NCBI GenBank assembly: GCA_016933255.1 | Contig: JAFGBF010000005.1 | Location: 27,750 to 91,749 of the forward strand | Reading direction: 5' to 3' | DNA from: Candidatus Krumholzibacteriota bacterium | GTDB taxonomy: Bacteria; Krumholzibacteriota; Krumholzibacteriia; Krumholzibacteriales; Krumholzibacteriaceae | DNA length: 64,000 bases | Shown here: one piece after another, positions 1-64,000 of the stretch | How positions within the stretch are numbered: position 1 is the first letter of the stretch | Layout: every line of letters starts with the position of its first letter | Translations under genes and position numbers: made by a program | The notes under the pieces: model-generated | Database searches by the model: none | What the model saw: only the letters and a program-made list of their open reading frames with translations | What the model was told of the DNA's origin: nothing

Positions 1-10
1 AGGTGGGAAG

Positions 11-1462
11 ATGAGTGATTTCAAGCTGAATTCAACAAACTGGCAGGATGGAATGCTCCTGACGATGGGGCATCTGAGGGATCAGGACCGTTATTTTGAG
101 GAACTCGTCCGGTGGCATGCCACGGGAGCGGATGACAATTACGGCCTTGTCAAAAAGAGAAAAGACCAACCGTCCCTTATTCTGAATTCCACGCTGAGTT
201 CGAACAGGCTGATAGTGGAAGTCAAAAGGTGCCAGGCTCTTCTGCCATGCGGAGCGTTTATCGAATTTAACGAGACTTTGAGCGGAGGAGGCGTCCTGAG
301 GGCCGAGATCGAGGCCGGCGACCCTATAGTCCGTGTATATATCGGAGCCGATACCGCTGACAAGAAACAGGTCGGAGACCCCGATCCGTCAGAAGAAGTG
401 CCCAGGGTGCCTTATGAACTGCCGAACTATATTGTAGCCCTGAAAGATCCTCCGAACCTTCCTGAAGACAGATATATGCAGATAGCAGAATTGGCTGTCC
501 AGGGTTCGGAAGTATCTCAGGTCGAGGGGTATTTCCCGCCCTGCCTGCGTATCAACGCGGACGAGCGGCTTTCATCCGCCGCGATCAACTACCGAAACCG
601 TGTTGAAAATCTTCTGAAACTCTCGATCAACGCATTTCTGTCCGCTTCTTCGGATAAAAGCCTCGAAGGAGCTTCGACGAGGCTTCAGAGCGCGTTCAGA
701 GAGACGACATATTATCTTGTCTATCATATGTCATCGCATCTGGATGATTTTATAGTCGGACGCAACGCTCCTCATCCCGGCCGTATGATCGTTCAGTTCA
801 AGAAACTCTTCAGAGTGGTCTCCTCGCTGTTTAATCTGCAGCCTGCGCTGAAAGACTATCTCAATGAAAAGTTTTTCACCAGGGAGACAGGCTCTGACAT
901 AGGGGCCTATCTATCATCTGTAGATTCGTTTCTTCTCTCTGAATATAACCACAGGGATATCGCTTCGCAGATCCGCATGATAGACGGGATACTCGATATT
1001 CTCCGGGCGCTGATGGCCTTTTTATCAAAGACAAGCCTCGATCAGCTGAGCGAGCAGGCTGTCGCCACTGAGACGTTGATGTACCGGGGAAAGACTTATA
1101 ATAATACCAGCTTGAAAAGCAGCAAACTTGAACAGGTCGGCGAGCTGAGCTATCTTGTGATGGAATTTACGAAGCCGACACCTGTCGATGATGCCTTGAC
1201 CCTGATCAATAAGGATATTTTCTCTGACAGCGAGTGGAGGTCGATGCAGGTACGCCTCGGCCTTAACAATGCCCGGGGGCTCGGAGAAACAGACCCGGTA
1301 GACGTGGATATAAACAGTTACAGTAACAAAGTAGTACTTCATCCTCTCGATATGCTCCAGTCCTCATCTGTAAATCAGGTGACGCTGGTATTTCGGGGGA
1401 TGAGTGACAGTCAGAAACTTGGCAGTCTCGGGAAAACAGACCTGATCCTGTATATCGTTTGA
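11..1462 (+). CDS. tssK: Type VI secretion baseplate subunit TssK-like protein (483 aa)
   Basis: N-terminal NWQDGMLLTMGHLRDQDRYFE...NYGL...CQALLPCG matches the TssK/VasE W-x-[DE]-G-M-x-L-xxx-H-x-xx-Q-D motif; internal YFPPCL and EYNHRDI also resemble TssK; TssK-like length; AGGTGG upstream of ATG. Confidence 0.72.
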   Translation: MSDFKLNSTNWQDGMLLTMGHLRDQDRYFEELVRWHATGADDNYGLVKKRKDQPSLILNSTLSSNRLIVEVKRCQALLPCGAFIEFNETLSGGGVLRAEIEAGDPIVRVYIGADTADKKQVGDPDPSEEVPRVPYELPNYIVALKDPPNLPEDRYMQIAELAVQGSEVSQVEGYFPPCLRINADERLSSAAINYRNRVENLLKLSINAFLSASSDKSLEGASTRLQSAFRETTYYLVYHMSSHLDDFIVGRNAPHPGRMIVQFKKLFRVVSSLFNLQPALKDYLNEKFFTRETGSDIGAYLSSVDSFLLSEYNHRDIASQIRMIDGILDILRALMAFLSKTSLDQLSEQAVATETLMYRGKTYNNTSLKSSKLEQVGELSYLVMEFTKPTPVDDALTLINKDIFSDSEWRSMQVRLGLNNARGLGETDPVDVDINSYSNKVVLHPLDMLQSSSVNQVTLVFRGMSDSQKLGSLGKTDLILYIV

Positions 1463-1477
1463 GGCGGGGAGATATAG

Positions 1478-2407
1478 ATGAGTGAAGGAATTACATCTTA
1501 TATTGACGATCTGTTCAAGTATATCGACGACTATGAAAAAAGTTATTCGTCTTTCGAAGTCGAAGCTTTTTTCCAGACATATAACGGCATCTGCGCTGTC
1601 TTTCAGGCTTTGAGGCAGCAGCGCGAAAAGGCTGTGGAAGTCGACCGGGTATTTCTTGAAAAGATCAAGCGAGGACCTCTTAACAGCTCTGATCTCAGAC
1701 AGCTGACGATCCAGGTGCTGATATCGTTTTTTGAATCGATCGCCGATACCGACGGGCAGTCTAACCGCGCGTACCTGTATTGCCGGGAATTCAGAAACGT
1801 TAAGAGGGATGTGCCGTATTTCGAAGACTCGCTGATCCCTCTGTTGATGCGCGATGGAAGCCTGTATAACAATTTCAGGCTGAACAGTTTCTTCCTGAAG
1901 GAGATCGGACGTTTTATAACTAATTTCAGCAGCGGATGGAACATCGAACCGACCTTTGAGGATTTCAAGGGTTTTTCAGATCCGATGAAGCTGCTGACCC
2001 TTTATATAAGGCGCCTGAAGCTGGGAACCGATCTGGCGAAGGACAGAAATTCACTGGAGTTTCATATGCAGAGCGTCGGCGGACTGGCAAAATTGCGGCA
2101 ATCCGGAGACCTGTATGAACAGTACCTGCTCGAGTGGGGCTATCTGAGTGATGAATCTTTCTTCGACCGGGTGAAAAAAAGCCTTATTGTTCTCTGGAGT
2201 AATTTCAAGGGATTATGCTCAAACTTCAATTATCTTCGTCTTGCTCTCGCGCAGCGGTATTCTGCATATCTCTTCTATAGCGTGGTGATTATAATCTTCC
2301 TTCTTCTCGCTATCATAGTGCCGGGAAGATGGAACAGATTTACAGAAAAGAAACTTGCTGAATTTGAGAACCGTGTGGACCAGACGGAAGAAGCGATAGG
2401 GAAGTAG
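1478..2407 (+). CDS. Hypothetical helical protein with single C-terminal TM anchor (TssL-like position and topology)
   Basis: 309-aa ORF with GGGGAG RBS; hydrophobic AYLFYSVVIIIFLLLAIIVPG near C-terminus; lies between TssK-like and TssM-like genes; no DotU sequence motif recognised. Confidence 0.6.
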   Translation: MSEGITSYIDDLFKYIDDYEKSYSSFEVEAFFQTYNGICAVFQALRQQREKAVEVDRVFLEKIKRGPLNSSDLRQLTIQVLISFFESIADTDGQSNRAYLYCREFRNVKRDVPYFEDSLIPLLMRDGSLYNNFRLNSFFLKEIGRFITNFSSGWNIEPTFEDFKGFSDPMKLLTLYIRRLKLGTDLAKDRNSLEFHMQSVGGLAKLRQSGDLYEQYLLEWGYLSDESFFDRVKKSLIVLWSNFKGLCSNFNYLRLALAQRYSAYLFYSVVIIIFLLLAIIVPGRWNRFTEKKLAEFENRVDQTEEAIGK

Positions 2408-2423
2408 AAGGCGGGTAGAATCA

Positions 2424-4634
2424 ATGAAAAAAAGCGGACTGTTTAAATTCGCAAAAAAAGGCTCTAAAAAAATAAAAAAATCACGCGGCGGGTCCGGCGC
2501 GGGGAAACAGAAATACCCTCCCGGCATAAGGATAGGCATATTCGGCCACGAGAATACAAGCAAGACGGTGTACCTTACCGTGCTTTACCACCAGAGCAAG
2601 ATCGACAAAAAACTCCAGATATCAGTCACCGACAACGATACGTCGAACGAGTTCCTTTCCAATTACATGTCTATCTGGGGGTTTGATTCCGGGACTTCAA
2701 TGGGTACGATTGTGAATCAGGCGGGTGAAAAGAAATTCCCCAAGCCTACCGAAAAAGACAAGATCCTTCAGTTTACAGCTATCATTGAGGGAAACAAAAA
2801 GGTCCCCGTTGTGACGTACGATTACAGCGGGAAGACCGTCTCGATCTCCGAATACAGTGATGAGGCGGAGAAGGTCAATGATTTCATGGCTTCAGCTGAC
2901 GGGCTTCTCTTCTTTTTTGATCCGAAGATACTCGGAGCGGATATGGAAGTGCAGGCGAGGGTCTCGGCATTCATCAGTGCCCTCGAACAGGTTGCGCCTC
3001 TGAGGTCCAGGCTATCGATACCTATCGGGCTGGTCGTCACCAAATCAGACATTCTGCCCGGGTACAAAGGGGAAGAGAATACCATCCTGATAAGTTCCGA
3101 GGATGAACAGTTCGTATCTGAGGGGTACGAGGAATTTCTCGAAAAGGTGCTCAGCAGCAGCAATGTAACGGCAAACAGCGAGTGGGCTTCTTCTGTAAGA
3201 AAGATCCTTGTCAAACTCAGTGAGTTTCTCAGGGTAGTCGTCGGGCGGACTCTTGATTTTCAGATATTCTTTATCTCGAATACCGGAAACGCCCCTATCA
3301 AGGTAGGCACGGATGTAGGCCGTTCGATCTATCAGCCCCCCGAGAAGATCACTCCATGCGGCGTAAGGGAACCTTTCTACTGGATCCTTAACTCTGTGAT
3401 GCGCAGCAGAAAACTCAATGTCATGAGGAAGGTCGTCAAGTATGTAGTCGCAGCTTCCCTGATATGGACGGTTGTATACTCGGCGCCGTTTCTTCTCCAT
3501 TTCGCCGGGCTCTTAAGCTCTCCGCAGAGGGTGGAAAAGAGCGTCCTCAAGTCGGTAGAGGGGAACCATCTCAATACATCCGAGACTCAGCGCATGGATA
3601 TTATCAGAGCGTACAGCCGGTATAGCGATAAATGGCTTGTCAAAAAATTCTTCCCCGATTTCCGTGTGACTTCGATAAAGATGAAAGAAGTATATCAGGA
3701 TTTCAATATGGGTCCTGCGCTCGAAAGACTCGACGGGCTTATCAATGATATTACAAAAATAATCCAGACTCCTGCGCTCCGCCCCAAATATGACCCCGGG
3801 CTGGACAGTCTGATGCTTGACAATGCACAGATGAAGATCAAGTCCGACCTTGAAGCTATGCATGTCGGCGGCAAAGGTTCTGTCTTATATGAGAGATCCG
3901 ACAGGGCGCTCCGTTACTGGGAGCTTTTCACAGAGCTGATCAAAGCCCCGAGGGATACGGCGCTTTTCGACAAGATCGACGAGCAGGTGGCTTTTAACAG
4001 TAAAAACGCCCAAAACTATACAGATTCAGAGAAGCAGCTGGGTAATGCCCTTTTGAGCAGTATCAATATATCCTCACCCGAACCGGTGCGCAGCGCCAGA
4101 TCGACAAGATCAGCGGTCGGAGAATATGACAAGCTGAAGGAGCGTATAAACAACTCTACAGACCCGAAATTCGTTCTTGAGGATGCGGCTGGAAAACTCG
4201 CTTCGATAAAAGGAAGTCTGGGGTCTGCAGCGCATGGCAGGCAGATATCGGCGATAAACGAATTTATCGCGAGCGTTGAAAAATACAAAAAGAAACAGAC
4301 GTATACCTGCATCCTTCAGACGGTTCCTGACTTCGGGCATCTTCACATCGAAGTGACAGGTTCGAGCGGGGAGCCGACCTGGTCGAAGGCTGAAGAGGTG
4401 GGCCAGCTTCTGGAGGGTTCCAAACTGTCATTCAAATGGAAGGCAGGAGACGATATACATATAGCCTTCGATGAACTTGGATACTGCAACTGGGGGAACA
4501 AGCCGAGTGACAAGGTTGTATTGCAGTCGGAATACGCGATATTCGAGATGCAGGGGAGTATTACATTTTCAAATATCGGAAAAACGGTTAAAATAAGTTT
4601 TAAACCGGAGCTTAAACTTCCAAAACTGAAGTAA
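2424..4634 (+). CDS. TRAFAC-class GTPase domain + TM + extracytoplasmic domain (TssM/IcmF-like architecture, 736 aa)
   Basis: G1-like GHENTSKT, G3 DYSG, G4 TKSD in IPIGLVVTKSDILPGY, G5-like FISNTG; TM YVVAASLIWTVVYSAPFLLHFAGLL at about aa 340-365; large helical then beta C-terminal region. Confidence 0.7.
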   Translation: MKKSGLFKFAKKGSKKIKKSRGGSGAGKQKYPPGIRIGIFGHENTSKTVYLTVLYHQSKIDKKLQISVTDNDTSNEFLSNYMSIWGFDSGTSMGTIVNQAGEKKFPKPTEKDKILQFTAIIEGNKKVPVVTYDYSGKTVSISEYSDEAEKVNDFMASADGLLFFFDPKILGADMEVQARVSAFISALEQVAPLRSRLSIPIGLVVTKSDILPGYKGEENTILISSEDEQFVSEGYEEFLEKVLSSSNVTANSEWASSVRKILVKLSEFLRVVVGRTLDFQIFFISNTGNAPIKVGTDVGRSIYQPPEKITPCGVREPFYWILNSVMRSRKLNVMRKVVKYVVAASLIWTVVYSAPFLLHFAGLLSSPQRVEKSVLKSVEGNHLNTSETQRMDIIRAYSRYSDKWLVKKFFPDFRVTSIKMKEVYQDFNMGPALERLDGLINDITKIIQTPALRPKYDPGLDSLMLDNAQMKIKSDLEAMHVGGKGSVLYERSDRALRYWELFTELIKAPRDTALFDKIDEQVAFNSKNAQNYTDSEKQLGNALLSSINISSPEPVRSARSTRSAVGEYDKLKERINNSTDPKFVLEDAAGKLASIKGSLGSAAHGRQISAINEFIASVEKYKKKQTYTCILQTVPDFGHLHIEVTGSSGEPTWSKAEEVGQLLEGSKLSFKWKAGDDIHIAFDELGYCNWGNKPSDKVVLQSEYAIFEMQGSITFSNIGKTVKISFKPELKLPKLK

Positions 4635-4656
4635 GCGCCAGAAAGCGGGTAAAGGG

Positions 4657-5166
4657 ATGAACAGGTTAAAGTCGATAACAGCGGTTGTCCTCGTCGTATT
4701 GTTTGTTTCTACGGCGGTCAATGCCGGTAAAGTCGTTGTTCCGGAAGGGACAGAACTGAAGGTGAGATTTGATCCTGCCATGCAGATCAGTTCGGGAAAA
4801 CTCCAGCCGGGTATATCGATCTCGATCTATCTTGCCGAGGATGTCAAGGTCGGAGGGAAGACTATCATAGAAGCCGGAGCCGAGGGTACGGCGAAGGTAG
4901 AGGAGATCATCGATTCCTCGAGGCCCGGAAAACCCGGAGCGATCAAGGTCGCCTTTGTCGATCTCGGTACAAAAGGCAAGTACAAAACGGCCGAAGACGC
5001 GGTCATCAAACTCTCAGGCACAGTCGAGGCCAAGGGCAAAAGCAGAAAGATCGTCTCCTGGCTCTTTATTCTCGGAGCGTTTATCAGCGGGACCGACGGA
5101 GAGATCGACACGACTCTCGATTATCCGGCCAAGATAGTAGAGACGGTGGTGCTGGAGAGCGAATAA
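4657..5166 (+). CDS. Secreted small beta-rich protein, VirB10/TrbI-like pattern
   Basis: Signal peptide (MNRLKSITAVVLVVLFVSTAVNA); VPEGTELKVRF...ISS...EDVKVGG..IIEAG pattern; internal hydrophobic segment IVSWLFILGAFISG. Confidence 0.65.
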   Translation: MNRLKSITAVVLVVLFVSTAVNAGKVVVPEGTELKVRFDPAMQISSGKLQPGISISIYLAEDVKVGGKTIIEAGAEGTAKVEEIIDSSRPGKPGAIKVAFVDLGTKGKYKTAEDAVIKLSGTVEAKGKSRKIVSWLFILGAFISGTDGEIDTTLDYPAKIVETVVLESE

Positions 5167-5198
5167 GAAACGGGATCCCTCATCGACAGGTAAAGATA

Positions 5199-5224
5199 AA
5201 CAGGCCGGCATCCGCCGGCCTGTT
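5199..5224. terminator. Hairpin between convergent operons, probable bidirectional intrinsic terminator
   Basis: AACAGGCCGGC-ATCC-GCCGGCCTGTT perfect 11-bp stem, AT-rich flanks, between stops at 5166(+) and 5284(-). Confidence 0.75.
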
Positions 5225-5283
5225 ACTTTATCATCTGAAAAAGCCTGAACAGGAAATCGAACTCCACTCCTCGCCCAGCCGGA

Positions 5284-6831
5284 TCACCAGGCATACAGCC
5301 TTTCTATCACATATATATCGAACGCCGAGTCGAACAGTTCGACGTCGTCGATTCCTCCACTATAATATCTGGGCACCTCGGCGTTATCCTTTCCCATCAG
5401 GAGCGGGCCGGAGGTCACAGGGGCGACCCCGGTCCCGTCGCCGCTTATCCAGGCTCCGGGGACAGCTATCGGGCCGTCCCAGAAGGCCACCAGAAGAGCC
5501 GATGAAGGGTCTCCGAAGGAGTAGGAGAATATATAATGGTTCCAGCCGTCAAGCATCCAGGTCGGAAGATCGACCCGGTATGTGTGAGTCGTCGAGCCGC
5601 CGTAGGTGAACAGGAACGAAAAGAACTCATCCGCGTCCGAAAGGTTCTCGACAGAGATCCTGTAGTTTATCGCGCCATTCTCCGACCTCTTGCTGATGAT
5701 CGTCCCGGTCGGGAAATAACCGGGGAGCTGCTGTTTCGCATCGACGGGATAGGCATCCGAGATATCCAGCCAGAAGGCGACAGTTATCCCTTCATCGAGA
5801 TCAAGAAGATCGTTGTCGGGGACCTCTATGAAGTCGCTGTATCCGTTGAAGTATCTGGCGTTGCCGTAGGCTCCCTCGAGGATCGTAGTCCCCTCTGCTG
5901 TCCCGTGAAGGAGGTTCGGCGATGTGTCCTCTATCCATGAAGGGTCTTCGCTCCCTTCGCCCCATCCCATATTCCATTCGGCGACTATTGAGGAGGTGTA
6001 GAAGAAAAGGTCGGCCTGCGCGTTTTCGTGATAGATGTCTTTTGGCGAGATGATATTTTCCTCAGTGTCCATAATAAGCTGGATCCCGGGATAGAAATTG
6101 ACCAGTTCGGCAACATGGTCATTAAAATATGTCATGATATTAATAGTCACAAGGTTTGCGTATCCGTTCGAATCAGTGAGGCTCCCGCCGAAATTGTGAG
6201 AGACCCTGAATTGTACGGAACCGCCGGTCTGGACGGAGTAGATAAGGGTGGCTATATCCTTCAGAGCCGGGTTCAGCTCGATCCCGCGCATAGGATATGT
6301 GTCCTCTGTTATCATCCCGTAATTATAGAGCACCCCTTCAAAGATACTCATCTTCTCGATATTGAATACCTTTACTTCCATAGGCAGCATCGATCCCATC
6401 GGCCTCTTTGCGTAGGCCGGAGAGACCTTTACCATCTGAACGCGGGGGTAAAGATCGATGCTAAGGGTCACCGCGGTTCCCGGTTCTACATCGGATACAG
6501 TCTCGCCGGAATATACCAATACTCCGCCGCCGTCGAACGCCTCGATCCTGAATAGCCGCGCCGGCCCGGCGGGAACGATCACTGTTCCGGTCAGAAAGCC
6601 GTCAGAAAAGAGAAGAGTCTCTTCCATAGGCTTCATCCCAGACCCGGATACCGTAAGAATAAAGGTCGTGGCGACTGTCGCGTCGAGCCCGCTGCTCGCG
6701 AGATCGATGCAGAGGTCGATCTCCTGCCCTCCGGCAGATGTGATCTTCTCCGAGCATGAGGTTAAAACCAGAGGAGTGAAAAGGAGCAGGATCATTAACA
6801 GGCTAGCAGTTCTGTGACGTCTTTCCATCAT
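5284..6831 (-). CDS. Lipoprotein with Ig/cohesin-like domains and C-terminal LamG-like jellyroll domain
   Basis: Lipobox VLTSC; AAGGAG RBS; LamG-type DTSPNLLHGT...YFNGYSDFIEVPDNDLLD...ITVAFW...YSGGIDDVELFD. Confidence 0.75.
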   Translation of the reverse strand: MMERRHRTASLLMILLLFTPLVLTSCSEKITSAGGQEIDLCIDLASSGLDATVATTFILTVSGSGMKPMEETLLFSDGFLTGTVIVPAGPARLFRIEAFDGGGVLVYSGETVSDVEPGTAVTLSIDLYPRVQMVKVSPAYAKRPMGSMLPMEVKVFNIEKMSIFEGVLYNYGMITEDTYPMRGIELNPALKDIATLIYSVQTGGSVQFRVSHNFGGSLTDSNGYANLVTINIMTYFNDHVAELVNFYPGIQLIMDTEENIISPKDIYHENAQADLFFYTSSIVAEWNMGWGEGSEDPSWIEDTSPNLLHGTAEGTTILEGAYGNARYFNGYSDFIEVPDNDLLDLDEGITVAFWLDISDAYPVDAKQQLPGYFPTGTIISKRSENGAINYRISVENLSDADEFFSFLFTYGGSTTHTYRVDLPTWMLDGWNHYIFSYSFGDPSSALLVAFWDGPIAVPGAWISGDGTGVAPVTSGPLLMGKDNAEVPRYYSGGIDDVELFDSAFDIYVIERLYAW

Positions 6832-6840
6832 TGACTCCTT

Positions 6841-7962
6841 TTAGTAGGCGACCCTGAGCCCGCCGGCAACCTGGATCCCCCTGATATCTATATCGTCGTA
6901 ATCGGTAGATCCTGTATGATAGATCAGCCCCAGATCGAGACTGAATCTCTCGGAAAAGCTTTTATTGAAGTCTGCGCCGAAATGATAGATCGATGATTTT
7001 CCAAGGTATTCTTCGCTGGTAAGTATCTGTCTCATACCGACAAGTCCGGCCAGCTGACTTCCTTTTCCCACGTTGTATGCTATGCGCAGGAAGGAATCGA
7101 ATTCATCTCCGTATTTTTTCAGCTGGCTGTCGATAACACCGTCTGTAACGCTGTATCTTTTGTTTCTTCCCCTTAGAATCATTCTGATGCCGAATGTAGC
7201 CGAATATTTATCAGCCGGATATACTGCCATCAGCCTCGCGTTGAATTGAGGGCCCTGTTTGTAGATATTATCGCCATCGAGCTGGTCAGTACCGAAAACG
7301 GAAAACCCTATATCGCCGGAATAGTCGATCTTTCTTATCGTCGCTGCAGCCGTAGCGTTGGCCGAGATGGCATCTCCCGGATCATAATCTCCGCCGTCAG
7401 AATACGGCTCGTACTTTCCGCAGTAATCGTATACGGCTGAAAGGCCGTACTTGAAACGCCCCGCCTCTTTAGCCCCTCCGGCCTGCAGGTTGAAACCGAG
7501 CCCTTCACCATACCTTCTCATCGGCAGGGAGAGGAAGTCGAAAGAAAGGAACTCGATGATCGCCCTGTCGGTCACGGGGTCGAGTTCTCTCTTTCCGGTG
7601 GGGAGATTGACCCCCGCCGAAAGCAGTATCTGGTCTTTTACGAACGAATGCGACATCTGGATCCTCAGATCGCTCAGGCCCGAAATGTCGGTCTCTCCGC
7701 TTCCGTAATCGAGGTTGTTGTATCCTTGCGCGATATAATATCTCGCTTCAAAGTTGTCCCTCAGGGGAAGAAATCCCGAAAAGATGACTGTCCTCTGAAG
7801 TATTATATTTTCCGTACCTGACGGGTCATCGAGCGTCCATCTGTTGTAGTGGAATTTCAGGATCGACGAACCCGGCTGCTGATATACTATCTGGCTCTCT
7901 GCTGAAGAAGCCAGTACAGAAAGGATAAAAATCACCGGCAGTATGATCTTTTTAGTCTGCAT
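6841..7962 (-). CDS. Outer-membrane beta-barrel protein (resembles phenol MetA-pathway/COG4313 'transporter' type)
   Basis: Signal peptide; amphipathic strands; GLSDLRIQMSH...SAGVNLPTGK motif; terminal GGLRVAY BAM-type aromatic end. Confidence 0.65.
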   Translation of the reverse strand: MQTKKIILPVIFILSVLASSAESQIVYQQPGSSILKFHYNRWTLDDPSGTENIILQRTVIFSGFLPLRDNFEARYYIAQGYNNLDYGSGETDISGLSDLRIQMSHSFVKDQILLSAGVNLPTGKRELDPVTDRAIIEFLSFDFLSLPMRRYGEGLGFNLQAGGAKEAGRFKYGLSAVYDYCGKYEPYSDGGDYDPGDAISANATAAATIRKIDYSGDIGFSVFGTDQLDGDNIYKQGPQFNARLMAVYPADKYSATFGIRMILRGRNKRYSVTDGVIDSQLKKYGDEFDSFLRIAYNVGKGSQLAGLVGMRQILTSEEYLGKSSIYHFGADFNKSFSERFSLDLGLIYHTGSTDYDDIDIRGIQVAGGLRVAY

Positions 7963-9286
7963 CCAAATTCCCTTCGATTAATATCGTTCCGTAACCTCTT
8001 CCGACGGGGCCTCCGCCTGGAGGGGCGATCGCGTAGGAACCGTATAACCAGTACAGTTCCGGATCCAATATGAAGTTGCCGTTCGCCAGATTTGCCGCCT
8101 GGACGCTGCCCAGGCCCCCTTCATCCTCGCCTCTCATCGATGAGGATACCTTTTTTTCGAAATCTGACCGCCCCTGTCCTGGTTTTCCCTGCTCGTCGTA
8201 ATCGGCGGTGCTGCCCATCCTTCCGGACATCTCGGCAGCCTGTGAAAAACCGGGATCCCGGCTGCTGGCGCTGCCGAACGATCTTGCCGCGTCCCTGTGC
8301 ATGCCCCGTTTCTCATAGAACAATCCCTCGCTGTATGACATGAAGGCGAGAAAATCCTCGGTCGGGACCTCTTCTATCGCATCGCGTTCTTTTTTGCTCA
8401 GCGCTATGCCGAGAGTATCGAGAAGGGAAAAAACGAAATTTTTCTGTACTGCGAAGAACTCGTCCAGCTCTCCCTGCATCGGTTCGGTACCTCTCGTAGA
8501 TCCCTTTGCAGTGTCTACCGTCCTGCTGTCGATACGAAATCCTTTTTCTCCTGAAGTGGTGATACTTCCGAGGACGACCTTTCTGCTTCCAAGGAGCCTC
8601 CCGACTCTGGGAGCAAGTGCGGGATCGGCATATTCAGACTCGCTGATCTTCAGTTCATCGAGGATGACGTTGATCTTCAGTCTTTCCAGGACCTTGAGCC
8701 CGGAGACTTTCGCAAGGTCCATCGCGGTAAATTCAGCGAGGCCGAGGGCCAGCGGCTCGAGTTCGGGGGGAAGGTTAGAACCGTCGAAGTTGATCACGGC
8801 GATACTGTTTTCGGGGGTCTCGGCGACGGAGAGGGAGTCTTCATCCCTGACGGCGACCCGCGCTTCCTCGATCAACTTTTTATCTATAAGGACGCCAAGG
8901 CGTTCTTCTATCATCTTTCTGTCTTTACCGCTTCCATAGAGGTTGATCGCAGCTCCATAGACCCTGATCGCCTTGTCGATCTCGCCGGTCTGCTCGAAGA
9001 TCAGGCCAAGATAAAAATTGGATAGCGCGTTGGGACGGATCCGGTTTGAAGAAGCGAATGCTTCTTCCGCTTTTCTCAGGACGCCCTGATTGTAATAAAC
9101 AACTCCGATCTCCCGCCAGGCCAGGAAATCGTCGGGAGCTTCTGCGACTGCGTCATACAGCCTGGCAAGGGCGACATCGTAATCGCCGTCTTCGGAGGCC
9201 GTTTTCCCCTGCGTGTAGAGGCTCTGCGCGCATCCAGCCGAGAGCAGAGCCGCTGTCAGCAGTAAAGCCGGGATAAATCTGCTCAT
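7952..9286 (-). CDS. TPR + CsgG/HfaB(TolB-N-like) domain lipoprotein
   Basis: Lipobox LLSAGC; TPRs (AWREIGVVYYNQG, SNFYLGLIFEQTG); SIAVINFD...GLAEFTAMDLA...VLERLKINVILDELK...RVGRLLG. Confidence 0.75.
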   Translation of the reverse strand: MSRFIPALLLTAALLSAGCAQSLYTQGKTASEDGDYDVALARLYDAVAEAPDDFLAWREIGVVYYNQGVLRKAEEAFASSNRIRPNALSNFYLGLIFEQTGEIDKAIRVYGAAINLYGSGKDRKMIEERLGVLIDKKLIEEARVAVRDEDSLSVAETPENSIAVINFDGSNLPPELEPLALGLAEFTAMDLAKVSGLKVLERLKINVILDELKISESEYADPALAPRVGRLLGSRKVVLGSITTSGEKGFRIDSRTVDTAKGSTRGTEPMQGELDEFFAVQKNFVFSLLDTLGIALSKKERDAIEEVPTEDFLAFMSYSEGLFYEKRGMHRDAARSFGSASSRDPGFSQAAEMSGRMGSTADYDEQGKPGQGRSDFEKKVSSSMRGEDEGGLGSVQAANLANGNFILDPELYWLYGSYAIAPPGGGPVGRGYGTILIEGNLDAD

Positions 9287-9331
9287 TAACCTCTCCTTGT
9301 CGTCAATCTTTTCCTGTCGTTCCGAGACGGA

Positions 9332-10381
9332 TCAACCTATCAAAGGCTTGTAGATCTCCATCTTTTTCTTGGCCTCCGAGAAACTGTTATCCTTTTCGTA
9401 GGCCATCTTGAAATGTTCATACGCCTTCTTGTATTCGTAATTATCCATATATTTCAGGCCGAGCGAGTAGAGCCTCGCCGCGCTCATATCTTCGGTGGCC
9501 GACTCGCTTATCGCAGCCTTGGTCTCATCCGTTATCATGATGTCGAGCTGGCCGGCGATCTTTTTGACGAGTTCCTTTTCCATATCTACGAAATTCGGTT
9601 TTCCTTCCATGTCGGCAGTGCTGATTATCTCGGAGGTCTCTACATCGACGACCCTCACGACCATCCGCGCGCTATCTTTTTCGAGCTGCGTGATTGAACC
9701 GAAGACCATAAGCTGGGCCCCGAGCATCTTTCCGACCCTGACCGCTGATGCCTGGTCGACCTTGCCCTCTTCGACAAGTTTAAGTTCCTGCAGGATATAA
9801 TCAAGCTTGTCCCTTTCGACGACCTTGATATCAGAGAATCGCGAGAAATCGTATTCGAAGAAATCGGCGAGCCCTTTGCTCAGGTCCCCGAGTTCTTCCT
9901 TGTATTTTCCGATCGAGAAATTGTCGAATTCCATTATCGCTATCGTTTTAACATCCGGCTTTGAATCGTCGGGGCAGACCAGCAGGTTTTTTTCATTGCA
10001 GAGCTTGTACCACTGGTCTCTCAGCTCGGTCGGCCAGAGTTCACGGGGAAGGTTGATCAGGCAGTGGCCTATTCCTGATATCTCCTGGAGGTATTCGAAC
10101 GATTCAAGTTTGTATTTGTATCCCTTAGCGTATGTTATGATGCTTTTAACTTCATAGATCGCGATAGTGTCGTTGGCGGTGAGACCGCTCTGGGCGAGCA
10201 GGTCGTCGGTGATCTTGAGTCCCGCGTCGAATTCACCGTCAAGATAAAGGTCTACCGCTTTTGCCAGCTTGCCGGAAAGTTCCACTCCGGTAGGAGGCGA
10301 AAACGAGTACGACTGCGCGAAGATGATCGAAACGATCGACAAGACCATGACCGAGACAGAAAGCAGATGTTTCCTGTTCAT
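9332..10381 (-). CDS. Secreted CsgG/HfaB(TolB-N-like) domain protein with TPR
   Basis: Signal peptide; TIAIMEFDN...VVERDKLDYILQELK...AVRVGKMLGAQLMVFGS; C-terminal TPR YSLGLKYMD...AYEKDNSFSEA. Confidence 0.75.
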   Translation of the reverse strand: MNRKHLLSVSVMVLSIVSIIFAQSYSFSPPTGVELSGKLAKAVDLYLDGEFDAGLKITDDLLAQSGLTANDTIAIYEVKSIITYAKGYKYKLESFEYLQEISGIGHCLINLPRELWPTELRDQWYKLCNEKNLLVCPDDSKPDVKTIAIMEFDNFSIGKYKEELGDLSKGLADFFEYDFSRFSDIKVVERDKLDYILQELKLVEEGKVDQASAVRVGKMLGAQLMVFGSITQLEKDSARMVVRVVDVETSEIISTADMEGKPNFVDMEKELVKKIAGQLDIMITDETKAAISESATEDMSAARLYSLGLKYMDNYEYKKAYEHFKMAYEKDNSFSEAKKKMEIYKPLIG

Positions 10382-10439
10382 CGAGGGTACCCCCTGGTTT
10401 TAAGTTTCGGTGTTACAAGACAATTCTAGCCTATTTTTA

Positions 10440-11921
<1,482 letters not shown>

Positions 11922-11988
11922 GGTAACCGGTCCCTGGTTTGGAACTCCAACGCATGAGCCCTGAAAAGCCCGCATTTCCTTGCGGAAA

Positions 11989-12017
11989 AAGGTACTTGAA
12001 GGATGTGATTTAGTCAA
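11989..12017 (-). promoter_or_regulatory. Sigma70-type promoter for kinase operon
   Basis: Minus strand TTGACT-N17-TACCTT. Confidence 0.5.
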
Positions 12018-12051
12018 CCGGTAAAGTGTGGGGAGTTGCCGGATTTCCCCT

Positions 12052-12080
12052 TTTACAGGACTTGCGTATTGGCCTATTAT
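12052..12080 (+). promoter_or_regulatory. Sigma70-type promoter for DDAH
   Basis: TTTACA-N17-TATTAT. Confidence 0.6.
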
Positions 12081-12131
12081 GGTACAGTCGGTGTTGGTAG
12101 CGTACCGAATGAAAAAAAAGGAATTTCTATT

Positions 12132-12893
12132 ATCTTTTCAAATGCGATCGTCCGGAGACCCGGAAGAAGTATGAGCAGGGGATTGACCAGTGCGGATCTG
12201 GGAACCCCCGATTATCAAAAAACGCTGGTTCAACATGAAGCCTATGTCCGCGCTCTGGAAGACTGCGGACTGCATGTCGATGTGCTTGAGGCAGATGAAA
12301 ATTTTCCCGATTCGACATTTGTCGAAGATACAGCATTATTGACCCCGCATTGCGCGATCATAACCAATCCGGGAGCGTTGTCCCGGAGGGGTGAGATCTT
12401 CGCAATTAAGAAGGTGGTCAGTGAGTATTTTTCTGATATTGAAGAGATACAGGGACCCGGAACGGTCGAAGCAGGGGATATTATGATGGTCGGCGATCAT
12501 TATTATATCGGTGTTTCTGAGAGGACTGACAGGGATGGAGCAGAACAGGTAATAAATATTTTAAATAAATATGGAATGACCGGATCATTAATACGGCTGG
12601 AGAAAGTACTCCATTTAAAAACAGGCCTGGCCTATCTGGAAAATAACAATCTGGCGGTTTGCGGGGAATTTTTATCGAATCCTGAATTTAAGAAGTTCAA
12701 TATCATAGAGATCTCCGAAAATGAAAGTTATGCGGCAAATTGTCTATGGATAAACGGCAGGGTGCTGATTCCAGAAGGGTATCCGGATACAAAGCGGAAG
12801 ATCATGGATGCCGGATACACGATAGTGGAAGTCGATGTATCCGAATTCCGCAAACTGGACGGCGGGCTGAGCTGCCTCTCTTTGAGATTTTAG
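12132..12893 (+). CDS. ddaH: N(G),N(G)-dimethylarginine dimethylaminohydrolase (start codon uncertain)
   Basis: FSNAIVRRPGRSMSRGLTSADLGTPDY...FPDSTFVED...HLKTG...DGGLSCLSLRF closely follows Pseudomonas DDAH; no in-frame ATG before the conserved N-terminus. Confidence 0.88.
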   Translation: MFSNAIVRRPGRSMSRGLTSADLGTPDYQKTLVQHEAYVRALEDCGLHVDVLEADENFPDSTFVEDTALLTPHCAIITNPGALSRRGEIFAIKKVVSEYFSDIEEIQGPGTVEAGDIMMVGDHYYIGVSERTDRDGAEQVINILNKYGMTGSLIRLEKVLHLKTGLAYLENNNLAVCGEFLSNPEFKKFNIIEISENESYAANCLWINGRVLIPEGYPDTKRKIMDAGYTIVEVDVSEFRKLDGGLSCLSLRF

Positions 12894-12990
12894 GCTTGTT
12901 CGGTATTATTCCCTGAGAGGATCGCGTTTATAGATCCGCATACTTCAGCGGCAACCGGCAACATATCGCCCCTTTGATCCGTACCTTCTC

Positions 12991-13019
12991 AAAAGCTCCC
13001 GAAGCGGGAACTTTTTTTT
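12991..13019 (+). terminator. Intrinsic terminator after DDAH
   Basis: AAAAGCTCCCG-AAG-CGGGAACTTTT followed by T-run. Confidence 0.7.
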
Positions 13020-13113
13020 CGGAAACGTTTATAAATTGTCTGAAGAGAGCCGGAGGACTGCTAGTTTGATCAATCTATCGGCTTTAAAAATTAGAGAGTT
13101 ACAGATGTTTGCC

Positions 13114-13142
13114 TTGAAAAGATGAGCTTTTTCCATTAGATT
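13114..13142 (+). promoter_or_regulatory. Sigma70-type promoter for moxR/bat operon
   Basis: TTGAAA-N17-TAGATT. Confidence 0.55.
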
Positions 13143-13254
13143 CTGCAGCGTCCGGCGCTGGCCGGCAGAATCTGAAAAAATCATCAAGGTCTGGGCAGAT
13201 CATAATCGGATAATCATTGAGGACCCTTTGGTATCAGAACAGGAGCTGATGTAA

Positions 13255-14244
13255 ATGTCTATTGATGTCAAGAAGATCGGCGACAAGGTAGAGAAGGAAA
13301 GCGCCGTTCTCGACCAGGTGAGGGCTGAAGTCCGCAAGGTGATAATTGGACAGGAGTACATGATCGAACGACTTCTTGTCGGGCTTCTCTGCAACAATCA
13401 TGTTTTGATCGAGGGAGTCCCCGGCCTGGCCAAGACTCTGGCCGTCACGACTCTTTCGAAGACGATCAGGGCATCTTTCCAGCGGATACAGTTCACCCCC
13501 GATCTTTTGCCTGCCGACCTGATCGGGACGCTGATATATAACCCGCGTTCAGGAGAGTTCACCACGAAGAAGGGCCCGCTTTTTGCCAACATCATCCTCG
13601 CCGACGAGGTAAACAGGGCGCCCGCGAAGGTCCAGAGCGCTCTTCTCGAGGCGATGCAGGAGCGGCAGGTCACGATCGGTGAAGAGACCCACTCCCTCGA
13701 TGACCCCTTCATGGTCCTCGCCACGCAGAACCCGATCGAACAGGAAGGGACATACCCTCTTCCGGAAGCCCAGATCGACAGGTTCATGCTGAAGATCGTA
13801 GTTACATATCCATCGAAGGATGAAGAGAAAAAGATCCTTCAGAAGATGGCTTCCAGCAGCCCTGATCTTGATGTCACTCCCGTCATTGAGGCTTCCGATA
13901 TTCACCGCCTGAGAAACCTCACAGATGAGATCTATATGGATGAAAAGGTGGAAGATTACATCATCGATATAGTCCAGGCGACGAGGGAACCGAAGGCGTA
14001 CGGGCTCGATGTAGCCGATCTGATCCAGTACGGGGCATCCCCGAGGGCGACTATATTCCTCGCGATGGCTTCCAGGGCCCACGCGCTCCTTCAGGGCCGG
14101 GGGTATGTCACTCCCCAGGATGTAAAATCGATCGGGATGGATGTCCTGAGGCACAGGGTGATAATCACCTATGAAGCTGAAGCGGAAGAGAAGAGCCCAG
14201 AAGATGTCGTGACGGCGATATTCAATAATATAGCGGTGCCTTGA
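13255..14244 (+). CDS. moxR: MoxR family AAA+ ATPase
   Basis: GVPGLAKT Walker A; RIQFTPDLLPADL; LADEVNRAPAKVQSALLEAMQE; GASPRA. Confidence 0.95.
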   Translation: MSIDVKKIGDKVEKESAVLDQVRAEVRKVIIGQEYMIERLLVGLLCNNHVLIEGVPGLAKTLAVTTLSKTIRASFQRIQFTPDLLPADLIGTLIYNPRSGEFTTKKGPLFANIILADEVNRAPAKVQSALLEAMQERQVTIGEETHSLDDPFMVLATQNPIEQEGTYPLPEAQIDRFMLKIVVTYPSKDEEKKILQKMASSSPDLDVTPVIEASDIHRLRNLTDEIYMDEKVEDYIIDIVQATREPKAYGLDVADLIQYGASPRATIFLAMASRAHALLQGRGYVTPQDVKSIGMDVLRHRVIITYEAEAEEKSPEDVVTAIFNNIAVP

Positions 14245-14356
14245 TCGATGATCGATCCTGGAAGATCCGGCAGCTGTCCGGCTGGCGGTTTTCAGAGGGA
14301 CAGGCTTTTATGCAGGAATAAATATTACTGATAATTGGACCAGAGGCAGATTTATC

Positions 14357-15232
14357 ATGATCCCCGCAGAACTTACAAAAAAGATACGCATACTTCAGAT
14401 CACGACCAGGAAAGTGATCAATGATGTCCTCGCGGGCGAGTACGGAAGCGTCTTCCGCGGCCGCGGCATGGAATTCGATGAGGTCAGAGAATATATGCCC
14501 GGCGACGAGATCCGGTCTATAGACTGGAATGTGACTGCCCGCACGGGGGTCCCGTTCGTCAAACGGTATGTAGAGGAAAGAGAACTGACGGTGATCTTTC
14601 TTGTCGATCTTTCCGCATCAGGCACTTTCGGGAGCGTCGATAAACTAAAGAACGAGGTAGCCGCCGAGTTCTGTTCCCTTCTCGCCTTTTCAGCCGTAAA
14701 GAACAACGACAAGGTCGGGCTGATAGTCTTCACCGATCAGGTGGAGATGTTCATACCTCCCAAAAAAGGGACCCAGCATGTCCTGAGGGTGATCAGGGAA
14801 CTCCTCGACTTTGCGCCAAGGAAGGCCAAAACGGATATCGTCGGGGCGCTCGATTATCTCGGCAAGGTCACGAAGAAGCGCGCCGTGGTATTTCTCGTTT
14901 CCGATTTTCAGGCGGAAGGGTTCGAGAGGTCGATGAGGGTGATCGGCAAACGCCATGACCTTGTCGCCGTGACGGTCGTCGATCCAAGGGAGATAAGGCT
15001 TCCCGATGTAGGCCTTCTGGAGCTTGAAGATGCCGAAACGGGGGAGATCGTCGTGATCGACACATCCAGCGCCGCTGTCAGGAAGAGATACGAAAGGCTC
15101 GGGAGGGAGCAGTCCGACCAGTTCAGGGATCTTTTCGCTTCGATGGGCGTCGATCAGATAGAGATACAGACAGACAAGGACTATATCCCCAACCTTGTAA
15201 AATTCTTCAGATCAAGAGAAAGAAGGTACTAG
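14357..15232 (+). CDS. DUF58 domain protein
   Basis: FRGRGMEFDEVREYMPGDEIRSIDWNVTAR; follows MoxR. Confidence 0.93.
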   Translation: MIPAELTKKIRILQITTRKVINDVLAGEYGSVFRGRGMEFDEVREYMPGDEIRSIDWNVTARTGVPFVKRYVEERELTVIFLVDLSASGTFGSVDKLKNEVAAEFCSLLAFSAVKNNDKVGLIVFTDQVEMFIPPKKGTQHVLRVIRELLDFAPRKAKTDIVGALDYLGKVTKKRAVVFLVSDFQAEGFERSMRVIGKRHDLVAVTVVDPREIRLPDVGLLELEDAETGEIVVIDTSSAAVRKRYERLGREQSDQFRDLFASMGVDQIEIQTDKDYIPNLVKFFRSRERRY

Positions 15233-15237
15233 AGAAA

Positions 15238-16293
15238 ATGCCTGACGATCTTAAACTGAGTTTAAAGAGGGAAGAACCGCAGCGTTCTTCGCCGATGAGG
15301 CTCGTCAATCTGCTGCTTATCATCACTGTCGTCCTGGTAGCAATGAACCTTATGATGCGTATCGGCGGGTGGCAGATGGATAGGCGGGGCAGTTCCGGGA
15401 TGTCGGCCGGCCTTCTGGAAGAACACGCGCTGAAGCTCGAGAAACAGCAGCTCTACAGCGCCGCAGCGAGGGCATGGACAGAGTATCTCGAACTTGAAAG
15501 TCCCGGGAGCCGGGAGCAGGCGGGTATCTGGTTCAGGATCGGAAAGCTATATCAGGATGCGGGAGATTTCGAGCGCGCCCTGGATGCCTATTACAGAAGC
15601 GAGGCGATAGCCGAAGTGAAGGAGATCGAGTCGGCGATATCGCTGAGGGTCTCAGAATGTCTCGAAAGGCTCGGCCGGTTTGCCGCTCTTCGCGGTGAAC
15701 TCGAGAGCAGGACAGCCGTAGATCCAGAAAGCGCCGGCTCGGATGAGATCGTCGCCGAGATAGGAAGCTGGAAGATCAGCAGGTCAAGCCTCGAGACGAT
15801 GATAGAAGCGGAGATCGATGCACAGCTCGGGCAGGCGGCGGGAAGGCTCTCTCCCGATGAGATAAGAAAGCAGAAGGAGAAGCTTCTGGGCAGTGTCCTG
15901 AAAGAAGGAGAGCTCGGCAAATGGCTCGACAGGTTTATCGCTGAAGAGCTTGTATACCGGCTCGCGATGGAAGAGAGGCTCTATGAGAGCGCCGAGTACC
16001 GGAAGATGATAAGGGATATCGAGAAGAAGCTGATAGTCCAGAAACGGCTTCAGCAGGAGTACGCGGAGCTTATTACAGTCACCGATGAAGAGCTAAGGGA
16101 CTGGTACGAGAAGAATAAAGAGAGATTTTCAGAGGATGGAAATATCAAAAGTTTCGAAGAATCAGCAGAGCAGGTATATGCCGCGGTCCATCTCGAGAAG
16201 GAGATGCAGGTGCAATCTCAGCTGATCGGGGAACTGATCGATAAATACGACGTAGTGATACATAGCTCAAGTTTGGAAAAAGGCGGGGAGTAG
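15238..16293 (+). CDS. Membrane-anchored TPR + SurA/PrsA-like chaperone domain protein lacking parvulin domain
   Basis: N-terminal TM; TPR (IWFRIGKLYQDAGDFERALDAY); DEIVAEIG...FIAEELVYRLAMEERL...VTDEELRDWYEKNKERF...KSFEE...KYDVVI. Confidence 0.65.
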   Translation: MPDDLKLSLKREEPQRSSPMRLVNLLLIITVVLVAMNLMMRIGGWQMDRRGSSGMSAGLLEEHALKLEKQQLYSAAARAWTEYLELESPGSREQAGIWFRIGKLYQDAGDFERALDAYYRSEAIAEVKEIESAISLRVSECLERLGRFAALRGELESRTAVDPESAGSDEIVAEIGSWKISRSSLETMIEAEIDAQLGQAAGRLSPDEIRKQKEKLLGSVLKEGELGKWLDRFIAEELVYRLAMEERLYESAEYRKMIRDIEKKLIVQKRLQQEYAELITVTDEELRDWYEKNKERFSEDGNIKSFEESAEQVYAAVHLEKEMQVQSQLIGELIDKYDVVIHSSSLEKGGE

Positions 16294-16302
16294 GCCGCCT
16301 CG

Positions 16303-17322
16303 ATGATGAAAAAGATTTTCAGCAGAATAAGCTTCCAGTCGGCCTCTCTGGCGATATTGACCGTCTCCGTCCTCTTTGCCTCTTCCTGCGGTGATGATGG
16401 GGGGGAAAAGAGCAGCGGAGAGTCCTGGGAGATCGACGAAAAATATTCGCGCGGGCCTGTCGATATGAGGGTCGCTCTGAGCAAAAAGGAGCTTACGATC
16501 GCGGATCACCTCTCCCTTCTGATCGAGGCCAGGGCAAAGGAAGGCTATATCGCCGATCTTCCGAAATTCGGGGAGAAGCTCGATCAGTTCGGTATAGTCG
16601 ATTACAGTTCCCCATCTTCGATTCTGGAAGATGACGGCACAGTCGTCACAAGCAGGATATATGAACTTGAACCTTTTCTCTCGGGCAGCTACAGGATACC
16701 TCCGATGACAGTTACCTTCAGGCAGGAAGGTGATTCTCTGATCCATAATGTCGAATCGGACACTCTTGTCGTCGAAGTCCTTTCCCTTCTCCCGGAGGAC
16801 CAGGCCGAACTAGAGCTCAAAGGTATCGCCGATCCTGTCTCGATCCCGGCGAGCCGCAAATGGATCTTTATTCTCGGCGGGGCTCTTGCCGCAGCGGCCG
16901 CGGCAGCCTGGATCGTCCTGTCTTTAAGAAGAAAGAAAGAGATCGCGGTCAGAGTGATCCCGGCGCATGAGATAGCGTTCGAAAGGCTGGAAAGGCTTCT
17001 TGCCGAGGGCCTTATAGATGAGAAACGGTATGTTGAGTTCACTGAAAGGGTCTCTGATATCCTCAGGCACTATATTGAGGACCGTTTCGGTCTGAGGGCC
17101 CCTGAAAGGACGACAGAGGAGTTTATTATCGAAGCAGGAGCGGGGCTTCCGGTCGAACATGAAAGAAAGAATATGCTGAAAGAGTTCATGCTCCACTGCG
17201 ACCTGGTGAAATTCGCAGCCCACGAACCGACCGGAGATGAAGTAAAGAGGACATTCGATACGTGCCGGGATTTTATCGACGCAACGAAAAAGGAAGAGGA
17301 GGTTGAAGGAGAAGCGGCATAG
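16303..17322 (+). CDS. Bat-operon membrane protein (BatD-like N-domain, DUF4381-like C-region)
   Basis: Lipobox-like ASSC; YELEPFLSGSYRIPP; TM then PAHEIAFERL...LRHYIEDRFG...ERTTEEF, typical of the gene between DUF58 and batA. Confidence 0.7.
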   Translation: MMKKIFSRISFQSASLAILTVSVLFASSCGDDGGEKSSGESWEIDEKYSRGPVDMRVALSKKELTIADHLSLLIEARAKEGYIADLPKFGEKLDQFGIVDYSSPSSILEDDGTVVTSRIYELEPFLSGSYRIPPMTVTFRQEGDSLIHNVESDTLVVEVLSLLPEDQAELELKGIADPVSIPASRKWIFILGGALAAAAAAAWIVLSLRRKKEIAVRVIPAHEIAFERLERLLAEGLIDEKRYVEFTERVSDILRHYIEDRFGLRAPERTTEEFIIEAGAGLPVEHERKNMLKEFMLHCDLVKFAAHEPTGDEVKRTFDTCRDFIDATKKEEEVEGEAA

Positions 17323-17340
17323 AAAGCTTCCCCTGCGGGT

Positions 17341-18405
17341 ATGATACGTTTTGCATCGCCATACGCATTTTTTCTCCTTCTCCTTATACCTGCCGTCCTG
17401 CTGGTTCTTCACAGGCGCGACCGGGGCGGCAGTATCAGGTTCTCGTCTCTTGCCAATGTCCGCGGGGCAGGAAGGTCGCTCAGGCACAGGCTGGTCTGGC
17501 TTCCCCTCGTGCTGAGGATCCTCCTCTCGATACTTGTAGTGATGGCCCTGGCCCGTCCGCAGCTTGGCCGGGAAAAGGTCAAGGATGTCACGAAAGGGAT
17601 CGCCATTGAGATGGTGATAGACAAGTCGGGAAGCATGGGCGCCGAGATGGAGTACAGGGGCCGCAAGTTCGACAGGCTCGAAGTGGTCAAAAAGGTCTTC
17701 GAGGAGTTCATCAGAGGGAACCAGGAATCTCTCGGCGGGCGCCCGAACGACCTTGTCGGGATGATAGCTTTCGCGAGATACGCCGACACGATGGCTCCCC
17801 TGACGCTCGGGCATGGAGCGCTCCTGAGGTTTCTCGAAACAGTCCATATAGTCAAGCGGCGCAGCGAGGATGGAACAGCGATAGGGGACGCGGTCGCGCT
17901 TGCCGCCGCGAGGCTCAGGACAGCCGAAGAAGATATAGCGAAATTCGCTTCTGAAACAGGCGACAGGGAATATGAGATAAAGAGCAAGATCATCATCCTT
18001 CTTACCGACGGGCAGAACAACTCCGGGCTGAGGGCTCCGGCCGAGGCGGCGAAGCTTGCCGCCGACTGGGGTATCAAGATATACACGATAGGCGTCGGGG
18101 GGGATCAGGGCGTGAATACGATAAACACCCTTTTCGGCAATTTCAAGGTCCCGACAGCCAACAGGGTAGATACGAGGCCGCTCGAGGCGATAGCCGAAAT
18201 GACAGGGGGAGTCTTCCGCCTGGCCGAAGATGACAAGTCGCTCAGGGAGATCTATGAAGAGATAGACCGGCTGGAAAAGAGCGAGATCGAGTCGGTAAGA
18301 TACGTCGATTACAGGGAACTCTTTGTTTCCTTCACGATTGTTGCCCTTATTCTTCTGGTACTCGAAGTTTTGGCGGCAAACCTGATCTTCAGGAGGATAC
18401 CGTAG
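17341..18405 (+). CDS. batA: vWA domain protein BatA
   Basis: FASPYAFFLL; LARPQ; MIDAS DKSGSM; GTAIGDA; LLTDGQNNSG; IYEEIDRLEK. Confidence 0.88.
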   Translation: MIRFASPYAFFLLLLIPAVLLVLHRRDRGGSIRFSSLANVRGAGRSLRHRLVWLPLVLRILLSILVVMALARPQLGREKVKDVTKGIAIEMVIDKSGSMGAEMEYRGRKFDRLEVVKKVFEEFIRGNQESLGGRPNDLVGMIAFARYADTMAPLTLGHGALLRFLETVHIVKRRSEDGTAIGDAVALAAARLRTAEEDIAKFASETGDREYEIKSKIIILLTDGQNNSGLRAPAEAAKLAADWGIKIYTIGVGGDQGVNTINTLFGNFKVPTANRVDTRPLEAIAEMTGGVFRLAEDDKSLREIYEEIDRLEKSEIESVRYVDYRELFVSFTIVALILLVLEVLAANLIFRRIP

Positions 18406-18468
18406 AATGGAAGAGTCCGGGTATAGAATGCTTGAAAAATATTATTCGAAAGGACAGGCCGGGTAGTC

Positions 18469-19479
18469 ATGCACTTCGGTAATATCAAGATACTGCTTCT
18501 GCTGTGGATCATACCTGTCCTGGGTGCCGTTTATGCGTGGGCTGCATACCGCAGGGCAAAGGCTCTGAGAGTCTTTATCGAGGCGGGCCTGCTCGACCGG
18601 ATCTCGATGTCGGTCAATCTTGCCGGGAGGAGGCTGAAGGCTGCGCTCGTTCTCGGAGCCGTGGCGTTTATTATAGTCGCTCTTGCCAGGCCGGCCTGGA
18701 ACCCCAAACCGAGGACGGTCGAGAGGCGCGGAAGAGATATCATCTTTGTCCTTGATGTCTCGAAAAGCATGATAGCCGAGGATCTTGCTCCGAACAGGCT
18801 CGAAAGGGCAAAGTATGCAATTGCTGATATGATAACGCGCCTCGAGGGAGACAGGGTCGGCCTCGTAGTATTCGCAGGTACAGCTGCTCTGAAATGCCCA
18901 CTGACCCTTGATTACGGTTTTTTCAGCCTTATGCTTGACGATATCGATATCAACAGTATCGCGCGGGGCGGTACAATGATCGGGGATGCAGTGAGGAAGG
19001 TGCTTGACGAGGGGTTCGACGACCAGGAGAAAAAATACAAGGATATGATCCTGATAACCGACGGGGAGGATCACGATTCGTTTCCCGTAGAGGCTGCCGA
19101 AGAGGCAGGCCGGCGGGGCATAAGAATTATCGCTATCGGCCTTGGAGACGAGACGCAGGGCCGGCGGATACCTGTTACCGATGAGCACGGCAACAAGACT
19201 TTTATGAAGTATAAGGGGCAGGAGGTATGGAGCAGGCTCGATGCCGCCACCTTGCGCAAGATGGCCAATACGACCCCCGGAGGAAAGTACCTTAATGTGG
19301 CGACCGGCGATATCGATCTCGGCGACGTTTATATGAAGCTGATCGCCGGTGAAGAAAAAAGGGAGATCGAATCTCTGACAGTAAAACTGTATGAGGAGAA
19401 ATTCCAGATATTCCTCTCGATCGCATTTTTGATGCTGATCATAGAGATGCTCGTTTCAGAGAGGAGGAGGAAGGCGTGA
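18469..19479 (+). CDS. batB: vWA domain protein BatB
   Basis: LDVSKSMIAEDLAPNRLERAK; GDRVGLVVFAG; PLTLDY; ITDGEDH. Confidence 0.88.
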   Translation: MHFGNIKILLLLWIIPVLGAVYAWAAYRRAKALRVFIEAGLLDRISMSVNLAGRRLKAALVLGAVAFIIVALARPAWNPKPRTVERRGRDIIFVLDVSKSMIAEDLAPNRLERAKYAIADMITRLEGDRVGLVVFAGTAALKCPLTLDYGFFSLMLDDIDINSIARGGTMIGDAVRKVLDEGFDDQEKKYKDMILITDGEDHDSFPVEAAEEAGRRGIRIIAIGLGDETQGRRIPVTDEHGNKTFMKYKGQEVWSRLDAATLRKMANTTPGGKYLNVATGDIDLGDVYMKLIAGEEKREIESLTVKLYEEKFQIFLSIAFLMLIIEMLVSERRRKA

Positions 19480-20594
19480 ACCGCAGGTATTTTGCAGCCG
19501 CCGCTCTTATAGTCCCTCTTCTTGCTGGAGACGCATACGCAGATTCAGCCGGGAAACTTGTTTCCAAAGGGAACAGCGAATACGGGAAACAGCGGTATGA
19601 AGAGGCTGCCGCGCTGTACGAGAAGGCATCTGTAAAACTGCCTGAATCGGGAGTCATCGCCTTCAACCTCGGAGATGTACTCTACAGGCTGGAGGATTAT
19701 TCCGGAGCAAGGACTCATTTTGAGGATGCGGCGATGAAGACGCGCGATCTCTCCCCTGAGGCCAAAGCATGGTACAATATGGGCAACTGCGCCTTCGCGG
19801 AAGGGAGCAGGCAGGCAGACAGCGATATGGAAAAAGCACTCGAATTCTATAAGGAGAGTGTAGGTTTTTATGCCGCGGCGCTGGAGAAAGATCCGGATCT
19901 TTCCGACGCTGCGCACAATATGGAGATAGTGAGGCTGTATATCAAGGATCTGCTAGACAAGATCCAGAAACAGAAGGAAGAGATGCAGAAGATGCAGGAG
20001 AAGATGAAAGAGGTCGTCGATTCTCTCCTCGTAGCGATGGATAGGCAGCAGAAAGCCCAGAAACGGTCCCTCGACCTTGACGATGCAGCTCAGAAAGCCG
20101 ATCCGCAGTGGAAAACCCGTCTCGGCAAGCTGGGAGATGATCAGAAGAATATAGAGCGGTCGACTTCTGATCTCCGGGGCAAGCTCGAAGACCTTTTTCC
20201 CTCGGAAGTCCCCGAACCGGTCCGGCAGGCTTCATCCCATCTTGACAGCGCCTCTGTAGATCAGAAGAGTTCCGTCTCGGAGCTTTCGGCAGGCGACCCC
20301 GCCGCCGCGGCGAAAGATCAGGGCGGCGCGTTCGACCAGATGAATAAAGCTCTTGAACTTCTCACGCAGGGTGATAATAAGGATAAGAATCAACAGGGAG
20401 AGGATGAGAAGAAGGACGATAAAGGTCAGCAGGACCAGCAGAACAAGCAGGACGAGCAGCCTCCTCAAGAACAGAAGGAGCAGCAGGCTCGCAGCGAGAC
20501 GGCCAGGGGCATTCTCGAAGAAGAGAAGGAAAACAGAAAGAAAAGGAAACAACAGGCAGCAGGCGGTTATAAGAAGGTAGAAAAGGACTGGTGA
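19476..20594 (+). CDS. batC: TPR protein BatC-like with extended helical and Q-rich region
   Basis: KGNSEY...FNLGDVLY...AWYNMGN...DAAHNME; Q/D/K-rich tail; C-terminal ...KKVEKDW. Confidence 0.75.
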   Translation: MNRRYFAAAALIVPLLAGDAYADSAGKLVSKGNSEYGKQRYEEAAALYEKASVKLPESGVIAFNLGDVLYRLEDYSGARTHFEDAAMKTRDLSPEAKAWYNMGNCAFAEGSRQADSDMEKALEFYKESVGFYAAALEKDPDLSDAAHNMEIVRLYIKDLLDKIQKQKEEMQKMQEKMKEVVDSLLVAMDRQQKAQKRSLDLDDAAQKADPQWKTRLGKLGDDQKNIERSTSDLRGKLEDLFPSEVPEPVRQASSHLDSASVDQKSSVSELSAGDPAAAAKDQGGAFDQMNKALELLTQGDNKDKNQQGEDEKKDDKGQQDQQNKQDEQPPQEQKEQQARSETARGILEEEKENRKKRKQQAAGGYKKVEKDW

Positions 20595-20609
20595 TCCAGG
20601 AGGATCCTG

Positions 20610-22556
20610 TTGAAAGGTTCGTTAAGAAATAAGACCGGATCTCTTTCGCAGGCAGCAGGGGCTGGATATCGGTCCAGGCCTCCCGTGATGGCGATTCGTT
20701 TTCGGCCTCTGATGCTGGCGGCACTGCTGGGTATGGCCGCGCTTCTTCTGATTTCCGGCCAGTCTCTGGCCGATGATATCCGGGTCATAACGAATGTGGA
20801 ATCACGGGACGTCTATGTCGGCGAATCTTTTCTTATGCAGATAACTGTCGATGGGACTGACGAGGCGGTATTGCCCGATTTTTCGCCTCTTGAAGGATTC
20901 ACGGTAGAATATGTCGGCGGTTCGAATAATTCGAGCCAGTCGATTTCGATAATCAACGGCAAGGTCCAGAGGACAATCAAAAAAGGGTTCGTATTCACCT
21001 ATCGGTTGACCCCCAAAGTCTCAGGGCGCCTCGTGATACCTCCTCTTGATGTGAATGTTTCCGGAACGTTATTTAAAACGAACAAGATAGACATCTCTGT
21101 CAAGAAACCGGAAGAGACAGAGGATTTCAAATTGCGGATCAGGTTGTCGAGGGATACCTGCTTTACAGGGGAGCCCGTAGTCCTCTCCGTCACCTGGTAC
21201 CTGAACAGGGATGTGGAAGGATTCGAATTTACTGCCCCCGTCCTTGATAACGAAGCGTTTGATTTCGATACTCCGGAAGTAAAGATAGATCCATCGAAAA
21301 AATATTTCAGGATCCCTATCGGAGACGGCGAGCTGATAGCGGAAAAGGGAAAGGGTATCCTCGATGGAGAGCAATACGTGACTCTCGATTTCAGTATCGC
21401 CCTGATTCCCAGGGAGCCGGGAACCTTCGTCATACCGGAGTTTATCGTCGCATGTGAATCCGGTACAGGTATCCGCAGCAGACGCGATTTTTTCGATGAT
21501 TTCTTCTCTGACAGCTATTCGGGAAGATGGAAGGGAAGCCTCAAAAAATATGTAGTCCCGTCGAACAGGCTCAGCCTTCAGGTAAAGGAACTTCCCCTGG
21601 AAGGAAGGCCGGAAGGGTTCACAGGGCATGTGGGTGAGATAAAAATAGAAGCGGCGGCAGAACCGGTCGAAGTGAGTGTCGGAGATCCGATCACTCTTAA
21701 TATTACTCTCCAGGGCCCGGATTTTCTCGGAAGGGTAGAGCTTCCTCCTCTTTCATCGCAGAAGGGTATCTCCGAAAATTTCAAGATACCTGATGAAAGG
21801 GCCGATGGAAAGATAGAGGGAAAAAAGAAGATCTTCACTCAGACTCTCAGAGCAAGGAATGACGGCGTCACCGAGATACCTCCGATCCGCATAGTCTATT
21901 TCGATACGAAAAAAGAGAAATACATGACCGCGGAATCAGATCCTATTCCTCTTGACGTAAAGCCGACAAGGGTCGTCACCGCCGGCGATGCCGAGGGTAT
22001 CGAAGCGGGAGTATCGGGATCGCCCCTTGAACAGTGGAAGGAAGGGATCGCTTATAATTATGAGGGACCCGATCTCATCCTGTCCGAGGAGGCTGGAATC
22101 GAGACGATATCGGGGAATCCCCGGATGATCATGATACTTCTGCTTCCGCCGGTAATATTCTTTGGGGCCGCATTGGGCCGGAGCCTCATGAGACGCCGCG
22201 CTTCTGACCCCGGGGGAGTGAAGGCCAGGGGAGCATTAAAGAGATTGTACAGATCGCTTGCGGGGATAATGCAGGAGAAGGACCTGTCGAGCGAGATATT
22301 CAACGGAAAAATGATGGACAGCTACAAGTCATATCTCGGGGATAAACTCCACATAAGCGGGGCAGCTCTTACCGCTGAAGAAGCCGGCAGGATGCTTAGT
22401 GACCGGGGAGTGGACGCCGAAGTAATACGCCTTGTAAGGGAAGCTATGGAGACATGTGAGCATGGCGCGTACGCCGGCGGATCGACTGCGACAGGCAGGG
22501 AAGAGCTTTTCAATATGATAAAAAGGTCGGCAGCAGGACTGGACAGGATATTATGA
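20610..22556 (+). CDS. batD: BatD family (oxygen tolerance) protein
   Basis: VYVGESF...SQSISIING; FTGEPVVL; FTGHVG; VSVGDPITL; YFDTKKEKY; C-terminal TM. Confidence 0.82.
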   Translation: MKGSLRNKTGSLSQAAGAGYRSRPPVMAIRFRPLMLAALLGMAALLLISGQSLADDIRVITNVESRDVYVGESFLMQITVDGTDEAVLPDFSPLEGFTVEYVGGSNNSSQSISIINGKVQRTIKKGFVFTYRLTPKVSGRLVIPPLDVNVSGTLFKTNKIDISVKKPEETEDFKLRIRLSRDTCFTGEPVVLSVTWYLNRDVEGFEFTAPVLDNEAFDFDTPEVKIDPSKKYFRIPIGDGELIAEKGKGILDGEQYVTLDFSIALIPREPGTFVIPEFIVACESGTGIRSRRDFFDDFFSDSYSGRWKGSLKKYVVPSNRLSLQVKELPLEGRPEGFTGHVGEIKIEAAAEPVEVSVGDPITLNITLQGPDFLGRVELPPLSSQKGISENFKIPDERADGKIEGKKKIFTQTLRARNDGVTEIPPIRIVYFDTKKEKYMTAESDPIPLDVKPTRVVTAGDAEGIEAGVSGSPLEQWKEGIAYNYEGPDLILSEEAGIETISGNPRMIMILLLPPVIFFGAALGRSLMRRRASDPGGVKARGALKRLYRSLAGIMQEKDLSSEIFNGKMMDSYKSYLGDKLHISGAALTAEEAGRMLSDRGVDAEVIRLVREAMETCEHGAYAGGSTATGREELFNMIKRSAAGLDRIL

Positions 22557-23437
22557 ACGGTGAACGGCCCGGATCCAATATAAGATCGGCAGGCTTCCTT
22601 AAAGCCCGCTCTTTCGTCATTGTATTTTTCAGTATTCTGCTTCTTCTGCCGGCTGTTCCGGCAGCCGCGTATGCGGGAGGAAGTCTCTCGGCCGAGGAGA
22701 TCGGATCGTATATGAGAGAAGGGGAGGAAGCCTTCCGCAAAGGGATGGAACTCGACGTCAGCGATCCTGCCGGAGCGAGAGATCATTATAACAAGGCGAT
22801 CCTTAACTTCGAACTCGTTATCAGAGAGGGCGGGGTGCGCAACGGGAGGCTTTTTTACAATACTGGGAATGCCTGGTTCAGGCTCGGCGACCTCGGAAAA
22901 GCGATCCTGTATTACAAGAGAGCCGGGCTTTACCGCCCCAACGACGAGAATCTTCGCCAGAACCTCGAGTACGCAAGGAGCAGGCGCATCAACAGGGTCG
23001 AGGCGACCGAAAAAGAAAAGGTGTTCAAGACTCTTTTCTTCCTTCATTATGATATCTCATCGAGGGTAAGGCTGATCATCTTTATGATATCGTTTGCGAT
23101 GATATGGATAGCGGCCACGCTGAGATTATTTTTTGACAGAAGCTGGGTCAGGACATTTATAATCTTTTTCGTATCTGTGAGCGCGATCTTTATGATATCT
23201 CTCGGCGTGGAAAAGATAAGCAGAAGCAGAAGACCTGCCGGCGTGATAGTCTCTTCAGAGGTCACGGCCAGAAAAGGGGACGCAGGGACTTATCAGCAGA
23301 GTTTTACCGAACCTTTGTATTCCGGAACCGAATTCATCCTGCTGGAAAACAGGACTGATTGGCTGTATATAGAACTAGAAGATGGAGCAAGGTGCTGGAT
23401 CCCGTCAGGCGCCGGAGAACTTGTGATCGACTGGTGA
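22553..23437 (+). CDS. batE: BatE-like TPR + SH3 domain protein
   Basis: LFYNTGNAWFRLGDLGKAILYYKRA...NLEYAR; two TMs; C-terminal SH3b-like WLYIELEDGARCWIP. Confidence 0.8.
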   Translation: MNGERPGSNIRSAGFLKARSFVIVFFSILLLLPAVPAAAYAGGSLSAEEIGSYMREGEEAFRKGMELDVSDPAGARDHYNKAILNFELVIREGGVRNGRLFYNTGNAWFRLGDLGKAILYYKRAGLYRPNDENLRQNLEYARSRRINRVEATEKEKVFKTLFFLHYDISSRVRLIIFMISFAMIWIAATLRLFFDRSWVRTFIIFFVSVSAIFMISLGVEKISRSRRPAGVIVSSEVTARKGDAGTYQQSFTEPLYSGTEFILLENRTDWLYIELEDGARCWIPSGAGELVIDW

Positions 23438-23514
23438 CAGATCCCGGATCTCCTTTTTGCGGGCTGCAGGCCTGGAGGGGTCCGATCTATTTTTGGCAGA
23501 AAGGACTGAGGCTG

Positions 23515-24921
23515 ATGAAAAATTATCGCGGAATAGCGATGACTGTCATGGTCATCGGCGCGACAGCTCTTCTTCTTTCGCCGGTATCCGCCGGAGAAGG
23601 AAAAGGGCTTGGCAAGGACGATATCAAAGAACTCCGGTCTTCCTTCACGATCGATCCGCAGTCCAGGGCCTGGATGAATGCGGTATCGAACAATGATCTG
23701 AAAAGTCTGGCCCTGAACAGAGAGATGTACAACTCCCAGGACGAAATATTCAGCGACAAGGTCGATGCTAAAGGCATTACAAACCAGAAAAGCAGCGGAC
23801 GATGCTGGATGTTCGCCGGGTTTAACATGATGCGCCCTTCCGTGATGGAGAAATTCAACCTCGAAAGCTTTGAATTTTCAGAGAACTATCTTTTCTTCTG
23901 GGACAAGCTGGAGAAGGCCAATATGTTCCTTGAATCGATCATCGAGACTGCAGACAGGGATATCGATGACCGTACTCTGCAGGCTCTTCTTAGAGACCCC
24001 ATTCCAGACGGCGGATGGTGGAGCTACCATGTCGACCTTATTGAAAAATACGGAGTCGTTCCCCAATGCGTGAGCAGGGAAACGAGCCACACGAGCAGTA
24101 CGGGAAGAATGAACGGCGTGCTGAACTATATGGCCAGGTCCTGTGCTGTCGAATTGAGAAAGATCTCTGCCGGCGGTGCGGCGAGGGATGAACTGGGCAC
24201 AGCTAAAATGGAGATGCTTAAGGATTTCTACCGCGTCCTCGTACTTCATATGGGAGAACCGGTCGAGGAATTCGTCTGGAAGGTCAAAAACAAGGATGAC
24301 GAAGTCATCGAGAAAAAATTCACTCCCAAATCGTTTTTCAAGGAAGCTGTCGGAATCGATCTTAGGGATTATATCACCATCATAGATTATCCCGCGTACG
24401 GTTATGGGAAGTATTTCGAGATAGATTTCTGCCGCGGTATATATGACATGCCTAATATGAGATTCATCAATCTCGATATCGATCAATTGAAAAAGTATTC
24501 GATCAGGGGGATCCAGGAAGGAACCCCGGTCTGGTTTGCCGCTGATATCGGCAAGGAAAACAATGTCGACGACGGAGTGCTCGCGGTAGATGTATATGAT
24601 TATAACTCTCTGCTCGGAATCGATTATGGACTTACGAAAGCAGAGCTTGTGCAGTACAGGGAAGGGGCTCCTAACCACGCGATGGTCTTCGTCGGTGTCG
24701 ACCTTGACGATAATAAGCCCGTAAAATGGCGGGTCGAGAATTCTTGGGGTACCGACCGGGGAAACGGAGGGTACTGGACGATGTATGACGAATGGTTCGG
24801 CAAATATGTGTTCAACGTCATAATCGATAAAAAACATCTTCCCAAAAGTGTACTTGGGATACTCGAAACCGAGCCGGAGATGATCCCTGCCTGGGATCCG
24901 ATGAGATCGGCTTTTGAATAG
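23515..24921 (+). CDS. pepC: Peptidase C1B (aminopeptidase C / bleomycin hydrolase), with signal peptide
   Basis: QKSSGRCWMFA, NHAM, VENSWG catalytic motifs; start set at MKNYRGIAM (signal-peptide-like). Confidence 0.9.
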   Translation: MKNYRGIAMTVMVIGATALLLSPVSAGEGKGLGKDDIKELRSSFTIDPQSRAWMNAVSNNDLKSLALNREMYNSQDEIFSDKVDAKGITNQKSSGRCWMFAGFNMMRPSVMEKFNLESFEFSENYLFFWDKLEKANMFLESIIETADRDIDDRTLQALLRDPIPDGGWWSYHVDLIEKYGVVPQCVSRETSHTSSTGRMNGVLNYMARSCAVELRKISAGGAARDELGTAKMEMLKDFYRVLVLHMGEPVEEFVWKVKNKDDEVIEKKFTPKSFFKEAVGIDLRDYITIIDYPAYGYGKYFEIDFCRGIYDMPNMRFINLDIDQLKKYSIRGIQEGTPVWFAADIGKENNVDDGVLAVDVYDYNSLLGIDYGLTKAELVQYREGAPNHAMVFVGVDLDDNKPVKWRVENSWGTDRGNGGYWTMYDEWFGKYVFNVIIDKKHLPKSVLGILETEPEMIPAWDPMRSAFE

Positions 24922-24959
24922 CCGGCTGCTCCCCGTTTTTTTGAGCTGGAGGTCGATAT

Positions 24960-25823
24960 ATGAAGATAAAAAGCATAGTGATCCTGTCTGCTGCCCTCTT
25001 CTGTTTATCAGGCGGCAGAAATGTTTCCGGAGAGACAGGCTCCGGCGGACCGATACTGCCGGAAAACAAGGAAGATACTGCTGTGAAAAGAGATGAAGAG
25101 GTCGTTATCAGGGTGGTCTACAATAATATCGTCGAAGATGATGCCTGCAGGGGCGAATGGGGATTCGGATGCGTTATCGATGGGTTTGAGAAAAAGATCC
25201 TGTTTGACACAGGCGGCGACGGCAAAGTCCTATTGAAGAATATGAAGAAGATGGGGATAGATCCGCAATCGATAGATATAGTAGTGATCTCGCACGAACA
25301 CCAGGATCACATCGGCGGGCTGGAGAAGTTTCTTGAAAAGAACGACCAGGTGATCGTGTTTGCTCCTGCCTCCTTCTCGGAGAAATACACAGAGCTTGTC
25401 AAGAGGATGAAGATCAGGAATGTCCCGGTCAAAGGCGCCGTAGAGCTCTGCCGGAACGTATATACAAGCGGCGAGCAGGGGGAAGAGATAATCGAGCAGG
25501 CATTGTTTCTCAATACCGGCCTCGGAACGGTCGTTATCACTGGATGCGCTCATCCCGGGATCGTCCCTATATCAGACATGGCGCGCAGATTGCTTAGCGG
25601 GCCGCCTTTGCTCGTCATGGGCGGATTTCATCTTGGGAACAAAAGCGACGAAGAGCTGAAAGATGTCGTCGAGAAGATGAAATCGATGGGGGTGGCGTCT
25701 GTCGGGCCGAGTCATTGCACAGGTGACAGGGCTATCGCTGAATTCAGAAAAGAATACGGCATTAAGTTTGTCGAGACCGGCGCTGGAGCGGTCATCGAAG
25801 TCAGCAGACTCAAAAGGAATTAA
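24960..25823 (+). CDS. MBL-fold metallo-hydrolase with N-terminal signal-like sequence
   Basis: ILFDTG; ISHEHQDHIGGL; TGCAHPG; GGFHL; PSHCTG. Confidence 0.85.
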   Translation: MKIKSIVILSAALFCLSGGRNVSGETGSGGPILPENKEDTAVKRDEEVVIRVVYNNIVEDDACRGEWGFGCVIDGFEKKILFDTGGDGKVLLKNMKKMGIDPQSIDIVVISHEHQDHIGGLEKFLEKNDQVIVFAPASFSEKYTELVKRMKIRNVPVKGAVELCRNVYTSGEQGEEIIEQALFLNTGLGTVVITGCAHPGIVPISDMARRLLSGPPLLVMGGFHLGNKSDEELKDVVEKMKSMGVASVGPSHCTGDRAIAEFRKEYGIKFVETGAGAVIEVSRLKRN

Positions 25824-25898
25824 TCCCGGGAATTTTCCATTTGCAGGATAAACAGGCTCAAAAGTATCTGATCCGGGAATTTCTCCTTTCTCAGGATC
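25823..25898. repeat. Imperfect ~28-nt direct repeat pair in intergenic region
   Basis: ATCCCGGGAATTTTCCATTTGCAGGATA (25823-25850) and ATCCGGGAATTTCTCCTTTCTCAGGATC (25871-25898). Confidence 0.45.
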
Positions 25899-26101
25899 GA
25901 TGCCGTTGACCCCTTCCCGAAGCCTGGGCCTGGGGGCGGGACAGGCAAAATTCTCTAATAAAAGTAGCAAAGATACAAAAACAATGGTATTTTGTCGTAA
26001 CGTCTGACTATCCTGTCTATTATGAACTATTCATCGATATATAGATAAAGTAGAATGAGGATTCAGAATATATACGGGATTTTAGCAGGTGGCGGAAACC
26101 G

Positions 26102-28018
26102 ATGGGTAATGTAAGAAAACTGTTTCGGATAATGCTGAGATACTGGAAGCTCATGGTAGCCGGTTTCTTGACGATGTCGATATTCGCCCTTCTCAGCGGC
26201 CTGACCGTAACGATGTTTGTTCCTCTCTTCGATTTTGTCTTTGGGACGAAGCATAAGGAATCCCTGTACACCAGCTCCTCCGAATTTCTTGAAAAAGCAG
26301 GTGCAGTCACCGGTAGATTCTTCTCCTCGCTCTCCTTTTCCAGGATTTTCGCCAGCGAGACCTACCTGAAGCTGCTTGATGACCTTAAGGGAGTCCTCTC
26401 CCTTACAGACCCGAAGCTTCTTCTGGTTATGATCGGCGCGGCGATGATCATACTGATGATCCTGAAGAATTCGATCTTCTTCGTGAACAGGCTGATATTT
26501 ATCAAGCTCCGCGGGAAGGTGATCAGGCATCTGAGAAATATAATTTTCGGGAAATTTCTCGATCTTCCGATGGTCTTTTTCAAGGACAGGCCGCTCGGAG
26601 ATATCCAGGTCAGGATCACGGCAGATGTCAATATCGTCAGCGACCTGTTTATCCGTTCTGTATTCGGATCACTGAGAGATCTGGCCCTTATCATAATCTA
26701 TGTCCTGATAGCCCTGTTTATCAACGCGAGGCTTTTTCTCTATACTATCGTGATAGTCCCCGTGTTCAGCCTTGTGATCTCGTATATCGGGAACAAGATA
26801 AGGAAATACTCGACTCGGATACAGAAGACATACGCGATCCTTTTTTCCAGGATCGCCGAGATGATCGGCGGCATCAAGATCGTCAAATCATTTGCCAAGG
26901 AAGATTATGAAAATGAAAAATTCCGGGCAGAAAACACGAGGTTCTACAATGCGTGGTCCAGGGCACAGATGTATTCAGCCCTTAACGTCCCCCTCTCCGA
27001 GATAAACGGCACCATCGTGGGGATAATAGTCCTGATAATCGGCGGGAATATGGTCCTCGGGGGCAGCGAGGTTTTTACGCTCGGAGAATTCACCGCGTTT
27101 CTTTTTGCCATTTTTTCGATCCTCCAGCCGTTGAAGAACATTACAAAGGCTTACACCGAGGTCAGAAAAGCGATGGTCTCTCTCGACAGGATATTTGATA
27201 TCCTGGACCTTCCTCAGGAACTGAAAGATGACTCTGAATCTGTCGAAAAGAAATCTTTCGACGATTCGATAAAGATCGAACAGCTTGGATTTTCATACGA
27301 CAAGGGGCGAAAGATACTCAACAATATCGATCTCGAGATCAGGAAGGGTCAGACAGTGGCGATCGTCGGAAGCAGCGGGGCGGGGAAGACGACTCTGATC
27401 AACCTTATAGAAAGGTTTTACGATCCCGATGAGGGAAGGATCCTGATCGACGGGATCGATTTGAAGACAATAAGATCGGACGATCTTCATTCACTTTTTG
27501 GAACGGTCACGCAGGAGTCGATACTTTTCAATGATACGGTATCTAACAATATTGCGTACGGCACCAATCGCGAGATCACTTCCGAAGATATCCAAAAGGC
27601 GGCCGAGATCGGATACGCCGATGAATTCATAAAAGATATGCAGAATGGCTATGACACCATGATCAACCCTAAAGCGTCGAACCTTTCCGGCGGACAGAAA
27701 CAGAGACTCTGTATTTCAAGAGCGATCGTGGGAGATCCTCCTATCCTGATATTCGATGAGGCCACGAGTTCCCTCGATTCGGAATCTGAACAGAAAGTCC
27801 AGAGGGCTATCGAAATGGCGACAAAAGACAGGACCGTGATAGTGATCGCCCACAGGCTTTCCACGATCATGAATTCCAGCAGGATCATCGTGATGGATGA
27901 GGGCAGGATAACCGGTTCTGGGACTCATGATGAACTGATATCTACCAGTGACAAATACAGGACCCTTTACGAATGTATCTACAGGGATGGATCTGCCGGC
28001 GATGACGGAGTGAGCTGA
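26102..28018 (+). CDS. msbA: MsbA-like lipid A/LPS ABC exporter (permease+ATPase)
   Basis: TM domain + GSSGAGKT, LSGGQKQR, DEATSSLD, IAHRLST; heads a glycosyltransferase cluster. Confidence 0.8.
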   Translation: MGNVRKLFRIMLRYWKLMVAGFLTMSIFALLSGLTVTMFVPLFDFVFGTKHKESLYTSSSEFLEKAGAVTGRFFSSLSFSRIFASETYLKLLDDLKGVLSLTDPKLLLVMIGAAMIILMILKNSIFFVNRLIFIKLRGKVIRHLRNIIFGKFLDLPMVFFKDRPLGDIQVRITADVNIVSDLFIRSVFGSLRDLALIIIYVLIALFINARLFLYTIVIVPVFSLVISYIGNKIRKYSTRIQKTYAILFSRIAEMIGGIKIVKSFAKEDYENEKFRAENTRFYNAWSRAQMYSALNVPLSEINGTIVGIIVLIIGGNMVLGGSEVFTLGEFTAFLFAIFSILQPLKNITKAYTEVRKAMVSLDRIFDILDLPQELKDDSESVEKKSFDDSIKIEQLGFSYDKGRKILNNIDLEIRKGQTVAIVGSSGAGKTTLINLIERFYDPDEGRILIDGIDLKTIRSDDLHSLFGTVTQESILFNDTVSNNIAYGTNREITSEDIQKAAEIGYADEFIKDMQNGYDTMINPKASNLSGGQKQRLCISRAIVGDPPILIFDEATSSLDSESEQKVQRAIEMATKDRTVIVIAHRLSTIMNSSRIIVMDEGRITGSGTHDELISTSDKYRTLYECIYRDGSAGDDGVS

Positions 28019-28995
28019 TGAAGATCAGTGGATTCTCAATGGTCAGAAACGGGGAGAAACTATATTACCCCGTTACCGAGATGATACGCTCCATTCTTCC
28101 GATCGTCGATGAGTTCGTCATCGCAGTGGGCGAGGGGGATCCTGATGATAAGACCAGAGAGATGATCTCAGCGATAGGCGATCCGAAGATCAGGATCATA
28201 GATACAGAATGGGATCTTGATAAATATCCGAGGGGCATGGAGAATGCCCACCAGACGGATATTGCCATGAATGCATGCAGCGGTGACTGGCTTTTTTATC
28301 TGCAGGCCGACGAAGTGATCCACGAGAAATATCTTCCCGTGATAAAAAATACCTGTATGAAATATCTGGATGAAAGAGATGTCGAGGGGCTTCTTTTCGG
28401 GTATCTGCATTTCTGGGGCGATTATGGTCACCATCATACCGGCCATGGATGGTATCCGCACGAGATCCGGATCATAAGAAACGACCCCGAGATCCATTCA
28501 TGGGAATCTGCGCAGTCCTTCAGGAGGATACCGGATTTTGACGGGGTGAGCTACAGGAAGAAGGAAGGGACATTCAAATTGAAGGTCGCTCCCGTAGATG
28601 CGCGCGTATACCACTATGGTTGGGTAAGGCCTCCTCACCTTATGATCAGCAAGAAAAAGGCTCTCGATACCGTCCATAGGGGAAGGCGAAAGGTCCGGGA
28701 GATGTACGAGAATATTCCCGACGATTTTGATTTCGGACCTCTGACCAGGCTGGAAATCTTCAAGGGGACGCATCCGGGAGTGATGAAAGAGATGATACAG
28801 AAGATGGATTGGAAGGATAAACTCCAGTATACGGGGAGACCCGATCCGTCAAGGGAACCGCACAAGCACGAAAGATTCAAATACAGGCTGCTCTCATTTA
28901 TAGAAAAATATCTTAACCGGGGCAGACACATAGGAGAATTTAAAAACTACAGACTTATAAGGAATAAAATACAGGCAGGGACTGTGAAGGAGTAA
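28018..28995 (+). CDS. Glycosyltransferase family 2
   Basis: MKISGFSMVRNG; CSGDWLFYLQADE; YHYGWV. Confidence 0.85.
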   Translation: MKISGFSMVRNGEKLYYPVTEMIRSILPIVDEFVIAVGEGDPDDKTREMISAIGDPKIRIIDTEWDLDKYPRGMENAHQTDIAMNACSGDWLFYLQADEVIHEKYLPVIKNTCMKYLDERDVEGLLFGYLHFWGDYGHHHTGHGWYPHEIRIIRNDPEIHSWESAQSFRRIPDFDGVSYRKKEGTFKLKVAPVDARVYHYGWVRPPHLMISKKKALDTVHRGRRKVREMYENIPDDFDFGPLTRLEIFKGTHPGVMKEMIQKMDWKDKLQYTGRPDPSREPHKHERFKYRLLSFIEKYLNRGRHIGEFKNYRLIRNKIQAGTVKE

Positions 28996-29002
28996 ATGTC
29001 GA

Positions 29003-29941
29003 ATGAGAAGGATCGCACTTGTCAAAGACGAGAACGGCTATCATGAGAATTACAGGCCTATTCTGGAAGAATACGGATATTCAGTCGAGGTCATCGACCT
29101 GTGGCGAAGTGAGGGAATGCAGCACCTGCTGGGCGGAAGATGGGACGGGTTCATATGGTGGGCAAAGCACACTCCGAGGATAAGGAATCTGGCCAAAAAA
29201 CTACTCTATTTTTTCGATCGGGTAGAAAATATAAAGACATATCCGTCTTTCAGGGACTACTGGCACTATGACGACAAAGTAGCTCAATATTTCCTTTTCA
29301 AAAAATTCGAGATCTCCGTGCCAGAGACCTGGATATTCAACAGGGAAGACGATGCCCTTGAATTCGCCGAAAAAACCAGCCTGCCGCTTATATACAAATC
29401 AGCTTCAGGTGCGGGAAGCTCCAATGTGGGGCTTATGGAAAAAAGGAAGGATCTGATCCGTTACATAAAGAAGATATTCAAGGAGGGGATGAAGACGCAT
29501 TTCAGGGAAGATCTGCAGAAGGATTATGTCTATCTTCAGGAATTTCTGCCCGGCAACTCGGGCGATTACAGGGTTGTCATGTACGGGCCGGAGCTTGCTG
29601 TCGGATTCTTCAGAAAGAACAGCGAGAAAAACTCTTTCGCCTCGGGAAGCGGCATCTATGAAGCATCCGGGATAACGCCCGACCTTATCGGTTTTGTAGA
29701 GAGTGTCCACAGAAAAATGGGAAACAGCATAATGTCGTACGATCTTCTCGAAAAGGATGGCGGTTTCGCTGTCACGGAGATGAGTATCATATACGGAATA
29801 CTGGAGAACACATTCTACGAATCGGCTGACTGGTACTCAAAGAGGGGCGGGAGATGGGAAAAAGTCGAGCCGGCGACGAGACACCGCAGCACGATCGATG
29901 CTCTGCTCGCGAACTGGGGCTGGCCGCTTTCCGGGGGATAG
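29003..29941 (+). CDS. ATP-grasp ligase (RimK-like fold)
   Basis: DDKVAQY; PLIYKSASGAGSSNV; YLQEFLPG..DYRV; YDLL...TEMS. Confidence 0.78.
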   Translation: MRRIALVKDENGYHENYRPILEEYGYSVEVIDLWRSEGMQHLLGGRWDGFIWWAKHTPRIRNLAKKLLYFFDRVENIKTYPSFRDYWHYDDKVAQYFLFKKFEISVPETWIFNREDDALEFAEKTSLPLIYKSASGAGSSNVGLMEKRKDLIRYIKKIFKEGMKTHFREDLQKDYVYLQEFLPGNSGDYRVVMYGPELAVGFFRKNSEKNSFASGSGIYEASGITPDLIGFVESVHRKMGNSIMSYDLLEKDGGFAVTEMSIIYGILENTFYESADWYSKRGGRWEKVEPATRHRSTIDALLANWGWPLSGG

Positions 29942-29945
29942 AATA

Positions 29946-32108
29946 TTGAGGATCGGATTTGTAACACCCGAGTATGTCACTGAAAATAGATCGTTTGACG
30001 GGGGACTCGCAAACTATCTTCATCGCCTCTCATCCGCTTTGAAACGGCTTGGTCATGAGCCTCTGATCTTTACCCTGTCGGAGCGCAGCGGGATCATCAC
30101 GCACGATGGCATCGAGGTCCACCGCGTCCAGGTCAGGAAGATGGGCCCGGGATATATGCTTCGTGATCTTCTGACCTTGAGAAGGAAAAAACAGGCGCTG
30201 AAGCTGATGTACCAGAGCGGACTTCTCAGAGATGAAGTGCTTAGCGCCCATGCCGAGAAAAAGATCGATATCGTCCAGTACGCAAGCTACAGGTCTGTCG
30301 GCTTCAGCGGGATAGGATCTATACCGTCTGTGATACGGATATCAAGCTATCAGAAGCTGTGGGACAGGGCATATCACGGAGATAATATAAAGGCCGGACA
30401 TCTCGCTGTCCAGAGACTGGAAGAGAAGACGCTGAGAGACGCCGGCCATATCTTCGGTCCTGGAAGAGATCTTGCGAAAGAGATAGAAAAGGACCTTGGA
30501 AAGAGGATAAGGATCATCGAGACACCTTTTGTCCTGGAGGCTGGAGAGTATGATTACAGCAGGGCGGAGAGTATCGGAGGAGATTACCTTCTTTTCTTCG
30601 GATCGATAGGGGTGCTTAAAGGGGCTGGTACGATCGCCGGGATCCTGGAGCTTCTTCTGGAGAAGTATCCTGACATCAGGTTTGTCTTTGCAGGAAAGGA
30701 TATGGGTATTGGCGGCGGATCGGCCGAAGTCCATTTAAAGGAAAAAGCGGGAAAATACCGGGACAGAATAGTATTCACCGGGATCCTCAGGCATGAAACG
30801 CTCTATCCTCTGATCGAAAGGTCAATGGCTGTCGTCCTGCCTTCTCTTATCGACAATTTTCCTAACGCCTGCCTCGAAGCGATGGCCCACGGAAAAACAG
30901 TAGTCGGCACAAGAGGGACAAGTTTTGAGCAGCTGATCGATGATGGTGCAAACGGATTCCTCTGTGACCCCGGGGACAGCGCCGACCTGTATGCCAAGAT
31001 CGAGAAGGTCCTTCAGCTTCAGGAGGATCAGAAGAGAGCTATAGGTGAGAAGAGCCGCGAGACGATCCTTCGGCTTCATCCTGACAGGACAGTCGCCGAA
31101 CTTACAAGCTATTATAAAGAAGTAATAGATATTTATCAGGGGGATGAAGATGCTGGGACCTGCAGGAACAGGTTCGCCCTCGGGAGGTTCAGCGAAGCTT
31201 TGCGTCTTTTTTACGCGGGTAGATTCCGTAGTGCGCGGAAAGTGATGGCAGAGTACAGGGAAAATATCGATTACGGACTTTTTGAGATAACAGACAACAG
31301 GGAAGCGGCCTCTGCGCTGTCAGCGAAAGAAGGCTCACCGCCTTTTCAGAAAAAACCTGCTCCGACAGTCTCTGTTCTTGTAGTCGCCTATGACACGAAC
31401 CGGCTTCTCATCGAATGCCTCGAGTCTCTTGAGAAGCAGAGTTCTGGCGATTATGAAGTGATAGTCATAGACAACGGCTTCAATGATGCGGTGGCCGGCC
31501 GGCTAAGGGAGATGAACCTTCTTTATATCAGGGTTCCGCAGAATCTCTTTCTTTCGGAAGGAAGAAATATCGGGGCGCATTTTGCGAGAGGAAAGATCAT
31601 AGCTTTTCTCGATGATGATGCCCTTGTTCCCGATGATTACATCGAGACTATCGCCGAAGCATTCAGCAGATACAATATATGCGGCTTCAGGGGAAGGGTG
31701 CTGGAAAAGACAGAGAGCACAAGCAATGACCCTCTTGGGCACTACGACCTCGGTGACACCCCCTTCCCTTCGATAATAAATACAGAGGGGAATTCGGCAT
31801 TCCTGAAAGAGATCTACGAGAGATTCGGCGGCATGGATCCGCTTCTATTCGGGCATGAGGGATGGGATCTTTCCTACAGGGTCTCAGAAGAAACAGGGGA
31901 GAATTCATTTATTTACTGGCCGAATACTATAATCTATCATGACTATGCCGATACGCAGTCCAAGCTTCGCAGCAAGAACGCGAGGCACCGTGTGATGAGC
32001 GATTATATAAAGAAGAAGCATCCCGGCGCCGCTGAATACCGAAAAAGGATGAAACGATTCATTACCGGTGATAAGACCATCGCCGAAAGACTGATCGACA
32101 GGAAATAG
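29946..32108 (+). CDS. Fused GT4 + GT2 glycosyltransferase
   Basis: RIGFVTPEY; PSLIDNFPNACLEAMAHG (GT4); VSVLVVAY...IVIDNG...GRNIG...AFLDDD (GT2); start set at TTG 29946. Confidence 0.85.
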   Translation: MRIGFVTPEYVTENRSFDGGLANYLHRLSSALKRLGHEPLIFTLSERSGIITHDGIEVHRVQVRKMGPGYMLRDLLTLRRKKQALKLMYQSGLLRDEVLSAHAEKKIDIVQYASYRSVGFSGIGSIPSVIRISSYQKLWDRAYHGDNIKAGHLAVQRLEEKTLRDAGHIFGPGRDLAKEIEKDLGKRIRIIETPFVLEAGEYDYSRAESIGGDYLLFFGSIGVLKGAGTIAGILELLLEKYPDIRFVFAGKDMGIGGGSAEVHLKEKAGKYRDRIVFTGILRHETLYPLIERSMAVVLPSLIDNFPNACLEAMAHGKTVVGTRGTSFEQLIDDGANGFLCDPGDSADLYAKIEKVLQLQEDQKRAIGEKSRETILRLHPDRTVAELTSYYKEVIDIYQGDEDAGTCRNRFALGRFSEALRLFYAGRFRSARKVMAEYRENIDYGLFEITDNREAASALSAKEGSPPFQKKPAPTVSVLVVAYDTNRLLIECLESLEKQSSGDYEVIVIDNGFNDAVAGRLREMNLLYIRVPQNLFLSEGRNIGAHFARGKIIAFLDDDALVPDDYIETIAEAFSRYNICGFRGRVLEKTESTSNDPLGHYDLGDTPFPSIINTEGNSAFLKEIYERFGGMDPLLFGHEGWDLSYRVSEETGENSFIYWPNTIIYHDYADTQSKLRSKNARHRVMSDYIKKKHPGAAEYRKRMKRFITGDKTIAERLIDRK

Positions 32109-32109
32109 T

Positions 32110-33261
32110 ATGAGGATAGCATACGTACATACTGGCCTCTGGCCTTCGAAAACGCCCAGTATGACATTTGCTGCCTACAATGTCATAGGCCTTTCAAAAA
32201 ACGCCGACGAAGTCTTTTTCTATATTAAAAGGAATTCATCCCGCACTGCAGATGAGGTCCTTGAAGGTGAATTCGGGATCCTGTGTCCCGAAAATCTTGT
32301 GATCAGGCAGATGGCGAAGCCTGTTTTCAAAACGAATCGATTTTATTACAGGAGGATCTCAGAAGAGATCGTCGGCCGCCACAAGGATCGCCCCTTTGAC
32401 GCGGTCATAACAAGAAGCCTCACCTTCCTTCCTTACCTGGTAAGAATAGGCAGGAGCTGCAATATTCCGGTCTATTTCGAGACGCACGATTTCTTTTCGG
32501 ATCTTGAGATAAGAGACGATATAAGCGGCCGGAAAAAGATCAAACAGAAAAAGATCGAAAGAAGATATATTCCTCATATTTCCGGACTGATCTGTCTTCA
32601 GAACGCACAGAAAGCGCTTTACCAGAAAATTTATCCGGAAGCCAGGATCGAGGTAGCGAGGACAGGCATTCACCGGATCGAAAGGAGCGGCCGGAAAAGG
32701 AAGTATGTTACATATATAGGTTCTCTCGATCCTCTGAAAGGGGTGGATCTGTTTATAGATGCTCTTGCCCTGACTAATTCCAGGCCTGGTGTCCTGATCA
32801 TCGGCGGAAAAAACAAAAAGGAGATAGACCGGCTGGAAAATTATGCGGGAAGGTATTATCCATCAGATAAAATACAGATCACCGGGTGGGTCGGCAAGGA
32901 ATCGGTAGACGGATTCCTGAAAGAGTCCGCCGTCGGTGTATTGCCTCTGCAGGATACGTTCTTTAACAGGTTTATATCGTCGCCGTTGAAACTATTCGAT
33001 TATTACAGCTATGGCGTCCCTGTCATAGCGTCGGATCTGCCCGCCACGAGGGAACTTATCGATGAGGGCAGGACTGGCTGTTTTTTCAAGGCTGGAGATC
33101 CTGCTGATCTTGCTAAAAAGATCGATGATCTTTTAGGTGATGAAGACCGGATCGAGAGAATGAGTGAAAATATTTATTCGACCGGTGAAAAATATCTCTG
33201 GGAAAAAAGAGGAAAACAGATCGTAGAGCTGATAAGAAGCGATAACGGAGGTTTTGAATAA
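32110..33261 (+). CDS. Glycosyltransferase family 4
   Basis: YIGSLDPLKGVD; SPLKLFDYYSYGVPVIASDLP. Confidence 0.88.
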   Translation: MRIAYVHTGLWPSKTPSMTFAAYNVIGLSKNADEVFFYIKRNSSRTADEVLEGEFGILCPENLVIRQMAKPVFKTNRFYYRRISEEIVGRHKDRPFDAVITRSLTFLPYLVRIGRSCNIPVYFETHDFFSDLEIRDDISGRKKIKQKKIERRYIPHISGLICLQNAQKALYQKIYPEARIEVARTGIHRIERSGRKRKYVTYIGSLDPLKGVDLFIDALALTNSRPGVLIIGGKNKKEIDRLENYAGRYYPSDKIQITGWVGKESVDGFLKESAVGVLPLQDTFFNRFISSPLKLFDYYSYGVPVIASDLPATRELIDEGRTGCFFKAGDPADLAKKIDDLLGDEDRIERMSENIYSTGEKYLWEKRGKQIVELIRSDNGGFE

Positions 33262-34030
33262 AAAAATGGAAAAGTTATCTGTCTGCATGATAGTGAAGGA
33301 TGAAGAAGAAAATATCGAAAGGTGCCTTCGCTCTGTCTCCTGGGCGGACGAGGTCGTCGTAGTAGATTCCGGGTCGGTCGACAGGACTCTGGAGATATGT
33401 GAAAGATTCGATTGCCGGATAGTGAAGACCGAATGGCTGGGTTTCGGAAGGACGCAGAAGCTTTCTGTGGATTCTGCCTCCAATGACTGGGTCCTTTCGC
33501 TAGGTGCAGATGAAGAAGTGACAGAGAGTCTGAAGGAGAAGGTGCTCGGCATCCTCGAATCTCCGCAATATAAAGGTTACAGCATCAAAAGAAACTCATT
33601 TTATCTCGGAAGAATGATCAGGCACTGCGGGTGGAATAGAGATTATCCCTTGCGCCTTTTCGACAGGAGATACGGCAATTACAATGACAGCATCATTCAT
33701 GAAAAAGTAGTCATCGATGGGGAAGGGGGGAGGATCAACGAGCCGCTCCTGCACTATACCTATCCCGATCTTGCATCGCATATAGAGAGGATCAACAGTT
33801 ATTCCATGCTTGGAGCCAAAAAGGCTTTTGACAGGGGCAGGAGGTCCAACCCCTGCTGCGCGATGGTCAGAGGGTTTCTGAAATTCATCAAGATGTACTT
33901 CATACAGCTCGGGGTTCTGGATGGGATCATCGGTCTGGTCCTATCTTTCAATTCTGGGTATGGAGTCTACCTGAAATATATCAAACTCTGGGAACTGCAT
34001 CGTAAGAAAAAAATACGAGCTTCGGAATGA
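33254..34030 (+). CDS. Glycosyltransferase family 2 (WaaE/KdtX-like LPS core)
   Basis: LSVCMIVKDEEENIERCL; VVDSGSVD; WLGFG..Q; DWVLSLGADE; H..RINSYS. Confidence 0.88.
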   Translation: MNKKMEKLSVCMIVKDEEENIERCLRSVSWADEVVVVDSGSVDRTLEICERFDCRIVKTEWLGFGRTQKLSVDSASNDWVLSLGADEEVTESLKEKVLGILESPQYKGYSIKRNSFYLGRMIRHCGWNRDYPLRLFDRRYGNYNDSIIHEKVVIDGEGGRINEPLLHYTYPDLASHIERINSYSMLGAKKAFDRGRRSNPCCAMVRGFLKFIKMYFIQLGVLDGIIGLVLSFNSGYGVYLKYIKLWELHRKKKIRASE

Positions 34031-34054
34031 ATAGAGACGAAGGATAAGAGGCCG

Positions 34055-35194
34055 GTGCTTAAAAGGACAGAACCAAAAAAGATCGATCGCAGTAAGATCA
34101 GAGTGTTGCATATTGACGCCGAGAAGGGATGGCGGGGAGGCCAGCAGCAGGCCGTCTATCTTTTCGAAGCGATGCTGAGAGAGGGATATGACAGCGTATT
34201 TGCCTGCAAAACGGGGTCTGTCCTCGCTGATTATCTGGAGGAAAGAAAACTTCCACATTTTACAACTGCGATGAGAGGAGAGGCTGATCTTTTTTCTGCT
34301 TTCAGGATCGCGTCATTCTGCAGAAAACATCCGATAAATATACTACATCTTCACTCAGCACACGCTCACTCGACCGGAATAGCCGTGAAGCTGTTTTTCC
34401 CCGCGTTGAAATCGATTGCGGTAAGAAGAGTGGATTTCAGGGTCGGAAAGAATCCTCTAAGCCGCCTGAAATACAGCACGGGCCTCGTAGACAGGATCGT
34501 CTGTATTTCAGGCGAGATCAAAAGAGTGATGACCGAATGCGGAGTCGCTGAAGAGAAACTTCAGGTGATAAGGAGCGGGGTCGATATCCACAAATTCGAC
34601 GGTTTGACGAAAAACAGGGAGATCTACAGGGATTTCCATATTCCCGAAGAGCATATTATCGTAGGCACTGTCGCCGCCATGGCAGGCCACAAGGACTATC
34701 CCAATCTGCTGAGAGCCGCGAGGATCGTTATCGATTCGAGAAAATCTGTGACTTTCGTCGCTGTTGGTGCCGGATCTGATATAAAAGAGATGAAAAGACT
34801 TCACGGGGAGCTTGGGCTCGGGAGCCGGTTCATCTTCGCAGGATATCAGGAGAAGGTCGGACCATTCTTAAAGCTGTTCGATATCTTCGTGCTTGCGTCC
34901 AAAACGGAAGGTTTAGGGACGTCTCTTCTTGACGCGCAGAGTATAGGCCTGCCGATAGTGGCTACAAGAACAGGCGGAATACCGGAGATCGTGAACGATG
35001 GCGATACGGGAATTCTCGTTCCCCCGCGCGATCATGTGGCGCTTGCCGAAGGGATACTCGCTCTGATCGATAACGAGAGCAGAAGAAGAAAGCTTGGGTT
35101 AAACGGTTTAAGATCAGTCAGGGAATTCGATATAGCAAAAACGGTAGAACAGAACATCAGCCTCTATAAAGAACTGCTGGGGGAAAAAGGTTGA
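34055..35194 (+). CDS. Glycosyltransferase family 4
   Basis: WRGGQQQ; VAAMAGHKDY; FVLASKTEGLGTSLLDA...GGIPE. Confidence 0.9.
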   Translation: MLKRTEPKKIDRSKIRVLHIDAEKGWRGGQQQAVYLFEAMLREGYDSVFACKTGSVLADYLEERKLPHFTTAMRGEADLFSAFRIASFCRKHPINILHLHSAHAHSTGIAVKLFFPALKSIAVRRVDFRVGKNPLSRLKYSTGLVDRIVCISGEIKRVMTECGVAEEKLQVIRSGVDIHKFDGLTKNREIYRDFHIPEEHIIVGTVAAMAGHKDYPNLLRAARIVIDSRKSVTFVAVGAGSDIKEMKRLHGELGLGSRFIFAGYQEKVGPFLKLFDIFVLASKTEGLGTSLLDAQSIGLPIVATRTGGIPEIVNDGDTGILVPPRDHVALAEGILALIDNESRRRKLGLNGLRSVREFDIAKTVEQNISLYKELLGEKG

Positions 35195-36213
35195 GTTATA
35201 AAAGGGTAGTTGTCATACAGACGGCTTATATAGGCGATCTCATTATGACGACTCCGCTGTTCAGGGAACTTAAATTGGCGTTTCCTGGCGTCGAGGTCGA
35301 CGCTGTCGTGATCCCCGAGACAGCGGGAATAATAAAAAACAATCCGTATATCAGCAGGGTCTTTCTTTTTGACAAAAGAAAGAAGAAGACCAAGCTCCCC
35401 AGCTTTCTGCGGCTTGTCAGGGATCTTAGAAAGCGAAGATATGATGCTGCGTATTCGATGACCAAATCTATGACCTCTTCGCTGATCATGCTTCTGTCAG
35501 GGATACCGGAGAGGATCGGCCAGGAAGGGATGAGATTTCTTACACGGAGCATAAGGACGAAGGATAGGCCGCATATCAGGGAAAGAGCTGTCGAGCTGCT
35601 TACGGCAAGTTCCGGTTTCGATTCCGGTGATACTACTACAGAGCTGTTTCCAGGCCCTGATGAAAAAAAGAAAGCGAAAGGACTGCTTGCAGAAAGCAGA
35701 GCGAAGTTTAACATTGGTTTCGCTCCAGGATCTGTAAGGGAGACGAAGAAGTGGCCCGGGAAATATTTTTCTGCCCTTCTCGATCTTCTGGCCGCGGATG
35801 ATATCAATATATTCTTTATAGGCGGCGCCGACGACCGTTCAGTCTGCAGAAAGATAATAGAGGGGAGTTCGAACAGGAACTGTCATAACCTTGCGGGTGA
35901 GCTGGGGCTTTCTCTTTCAGCGGCATTGATAGAGCTCCTGGATCTTATGGTGACCAACGACAGCGCTCCCCTTCACATGTCAAATGCCGTGGATACCCCA
36001 GCGCTGGCTTTTTTCGGCCCGACAGTCAAAGAGTACGGGTGCTATCCGTACAGAGATGATGACAGGATGCTCGAAATCGAACTTGAATGCCGTCCATGCG
36101 GAACTCACGGGGGAAATGCATGTCCCCTCGGACACCACAATTGCATGAGAGGCATCAGGCCGGAGACCGTTTACGGGGAGATCATGAGGTATATTAATGA
36201 AAACAAGGACTGA
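35191..36213 (+). CDS. waaF: GT9 LPS heptosyltransferase (WaaF-like)
   Basis: IQTAYIGDLIMTTP; APGS...TKKWP; VTNDSAPLHMSNAVDTP...FGPT. Confidence 0.75.
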   Translation: MSYKRVVVIQTAYIGDLIMTTPLFRELKLAFPGVEVDAVVIPETAGIIKNNPYISRVFLFDKRKKKTKLPSFLRLVRDLRKRRYDAAYSMTKSMTSSLIMLLSGIPERIGQEGMRFLTRSIRTKDRPHIRERAVELLTASSGFDSGDTTTELFPGPDEKKKAKGLLAESRAKFNIGFAPGSVRETKKWPGKYFSALLDLLAADDINIFFIGGADDRSVCRKIIEGSSNRNCHNLAGELGLSLSAALIELLDLMVTNDSAPLHMSNAVDTPALAFFGPTVKEYGCYPYRDDDRMLEIELECRPCGTHGGNACPLGHHNCMRGIRPETVYGEIMRYINENKD

Positions 36214-37129
36214 AAGGCCGCTCACTGCGTACCTGATACTGGTAGCCGTTCTCAGCGGCGCCTTTGTCATCGCCATGAGGCTGGCAGGAGAGTACGGCAA
36301 CTATCTTGCCGGGCCGTATATGTTCACGCCTGCGATAGCGGCGCTTTTTACGAGGCTTTTCTTTTATGATAAAAGGTTCAAAGACGCGCGCCTCGGTTTT
36401 GGCAGGTGGCGTGATTATCTTCGTTTCTGGTGGATAACTCTCGCGGTAGTGGCATTTTCATATATCATCTTCACACTGGCCGGCGCGATATCATGGGATC
36501 TCAGCGGCGGCACCTTTCTCGGCCAGCTTGAGCAGCAGATGGAGATCTCCGGCAAGAGTATCAACGATCTCCCGGAAGGGATGACGCCAAAGATGATGCT
36601 GATCCTGTTTTTTGCCGGGGGCCTGACCATTCTGAGCATCCCGACGGCTCTCGTCGGGTTCGGGGAGGAGTTCGGCTGGCGGGGGCTGATGTTCCCGCTG
36701 CTGTGCCGCGATGGGCACCTCTTGCGCGGATTCGTGACAGGGGGCCTGATCTGGTTCGCCTGGCATCTTCCCTTGATGCTTGTGATGCCTTCCCCGGAGG
36801 GCCTTACTGTGCAGTACCATATCCTCAACGCCGTTGTGCTTGCCGTGGGATCTATCTTTACATTCGCCTTCTTCGCCTGGGCCTATCTCAAGTCGGGAAC
36901 TATATGGGTCGGCTCTTTCGTACATGCCGTCTTCAACAACGCCTCGCGGTCATTCGCTTACTTTGCCAAGGTCGAGAATCAGCTTCTTGCCAACATCGGT
37001 CTCGCTGCAGCGATGATCCTGGTCGTGGCGTTTCTTTCCTGGCGCGGAGAACTGAAAGTCTTCAGGGAGTTTCTGCAGGAGCGGAAAAGGAAATCTGTTT
37101 CAGGCGGTGATCAGGACGCAAACCAGTGA
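36197..37129 (+). CDS. CPBP family (CAAX/Abi) intramembrane metalloprotease
   Basis: GEEFGWRG; WFAWHLP; HAVFN; multiple TMs. Confidence 0.9.
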   Translation: MKTRTERPLTAYLILVAVLSGAFVIAMRLAGEYGNYLAGPYMFTPAIAALFTRLFFYDKRFKDARLGFGRWRDYLRFWWITLAVVAFSYIIFTLAGAISWDLSGGTFLGQLEQQMEISGKSINDLPEGMTPKMMLILFFAGGLTILSIPTALVGFGEEFGWRGLMFPLLCRDGHLLRGFVTGGLIWFAWHLPLMLVMPSPEGLTVQYHILNAVVLAVGSIFTFAFFAWAYLKSGTIWVGSFVHAVFNNASRSFAYFAKVENQLLANIGLAAAMILVVAFLSWRGELKVFREFLQERKRKSVSGGDQDANQ

Positions 37130-37170
37130 TACCGCCTTACTGGTCATTTCGAGACGCATTTGCTGCTATA

Positions 37171-39807
37171 TTACTTCCCGCCGAATTCGCGGACCAGCTG
37201 TTGGTATTCCGGTTCATCGCGAAGCCCATCATAACGCGGATCCAGCTCGAAGCATCTTATCGTATAGATGGCGGGCATAGAAAGGATCTCTCTTATTAGT
37301 CTGATCGCCGCATCATTCTCTCCGGACACGGTGTATATCTCCGCCATATCAAGTAACCTGTCGACCCCCAGGATCGCATCCATCGTTATCGGGTATATCT
37401 CCATAGCCTTCCTGCCTGCAGCGATCGCCTCTTCTTTTCGCCCGAGGCCGGCATAGGTCGTTCCAAGCGAGCTGTGGATCCGGGGATCCTCAGGATTCTC
37501 TCTGACCGCGTCTTCCAGGAGTACCAGGGCTTCCCCGTAGAATGCTACGGCGCGTCCGGAGTCACCCATGAGTCTGCATGCATTCCCTTTCAGCATGCTA
37601 ACAGGCAGGTAGGAGTTCTGCAGGTAGACCACATCGAATGCAGATCCTTCGAACATATCGAGGACTGCCTGATAGTCGCGATCAAACAGGTGCAGATAAT
37701 ATTTCCCCCAGATCATCGGCATTGCGGTCTTATCGGGGCACGCCTCAAGCGTTTCCCAGGCCCGCCGCACATCCCCCATCCCTATCACATAGGCGCCGGA
37801 TTTGATAAAATAGCCCCAATGATCCTGAGGATCGATTGCGATCGATTTGTCTGCATACTCGAGAGTCTTCGCAGGGTTCCTGAGAGTCAGATACGTGTTG
37901 GCAAGCTCGACAGAGAGTACTGCGTCCATGGGGCTCATCGCATAGGCCGTCTGGAGGTTGGCTAATGCCTGCTCGATGTGTCCCTGGCGCCTCCATATGA
38001 AGGCAATATCCATCAACAGCTGCGCGTCGCTGGGCAATGTTCCGGCGAGGGATACGAATTCCTGGAGCGCCCTGTCATAGTCGAGAAGGCCCTGATAGTA
38101 ATAGTAGCCGAGTTCCCGCCGCACTTCGGGCCCTTTCGGGTCGAGCTCGACCGCCCTGTCTATCTCTTCCTTTGCTATCCTGAGACGGTTTTCGGTCCGA
38201 TCGTAACCGTAGAAATAGAAGCTCCGGTTCACGTGCGAGAGTTTGGCGTGGGCGAGGGCGAAACAGGGATCGATATCGATCGCCTGCTTCAGCAGCTCTT
38301 CGGCCCGCCGGTAGTTCACCTCCGGGCGTTGGCCGAATAAGATATGATCCGCTGCCCTCAGATAGATTTGATAGGCGACGATGTTCTCTGTCGGTTTAGC
38401 CGCAATGAAATTTTGCTCGCCCCCCGAGAGGGCTATGTCCAGCCGGGCCGCGACCTGTTCCGCGATCCTAGACTGGATTTCGAATATCGCGGCGAACTGC
38501 TCATCGTACTGTTCCGCCCATATGTGGCTGTCGTCGGAGACCCTGATGAGCTGGGGCGTCACACGTACCCTGCTTCCGCCGCCAGGGCTCTGCTCCCAGC
38601 GCACCGTTCCCTCCAGCACGTAATCGACATCGAGTTCGACTCCGATCTCTGAGATTGTTTTGTCGGAATCCTTGTAATGAAGGGCGCTTTTCCGGGATAT
38701 TACTCCCAGCTCCTGTAACGCGGCAAGACGGCTCGTGATCTCTTCGGTGATACCGTCGGCGAAGTAATCGTCCTCGGGGGGGCCGAGGTTTTCGAAGGAA
38801 AGCACGACGAGCCTTGTTCGATCATCAGCCGCTGACCGCTCCGGTCCTTCCTTTTGCCCGGCAAAGAACCGCGGGATCACCTGTATGATAAGAAGCGCAA
38901 GGAGAAGTGACGATAAGATCCATGCGGTCCAATTTAATCGTCTCCTCGAAGGTTTGCGTGAGGCGGCTGTTCGGGTCACACCTTTACGCAGCGCATCTTT
39001 TTCCAGATGAAACAGATCGGCTGATAAGTCTGCGGCAGACTGGTACCGTTCCCTTGCGTCCCTCGCGAGGCATTTGAGGATGATCCGCTCGAGTTCGAGC
39101 GGTATGCCGGAACGCAGGCCTGTGACCGGTTCGGGCACTTCGTTCATGATCGCGTAGATCACCGCTGCCTCGTGCTCTCCTCCGAACGGCGCCCGGCCGG
39201 TGATCATCTCGTACAGCACGGCCCCCAGCGACCAGATGTCGGTGCGCTGATTCACTTCTTCGCCCCGGGCCTGTTCCGGGGACATATAGGCGGCCGTGCC
39301 GAGAGTCGTTCCGGTACGTGTCATCTGGGCCTGGCCCTTCAGCTTCGCCACCCCGAAATCCAGGATCTTCACAAGTCCGTCGGCGGTCACGAAGATATTG
39401 GCCGGCTTTATGTCCCTGTGCACGATTTCCCTCTCGTGCGCCTTGCCCAGCCCCCCGGCGATCTGCCTGGATATATCGAGGGCGTTGTCCAGAGGCAGCG
39501 GTCCCCGGGCGATCCTTTCCTTCAAAGTCTCGCCGGCATAGCAGGCCATGGCGATGAAAATGCGGCCGTCTTCCGTCTCATCGACCTCAAAAATGGTGCA
39601 GACGTTGGGGTGGTCAAGAGCCGATGCCGCCCGGGCTTCCTGGACGAAGCGGGCCTTGGCCCCGGGGTCTTGTGAGAATTCTGGAGGGAGGAACTTCAGG
39701 GCGACGGTGCGCCCCAGTTTTGTGTCCTCGGCCTGGTAGACCTCGCCCATCCCTCCGGCGCCGAGCCTGGCGGTAATTCGGTAGTGAGAGATAGTCCTGC
39801 CTATCAT
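37171..39807 (-). CDS. Ser/Thr protein kinase + TolB-N-like + TPR repeats (878 aa)
   Basis: LGAGGMGEVY, VALK, HRDIKPAN, DFG, GTAAYMSPE; TM; LVVLSFENL...YFADGITEEI; several TPRs. Confidence 0.93.
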   Translation of the reverse strand: MIGRTISHYRITARLGAGGMGEVYQAEDTKLGRTVALKFLPPEFSQDPGAKARFVQEARAASALDHPNVCTIFEVDETEDGRIFIAMACYAGETLKERIARGPLPLDNALDISRQIAGGLGKAHEREIVHRDIKPANIFVTADGLVKILDFGVAKLKGQAQMTRTGTTLGTAAYMSPEQARGEEVNQRTDIWSLGAVLYEMITGRAPFGGEHEAAVIYAIMNEVPEPVTGLRSGIPLELERIILKCLARDARERYQSAADLSADLFHLEKDALRKGVTRTAASRKPSRRRLNWTAWILSSLLLALLIIQVIPRFFAGQKEGPERSAADDRTRLVVLSFENLGPPEDDYFADGITEEITSRLAALQELGVISRKSALHYKDSDKTISEIGVELDVDYVLEGTVRWEQSPGGGSRVRVTPQLIRVSDDSHIWAEQYDEQFAAIFEIQSRIAEQVAARLDIALSGGEQNFIAAKPTENIVAYQIYLRAADHILFGQRPEVNYRRAEELLKQAIDIDPCFALAHAKLSHVNRSFYFYGYDRTENRLRIAKEEIDRAVELDPKGPEVRRELGYYYYQGLLDYDRALQEFVSLAGTLPSDAQLLMDIAFIWRRQGHIEQALANLQTAYAMSPMDAVLSVELANTYLTLRNPAKTLEYADKSIAIDPQDHWGYFIKSGAYVIGMGDVRRAWETLEACPDKTAMPMIWGKYYLHLFDRDYQAVLDMFEGSAFDVVYLQNSYLPVSMLKGNACRLMGDSGRAVAFYGEALVLLEDAVRENPEDPRIHSSLGTTYAGLGRKEEAIAAGRKAMEIYPITMDAILGVDRLLDMAEIYTVSGENDAAIRLIREILSMPAIYTIRCFELDPRYDGLRDEPEYQQLVREFGGK

Positions 39808-39973
39808 GACTGTTTCCTGTGATATTGTTTTCTTTGTTATATCCCTGGATGCATGAGCCTTGGTGCGCAGGGACAGAGTCTACAATATCCGGTTCTCTGC
39901 ATGCCAGCATAATTTTCGCATTGGCGAAAGAGATTCCCGGCAAAACAGGGGGAGATCAAAACTCTTTACAGCG

Positions 39974-40002
39974 TTGACAACCTGATTGCCAGAAGATATA
40001 CT
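39974..40002 (+). promoter_or_regulatory. Sigma70-type promoter for V/A-ATPase operon
   Basis: TTGACA-N17-TATACT. Confidence 0.75.
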
Positions 40003-40056
40003 GGCGCATTGTTCCTTATCACTTTCCGGGTGCAGTATACCGCGTCAGGAGTGGTT

Positions 40057-40377
40057 TTGAAAGAGATCGTAAAAAGGATAATAGAGACTGAGAAGGAGAT
40101 CCGGGACAAGGTAGAGGATGCTCATTCGCAGGCCCAGAAGATCGTCAGAGCTGCCGAAAGCGGCAGCCGGGATATAATCGAGAAAAAGCGGCTGGAAGCG
40201 ATGAAAGAGGGTCAGGCCCTCATAGAGCGTTTGACAGCCGAGGCTGAGGCGAAGCGTACCCTTCAGGTCGAAAAGGTCAGGGGGGGCAGCGCCGAGCTGC
40301 TGAAAAAACGGAGTAAAGAGGTCGACAGAGCTGTAGGCAGGATAGTCGATATGGTCACAGACAGCGGCAAGGCCTGA
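40057..40377 (+). CDS. V/A-type ATPase peripheral stalk subunit H/G
   Basis: Charged coiled coil KEIVKRIIETEKEIRDKVEDA...; AGGAG then TTG at 40057; first gene of operon. Confidence 0.7.
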   Translation: MKEIVKRIIETEKEIRDKVEDAHSQAQKIVRAAESGSRDIIEKKRLEAMKEGQALIERLTAEAEAKRTLQVEKVRGGSAELLKKRSKEVDRAVGRIVDMVTDSGKA

Positions 40378-40557
40378 AAAAACCGCCCGTATCAGCAGAC
40401 AGAATGTATTATGGCGCGGGCTTCTGAAGATGGCTGGACTTGTGACGGGGCTTCAGGATACAGCGGGATCGATTTAAAGGATTCTGGAGATTGCTCGATC
40501 GATGATACCCTGTTCCGGACAGAGCAGAGCCGATGATACCCGATTCAGGAGACTGAG

Positions 40558-41619
40558 ATGATATTCGGACCGGTCAGCAAATATTCTCTTGTAAATGCAA
40601 AGGTCAGGGCCCGATTGAGTACTCTTCTTGATGCTGAGCGCATAAACCGGCTGGCGGAGGCGCGCGATCTTTCAGAGTTCTATTCTACTCTCGACGGGAC
40701 TTTATATGAGGAGATCTTCTCCAGGCCTGAAATAGCATTCGATCCCAGGGTAGGAGAAAAATTGCTTCTGGAAAGGGAAGTGGCCTGGCATTCTGAGCTT
40801 CTCAGGGATCTGGGAGGCCCCGAAAAAGAGCTTGTCTCCCATTTTCTCGAAAAATATGAAATAGAGAACCTTAAGATCGCGCTCAGGATACGTGAGGGAA
40901 AACGTGAGAGCGAGGATATGAAATATCTTGTCAGGGAAACGCTCCCCCATTCTCTTCCATACCAGGCGATATCCGAAGCGGCCTCGATCGAGGACGCGCT
41001 TTCCTATCTCTCGAGGTCTCCTTTTTACAATTCTATAAACTCTGTTATCGATGATTACAGGGAAAGAGGGACCCTCTTTCCCGTGGAGATAAATCTCGAG
41101 ATAGATTATTACTCACGGCTTAAGGAACGGATCGAAATGCTCTCGAAAAAAGACAGAGAGATCGCAAGAAAACTTGTCGGTCTGGAAATAGATCAGAAGA
41201 ACCTGGGATGGCTGATAAGGCTTAAGTTCTATTACGATATGCCTGTCGGAGAACTGATAGGTTATAATATCCCCGGCGGGTACAAAATGACACGGGACAG
41301 GCTCAGGCAGGCGTTCAAAGCCGATTCGATCGAGAATGTCCTTTCGGCGGCTCTGGAGAAATCTGTCGGAGACCTCTCCGGGATACTTGTAAAGGGCCAG
41401 GACCTGAGCAAGCTTTACCTTCTCGAGATCATTCTGTGGAATATCCTTATATCGGAAGCAAAAAGGACTTTGGGTGGATTTCCCTTTACAATAGGTACCG
41501 TTCTGTCGTACCTGATACTCAAACGCACGGAGATCCGCAACGTCATTACTATTATGAACGGTAAGGTCTACAAGATGGATCGCGGAGAGATAGAAAGTCA
41601 TCTGAGAGTCTCATTCTGA
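40558..41619 (+). CDS. atpC: V/A-type ATPase subunit C (d)
   Basis: YSLVNAKVRARLSTLL; EIDQKNLGW..R; KRTEIRNVITI. Confidence 0.85.
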   Translation: MIFGPVSKYSLVNAKVRARLSTLLDAERINRLAEARDLSEFYSTLDGTLYEEIFSRPEIAFDPRVGEKLLLEREVAWHSELLRDLGGPEKELVSHFLEKYEIENLKIALRIREGKRESEDMKYLVRETLPHSLPYQAISEAASIEDALSYLSRSPFYNSINSVIDDYRERGTLFPVEINLEIDYYSRLKERIEMLSKKDREIARKLVGLEIDQKNLGWLIRLKFYYDMPVGELIGYNIPGGYKMTRDRLRQAFKADSIENVLSAALEKSVGDLSGILVKGQDLSKLYLLEIILWNILISEAKRTLGGFPFTIGTVLSYLILKRTEIRNVITIMNGKVYKMDRGEIESHLRVSF

Positions 41620-41629
41620 GGTTGGTGAT

Positions 41630-43648
41630 ATGTTTACTCCTGAAAAGATGCACCAGATCAATGTCATGGTCTTCGAAACAGAAGTCGATGAGGTCGCGAA
41701 AGCGATCGTCCGCCTGGGGATCATCCACCTTGTGCAGCTTGATGACAAACAGCCCTGGGTAGAACAGCTTGGGACATTCAACGCCGGCATGATGAGCGAT
41801 AAACTCGACAAGCTCGGTCAGCGGGTCACAGCGCTGATGAAAGACCTCGGCTTAAGAGAGCTGCCTCTTGAAGAACGCGACAGCAAACTGCTCGAGGTAT
41901 CCGTGAGCGATCTTGATGAGATGGAAAGGGAGATGGCCTCCCTTGAATCGAGGGTGCAGGATATCGTCCGGCGGAGAAAAGAGTTCGAGGTCCATCTGGA
42001 GAGGATGCAGGGGATCTTCAACGAAGTATCTCCTCTGGCTGAAGTTGGGCTTCCGCACCAGAGCACTCCGTACACTTTTCTTGAGATCCGCTATGGACAG
42101 GTCAAAAGCGAGAACCTTGAATATATCAGGGAAAAGATCGCTCCGCTCGCGGCTGTGGTCCTTCCTCTTGCCCAGCGTGATGACGCAGAAGTCATCCTTC
42201 TGATAGGCCTGAAGACCGACAGGCTGAAACTCAAAAAGATCCTGCGCGAGGCTACCTTCGAAGAGATCGAGATGCCGGCCGAAAAGGGCGAAGACGGTGA
42301 ATCGTCTCTGGTCATCGATGGGCTCGAAGAAAAGATCGCCGGCATAAAGGGCAATATCGATAAACTCACCGAAGAACTCCGGAAGATCAGGGAACAAAGC
42401 GCGTCAGCCATCACCGATTACCACAGGTCGATCAGGGTCGCAATGCTGCTTGTCAAGGTCAAGAATTACCTTAAGAAAACAAAAAAGACTTTTATATTCT
42501 CCGGGTGGGTCCCCAGTAACAACAAGCGCGAAGTCGAACGTGAGATCCTTCGCGCTGCACGAGGAAGAGCCATAATCGAGATCACTCCTCCCGAGCAGAT
42601 AACAGGAGTGGATGACGGCAGGATAAAGGTCCCCGTAATGCTTAAGCATCCAGGTTTCTTCAGGCCGTTCGAGATGCTCGTCTCAAGTTATGGCCTGCCG
42701 GAATATACTTTCATAGATCCGACATGTTTTGTGGCTATCAGTTTTCTTTTGATGTTCGGGATGATGTTCGGTGATGTCGGGCACGGCGCTGTCCTCGTCT
42801 GGATAGGATGGATGCTGGGGTTCAGGAAGAGCAGAAGGGATAGTACCGAGGGTCCGGTCCTCGTGGGAAAACTCGCGTTCTACTGCGGGCTGTCATCGAT
42901 CGTGTTCGGGTTTCTTTACGGATCTGTCTTCGGCCTCGAGGACCTTTTTCACGGGATATGGATGAAACCTATGCATAATGTCATATATTTCTTCAAGGTG
43001 GCGATCTATTTCGGTATTGTCCTTATATCGACCGGCATCCTGCTCAATGTGATAAATGCCGTCCGCGCGAGGAATTTCAAAGCGACCTTTTTCGACCAGG
43101 CAGGGCTTGTCAGCGCGGTAATATACTGGTGCGGGATAGGCGCGGTCTCGATCTTCCTTTCGAACAGGCCGATCCCGGTGAAGCTGATCATATTCGGTAT
43201 CGGGATCCCCGTCCTTCTCCTTTTCCTCAAAGAGCCCCTGACTGCTCTTGTGGGAAGACGTAAGGTAAGATTTGAAAAAGGCCTGCTGACCTATTTTATG
43301 GAGACTGTTATCGAGGTTATGGAGATAGTGACCGGATACCTCGGCAATACCGTCTCGTTTATTCGTGTCGCGGCGTTTGCGCTGGCTCATGTAGGGTTGT
43401 TCATAGCTGTTTTCAGCCTCGTCGATATGGTCAAGGGCGGGGTGTCCGGAGCGATCTATTCAACCTTGATCCTGATTCTCGGAAACGCTGTAATTATAGC
43501 CCTTGAGGGAATGGTGGTAACGATACAGGCCATCCGTCTGGAGTACTACGAATTTTTCGGCAAGTTCTTCATGGGTGGCGGCGTAGCTTATAAACCGATC
43601 GGCCTCGGCGGCATGCCCGGCCGGAAAGAACGAAAGGAGACCCGGTAA
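41630..43648 (+). CDS. atpI: V/A-type ATPase subunit I (a)
   Basis: PFEMLVSSYGLP; FGMMFGDVGHG; NTVSFIRVAAFALAH; RLEYYEFFGKFF. Confidence 0.93.
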   Translation: MFTPEKMHQINVMVFETEVDEVAKAIVRLGIIHLVQLDDKQPWVEQLGTFNAGMMSDKLDKLGQRVTALMKDLGLRELPLEERDSKLLEVSVSDLDEMEREMASLESRVQDIVRRRKEFEVHLERMQGIFNEVSPLAEVGLPHQSTPYTFLEIRYGQVKSENLEYIREKIAPLAAVVLPLAQRDDAEVILLIGLKTDRLKLKKILREATFEEIEMPAEKGEDGESSLVIDGLEEKIAGIKGNIDKLTEELRKIREQSASAITDYHRSIRVAMLLVKVKNYLKKTKKTFIFSGWVPSNNKREVEREILRAARGRAIIEITPPEQITGVDDGRIKVPVMLKHPGFFRPFEMLVSSYGLPEYTFIDPTCFVAISFLLMFGMMFGDVGHGAVLVWIGWMLGFRKSRRDSTEGPVLVGKLAFYCGLSSIVFGFLYGSVFGLEDLFHGIWMKPMHNVIYFFKVAIYFGIVLISTGILLNVINAVRARNFKATFFDQAGLVSAVIYWCGIGAVSIFLSNRPIPVKLIIFGIGIPVLLLFLKEPLTALVGRRKVRFEKGLLTYFMETVIEVMEIVTGYLGNTVSFIRVAAFALAHVGLFIAVFSLVDMVKGGVSGAIYSTLILILGNAVIIALEGMVVTIQAIRLEYYEFFGKFFMGGGVAYKPIGLGGMPGRKERKETR

Positions 43649-44053
<405 letters not shown>

Positions 44054-44133
44054 TTCGATCGGTCAGGGCGGTCCGCTGTGTTTCAGAGCGGGCTGATGGG
44101 TTATCAGATGATCAAGGATGAAAGAGCTGGTCT

Positions 44134-44439
44134 ATGAAGTTCTATGTGATCGCAGATGAGAATACGATGACCGGATTTAAGCTCGTCGGGCTTGACGGTG
44201 AGGTAGTTGAAACTGCCGATGAGGCGAGAGAGGCCCTGGTCAAGGCATTCTCATCCGATGATATCGGCGTAATAATCATAACCGAAAGAATAGCCGCCTC
44301 TATCAGGGAAGAAATGGAGGAATTCATATTCGGCCACAGTTTTCCGCTGATCATTGAGATCCCCGATCGCAAAGGAGCACTCGAAGGAAGGGTCTCGATC
44401 AGGGAGATGGTCAACGCGGCGGTAGGGATGAAGATCTGA
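44134..44439 (+). CDS. atpF: V/A-type ATPase subunit F
   Basis: VIADENTMTGFKLVG; DIGVIIITE; PLIIEIP. Confidence 0.92.
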   Translation: MKFYVIADENTMTGFKLVGLDGEVVETADEAREALVKAFSSDDIGVIIITERIAASIREEMEEFIFGHSFPLIIEIPDRKGALEGRVSIREMVNAAVGMKI

Positions 44440-44479
44440 GCGGCCCCTCGAAAAATGACCGGAAAAGGGAGAGGATCCA

Positions 44480-45139
44480 TTGGTTGATAACGAATCGGTA
44501 GACAGGATAGTCAGCCAGATAATCGAAGACGGCGAAAAAGAGATCGCCTCTATCACCGATAAGGCTGAACGTACTGCATCTGAGATCACCGAAAAGGCCG
44601 AGAAAAATGGTGAGGCCATAGCTGAAAAGATCCTGAAAGAATCTCAGGAAAAGGGCGAGGCGATCCACAGGAGAACGCTTTCCAGCGTTAACATAGAGGT
44701 TAAACGGACAAGGCTGAAAGCTCGGGAGGAGATCGTTTCCGCTATCAACCTGAAAGTGCTGGGAGCGCTTGAAAATATAAGGTCAGGCGGCGATTATCCG
44801 GATCTGATGGCCGATATGATCGTCGAAGCGGTCATGGGGCTGGAGGGCAGCAGTTTTCAGGTTTATGCGGATCGAGGCGACATTGATCTTCTGAAGAACG
44901 AAGTTTTTGATATCGTAAGGGAAAAGGCTCTGGGAAAGGGGATAAAGATAGAACTTCTTGAAGCGATGGTCCTGGAAAAAAGTTCAATCGGAGGAGCAAG
45001 GGTAGGAGTCCCAGGCGGAAGAGTGATATTCGACAATACGTTTGAGGCGCGTATATACCGGATGCGTGATGATATAAGGAACATAATATTCGAAGAGGTC
45101 TTCGAACCGGAAGGAAGCGAGGGTTCGAACAGTGCTTGA
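44480..45139 (+). CDS. atpE: V/A-type ATPase subunit E
   Basis: Coiled-coil N-terminus; IGGARV...FDNTFEARI. Confidence 0.85.
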   Translation: MVDNESVDRIVSQIIEDGEKEIASITDKAERTASEITEKAEKNGEAIAEKILKESQEKGEAIHRRTLSSVNIEVKRTRLKAREEIVSAINLKVLGALENIRSGGDYPDLMADMIVEAVMGLEGSSFQVYADRGDIDLLKNEVFDIVREKALGKGIKIELLEAMVLEKSSIGGARVGVPGGRVIFDNTFEARIYRMRDDIRNIIFEEVFEPEGSEGSNSA

Positions 45140-46901
45140 GATCATTGGAAAAGTCGACAAGGTAATCGGGCCCGTGGTCCATGCAAGAGAGATCGATAAG
45201 GCGAGGATGCTTGATCTTGTTGAGGTCGGAGATTATCACCTTGTCGGTGAGATCGTGAAACTCGACAGGGACAGGGCTGTCATCCAGGTTTACGAGGATA
45301 CTACCGGTCTGGCGCCGGGAACCAATATTTACAGTGCCGGAGTACCCCTCTCTGTCGATCTGGGTCCGGGGTTGATAGGGACTATCTATGACGGTATCCA
45401 GAGGCCTCTCGAGGTGATAAGGGATTCGTCGGATCAGTATATCCAGAAAGGGATCCATGTGTCGCCTCTCGACAGGGAGAAGAAGTGGCAGTATAAACCG
45501 TCTCTTGCCCCGGGGATCGGGGTATCCGGAGGGGAAATCGTCGGCACGGTACAGGAAACGGTACTGATCGAGCACAAGGTGCTGATACCTCCCGGTGTCG
45601 CCGGAAAGGTGACATGGGTGATCGATGAGGGTGAATATAACGTAGATGAGACGGTAGCGACGGTAGAAAACTCTGATGGCGATTCTGTGGCTGTAAAGAT
45701 GAGCCAGCGCTGGCCGGTCCGAAAAGGGCGGCCTGTCAGGGAGAGAAAGCCTCTTTCTATTCCTCTTATCACCGGGCAGAGGGTGATCGATACTCTTTTT
45801 CCGGTGGCCAAGGGAGGCACTGTCGTTGTGCCGGGCGGATTCGGGACCGGCAAGACGATGATCCAGCACGCCCTTTCGAAATGGAGCGACGCCGATCTTA
45901 TCGTCTATATAGGCTGCGGCGAGCGCGGAAACGAGATGACAGACGTGCTTATCGAGTTTCCGAAGCTGATCGATCCGAGGTCGAAACGGCCGATCATGGA
46001 ACGGACGATACTTATAGCCAACACTTCCAATATGCCGGTCGCGGCGCGCGAGGCTTCGATCTATACCGGCATTACGATAGCTGAATATTACAGGGACCAG
46101 GGATATCACGTAGCGATCATGGCCGACTCGACATCGCGGTGGGCAGAAGCTCTGCGCGAGTTGTCCGGGCGTATGGAAGAAATGCCGGCCGACGAAGGTT
46201 ATCCCGCCTATCTGCCGACAAGGCTCGCTGAATTCTATGAGAGGGCCGGAATGGTGCAGACTCTTGGAGGCGATCAGGGATCTATCAGCATCGTCGGTTC
46301 GGTCTCTCCTCCGGGCGGCGATTTTTCGGAACCGGTGACTCAGCATTCGAAGCGGTTTGTCCGGTGTACCTGGGCCCTTGACAGGCAGCTGGCTAATGCG
46401 AGGCACTACCCCGCGATATCGTGGCTCGACAGCTACAGTGAATATGTCGAAGAGATAAGCGGCTGGTGGGAGGAGAACTTCGGCGGCGAGTGGATGGATC
46501 TCAGACGCAGGATCATGGATCTCCTTCAGAATGAAGGAAAGCTGCAGCAGGTAGTCAAACTCGTCGGCCCCGATGTGCTTCCCGATACGCAAAGGATAGT
46601 CCTGGAGACGTGTACGATGTTCAAGAACGCTTTCCTGCAGCAGAACAGCTTCGACAAGATCGACATGTTCTGCGTTCCCGAGAAACAGGTGAAGATGCTG
46701 CAGGTGATCCTGGAATTCTATGATCTGGGGCTCGAGAATATCAATAAAGGGGCAACGATACATCAGATCAAGAAGCTGGAGGTCACCTCCGATATCATGA
46801 GGATGAAGTTCTCTGTCGGGAACGATGAGATCGAAAAAATAGATGAAATAAGAGACAAGCTTAACCGCTCTATGCAGCGTATCGCAGAGATGTTCGAATA
46901 G
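45132..46901 (+). CDS. atpA: V/A-type ATPase catalytic subunit A
   Basis: PGGFGTGKT; GCGERGNEM; [17 protein letters not shown]; [13 protein letters not shown]. Confidence 0.97.
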
Positions 46902-46915
46902 GAAACGGTGGGGAT

Positions 46916-48307
46916 ATGACAGAGAAGAACCTGAAGCAAGCCAGAGAATATGTCGGGATAAGCCAGGTGGCCGGACCGCTTGTAGCTGTAAAAGGGATCC
47001 ATAACGTCGGCTACAACGAACTTGCCGAGGTGATAGACCCGGACGGAAATGTCAGGCTGGGATCGATCCTGGAGTGCAGCGAAGGCGCGGCAGTCATCCA
47101 GGTATTCGAAGGAACATCGGGTCTTTCCATACCCGACACAAGGATCAGATTCAGGGGTGAACCTCTCACCATGGGTGTGAGCGGTGAGCTGTTCGGCAGG
47201 GTTTTCAACGGCCTGGGGCAGCCCATCGACGGTGGGCCTGCACCGAGAGCGGAGATGAATATGGATGTGAACGGCCTGCCGATCAATCCCACCGCCCGCG
47301 AATATCCCAGGAAATTCATACAGACCGGAATATCGGCGATCGACGGGATGAATACCCTCGTGCGGGGGCAGAAACTTCCGATCTTTTCCGGTACAGGCCT
47401 GCCGCATAACAGGATCGTCGCGCAGATCACCAGGCAGGCGAAGATCATCGGAGAGGATACTTCATTCGCCGTTGTATTCGCCGCGATGGGGATCAAACAT
47501 GATGTGGCCCAGTATTTTATCAGGAACTTCGAGGAGTCGGGAGTCCTTGAGAAGGTAGTCCTCTTCCTGAACCTCGCCGACGACCCTTCGGTCGAGAGGC
47601 TCGTTACGCCGAGGACCGCCCTTACCGCGGCCGAGTATCTGGCTTTTACCATGAATATGCATGTGCTGGTGATCCTCACCGACATGACGAACTACTGCGA
47701 ATCGCTCAGGGAGATATCGACGATCCGCGAAGAGATCCCGAGCAGAAAGGGATATCCGGGATACCTTTACAGTGATCTTTCCAACATATACGAGCGGGCT
47801 GGAATGATCTCCGGCATTGACGGATCGATAACTCAGATGCCTATACTTACAATGCCGAACGACGATATCTCGCATCCCGTGCCCGATCTCTCGGGGTATA
47901 TCACCGAAGGACAGATTGTGCTCGAGAGAGACCTCGATCACAGGAATATCTATCCGCCGATCGCCGGGCTGCCCTCCCTTTCGCGGCTCATGAAAGACGG
48001 AATAGGCGAGGGGATGACGCGTGAGGACCATGCTCATGTGGCGAGCCAGCTTTTTGCCGCCTACTCGCATGTTAAAGATGTGAGGGCTCTTGCCGCGGTC
48101 ATCGGCGCTGAGGAACTGACTCCTCTCGACAAGGTATACCTTGAGGTCGGCGACAGGTTCGAAAGGGAATTTCTCAGTCAGGGAGAATATGAGGACAGAA
48201 GCATCACAGAGACCCTCGATATTGGATGGTCGGTGATCTCCCACCTCCCGAAAGAGGAGTTGTACAGGATATCAGAAGAAGAACTGAACAAATATTATGG
48301 AAAATGA
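46916..48307 (+). CDS. atpB: V/A-type ATPase subunit B
   Basis: [15 protein letters not shown]; [15 protein letters not shown]; [12 protein letters not shown]. Confidence 0.97.
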
Positions 48308-48398
48308 TTCCGCCGCGGCAGGCAGGCTGCGAATCCTGAAAGCGGAAGAGTACCTTATAAGGAAAGCCGGGATCTGGCTGTAGGGGATCGATAAGATA

Positions 48399-49037
48399 AT
48401 GGCACAGTACGAAATTGCACCGACAAAGACTAACATGATGAAGGTCCGCCGGGATCTCGGGTTTGCGTCTGATGGCTGGGAACTGCTCGATCAGAAAAGG
48501 CAGATACTTGTCGTTGAGTTGATGGGTCTGATAGACCGCGCGGTCGACGCGCAGAAAGACGTCGAATCGAGGCTTGCAGAAGCTTTCAAGGCCCTCGACC
48601 AGGCTATCCTTCGTATGGGCAGAAGGGAAGTCAACCTGATCGCGATCGGGATGAATATCGAGTCGGAGATCTCTATTTCGCAGAGAAGGGTGATGGGAGT
48701 CTCGCTTCCAAGGGTAAAGGTGAGGTTCGATGATAAATCTCCGTATTTCGCCGCTGCCGAGAGCAGTATTTGGATAGACGAAGCGATCAAGAAATTCAGG
48801 GAGATACTTAAACTGCTCGGTACTCTTGCCGAAGCGAGGATTTCTCTGATGCGCCTATCGAGAGAAGTCGCCAAGACGATAAGGCGCGTAAATGCCCTCG
48901 AAAAGATATTTATACCTGATTATAAAGAGACATTGAAATATATTGAAATGGCGCTGGAAGAATCCGAGAGGGAGTCCTTCTTCGTACTTAAACTTGTGAA
49001 GGACCGGCTCTCCAGGAGGAGAGGGGAAGCCCAATGA
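48399..49037 (+). CDS. atpD: V/A-type ATPase subunit D
   Basis: IAPTKTNMM; LLDQKR; KTIRRVNALEKIFIP; LEESERESF. Confidence 0.95.
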   Translation: MAQYEIAPTKTNMMKVRRDLGFASDGWELLDQKRQILVVELMGLIDRAVDAQKDVESRLAEAFKALDQAILRMGRREVNLIAIGMNIESEISISQRRVMGVSLPRVKVRFDDKSPYFAAAESSIWIDEAIKKFREILKLLGTLAEARISLMRLSREVAKTIRRVNALEKIFIPDYKETLKYIEMALEESERESFFVLKLVKDRLSRRRGEAQ

Positions 49038-49519
49038 ACGGACCGTTTAACAGGATACTTTTGTATATCGACGGAAGCGAATCATCTATAACCGCCGCGC
49101 AGATGGCCATTGCCATGGCGAAATCGTATGATGCGAACCTCAAGGTAATATATGTGGTAAACGAGAATCTTCTTAACGAGCTTCTGAAGGCGAAGATCTT
49201 TGTCCAGGTGGAAAAGATGGATTATGAACGGGATCTCGAAGAGGATGGCAAACGGTACCTCAACTATATTGTCAAGTTGGCAGACAAGAAGGGGTTGAAG
49301 ATCGAGACGGTCCTGCGCAAAGGCCTTGTACACGAAGAAGTAGCGATCGAAGTAGAAGAGTATGGCGCTGATCTTATTGTACAGGGTGAACTCGGCGAAG
49401 TTCTCAGTCTCAGGGATTCTTTTTACGAAGAGGGAGAACGGATCCTGAGAAAATCGAAATGCTGCGTGCTGATCATCAGGGGAAGAGACAAGGTCGAAAG
49501 GATCTTCGATGAGATGTGA
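49034..49519 (+). CDS. Universal stress protein (UspA family)
   Basis: RILLYIDGSESS...YVV; ADLIVQG; ILRKSKCCVLII; ATGA overlap with atpD. Confidence 0.85.
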   Translation: MNGPFNRILLYIDGSESSITAAQMAIAMAKSYDANLKVIYVVNENLLNELLKAKIFVQVEKMDYERDLEEDGKRYLNYIVKLADKKGLKIETVLRKGLVHEEVAIEVEEYGADLIVQGELGEVLSLRDSFYEEGERILRKSKCCVLIIRGRDKVERIFDEM

Positions 49520-49638
49520 TATATGGCCGGCTGCCCGGCTCGGTAGCCGGATAACGAGACCTTGCGCCGAGGTGCCGGGTTGATTATTATTCGTCAATGC
49601 TTCAGTGATCGGGAAGATCCCCGCGGGAGGCGGAAATA

Positions 49639-50103
49639 ATGAGATTTTTAGATTTTATCAGGCCGGAATGCATTAACACGGATCTCGATGGTGAAGATAA
49701 GGGTGAGATCATCGAGGAACTTGTCCAGTTAATGGGCGAATCAAATCCAGAGGCTGACACTGACAGAATATATGAAGCGGTGATGGCCAGAGAAAGGGAC
49801 GGAAGTACCGGGCTCGAACTTGGTGTGGCGATCCCTCACGCAAAATGTGATGCAGTCGGGAAACTGAGCATAGTCATCGGTATCTCCAGGAATGGCGTGG
49901 ATTTTGACTCGCTCGACGGCAATCCTGCCCATCTTTTCTTTTTGATGATAGCACCGACCTCTGAATCGGGTCCCCATGTCCAGGCGATAGCAAAGATCGT
50001 AAAAATGATAAAGATCGACAGCTTCAGAAAGCAGCTCCTTAAGGCTTCGGGGAGCGAAGATATCATCAAAGCGATACGCAAGGTGGAAGAAGGGGATGAG
50101 TGA
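49639..50103 (+). CDS. PTS EIIA domain protein (PtsN/fructose-mannitol type)
   Basis: RERDGSTGLELGVAIPHAK with phospho-His; FDSLDG.PAHLFFL. Confidence 0.9.
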   Translation: MRFLDFIRPECINTDLDGEDKGEIIEELVQLMGESNPEADTDRIYEAVMARERDGSTGLELGVAIPHAKCDAVGKLSIVIGISRNGVDFDSLDGNPAHLFFLMIAPTSESGPHVQAIAKIVKMIKIDSFRKQLLKASGSEDIIKAIRKVEEGDE

Positions 50104-50176
50104 CAGGCTCATTCTCCTTTCGAGAGACCTTTATGACTCCCCCTTCTGAATTATAACTCTTTTCAGGATTGTAATT

Positions 50177-50923
50177 ATGATCCCGTCTGGTGATTCAAGG
50201 CTTATAGGATATTATGGGTTCCCTCTGAGGCGGCTTTTGAACAGTGCAAGGGAGAAGTTCGGGCCCGGTCTCGAGATGATAGATCTTGATATCGATCATG
50301 GCGCGCCGGATTCCGGCCTTTTGCCTGTTACTACATGCAGGATCATTTCCAATATCATGAACAATTCAGTGATGCTCCGCAGCAGGCTCGCAGTGATCGT
50401 CGCTGCCGTCGGGGAAGGAAAATGCGACAGGGGAAGGAATATTTCGTTTCTTCTTCAGGGCCTTGGCCTCAACGTTATCGAATCGCGGTTTGAAGAAAAA
50501 GAGTGGGAAGAGAGAGAGCTGATATATTCTTCCGGAAGGGGAACTCTTTCGGAAAGGATCGACCGCATTATGTATTCTGTCATCGATCCGTCTCCCGCGC
50601 CTGGGGTCCCGGAACCGTGCCGTCCTACGCACGGCTTCTGGGGCGTGCCTCCAAATGATTACCGTGTTCTGGACCTCTTTCCTGAAACGACGCATATATA
50701 CGGATGGACGAGGTGCGTAGAGGCGGGAAGGCCATCCGATATGGAAATGGAATCATATGTCGATGAGGGTGTGCCTACCGTATTTTTTACACAGAGTTTC
50801 TGCGCCAAACAGGATCTTGCCCACTATCTCGCAGAGAAATATGGCGGGATAGAGGTAGATTGTCACAGGGAGATAAACGATTCGATACTTGCCAAGGTAG
50901 AGGCATTTATCAGGCTTTCGTAG
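50177..50923 (+). CDS. Conserved hypothetical Cys-containing protein, putative archerase partner
   Basis: Six Cys (TCRII, KCDRG, PCRP, TRCVE, FCAKQ, DCH); FWGVPP motif; directly upstream of activase-like gene. Confidence 0.6.
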   Translation: MIPSGDSRLIGYYGFPLRRLLNSAREKFGPGLEMIDLDIDHGAPDSGLLPVTTCRIISNIMNNSVMLRSRLAVIVAAVGEGKCDRGRNISFLLQGLGLNVIESRFEEKEWEERELIYSSGRGTLSERIDRIMYSVIDPSPAPGVPEPCRPTHGFWGVPPNDYRVLDLFPETTHIYGWTRCVEAGRPSDMEMESYVDEGVPTVFFTQSFCAKQDLAHYLAEKYGGIEVDCHREINDSILAKVEAFIRLS

Positions 50924-50958
50924 CGGCTGGATATCAGCCGGATGATCTGGAGCGTAAA

Positions 50959-51609
50959 ATGCTGATCGGTGACTGCGGTTCAACATGGACTAAGATGCTC
51001 GACACCGAATCCGGTGAGTTTGAGATCATCCAGACCAGGGAGCTGGTCCGCCGCAGGGAGATATTCTTTGATGCGGCGACGGGGCACAGCGCGAAAAAAA
51101 GGTGCAGGATCTTCCGCAATGAGCTGATCTCCCTTGCGCAAGGGGCGCTCTCTCTTGTCGAGGAGGAGGATTTCTCCGTAGTGGATGCCGGCGGCCGGGA
51201 TATCAAATATGTCGAATTCGAGAAAAGAAAGATCAAAAAACTCGATTGGAACCTGACTTGCGGATCTTCCACGGGAACTACGATAGAACTCCTCGGCAAC
51301 TATTATGAAGTCGATTTCAAGACGCTCCGGCCCTCTGAAAAATGGATCAATGTGACCTGCGGCGTGTTCGGAATGGAAAAGGTGCTTGAGCACGTTTCGA
51401 CGGGGACTGAGGCTGAAGAGGCTGTTGCCATGTTCCTTCACGGTATGGTCAGGAACGTCTATGACTTTACCGGCAGGCCAGACAAGCTCTACCTTTCGGG
51501 AGGGTTTTGTGAAAACAACTGTTTCTTGAAAACTTTTGAGTCCTACTGTATTGTGATTCCGCTTGGAAGGATGGTCCCGCTTGAGGGACTGAGAGTCGGA
51601 GATTTTTGA
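50959..51609 (+). CDS. BadF/BadG/BcrA/BcrD ASKHA ATPase, HgdC-type activator-like
   Basis: DCGSTWTK; DAGGRDIK; WNLTCGSSTG..IE; INVTCGVFG; LSGG; start set at ATG 50959. Confidence 0.78.
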   Translation: MLIGDCGSTWTKMLDTESGEFEIIQTRELVRRREIFFDAATGHSAKKRCRIFRNELISLAQGALSLVEEEDFSVVDAGGRDIKYVEFEKRKIKKLDWNLTCGSSTGTTIELLGNYYEVDFKTLRPSEKWINVTCGVFGMEKVLEHVSTGTEAEEAVAMFLHGMVRNVYDFTGRPDKLYLSGGFCENNCFLKTFESYCIVIPLGRMVPLEGLRVGDF

Positions 51610-51685
51610 GTAGAACCGCTAGATCAGCCGCCGGCCGGAGGCAGCAGGCCCGGCATAAACCTGCAAAGACCCGGGAGGAAAGCAG

Positions 51686-53488
51686 ATGAGTCTTCGTGAT
51701 CCAGTCATATTCGTTCTGGTCCTCGCGCTGGTCCTTCCCCTCTGTTCGTGCAGAAATAACCTCTATTCATCGATCGATCTTTCCGATATGGAGCTTTCGG
51801 AAGGAGAAGGGATCGATATCGACGCGAGGCTGCTGACCGACGCAAAAGAGATAGAAGATCTTTTCGGAGCGTTTCTCCCCGATTACGGGATCTTACCTTT
51901 ACTTGTGGCAATACGGAATAACGATACAGTTCCTTTCCGTATATACAGCAGGAATTCCCTTGATCTGCGCGATGATTTCAAAGGGTTTTCCCTTCATCTG
52001 GATGGAAAGGAGATCTTTCCTGTCCATCCGGCGCAGGTGATCGAAGCTATCAAAGGGCTTTCCAGCCCTGCTGACTACCGTAAATACGGCGGGAAAGATA
52101 TAGCTGCCGGTGTCGTTGTTGCTCCGCTGGGTGTAGTTTATGCCTGGAAAGGGTTTAAGGAGTACAGGGAATACAGGCCCCTGATCAATGCTTCGCTCCT
52201 GCCGGCAGATCATGGGGGGACTTTCAGGCCGCTGATGCTGGAACCCGGTGAGGAGATCAACGGATATCTCTATTTTCCTCTGATGCCCGATGAGGTTCCA
52301 TATAAAACCGAAGAGATAAAGGTGACGAAATCGAACAAAATAAAGACAGGATACGTTCATATTTTTAACGGTTCCGTCCTTTCAGGTGCCGTTCTGAAAG
52401 CACGGATCTCTGACGCCGGGATCGACTGTATTCCCGGCTGCGATAAGCTTCCCGGAATCGATTCTCTCGAAATCTCACAGTCGGTTTTCTGCAGGAACGA
52501 CAGAGAAATATCCAAAGACCCCCTGAGCGGCAGTTGCGGCAGGGCTCTTTTCGTTCTGACCGATGAATCGGGAGAGGCTGCTCTTCTTTTTACAGGCGAG
52601 AACGTCTTTTCGGGTGAAAAGGGTCAGGACCTGTTTGAAATAAAGCGGTTCCGGGGGAGTAGCGCCGTTATTGCCGATGCCGAGCAGTATGGAGGATATC
52701 TCGCCTGCGCGGTCAATTTCAAACGGAAAGCAAAGGTATTTGTAATTTATTCCGGCGGCTCTGGAAAGAGGCCTGAGATAACGGCAGTCCGGGATTATGA
52801 AAAAAAGGTAAGAAGAGTCTTTCTTTCCGATGAAGGCTTTACAGTCATAACTGATAATGCCTTCTGTTATTTCGAATCCTATTCGGGAGGGAATCCGGCT
52901 TACAGGAAGATCAGCGGCGATCTTCAGGACGCCTACGTTTTACGGGAAGGAAGTCTTTTTGTTCTCAGCGGAGATGAAGCCGGCCTGCTTTCAGCATCGG
53001 AGGATAACAGATTCAGGGCCGGGAAAAGAATCTCCCTTCCCAAAGCGGAAAGAGATATTTGCGGATCAATAGATACAGAGCTTGTCGCTATTTCCAGAGG
53101 AAGGGGTGGAAGGGGGGATACTCTCGTTGCATACGATACTGTCGATTTAAAGGAAAAGGCAAGGATCCCTTTCAGGGGAAAAATAGAAACGGCAGAAGTA
53201 TACAGGGGCGGGATCCTGGCCCGGCTCGAAGAGGGCACGATACTTGACATTCAGTTGGAGAAAACAGCGGGATTTCGTATACACCACAGCGGCTGGTCCT
53301 CCTCGAAGTTTCTTTCGATGATTTCAGACTCAGGGTATCTGACGGCAATAGATGCAGGCGGAGGTCTTTTGTGCGCAGAGATAGACCTTATGCTTCCCCG
53401 GGCCGTTTCGGCAGGCGGAAAAAAGGTATTCACGACCGCGGTCGGGGAAATATCTCCTTCAGGGAACAGCCTGCCGGAAAAGAAGTAG
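51686..53488 (+). CDS. Hypothetical lipoprotein (600 aa), possible C-terminal beta-propeller
   Basis: Lipobox LPLCSC; GGGAGG RBS; beta-rich C-half. Confidence 0.6.
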   Translation: MSLRDPVIFVLVLALVLPLCSCRNNLYSSIDLSDMELSEGEGIDIDARLLTDAKEIEDLFGAFLPDYGILPLLVAIRNNDTVPFRIYSRNSLDLRDDFKGFSLHLDGKEIFPVHPAQVIEAIKGLSSPADYRKYGGKDIAAGVVVAPLGVVYAWKGFKEYREYRPLINASLLPADHGGTFRPLMLEPGEEINGYLYFPLMPDEVPYKTEEIKVTKSNKIKTGYVHIFNGSVLSGAVLKARISDAGIDCIPGCDKLPGIDSLEISQSVFCRNDREISKDPLSGSCGRALFVLTDESGEAALLFTGENVFSGEKGQDLFEIKRFRGSSAVIADAEQYGGYLACAVNFKRKAKVFVIYSGGSGKRPEITAVRDYEKKVRRVFLSDEGFTVITDNAFCYFESYSGGNPAYRKISGDLQDAYVLREGSLFVLSGDEAGLLSASEDNRFRAGKRISLPKAERDICGSIDTELVAISRGRGGRGDTLVAYDTVDLKEKARIPFRGKIETAEVYRGGILARLEEGTILDIQLEKTAGFRIHHSGWSSSKFLSMISDSGYLTAIDAGGGLLCAEIDLMLPRAVSAGGKKVFTTAVGEISPSGNSLPEKK

Positions 53489-54106
53489 ATGATGAAAAAG
53501 AAAAATGCAGATATCGAAGACCTTCTGACTACCTTTGCCGATCATATAGCGGGGAGTTATCCGGAACCGAAGCAGTTTCGTGATAATATCGTCAGCCTTC
53601 TCGAACAAAAAAGGAAAGGCAAGACAGAATCCGACTATATCCTCTCTCTTGAGAAAAACATCATTTTTCTCAGCGACCTTGTGATTGAAGGAGAAGCGTT
53701 TCTTGAGATGCTTCTAAGTCAGATAAACGATGAATCGCCGGTCGACGTGAAGGTCGAGAACTATCTTCAGGAGATGGAATCACGGGTCCGCGCAAATATA
53801 CCGGAACGGTACGATGAGATATTTTCGGGGCAGAAGAACGAAGAATTCGCTGAACTTATCGACGCCAGGGATGAGGGTGTCACGGCCTATCTTGAGAAAC
53901 TATCGTTCACCTACTTTTATCTGACGACTTTCCGGATGCTCCTTTTCGAATTCCTGAACATTCTCTGCGTAGTACGGGAGGAATATGTCATAGGCCGGGT
54001 CGATTTCGCCGCTCCAGGCCACCTGATCAGCCATATCGAGATGACGGCCAATTACTATCTGGGCAATGTCGGGGTCGGGGAAATTACCGCCGATGAGGAA
54101 GATTAA
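53489..54106 (+). CDS. Hypothetical acidic helical protein
   Basis: 205-aa ORF starting immediately after the upstream stop; no motif recognised. Confidence 0.6.
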   Translation: MMKKKNADIEDLLTTFADHIAGSYPEPKQFRDNIVSLLEQKRKGKTESDYILSLEKNIIFLSDLVIEGEAFLEMLLSQINDESPVDVKVENYLQEMESRVRANIPERYDEIFSGQKNEEFAELIDARDEGVTAYLEKLSFTYFYLTTFRMLLFEFLNILCVVREEYVIGRVDFAAPGHLISHIEMTANYYLGNVGVGEITADEED

Positions 54107-54121
54107 TAGATAAGTAACGTC

Positions 54122-54150
54122 TTGAAATAATTATCCAAAAGGGGTAGATT
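54122..54150 (+). promoter_or_regulatory. Sigma70-type promoter for bioY
   Basis: TTGAAA-N17-TAGATT. Confidence 0.5.
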
Positions 54151-54225
54151 CTGGATATCGAGGATCAGTCTGAGAGACTGGTCATGGTCAACTGGGAACG
54201 ATCGAAAGACTGAAAGGGGTTCAAA

Positions 54226-54789
54226 ATGAATTCCGGAGTTGTGATTACAGGTGATAGGATGATGCCGCTGGCATCGACAGATGTCCTGAGGCGCGCCCGC
54301 AGGATCGCAGCCTTCGTCATCTTTACCGCGGTAGGCGCGCAGCTTGCGGTAAGGCTGCCATATACTCCCGTGCCTGTGACTATGCAGACCCTTTTTGTCG
54401 TTCTTGCTGGGATCGTCCTCGGCCCGCGCGACGGGTTCTACGCGATGATCTCATATCTTGTCGCCGGATTGGCCGGGGCTCCCGTCTTCGCGCACTTTTC
54501 CTTCGGCCCGGCAGTGATCGCCGGTCCCACCGGAGGATATCTGCTCGCTTTTCCGGCAGCTGCTCTTGTTGCGGGTTTGATCTTCCGTTCGTTAGGAAGA
54601 GGAAGCCTCGCTGTTCTGACAGCTGCTCTCTCAGGGACCGCACTGATACTCGTGGCAGGGACATTATATCTTTCCGTTTTCACGGGGTTATCACTGAGCA
54701 GGGCAGTATTCCTCGGCATCACACCCTTTCTCGCCGGTGCCTGCGTGAAGAGTCTTGGTGCGGTGGTGATTATCGGAAGCCGGAAGTGA
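54226..54789 (+). CDS. bioY: Biotin transporter BioY
   Basis: PVPVTMQTLFVVLAG; GLAGAPVFA; GPTGGYLLAF; PFLAG. Confidence 0.93.
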   Translation: MNSGVVITGDRMMPLASTDVLRRARRIAAFVIFTAVGAQLAVRLPYTPVPVTMQTLFVVLAGIVLGPRDGFYAMISYLVAGLAGAPVFAHFSFGPAVIAGPTGGYLLAFPAAALVAGLIFRSLGRGSLAVLTAALSGTALILVAGTLYLSVFTGLSLSRAVFLGITPFLAGACVKSLGAVVIIGSRK

Positions 54790-54840
54790 CCGGACCGTGA
54801 TTATTTTCCATGGGAAAATTCTCGATCTTTTGTTCAGTCC

Positions 54841-54869
54841 TTGAAAAAAAAGAAGATTTATGTTATGAT
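54841..54869 (+). promoter_or_regulatory. Strong sigma70-type promoter with extended -10
   Basis: TTGAAA-N17-TATGAT with TG at 54861-54862. Confidence 0.7.
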
Positions 54870-54874
54870 GCCTG

Positions 54875-54990
54875 TGTGGTATTGATTTTGCGTAAAAGTT
54901 GAGCCCTGCGAGATGTTTGCCCGGTTTAAAGTCCTTAGGGACCTTTAAGGGGGAAAGGGAACGGATCATACTGTCCGTTCCCTTTTTTTT
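54875..54990 (+). ncRNA. Candidate small RNA 1 (~115 nt)
   Basis: Bounded by its own promoter and intrinsic terminator; only an 11-codon ORF with no good RBS; internal hairpin TTAAAGTCC-TTAG-GGACCTTTAA. Confidence 0.5.
54954..54990 (+). terminator. Intrinsic terminator of sRNA 1
   Basis: AAAGGGAACGGA-TCATACTG-TCCGTTCCCTTT followed by T-run. Confidence 0.85.
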
Positions 54991-55061
54991 GCCCCGCTGG
55001 ACTGAAATTGTCAGAAAAACCGGGAGCCGCCAGTGGATCCGAATAATCGCTATCGCGGGGG

Positions 55062-55089
55062 TTGACAGGATTTAAAACCTGACTAGAAT
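55062..55089 (+). promoter_or_regulatory. Sigma70-type promoter of sRNA 2
   Basis: TTGACA-N16-TAGAAT; spacer contains near-palindrome CAGGATTTAAAACCTG. Confidence 0.7.
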
Positions 55090-55094
55090 ATATA

Positions 55095-55257
55095 CAGGAT
55101 GGGGGGACACACAGGGACATAAGTCGTAGTTGGACCCCGCACAGGAGATGAAGGCGGGTGAACCCGGGTCTCTGGTGGTCTTTTCATCATTCTTCTATAT
55201 CTTTGAGACGCCACGGATTTCCATATTGCATGGGGACCCGTGGCGGTTTTTTGTTTT
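55095..55257 (+). ncRNA. Candidate small RNA 2 (~160 nt), GGA-rich, Csr/Rsm-like
   Basis: Own promoter and terminator, no downstream same-strand gene; 7 GGA triplets, 5 within the first ~52 nt; CCCGC-ACAGGAGATGAAG-GCGGG hairpin with GGA in loop. Confidence 0.55.
55209..55257 (+). terminator. Intrinsic terminator of sRNA 2 (may also serve convergent GT4)
   Basis: CGCCACGG...CCGTGGCG stem with inner CCAT/ATGG, then GTTTTTTGTTTT. Confidence 0.75.
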
Positions 55258-55321
55258 CGGGTAAAATGAATATGAAACGGGGAGCGGGCGGACCAGAAAG
55301 ACCATAAGCCCTGAGGGCAGG

Positions 55322-56545
55322 TCAATCTCCGGAAACCATCCTGTCAAAAAGCTCCAGCTCTTTTGAAGTCCTCTCATCCCACGACATAAAGTTCTTCTTT
55401 GCAAAGGCGGAGGCCCGTTTACCCAGTCCCTTAACCATCACCGGGTCACGCAGAAGTTTTTCGATTCCGGCCGTCATCCCTTCGATATCATCGTTTTTGA
55501 TCAGCAGCCCTGTTTCGCCGTCTCTGACGACTTCTGAAGTTCCAGCTATATCGAAGGCTACGACAGGCAGGCCGCAAAGAAGAGCTTCGCATGGAGGCAT
55601 CGACATATTGGTCAGTTCATTCGTTCCTACAAAAAAATCGCAGGATTTAAGGAGAAGAGGGATATCGTTGTATTTTATTGCTCCGGTAAAATGGACTTTT
55701 TCGGAGATCCCCAGCTTTCTGCTGAGGAGCTTAAGGTTTTCAAGTTCCGGGCCCGCACCCCCGATGACTATCTCCGCTTCCTCCAGAAGATCTTTATCGA
55801 CCGCCGCCATAGCTCTCATGAAAATATCGATCCGTTTCGACCTTACCAGTCTTGAAAAAGTCACGACAAGTTTCTTGTCATCGCGAATTCCGTGAGAGTG
55901 CCTCAGTTTATTTCGGTCGACGGCAAGATCGGCCCACCCCAGCTCCATTCCGTTCGGCAGAAATGTTATCCTCTCAGGGGGAATCCCTTTTTCCATAAGG
56001 GCATCTCTGCCCTGGGTCCCGTCATTCAGGACTATATAGTGATCGACCCTGTTTTTGAGAGCCACGATCTGTTCGTGATTATACAGTCTGTACCTTATCG
56101 GCGGAAGGTGATGATGGCCGAGATACATCACTCCGAAGAGTTTAACGGCAGCGGGCAAACCGGTCTTTTCGATTATTCTTTTCAGCGGAGCGAGGGAAAA
56201 GTACGAATATCCCAGAACGAGATCAGGGTCATATTCCTTAATAAGCCGAAGCAGGACAGGCATCAGTTTTCGGATAAACAGATCCCGAATAATGATGCGT
56301 CTGAGCGGCCCGGGGATTCCCGGCAGTGAACGGAAGATATTCGGATATGTATGATATCGAAGTCCGGTGTGTTGATAAAAGGCTGATTTATGCTGCGGTT
56401 CCGGGATAAGGTATTCGATCTCGACCCCTCGTTCCGTGAGTGTTTTGATAAAATGAAGTTCGTCCGGGACGCCGCACCCCTCTCCCAGAGACCACATCTC
56501 GTCCCATATCGAGATCACCAGCAACTTTTCCAGTCTTTTACTCAA
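55322..56545 (-). CDS. Glycosyltransferase family 4
   Basis: FSRLVRSKRID; EALLCGLPVVAFDIAGTSEVVRDGETG. Confidence 0.9.
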   Translation of the reverse strand: MSKRLEKLLVISIWDEMWSLGEGCGVPDELHFIKTLTERGVEIEYLIPEPQHKSAFYQHTGLRYHTYPNIFRSLPGIPGPLRRIIIRDLFIRKLMPVLLRLIKEYDPDLVLGYSYFSLAPLKRIIEKTGLPAAVKLFGVMYLGHHHLPPIRYRLYNHEQIVALKNRVDHYIVLNDGTQGRDALMEKGIPPERITFLPNGMELGWADLAVDRNKLRHSHGIRDDKKLVVTFSRLVRSKRIDIFMRAMAAVDKDLLEEAEIVIGGAGPELENLKLLSRKLGISEKVHFTGAIKYNDIPLLLKSCDFFVGTNELTNMSMPPCEALLCGLPVVAFDIAGTSEVVRDGETGLLIKNDDIEGMTAGIEKLLRDPVMVKGLGKRASAFAKKNFMSWDERTSKELELFDRMVSGD

Positions 56546-56605
56546 ATTGCCACAGACCTTTCACAAAACGCTTCCTGAGAGGAGTGCCCGATACAGGTAC
56601 GTGTT

Positions 56606-58468
56606 CTACTTTTTGTTCATACCCTGTTTTATTCGTGTCATCTTCATCTTTTCGAGCATGGTCTTCGGTCCGACATATCCGGTTATCCGCGAGTCAGGTG
56701 TTTCCCTGCCCGTTTCGTCAAAGAAAATGATCGTCGGGACTCCTTTTATCGAAAATTGTTTCTTGAAAGCATTTTCAGTCTCTCCGGATTTTGTAAGATC
56801 GACTTTCAGAGCGATAAATCTTTCTGCTTCTTCCATGACCTTAGGATCCGTGAATGTATTGTGTTCGAGTTCGTGACACGGTATGCACCAGTCAGCTGAA
56901 AAATCTATCATGACAGGTCTTCCCTTTGAGACGGCACCGTCAAAAAGTATTTCCGTGAACGGCTCCCAGAGGATTCCCGTACTGACCTTCGTTTCTCTGA
57001 AGGGGCCGCCAGGGGACGCAAAGATGATTATCGCCGCAACCAGCCATATGCCTCCCACGATCTTTCTAAGTATCGAGAATCTGCCGGACATGCCGGGTAC
57101 GCGAGCGACCCAGCCGAGGAATATTCCCGCTATTAGAGCTATCGTTCCATACAGGATTGAAGATATCGTATTTCCCAGAAGTGTCCTGGCAAAGTATACA
57201 GCCATTGTCAGGAGGATGAAAGCAAAGATCTTCTTGACCCATATCATCCAGTTGCCTGAAGAAGGGAGGCTGCCAGAGGCCGTTCCAAGAGCAATGAACG
57301 GGACCCCCATTCCCCAGGCGAGGGTAAAGAACATAAAAAATCCGAGGACCGGCCGTCCAATTTCGCCTACATATGTCAAAAGGCCCAGGACGAAAGGCCC
57401 TATGCATGGAGCCGCAACTATTCCTACGGTAAGCCCCATAAAAAGAGCTCCCCAGTAACCCTGTTTCGCTGTTCCAGTTCTTCTCGTCAGGAACATCGGA
57501 AGCCGGAACTCCCAGAGTCCGAACATCGATGTAGAGAGCCCTATCAGGACCGCTGCTATAAATAATACTATGACCGGGTTCTGAAGTGCGGATCCAAAAA
57601 GACTGCCTGTCATGGCTGCGACCATTCCGAGGATACTGTAGGTAATTGACATTCCGAATACGTATGTCAGCGCCAGGAAGAATGCTCTTGAAGGCTTTCC
57701 TCCGGCCTGGCCGCCGAAATAACTTATGGTTATCGGTATCAAGGGGTATATGCAGGGGGTCAGATTAAGAGCGAGGCCTCCAAGAAATATCAGTATAAAC
57801 GAAAGAAGCAGGCCTTTCTCTTTCATCCTGTCGGAGAAAGAAGTTTCTTTTTCTGAAGCTGATCCTGCTGGATTCCCCTTGTCATCGACAAAGGGATAGG
57901 AGGAGAAGACTTCAGGATGAAGCGCTTCTGCAGTCTCATCCAGCCTTCCGACTCTGATCCGGGTGCTGATTATTATCGATGACGGTTCGAGGCAGGTGAG
58001 GTTGTTACACCCCTGATATTTCAGAACGACCGAGATATCGTACTCTCCCGGAGCCGTCTCTTTGCCGACTTTCAGTGCAGCTCCGATCACGATAGTCCCG
58101 TGATACAGGGACATGTTCGATTCGCTGAATTCGAGTCTCTGAAGATCGGGTTCAGGATAGAAGATCCCTGTTACTTCGATCCCTTCAGGAAGGTTTGTCT
58201 CGAGAACAGTCGGGATGAGGAATTTGTCGAGGGGAGAATTCGAATTTATATGCCAACCCTCTTTGACAGTAGTCTTCAGAGCCAGATAAGCTGTAGATCC
58301 CGGATGGAAGAGAGAGATCGAGATCAAAGGTTCCGCCGAGACAAGATTCTCCGACTGAGTGAAGAACCCCTGGGCCGCCGATCCGCCGAGATCAGGTGTT
58401 ACCAGTAATGATAAAAGAATAAACAGGGCTTTTGACCTTATCGGTAGTTTGTGGAACATAATCATCAC
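56606..58468 (-). CDS. dsbD: Thiol:disulfide interchange protein DsbD
   Basis: Alpha domain YQGCNNLTC; TM LTPCIYP and APCIGP; thioredoxin DFSADWCIPC. Confidence 0.9.
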   Translation of the reverse strand: MMIMFHKLPIRSKALFILLSLLVTPDLGGSAAQGFFTQSENLVSAEPLISISLFHPGSTAYLALKTTVKEGWHINSNSPLDKFLIPTVLETNLPEGIEVTGIFYPEPDLQRLEFSESNMSLYHGTIVIGAALKVGKETAPGEYDISVVLKYQGCNNLTCLEPSSIIISTRIRVGRLDETAEALHPEVFSSYPFVDDKGNPAGSASEKETSFSDRMKEKGLLLSFILIFLGGLALNLTPCIYPLIPITISYFGGQAGGKPSRAFFLALTYVFGMSITYSILGMVAAMTGSLFGSALQNPVIVLFIAAVLIGLSTSMFGLWEFRLPMFLTRRTGTAKQGYWGALFMGLTVGIVAAPCIGPFVLGLLTYVGEIGRPVLGFFMFFTLAWGMGVPFIALGTASGSLPSSGNWMIWVKKIFAFILLTMAVYFARTLLGNTISSILYGTIALIAGIFLGWVARVPGMSGRFSILRKIVGGIWLVAAIIIFASPGGPFRETKVSTGILWEPFTEILFDGAVSKGRPVMIDFSADWCIPCHELEHNTFTDPKVMEEAERFIALKVDLTKSGETENAFKKQFSIKGVPTIIFFDETGRETPDSRITGYVGPKTMLEKMKMTRIKQGMNKK

Positions 58469-58479
58469 CTTTTCTGTAT

Positions 58480-60363
58480 CTATCTTTCGATGTACCGGAA
58501 AATATAGACGCCCCCTGCGCCGCTTGCCAGATAAACAAAATTCCCGTCCGCGAACACGCCTCTTGCGTCATCGGCGGATCTGTGTCTTGCCGCTATGAAA
58601 GGTTTATGAGGGTCGGAAACATCCACAGCTGTTATCCCCTTCTTATGCGAGGCGATAAAGACCGTGTTCCCCCAGAGGTGGATCTCGCGGGCGATCGATC
58701 CTATATCGACCGATCCGAGCATCACCGGCGTTTTTCGATCTTTTATATCCGCTATATAAAGCCCGTTGCCGCCTTCTGCGAGATATATCATATTGCCTGA
58801 GACAAAAAGGTCATCGTTCCACCCTGAAGTATTGTATTTCGATACCAGTTCGGTTTTTTCTCCGTTCACCTTATAGATGTGAAACCCTTCAAAACCGTCG
58901 GAGAAATAAAAATATTCCTCGTCGGCAAATACTCCTCTCACTTCCGAAAAATCTTTACGCCAGACGGCTTTTGGTTTTTTCGGGTCGCTGAAGTCGACGA
59001 TTTCCGCTCCTCCCATACCGCCGGCGAGGAATGCGAGTGTTCCCCGTGTGACTACCGCAGAAAGGAAATACGGGGAGGAGATCGATCCGATCTGAAACGG
59101 ATCGGCCGGATCCTTGATGTCGATGACTTTCAGGCCATCTCCTCCATCGGCAAGTAGAAGGAGATCGCCGGATACGGCAATATCTCTCGCGACCGTACTT
59201 TTGAAGTGTCCCTTCCACTCGACATTGCCGTCGATCCCGACCTTTCCTGTCCTGATACCGTCCGAACCATTGGCCACGTAGAGCCAGCCGCTGTCGGCGA
59301 CAAGGTCGAAAGCAAAACCGCCGTTCGGGATATGCGAGACAGGGCATATATTATCGCCGTCGATATTGAAAAGATAAAGCCCTTCCTCTGGTCCGAATGA
59401 GGCGATCTTTCCAGCAGCCACGGCCAGCGCACCGCCCGGGACCGTGTGAGACCTCTTTCTGCTTTTCAGAATAGAAAGAATATCTGTTTTTGCAGTCTTT
59501 ATCCCGCATGCCTGCGTCATATCTACTTCAAGCTGTTTTGCGGTCCTTACCTCTCCCTTTGAATAAGTAAACGGGATCAGTTTCCCCTCTTCGGTCAGAG
59601 CGATTCCTTTGTGGCCATCGAAGCTGATCGATGAAATATCGTCGATCGGCATATCGGCGGTCTTCCGGGGAGGACCGCTGCCGGATATATCATATATTTT
59701 TGTCAAGCCGCGGCGGTGGAAAGTAAAAAGGATACTTCCGGTGATATATCCCCTTCCCTGACCGCCGGGGGATTTTATTATTAACGGCTCGCCGGCCGGC
59801 CGGTCTTTACCGATATCATAGAGGATCGTTTTTTCGCTGTAAAAGACAGCGATCATCTTATTCGAGGCGCCTATCGAAACTGCGCCAGGATCGAGCTCAA
59901 GCTTTTCGGTCAATTCGGGTTTTGCAGGATCGGACAGGCTGAAGATATAGAGACCTTTTCTTACCACAAGTACGATCAGCCTGTCAGAGGCTATCGCCAG
60001 GCCGGATGGCTGGCTTATCGCGAATGTATCGGTCTCCTTCGGGTTGTGAGGGTCTGAGAGATCTATTGTGACAAGACCGAAGTTCCGTGCGGCGGCATAG
60101 GCGTATTTCCCGTTTACCGCAAGATCCCTTATCTCTCCTCCGAGAGGCAGGAGCTTATACTCCGGGATCGATTCGGAAGGGTACGCAACTGCGAGAGCTG
60201 CTCCGGAAGCTACGATGATCCCTTCTTCATAGAATGATGCGGCGGTGATATTACCCTGAAGCAGAGTACGCGAAAGGAGTTCGAAACTGCCCCCTGCCGT
60301 CACGCCCGTGCGCAGCATGGACGCCAGAGCGACAACTGAAATTATAATACCTTTCCTGCGCAT
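58480..60363 (-). CDS. Secreted LVIVD-repeat beta-propeller protein
   Basis: Repeats such as YAYAA..FGLVTIDLSDP, LLLADGGDGLKVIDIKDP, YLAEGGNGLYIADI; start set at MRRKGIII (GGAG RBS, signal peptide). Confidence 0.85.
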   Translation of the reverse strand: MRRKGIIISVVALASMLRTGVTAGGSFELLSRTLLQGNITAASFYEEGIIVASGAALAVAYPSESIPEYKLLPLGGEIRDLAVNGKYAYAAARNFGLVTIDLSDPHNPKETDTFAISQPSGLAIASDRLIVLVVRKGLYIFSLSDPAKPELTEKLELDPGAVSIGASNKMIAVFYSEKTILYDIGKDRPAGEPLIIKSPGGQGRGYITGSILFTFHRRGLTKIYDISGSGPPRKTADMPIDDISSISFDGHKGIALTEEGKLIPFTYSKGEVRTAKQLEVDMTQACGIKTAKTDILSILKSRKRSHTVPGGALAVAAGKIASFGPEEGLYLFNIDGDNICPVSHIPNGGFAFDLVADSGWLYVANGSDGIRTGKVGIDGNVEWKGHFKSTVARDIAVSGDLLLLADGGDGLKVIDIKDPADPFQIGSISSPYFLSAVVTRGTLAFLAGGMGGAEIVDFSDPKKPKAVWRKDFSEVRGVFADEEYFYFSDGFEGFHIYKVNGEKTELVSKYNTSGWNDDLFVSGNMIYLAEGGNGLYIADIKDRKTPVMLGSVDIGSIAREIHLWGNTVFIASHKKGITAVDVSDPHKPFIAARHRSADDARGVFADGNFVYLASGAGGVYIFRYIER

Positions 60364-60516
60364 CCTGTTCTCCAGTCGAAATAATCGCCGCTGAATAAGA
60401 TCCTCTTTCCGGTCCGGCACGGCACGCCCGGCCAGGTCTGCATCCCGGCATTATCCGTACGCTGCGTTGGCGCGTAGACTTAGATTAAATAAAAGCGCCT
60501 CCGATATCAAGGTATC

Positions 60517-60545
60517 TTGAGAAATATTCTCAAATCTGGTAGATT
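60517..60545 (+). promoter_or_regulatory. Sigma70-type promoter with palindromic operator over the -35
   Basis: TTGAGA-N17-TAGATT; TTGAGAA-ATA-TTCTCAA perfect 7-bp inverted repeat. Confidence 0.55.
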
Positions 60546-60568
60546 TGTCTCTCCGGATGGAGGTCATG

Positions 60569-61222
60569 ATGAAGCAGAGCCCGAGAAAAATCCATATGGT
60601 AAGACACGGCGAGTCGCAGTGGAACAGTGAGCGCAGAGTCCAGAAGAATACGGAAGGAGTAGCCCTGAGCGAGAGGGGCAGGCGCCAGGCGGAGCTTCTC
60701 GGTCTGAGGCTCAAGGATATGCGTTTTGATCAGGTGTTCTGCAGCGATGTTCAGAGAGCCTCTGAGACGGCCAGGATCTCTCTCGGGGAATCTTACCCCG
60801 TCATCTTCTCAAACGAACTGAGAGAGATCGCTTTTGGAGAGTGGGAGGGAAAGCTTGTCAGCGAGATAGAGGAAGAGACTCCGGAGGTGATGTCGAGCTG
60901 GTACAGGTCGCCCTCGAAAGTGAAGATAAGGGGAGCGGAGAAGTTTCTTGATTTCCACGCAAGGATAGTCAGGGAGATAGGCAGGATAACTGATGCGACT
61001 TCGGGGGATATCCTGATAATCTCTCATGGCGGAGTGATCTGTACATGGCTCACCCACATCCTCGGCATGTCTCCGGACGATATCTGGTCATTTTCTCTTC
61101 CGAATGCGTCGATCACCACTGTTGTGCTCGAATTCAGGCCGAGGCTCAGGCTGCTCGGGGATGCGCATCATCTCTCCGGCGATTTGCTCGGGTTCGACGG
61201 GATGCCTTCTTCGATCAGGTAG
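60569..61222 (+). CDS. Histidine phosphatase family protein (PGM/CobC-like)
   Basis: MVRHGESQWN; CSDVQRASETA; LREIAFGEWEG; ISHGGVI; start set after GGAGG RBS. Confidence 0.9.
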   Translation: MKQSPRKIHMVRHGESQWNSERRVQKNTEGVALSERGRRQAELLGLRLKDMRFDQVFCSDVQRASETARISLGESYPVIFSNELREIAFGEWEGKLVSEIEEETPEVMSSWYRSPSKVKIRGAEKFLDFHARIVREIGRITDATSGDILIISHGGVICTWLTHILGMSPDDIWSFSLPNASITTVVLEFRPRLRLLGDAHHLSGDLLGFDGMPSSIR

Positions 61223-62237
61223 GAATACCTGTGTCTTCCCATACTTCGGAATCTTCCATACTGAGATCGACGCGCGTTTCCGGGAAATATCTTCTTATCG
61301 ACTGGTAGATATCCCTGTATATCCTGATCCTTTCTGGCCGGTACAGTCTCATTTTCCCTTCTCTGTCCCTGAAATACTCCCCCTTGAAAAGGGCAGAGGA
61401 GACTTTCCCTGCCTCTTCCCAGAGTCCCGGAGGAAATCTCATCACGCCGATCTCAAACCTGAGGATCGATCCGCGGCCTACAGAATCCGCGATCATTTCG
61501 ACAAGCCTTTCGTATTCCTCTTTTCTGTAATACCATGGGATCACCGGGTCGAATCGGACTGCGGTATTTATTCCTGCCGCGGAAGCTTCAGCTATCGCGG
61601 CCATTCTTTCCTCTAATGAAGATACCATGCGCTCTTCTTTCCGGATCGCGGCGGACGGAGCCAGAGTCCAGGTTATAAGCAGGTTGTCAAGCAGGCCGGG
61701 GCGGTTTTTCGTCCCTTCGATGATGTGCCCTGTATTGGCACTCTTCGTTCTCGCCTCAAGAAGCGTCTTCGAACCGCTGAACAGGGGGAGGATATCGAGA
61801 GTGACTCCGGTAATATGATCAAGAGCAAGGCTGTCACCCATCTCGCCGGTCGTTATCCTCAGGACATCGGGTCTATCCAGGGCTTTCCGGATATCGCTTT
61901 TCATCTTCTTCAGATTGGTAAAGACTACGATCCTGCCGTGTTCAAGGTACGACTGCAGGTAGCAGTAAGAGCAGGTGAAAGGGCAGTTGAGCATCGTTAT
62001 TATATATTTCTCTCCGCAGGGCGGAGTTCCCGGGGTGGAAGGAAAATCCTTTACGAATTCTCCGCTGTGATGAGTAAGGATAAGAGAACGGTCCTTTGCC
62101 GGTCTTTCAGCGATGAGGCGCGGAAGATCGTTTTCGTATTCAAATGGAATACCTGGAAGCCTTTCGATTATCCTTCCGGTCAGTTCGTCACGCTGGGCTT
62201 TTTTGTCGATTATGATCCGTTCAAAAGGAACTTTCAT
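61215..62237 (-). CDS. Spore photoproduct lyase-family radical SAM protein
   Basis: NCPFTCSYCYLQ CxxxCxxC; TGEMGDSLALDH; RTKS; VRFDPVI; DLSMED. Confidence 0.82.
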   Translation of the reverse strand: MKVPFERIIIDKKAQRDELTGRIIERLPGIPFEYENDLPRLIAERPAKDRSLILTHHSGEFVKDFPSTPGTPPCGEKYIITMLNCPFTCSYCYLQSYLEHGRIVVFTNLKKMKSDIRKALDRPDVLRITTGEMGDSLALDHITGVTLDILPLFSGSKTLLEARTKSANTGHIIEGTKNRPGLLDNLLITWTLAPSAAIRKEERMVSSLEERMAAIAEASAAGINTAVRFDPVIPWYYRKEEYERLVEMIADSVGRGSILRFEIGVMRFPPGLWEEAGKVSSALFKGEYFRDREGKMRLYRPERIRIYRDIYQSIRRYFPETRVDLSMEDSEVWEDTGIPT

Positions 62238-62264
62238 TCTTGCGCCTCATTCGTTTAAACAGGA

Positions 62265-62993
62265 TCAATAATCGGTGTAACTGCCGTGCCTGAGCCAGTG
62301 GATAGTATCACCGGCCATCAGGTAGATCAACCCTACTCCGCCGAGGAATCCTCCTATATGGGCGAACCACGCGACTCCTCCGCCCTGGCCGCCGAGAGAA
62401 GCAAATCCGCTGAGAAGCTGTATGACGAACCAGAAGATTATGATCAGATAAGCGGGAACCACAGTCAGCCGGATGAATATGAAAAGGAAGATCAGCGTCA
62501 GAACACGGGCTCTCGGGTAAGCGATCAGGTACGCTCCGAGAAGCCCCGCGACTGCGCCGCTTGCCCCGATCGTCGGGATGAGGGAAGATGGATCCGAGGC
62601 GATGTGAGTCGCGTGGGCTATAAGGCCGCAGAGAAAGTAAAAGAGGATGAATTTCAAAGGCCCCAGGATATCCTCGATATTATTGCCGAATATCCAGAGG
62701 TAAAGCATATTGCCGCCGAGGTGTAAGATGCTGCCGTGCAGGAACATCGATGTGAAAAGGGTGATGACTATCGGATTGGGTCCTCTGGCGTGGACAAAAT
62801 GCCCGATAGGGCCTGACAGATCCCTGAAATGGGTTATCTCAAATGGCGTAGCTCCGAGAGAAGCGACCAGCACCTGGCCCTGATGGCCCAGAGATGTCTG
62901 GTAGACAAAAACAAGAACATTGATGACTATCAACCCGACTGTGACAAAGGGCTTGTTGCGGGTCGGATTCATATCCTTAAGCGGTAGAAACAT
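62265..62993 (-). CDS. Rhomboid family intramembrane serine protease
   Basis: SMFLHGSILHLGGNMLYLWIFGNNIED; GASGAVAG; AWFAHIGGF. Confidence 0.95.
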   Translation of the reverse strand: MFLPLKDMNPTRNKPFVTVGLIVINVLVFVYQTSLGHQGQVLVASLGATPFEITHFRDLSGPIGHFVHARGPNPIVITLFTSMFLHGSILHLGGNMLYLWIFGNNIEDILGPLKFILFYFLCGLIAHATHIASDPSSLIPTIGASGAVAGLLGAYLIAYPRARVLTLIFLFIFIRLTVVPAYLIIIFWFVIQLLSGFASLGGQGGGVAWFAHIGGFLGGVGLIYLMAGDTIHWLRHGSYTDY

Positions 62994-63223
62994 AACCTAA
63001 ATCTACATTACTGCCTCGTTAATTCAAGGGAATATTTTCTGGTCTTTCTCTGGATCCGCGCGATATTAATTAATTGTAAAATACTTATGCAGAAGGTATT
63101 GTCTTGAAACAGAAATTCATGCTGATGATACCGGATCAGGTGATGCCGTATTACACCTGCAGGGGGTCGAGCGACAGGCGTGGATATTTTTACTTGAATC
63201 AACGAAACAGTGCGGAGGAAGAT

Positions 63224-63892
63224 ATGGATTCGAAGAAAAAATACCTGATAGATGATTTCAACATCAAGGAGTCATGGCGGCTTTTTAGAATACTTGCTGA
63301 GTTCGTGGAAGGTTTCGACAGTATGGCGGGACTGGGGCCTGCCGTCACCTTTTTCGGTTCAGCGCGGGTAGGGGAAAAGGACAAGTATTACAAAATGGCC
63401 CGCGAACTCGCGAGGGAACTTTCCAGGGAAGGGCTTGCGATCATCACCGGAGGCGGCCCCGGTATCATGGAGGCTGCGAACAGGGGGGCGCAGGAGGGCG
63501 GAGGGACGTCGGTGGGCCTTAATATCGATCTCCCTTTCGAGCAGGTGCCGAACCCGTATATCGACAAGATTGTCAATTTCAGGTATTTTTTCGTCAGAAA
63601 GATGATATTCATAAAATACGCGATGGCTTTCGTGATCCTTCCCGGGGGGTTCGGAACGATGGATGAACTCTTCGAGGCGCTGACACTCATCCAGACACAC
63701 AAGATAGCGCCGTTCCCCCTGTTTCTTATCGGCAGTGATTTTTGGAAGGGTCTTAGCGGCTGGGTCAGGGAGACGATGCTCGAAGAGGGGATGATCTCCC
63801 CCGAAGACCTTGATATTATCCATATAGTCGATTCAAAGGAAGAAGTGATCAAAGAGATCATAAGGATACGCGATGTCGATCAGGCTATATAG
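63224..63892 (+). CDS. LOG family Rossmann-fold protein (TIGR00730-like)
   Basis: VTFFGSAR; TGGGPGIMEAANRGA; PGGFGTMDELFE; start set at MDSKKKY after GGAGG. Confidence 0.92.
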   Translation: MDSKKKYLIDDFNIKESWRLFRILAEFVEGFDSMAGLGPAVTFFGSARVGEKDKYYKMARELARELSREGLAIITGGGPGIMEAANRGAQEGGGTSVGLNIDLPFEQVPNPYIDKIVNFRYFFVRKMIFIKYAMAFVILPGGFGTMDELFEALTLIQTHKIAPFPLFLIGSDFWKGLSGWVRETMLEEGMISPEDLDIIHIVDSKEEVIKEIIRIRDVDQAI

Positions 63893-63917
63893 GCTGCTGA
63901 TAATCCGGAATTTTCTA

Positions 63918-64000
63918 TCACGAGATCATATAGGCGATCACAAGAAGGATGCCTGTGGCGAGATGGCAGATGACCGTTGAGCCGTTCGCGCTCCTGAGAG
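63918..64000 (-). CDS. 3' end of a membrane protein running off the window (possibly MenA/UbiA-type prenyltransferase)
   Basis: Minus frame ...LRSANGSTVICHLATGILLVIAYMIS*; only 26 residues visible. Confidence 0.3.
   Translation of the reverse strand, partial: LRSANGSTVICHLATGILLVIAYMIS

Follow-up and report, generated by a model that had tools for sequence, protein, structure and literature searches.

The question raised by this locus is which proteins anchor a type VI secretion system (T6SS) in the envelope of Krumholzibacteriota and related uncultured bacteria, and how these proteins relate to the anchors of the described T6SS subtypes. In the window (the whole stretch of DNA analysed, 64,000 nucleotides of a Candidatus Krumholzibacteriota contig), four close-packed genes on the + strand occupy positions 11-5166 with intergenic gaps of 15, 16 and 22 nt (Table 1). 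They end, as the initial annotation had described, at a hairpin. This hairpin is strong (an 11-bp stem with eight G-C pairs), separates ORF4 from the convergent gene and is called as a terminator on either strand. ORF1 to ORF4 are genuine genes rather than chance ORFs, each having more than 230 full-length homologues. Because the window begins 10 nt before tssK, the sheath, tube and spike genes are outside view; tssK is the only T6SS core gene visible in the window itself, and the evidence for a full operon comes from the loci of relatives.

Table 1. Features of the cassette and of the convergent gene cluster, with predicted products (positions in the window)
Feature	Position	Strand	Length	Assignment and basis
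ORF1	11-1462	+	483 aa	TssK baseplate subunit
ORF2	1478-2407	+	309 aa	tail-anchored inner-membrane protein, all-alpha
ORF3	2424-4634	+	736 aa	cytoplasmic GTPase, one TM helix, periplasmic region
ORF4	4657-5166	+	169 aa	small secreted Gly-rich protein
Bidirectional intrinsic-terminator-like hairpin	5199-5224			separates the T6SS operon from the convergent cluster
LamG (Laminin_G_3) lipoprotein	5284-6831	-		lipobox LVLTSC; PF13385 E=2.5e-8
Exported protein, C-terminal ...GGLRVAY	6841-7962	-	373 aa	signal peptide; terminal aromatic residue
TPR lipoprotein, weak CsgG-like C-terminal region	7952-9286	-		tentative; lipobox LSAGC; TPR families; CsgG E=1.3e-3
CsgG/LpoB-like protein	9332-10381	-		tentative; PF03783 CsgG E=6.8e-14; LpoB 8.4e-5
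Ser/Thr protein kinase with C-terminal PEGA	10440-12017	-		Pkinase E=8.6e-48; PEGA 3.8e-4

The T6SS operon in relatives

The earlier suggestion that tube, sheath and spike genes could sit upstream was borne out by complete T6SS operons in relatives, where these genes are found in every case in which the contig extends far enough and where the co-located set that characterises a T6SS (TssB/C, Hcp, VgrG, TssE/F/G/K and ClpV) is present. The order clpV-tssB-tssC-hcp-vgrG-tssE-tssF-tssG-tssK-ORF2-ORF3-ORF4 is strictly colinear in about 35-40 loci of Krumholzibacteriota, Zixibacteria, Latescibacterota, GN15, Eisenbacteria and "Ignavibacteriales" MAGs; among the upstream genes, tssC is matched by PF17541 and tssD by PF17642. 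Homologues of ORF2, ORF3 and ORF4 stand 3′ of tssK at near-identical spacing in essentially all loci with a long enough contig, and synteny of the cassette, which had been proposed as a check, thus extends over several phyla. The cassette forms the 3′-terminal part of a chromosomal T6SS operon that is typical of Krumholzibacteriota, Zixibacteria, Latescibacterota and uncultured lineages near them.

The order tssK, ORF2-like gene, ORF3-like gene is retained even at only 21-30% identity (loci L019, L020, L059, L062, L065, L066 and L068). Comparison of these divergent loci by hhalign gave 98.8-100% for the ORF1 profile (A1), 64-98.5% for ORF2 (A2) and 99.2-99.8% for ORF3 (A3), and here too ORF2 invariably lies between tssK and ORF3. 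Across phyla, ORF2-ORF4 are about as conserved as TssF, TssG and VgrG (between L003 and L004, ORF2 is 46% identical, ORF3 42%, ORF4 44%, TssG 43% and VgrG 44%), which is the pattern of structural parts and not of variable effectors.

TssK and its three envelope neighbours

The view of ORF1 as TssK-like was upheld by profile searches. It matches NCBIfam TIGR03353 (E=5e-12; 45.6 bits, under the curated cut-off of 100), PF05936 is matched in 32 of the 40 members of its family, and hhalign aligned ORF1 with Bacteroides TssK at 97.6% and with a T6SS-i TssK profile at 96.9%, in both cases over the N-terminal ~290-335 residues only. Further, its gene adjoins tssG, on the 3′ side, in all relatives. 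Judged by its sequence, ORF1 is a genuine, though divergent, TssK with a recognisable shoulder and neck in its N-terminal part. Residues 300-483 gave no match to the C-terminal profile of TssK-i (hhalign 0.1%), and TssK was not among the matches of a PDB sequence profile search with ORF1. The C-terminal domain (~336-483) is family-specific and the most conserved part of the protein: conservation by region is 0.66, 0.68 and 0.74, the last being that of the C-terminal domain overall, and it rises to 0.83 over residues 405-435. In T6SS-i, structural work on the TssK of EAEC has shown that the C-terminal domain contacts TssL and TssM. That a family-specific domain is the best conserved one calls for a constant partner.

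ORF3 had been described as a cytoplasmic P-loop domain followed by a TM helix and a large exported domain, and its AF2 model (pLDDT 83.6) agrees with this layout. A Lys-rich disordered tail (residues 1-28) precedes a TRAFAC-type GTPase (~35-305) and a TM helix (~340-364), after which ~370 periplasmic residues form a helical region (365-622) and a C-terminal beta-sandwich (625-730). The motifs GHENTSKT, DYSG, TKSD and FFISNTG make G1, G3, G4 ([NT]KxD) and G5 all complete. The P-loop of the window's protein (GHENTSKT) has Ser where Gly is nearly invariant, a replacement that may weaken nucleotide binding. The GTPase clearly groups, at the level of sequence profiles, with the DO-GTPases (PF19993 / PF19975), and its match to the TssM NTPase is weaker. 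Pfam DO-GTPase2 is matched in 43 of 44 members of the ORF3 family at E<=0.01 (best 1.7e-7), the window's protein scores slightly below the GA of 27 (25.6 bits, E=1.1e-5), and hhalign against bona fide DO-GTPases gave 100% (E=3e-45).

A grouping of ORF3 with double-GTPase conflict systems had been named as an outcome that would speak against a T6SS assignment. At the domain level this grouping is what was found, but the context is a T6SS and not a conflict system. It is most improbable that the cassette is an independent conflict or defence system of the DO-GTPase type lying merely beside a T6SS gene, an explanation that can draw on the DO-GTPase2 match and on one genome (L043) in which ORF3-ORF4 are located away from tssK. 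The strict colinearity with tssK over ~40 loci in several phyla argues against it, as do the lack of effector-like variable genes in the cassette, in which PADLOC finds nothing, and the lack, in the window's clade, of a GAP1 partner and of a second GTPase. A GAP1-like gene (GAP1-N2/GAP1-M-like) follows the ORF3-like gene directly on its 3′ side in more divergent T6SS loci, but there is none in the window or its clade, and the operon contains neither a second GTPase gene nor effector genes. The L043 exception itself looks like a split operon, since in that genome a truncated ORF2 closes the T6SS operon.

The relation of ORF3 to TssM is more distant. Apart from DO-GTPase2, IcmF-related_N (PF14331) is the only family matched repeatedly by ORF3 members (6 of 44, best E=1.5e-4, all below GA). 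The N-terminal part of ORF3 aligned by hhalign with the TssM cytoplasmic profile at 68% with the core profile and at 91% (E=1e-6) with a widened one, and the alignment is colinear through the P-loop, Walker B, TKxDLLxGF and hYFTS up to the TM helix. The likeness of TKSDILPGY to the TssM motif, pointed out in the initial annotation, is recovered in this alignment opposite LTRLDLLQGF of E. coli (profile TK.DLl.GF). In control comparisons the profile of the ORF3 N-terminal part gave 53% against a single E. coli TssM, 13% against Era and 2% against LepA, and a DO-GTPase profile gave 67% against TssM and 55% against Era, so that the TssM match is just modestly above that of generic GTPases. The periplasmic part reached 0.2% against TssM and had no Pfam match to the IcmF-related or IcmF_C domains. 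The three-TM architecture of TssM with its N-terminal hairpin is not seen in ORF3, whose only hydrophobic segment is that at ~340-364, and the 50 Foldseek matches listed for its model are GTPases only, with TssM absent. ORF3 is a TssM analogue and possibly, through the NTPase domain, a remote homologue; its GTPase and the TssM NTPase may have a common ancestry.

ORF2 was modelled by AF2 as all helices (pLDDT 85), with a cytoplasmic domain of ~1-250. In agreement with the first description of a helical protein with a single C-terminal TM, a KD scan placed its sole hydrophobic segment at residues 263-281 of 309, ahead of a short periplasmic tail. It shares with TssL the single C-terminal anchor and the gene position next to tssK, and by these two features, not by detectable homology, it is a TssL analogue. 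It matched no Pfam, NCBIfam or PADLOC family, no DotU model in Pfam and no PDB entry by sequence or fold; hhalign against the TssL profile gave 0.1-0.2%, and Foldseek with its model returned a best E of 0.32 with no DotU/TssL among the matches.

ORF4 carries a signal peptidase I type site (after ...VNA and before GK), which would release a Gly-rich mature protein of ~145 aa, and a conserved hydrophobic LSWLFILGLFIKG segment. It has no lipobox, and most members of the alignment have no Cys at all, so that it is not a lipoprotein of the TssJ type. There was no Pfam or PDB match, and the hhalign value against TssJ (6.8%) is confined to the signal-peptide region. In ~35 loci ORF4 is retained behind ORF3; in L062 and L065 it follows the GAP1-like gene. 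In the periplasm it is a candidate partner for the C-terminal domain of ORF3, and it is TssJ-like by topology and position only, without detectable homology. Of the L/M-like cassette first proposed, therefore, the TssL and TssM topologies of ORF2 and ORF3 stand, and homology of ORF2, and of the J-like ORF4, was not detected.

These results bear on the possibility that ORF2, ORF3 and ORF4 are very divergent true orthologues of TssL, TssM and TssJ, K-L-M being ancestral and kept here in a reduced form, with a later switch to TssNQOPR in Bacteroidota. The gene order equals tssK-tssL-tssM, an order also seen in the T6SS-i loci examined, the topologies of ORF2 and ORF3 agree, the colinear 91% alignment reaches the TM helix, and the IcmF-related_N matches recur in tier-2 relatives. 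Against this, comparisons of ORF2 with TssL and of ORF4 with TssJ gave no signal (0.1-6.8%), the fold search gave no DotU/TssL for ORF2 and no TssM among the 50 matches listed for ORF3, the periplasmic part of ORF3 is unlike that of TssM (0.2%), the TssM hairpin and the lipobox are missing, and the GTPase signal exceeds the generic controls only modestly. Orthologous descent is thus possible but doubtful; being a claim on ancestry, it is compatible with an anchoring mechanism.

Membrane anchor or regulatory module

In the operon, ORF2, ORF3 and ORF4 are the sole envelope proteins, the other products having no TM segments or being known soluble parts. No similarity of ORF2-ORF4 to the membrane-complex proteins TssL, TssJ or TssN/Q/O/P/R was detected: hhalign of the profiles A1, A2 and A4 against TssN/Q/O/P/R of B. 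finegoldii gave <=1% (positive control TssK, 97.6%), and the Pfam families TssN and TssO had no matches in the locus. Of the three proteins, the GTPase of ORF3 is the only part with relatives. Hence no known anchor is encoded here. On synteny and topology, we consider it probable (about 0.6) that ORF2-ORF4 serve as membrane anchor in an undescribed variant of the T6SS and dock via TssK. The proposal that a TssK is combined here with a compact L/M-like module outside the described subtypes is supported to this extent, and no paper describing the variant was found in the literature.

Starting from what is directly established (gene identities, topologies, operon membership, the DO-GTPase family relation and the lack of detectable likeness to known membrane-complex proteins), ORF2-ORF4 would assemble into one complex that takes the place of TssJLM of T6SS-i and TssNQOPR of T6SS-iii. 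The cytoplasmic domains of ORF2 and ORF3 would dock the baseplate via the family-specific and highly conserved domain at the C-terminus of TssK, ORF4 and the periplasmic part of ORF3 would together span the periplasm, and GTP binding and hydrolysis by ORF3 would be a switch for assembly or firing. Several points count against this anchor: the periplasmic region of ORF3 (~370 aa) is half the length of that of TssM, ORF4 is not a lipoprotein, the P-loop of the window's ORF3 departs from the near-invariant Gly, the match of ORF3 to TssM is modest, and genes for known membrane-complex proteins could lie elsewhere in these genomes.

Some of these points are shared by an alternative in which ORF2-ORF3(-GAP1)-ORF4 regulate the T6SS or sense signals for it, rather than being its structural anchor or conduit. 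A membrane GTPase switch would set the time and place of assembly, a role like that of TagQRST-PpkA-Fha or TagF; the true anchor would then be elsewhere, for example in the CsgG-like/beta-barrel cluster, or absent. This cluster (5284-12017) converges on the T6SS operon and may belong to the T6SS. Its last gene, for the LamG lipoprotein, comes just after ORF4 in most loci; the neighbouring 6841-7962 gene, whose product has no Pfam family and is tentatively a candidate outer-membrane beta-barrel, is syntenic in 25 of the retrieved loci, and the TPR, CsgG-like and kinase genes are syntenic in relatives as well, the kinase being tentatively a candidate regulator. The cluster with its outer-membrane-type proteins and kinase co-occurs with the T6SS operon in 29 retrieved loci. 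A switch is also the role predicted for the DO-GTPase family (PMC7159879), a cognate GAP1-like partner is present in divergent T6SS loci, and the short periplasmic part of ORF3 and the unlipidated ORF4 fit a regulator. However, regulatory accessories of T6SS are usually patchy and ORF2-ORF4 are colinear in essentially all loci, some of which keep ORF2-ORF4 and have no kinase/CsgG cluster (e.g. L003); the constant partner demanded by the TssK C-terminal domain also weighs against a regulatory module, which we regard as unlikely.

Known systems and implications

The anchor proposed here resembles the TssJ-TssL-TssM complex of T6SS-i in that tssK is followed by a tail-anchored helical protein and then by an NTPase+TM+periplasmic protein, with a small exported third protein, here ORF4. 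Like ORF3, TssM has a cytoplasmic P-loop NTPase with a TKxDLLxGF-type motif, a TM and a periplasmic helical and beta domain. In contrast, there is no detectable sequence or fold likeness between ORF2 and TssL or between the periplasmic parts of ORF3 and TssM, and no detectable sequence likeness between ORF4 and TssJ; TssM has three TM and ~1150 aa whereas ORF3 has one TM and 736 aa; TssJ is an outer-membrane lipoprotein of ~150-180 aa, unlike ORF4; and the contractile genes here belong to the T6SS-iii type. T6SS-ii of Francisella (PdpB/IcmF-like, DotU, IglE) likewise has a reduced and divergent anchor of the L/M/J type. Those proteins are still recognisable members of the IcmF/DotU families, whereas ORF2-ORF4 are not.

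The sheath, tube, spike and baseplate proteins of these loci are closest to T6SS-iii of Bacteroidota (TssC of the relatives is 28.5% identical to T6SS-iii TssC, E=1e-51), in which the gene adjoining tssK likewise encodes a presumed baseplate-docking membrane protein. The differences are that the ORF1 TssK has ~100 aa more and an additional domain at the C-terminus, that the locus has no homologues of TssN, Q, O, P or R and that the hosts are mostly outside Bacteroidota, where T6SS-iii was not found (Bongiovanni et al., 2024, PMC10781749). With the DO-GTPase/GAP1 conflict systems the locus shares a GTPase that is a family member or close relative and, in divergent T6SS loci only, a GAP1-like gene directly after the GTPase gene. 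Here, however, there is one GTPase instead of a paralogous pair; it lacks zinc ribbons, continues into a TM and a large periplasmic part, and is encoded inside a T6SS operon. GAP1, FNIII and effector genes are all missing from the window's clade. Membrane association is common among DO-GTPases (Kaur, Burroughs, Iyer, & Aravind, 2020, PMC7159879), and no connection with T6SS or TssM is reported in that paper.

Tentatively, and with less confidence than the anchor itself, these loci could represent a fifth T6SS architecture, in which a iii-like contractile machine is joined to a DO-GTPase-centred membrane complex, ancestrally with GAP1 and continuous with TssM. If true, the DO-GTPase/GAP1 conflict systems would have the same origin as the TssM NTPase, the ancestor common to T6SS-i and T6SS-iii would have had a K-L-M-type anchor later swapped for TssNQOPR in Bacteroidota, and the CsgG-like/beta-barrel outer-membrane module with the Ser/Thr kinase would complete or gate the apparatus. 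For the unrelated TssJLM and TssNQOPR complexes, three scenarios have been laid out and none chosen (Bongiovanni et al., 2024, PMC10781749). A T6SS with iii-type contractile parts and a K-L-M-like cassette, in hosts mostly from phyla reported as neighbours of Bacteroidota in the FCB group, would be an intermediate able to discriminate between them, and bears on the question of how the anchoring of a contractile phage-tail-like machine to the Gram-negative envelope originated. In conclusion, the DO-GTPase/GAP1 family, so far only predicted in intracellular conflict, would gain a concrete cellular context, and T6SS-mediated antagonism would be extended to abundant uncultured lineages of sediment and subsurface (Zixibacteria, Krumholzibacteriota, Latescibacterota).

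Gene content and operon context

The four genes of the cassette, ORF1 (a divergent TssK) and ORF2 to ORF4, are separated by only 15, 16 and 22 nt, and the ATG of ORF1 lies 10 nt past the start of the window (Table). For ORF1, ORF2 and ORF3 alike, over 230 homologues of matching length exist in public data, and they are therefore real, conserved genes; some of these homologues carry automatic database labels, either "TssK" or "GTPase domain-containing protein". PADLOC gave no match to the cassette, and profile searches against PDB sequences returned nothing significant for the families of ORF1, ORF2, ORF3 or ORF4, TssK included.

Table. Features of the cassette and its surroundings (window coordinates unless residues are stated)
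Feature	Position	Strand	Description
ORF1	11-1462	+	483 aa
ORF2	1478-2407	+	309 aa
ORF3	2424-4634	+	736 aa
ORF3 N-terminal tail	residues 1-28		Lys-rich, disordered (model)
ORF3 GTPase domain	residues 35-305		Ras-like GTPase fold (model)
ORF3 P-loop	2544-2567; residues 41-48	+	GHENTSKT
ORF3 TM helix	residues ~340-364		single, long (model and hydrophobicity)
ORF3 helical region	residues 365-622		model
ORF3 beta-sandwich	residues 625-730		model
ORF4	4657-5166	+	169 aa
Hairpin	5199-5224	both	11-bp stem with 8 G-C pairs; terminator score; between ORF4 and the convergent gene
Five-gene cluster	5284-12017	-	convergent, directly after ORF4
Second Ser/Thr kinase	37171-39807	-	with TPR repeats
V/A-type ATPase subunits	41630-48307		

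The initial annotation had read the first gene as a recognisable TssK, and profile comparisons bear this out for its N-terminal two thirds. The NCBIfam TssK model TIGR03353 matches residues 10-275 of ORF1 with an E-value of 5e-12 (45.6 bits, below the curated 100), and Pfam T6SS_VasE is matched by 32 of 40 family members. In hhalign comparisons, from which all percentages for profiles derive, the ORF1 profile aligned over the N-terminal two thirds only, both with TssK of Bacteroides finegoldii (97.6%, E=2.7e-12) and with a profile of ten T6SS-i TssK proteins (96.9%, E=1.3e-10). The C-terminal domain (~336-483) found no match in these comparisons, and it is there that conservation within the family peaks (0.74, with 0.83 at residues 405-435).

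Because the window begins at tssK, the earlier suggestion that contractile genes could lie upstream was followed in relatives, whose loci were gathered by exact-protein look-up and by scans of species-representative genomes. There the genes were indeed found: in all of the approximately 35 loci with enough flanking sequence, tblastn gave the strictly colinear order tssB-tssC-tssD-vgrG-tssE-tssF-tssG-tssK-ORF2-ORF3-ORF4 with near-constant spacing, and clpV precedes tssB in the loci supplied with gene calls. The upstream genes received the Pfam assignments VipA, TssC (PF17541), TssD (PF17642), Phage_GPD/Phage_base_V, GPW_gp25 and T6SS_TssG. By record title, the hosts are Krumholzibacteriota, Zixibacteria, Latescibacterota, GN15, Eisenbacteria and metagenome-assembled genomes (MAGs) labelled Ignavibacteriales, Krumholzibacteria being the closest relatives that bear a taxon name. 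The cassette is almost certainly part of a T6SS operon. The sole exception to colinearity is a Zixibacteria MAG chromosome (CP070766.1), where the T6SS operon (locus L002) ends in a truncated 230-aa ORF2 without a TM helix, and ORF3 and ORF4 lie together with a LamG gene at a distance of about 430 kb (L043). The arrangement resembles an operon broken in two, whether through splitting or decay of the system or through an error of assembly.

A contig from an independent Logan assembly (L001) corresponds to window positions 4-11494, starting 3 nt inside the window, so that both sequences begin only a few nucleotides from the start codon of tssK. The tssG-tssK spacer would seem to be an assembly break point, possibly caused by strain variation or an upstream repeat.

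Contractile parts and comparison with known membrane complexes

The contractile and baseplate proteins of this T6SS are closer to those of the Bacteroides T6SS-iii than to those of the E. coli T6SS-i. TssC matched the former with 28.5% identity and an E-value of 1e-51 (E=2.1 against T6SS-i); the corresponding pairs of E-values were 1e-10 and 1.2 for TssD, 3e-31 and 7e-9 for VgrG, and 4e-7 and 0.1 for TssK. When a plasmid collection was searched with TssC, the strong near-full-length matches were exclusively sheath genes of Bacteroidota T6SS-iii and the weaker, partial ones were phage tail-sheath genes of Deinococcus and Kitasatospora; T6SS-i sheath genes were absent among the matches. The resemblance to T6SS-iii concerns the contractile and baseplate parts, whereas its TssN/Q/O/P/R membrane complex was not found in this locus type: the family profiles of ORF2, ORF3 and ORF4 gave at most 1% against TssN, TssQ, TssO, TssP and TssR of B. 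finegoldii, with TssK as positive control, and Pfam TssN and TssO had no match in the cassette families. Bongiovanni et al. (2024, PMC10781749) reported no T6SS-iii in organisms other than Bacteroidota.

ORF2 has no family in Pfam, NCBIfam or PADLOC; its AF2 model is all-helical and confident (pLDDT 85), and its sole hydrophobic segment occupies residues 263-281 of 309, making it a tail-anchored inner-membrane protein. A relationship of ORF2 to GAP1 or GASH was unsupported, and weak DUF5454 matches (7 of 44, E~4e-3) were taken as noise. ORF4 carries a signal peptide of the signal-peptidase-I type and lacks a lipobox cysteine, and no relatives outside its own family were detected.

Comparison with the TssJLM complex used T6SS-i reference profiles, for which E. 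coli Sakai and nine loci on plasmids supplied the sequences. ORF2 scored 0.1-0.2% against TssL, and DotU/TssL was not among the Foldseek matches of its model; ORF4 reached 6.8% against TssJ, with the signal peptide alone aligned, and the periplasmic part of ORF3 gave 0.2% against TssM. The only signal from a T6SS-i membrane complex came from the cytoplasmic domain of ORF3, whose core profile matched TssM at 68% (E=4.8e-5), rising to 91% (E=1e-6) when it was widened to take in more distant members. Colinearity extends over the P-loop, Walker B, TKxDLLxGF and hYFTS motifs as far as the TM helix. As to ancestry, a question apart from that of role, it is rather doubtful that ORF2 to ORF4 are true, very divergent orthologues of TssL, TssM and TssJ.

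The ORF3 GTPase and its relatives

The model of ORF3 (pLDDT 83.6) retrieved only GTPases in Foldseek among the 50 matches listed, for example SR-beta, atlastin and Ras, and the motif set is complete (G1, G3, G4 as TKSD, and G5). In the P-loop, the glycine before the lysine, kept in at least 90% of the family, is replaced by serine. The change is lineage-specific and not an error, since P0123, the closest relative in the ORF3 alignment (80% identical), shares it.

Pfam DO-GTPase2 is matched by 43 of 44 ORF3 members, and the only other Pfam family found repeatedly is IcmF-related_N (6 of 44). The match to TssM has to be read beside its controls. The ORF3 profile gave 13% with Era, 2% with LepA and 53% with a single E. 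coli TssM, and a bona fide DO-GTPase profile gave 55%, 43% and 67%, respectively. A specific kinship of ORF3 with TssM, suggested by the profile match and by the recurrent IcmF-related_N hits, is therefore plausible, at best about as likely as not. The DO-GTPase profile also matched the cytoplasmic NTPase domain of T6SS-i TssM at 97% (E=6e-11). A specific TssM-DO-GTPase superfamily was considered on this ground and downgraded, as the Era and LepA controls point to largely generic GTPase similarity; because that profile matches Era and LepA at 43-55%, TssM may be a specific relative of DO-GTPases or just a fellow TRAFAC GTPase.

An exhaustive search with the ORF3 profile yielded 181 cluster representatives, comprising a core family of ~735 aa, a second tier of 620-1050 aa with only the GTPase-plus-TM part in common, and then classical DO-GTPases. 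The second-tier loci are again T6SS loci, the order tssK, ORF2-like, ORF3-like being kept in L019, L020, L059, L062, L065, L066 and L068. Apart from L068, where the contig stops inside the ORF3-like gene, each of them encodes a cytoplasmic protein of 264-361 aa immediately 3′ of that gene. Five of the six match Pfam GAP1-N2 or GAP1-M, the gathering score being reached in L020, L066 and L062. The ORF4 homologue follows next in L062 and L065, and a 166-168-aa lipoprotein with a lipobox takes its place in L019 and L020. In predicted conflict systems DO-GTPases have GAP1 as their cognate partner, and the paper describing these systems (PMC7159879) mentions neither T6SS nor TssM. No GAP1 gene is present in the clade of the window.

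Proposed role and genomic neighbourhood

The kinase/CsgG-like cluster that follows ORF4 encodes a Ser/Thr kinase with a PEGA domain, a CsgG/LpoB-like protein, a TPR lipoprotein with a weak CsgG-like region, a LamG lipoprotein and a 373-aa probable outer-membrane beta-barrel. It is found, at least in part, directly downstream of ORF4 in 29 fetched loci, a few of which duplicate one contig, and at least three of its five genes are present in 22. The loci that bear it include those of Krumholzibacteria, Zixibacteria and "Ignavibacteriales" MAGs, and it is missing from some, such as L003. Phosphorylation-type input into a T6SS is exemplified by TagQRST-PpkA; by analogy, the cluster may supply such an input, or an outer-membrane part, to the same T6SS. 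The remainder of the window (12036-64000) is ordinary chromosomal context, containing also a BatD-containing (Bat/aerotolerance-type) gene, a C1-like peptidase, an ABC exporter, a glycosyltransferase cluster, DsbD and an LVIVD-repeat protein; searches for tRNAs and Rfam families gave no match there.

ORF2 to ORF4 are the sole envelope proteins of the operon, invariably present and colinear, about as conserved as TssF, TssG and VgrG, and placed where T6SS-i has its TssL and TssM genes. These properties suggest, with a probability of roughly 60%, that the three proteins make up the membrane anchor of the system. The main rival, that the module is regulatory and not structural, appears unlikely. 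In such an anchor, the cytoplasmic domains of ORF2 and ORF3 would be the docking site for the baseplate, reached via the conserved C-terminal domain of TssK, and the periplasm would be bridged by ORF4 and the periplasmic region of ORF3. The GTPase of ORF3 would act as a switch for assembly or firing. An acidic, nearly invariant patch of TssK reads ...GLGETDPVDVD and, speculatively, might be complementary to the N-terminal tail of ORF3, which is strongly basic. Literature searches combining T6SS with these phyla, DO-GTPase or a new subtype, in which few subscription-journal papers were covered, found no description of this variant. The locus represents a T6SS whose membrane module, centred on a GTPase, is so far undescribed.
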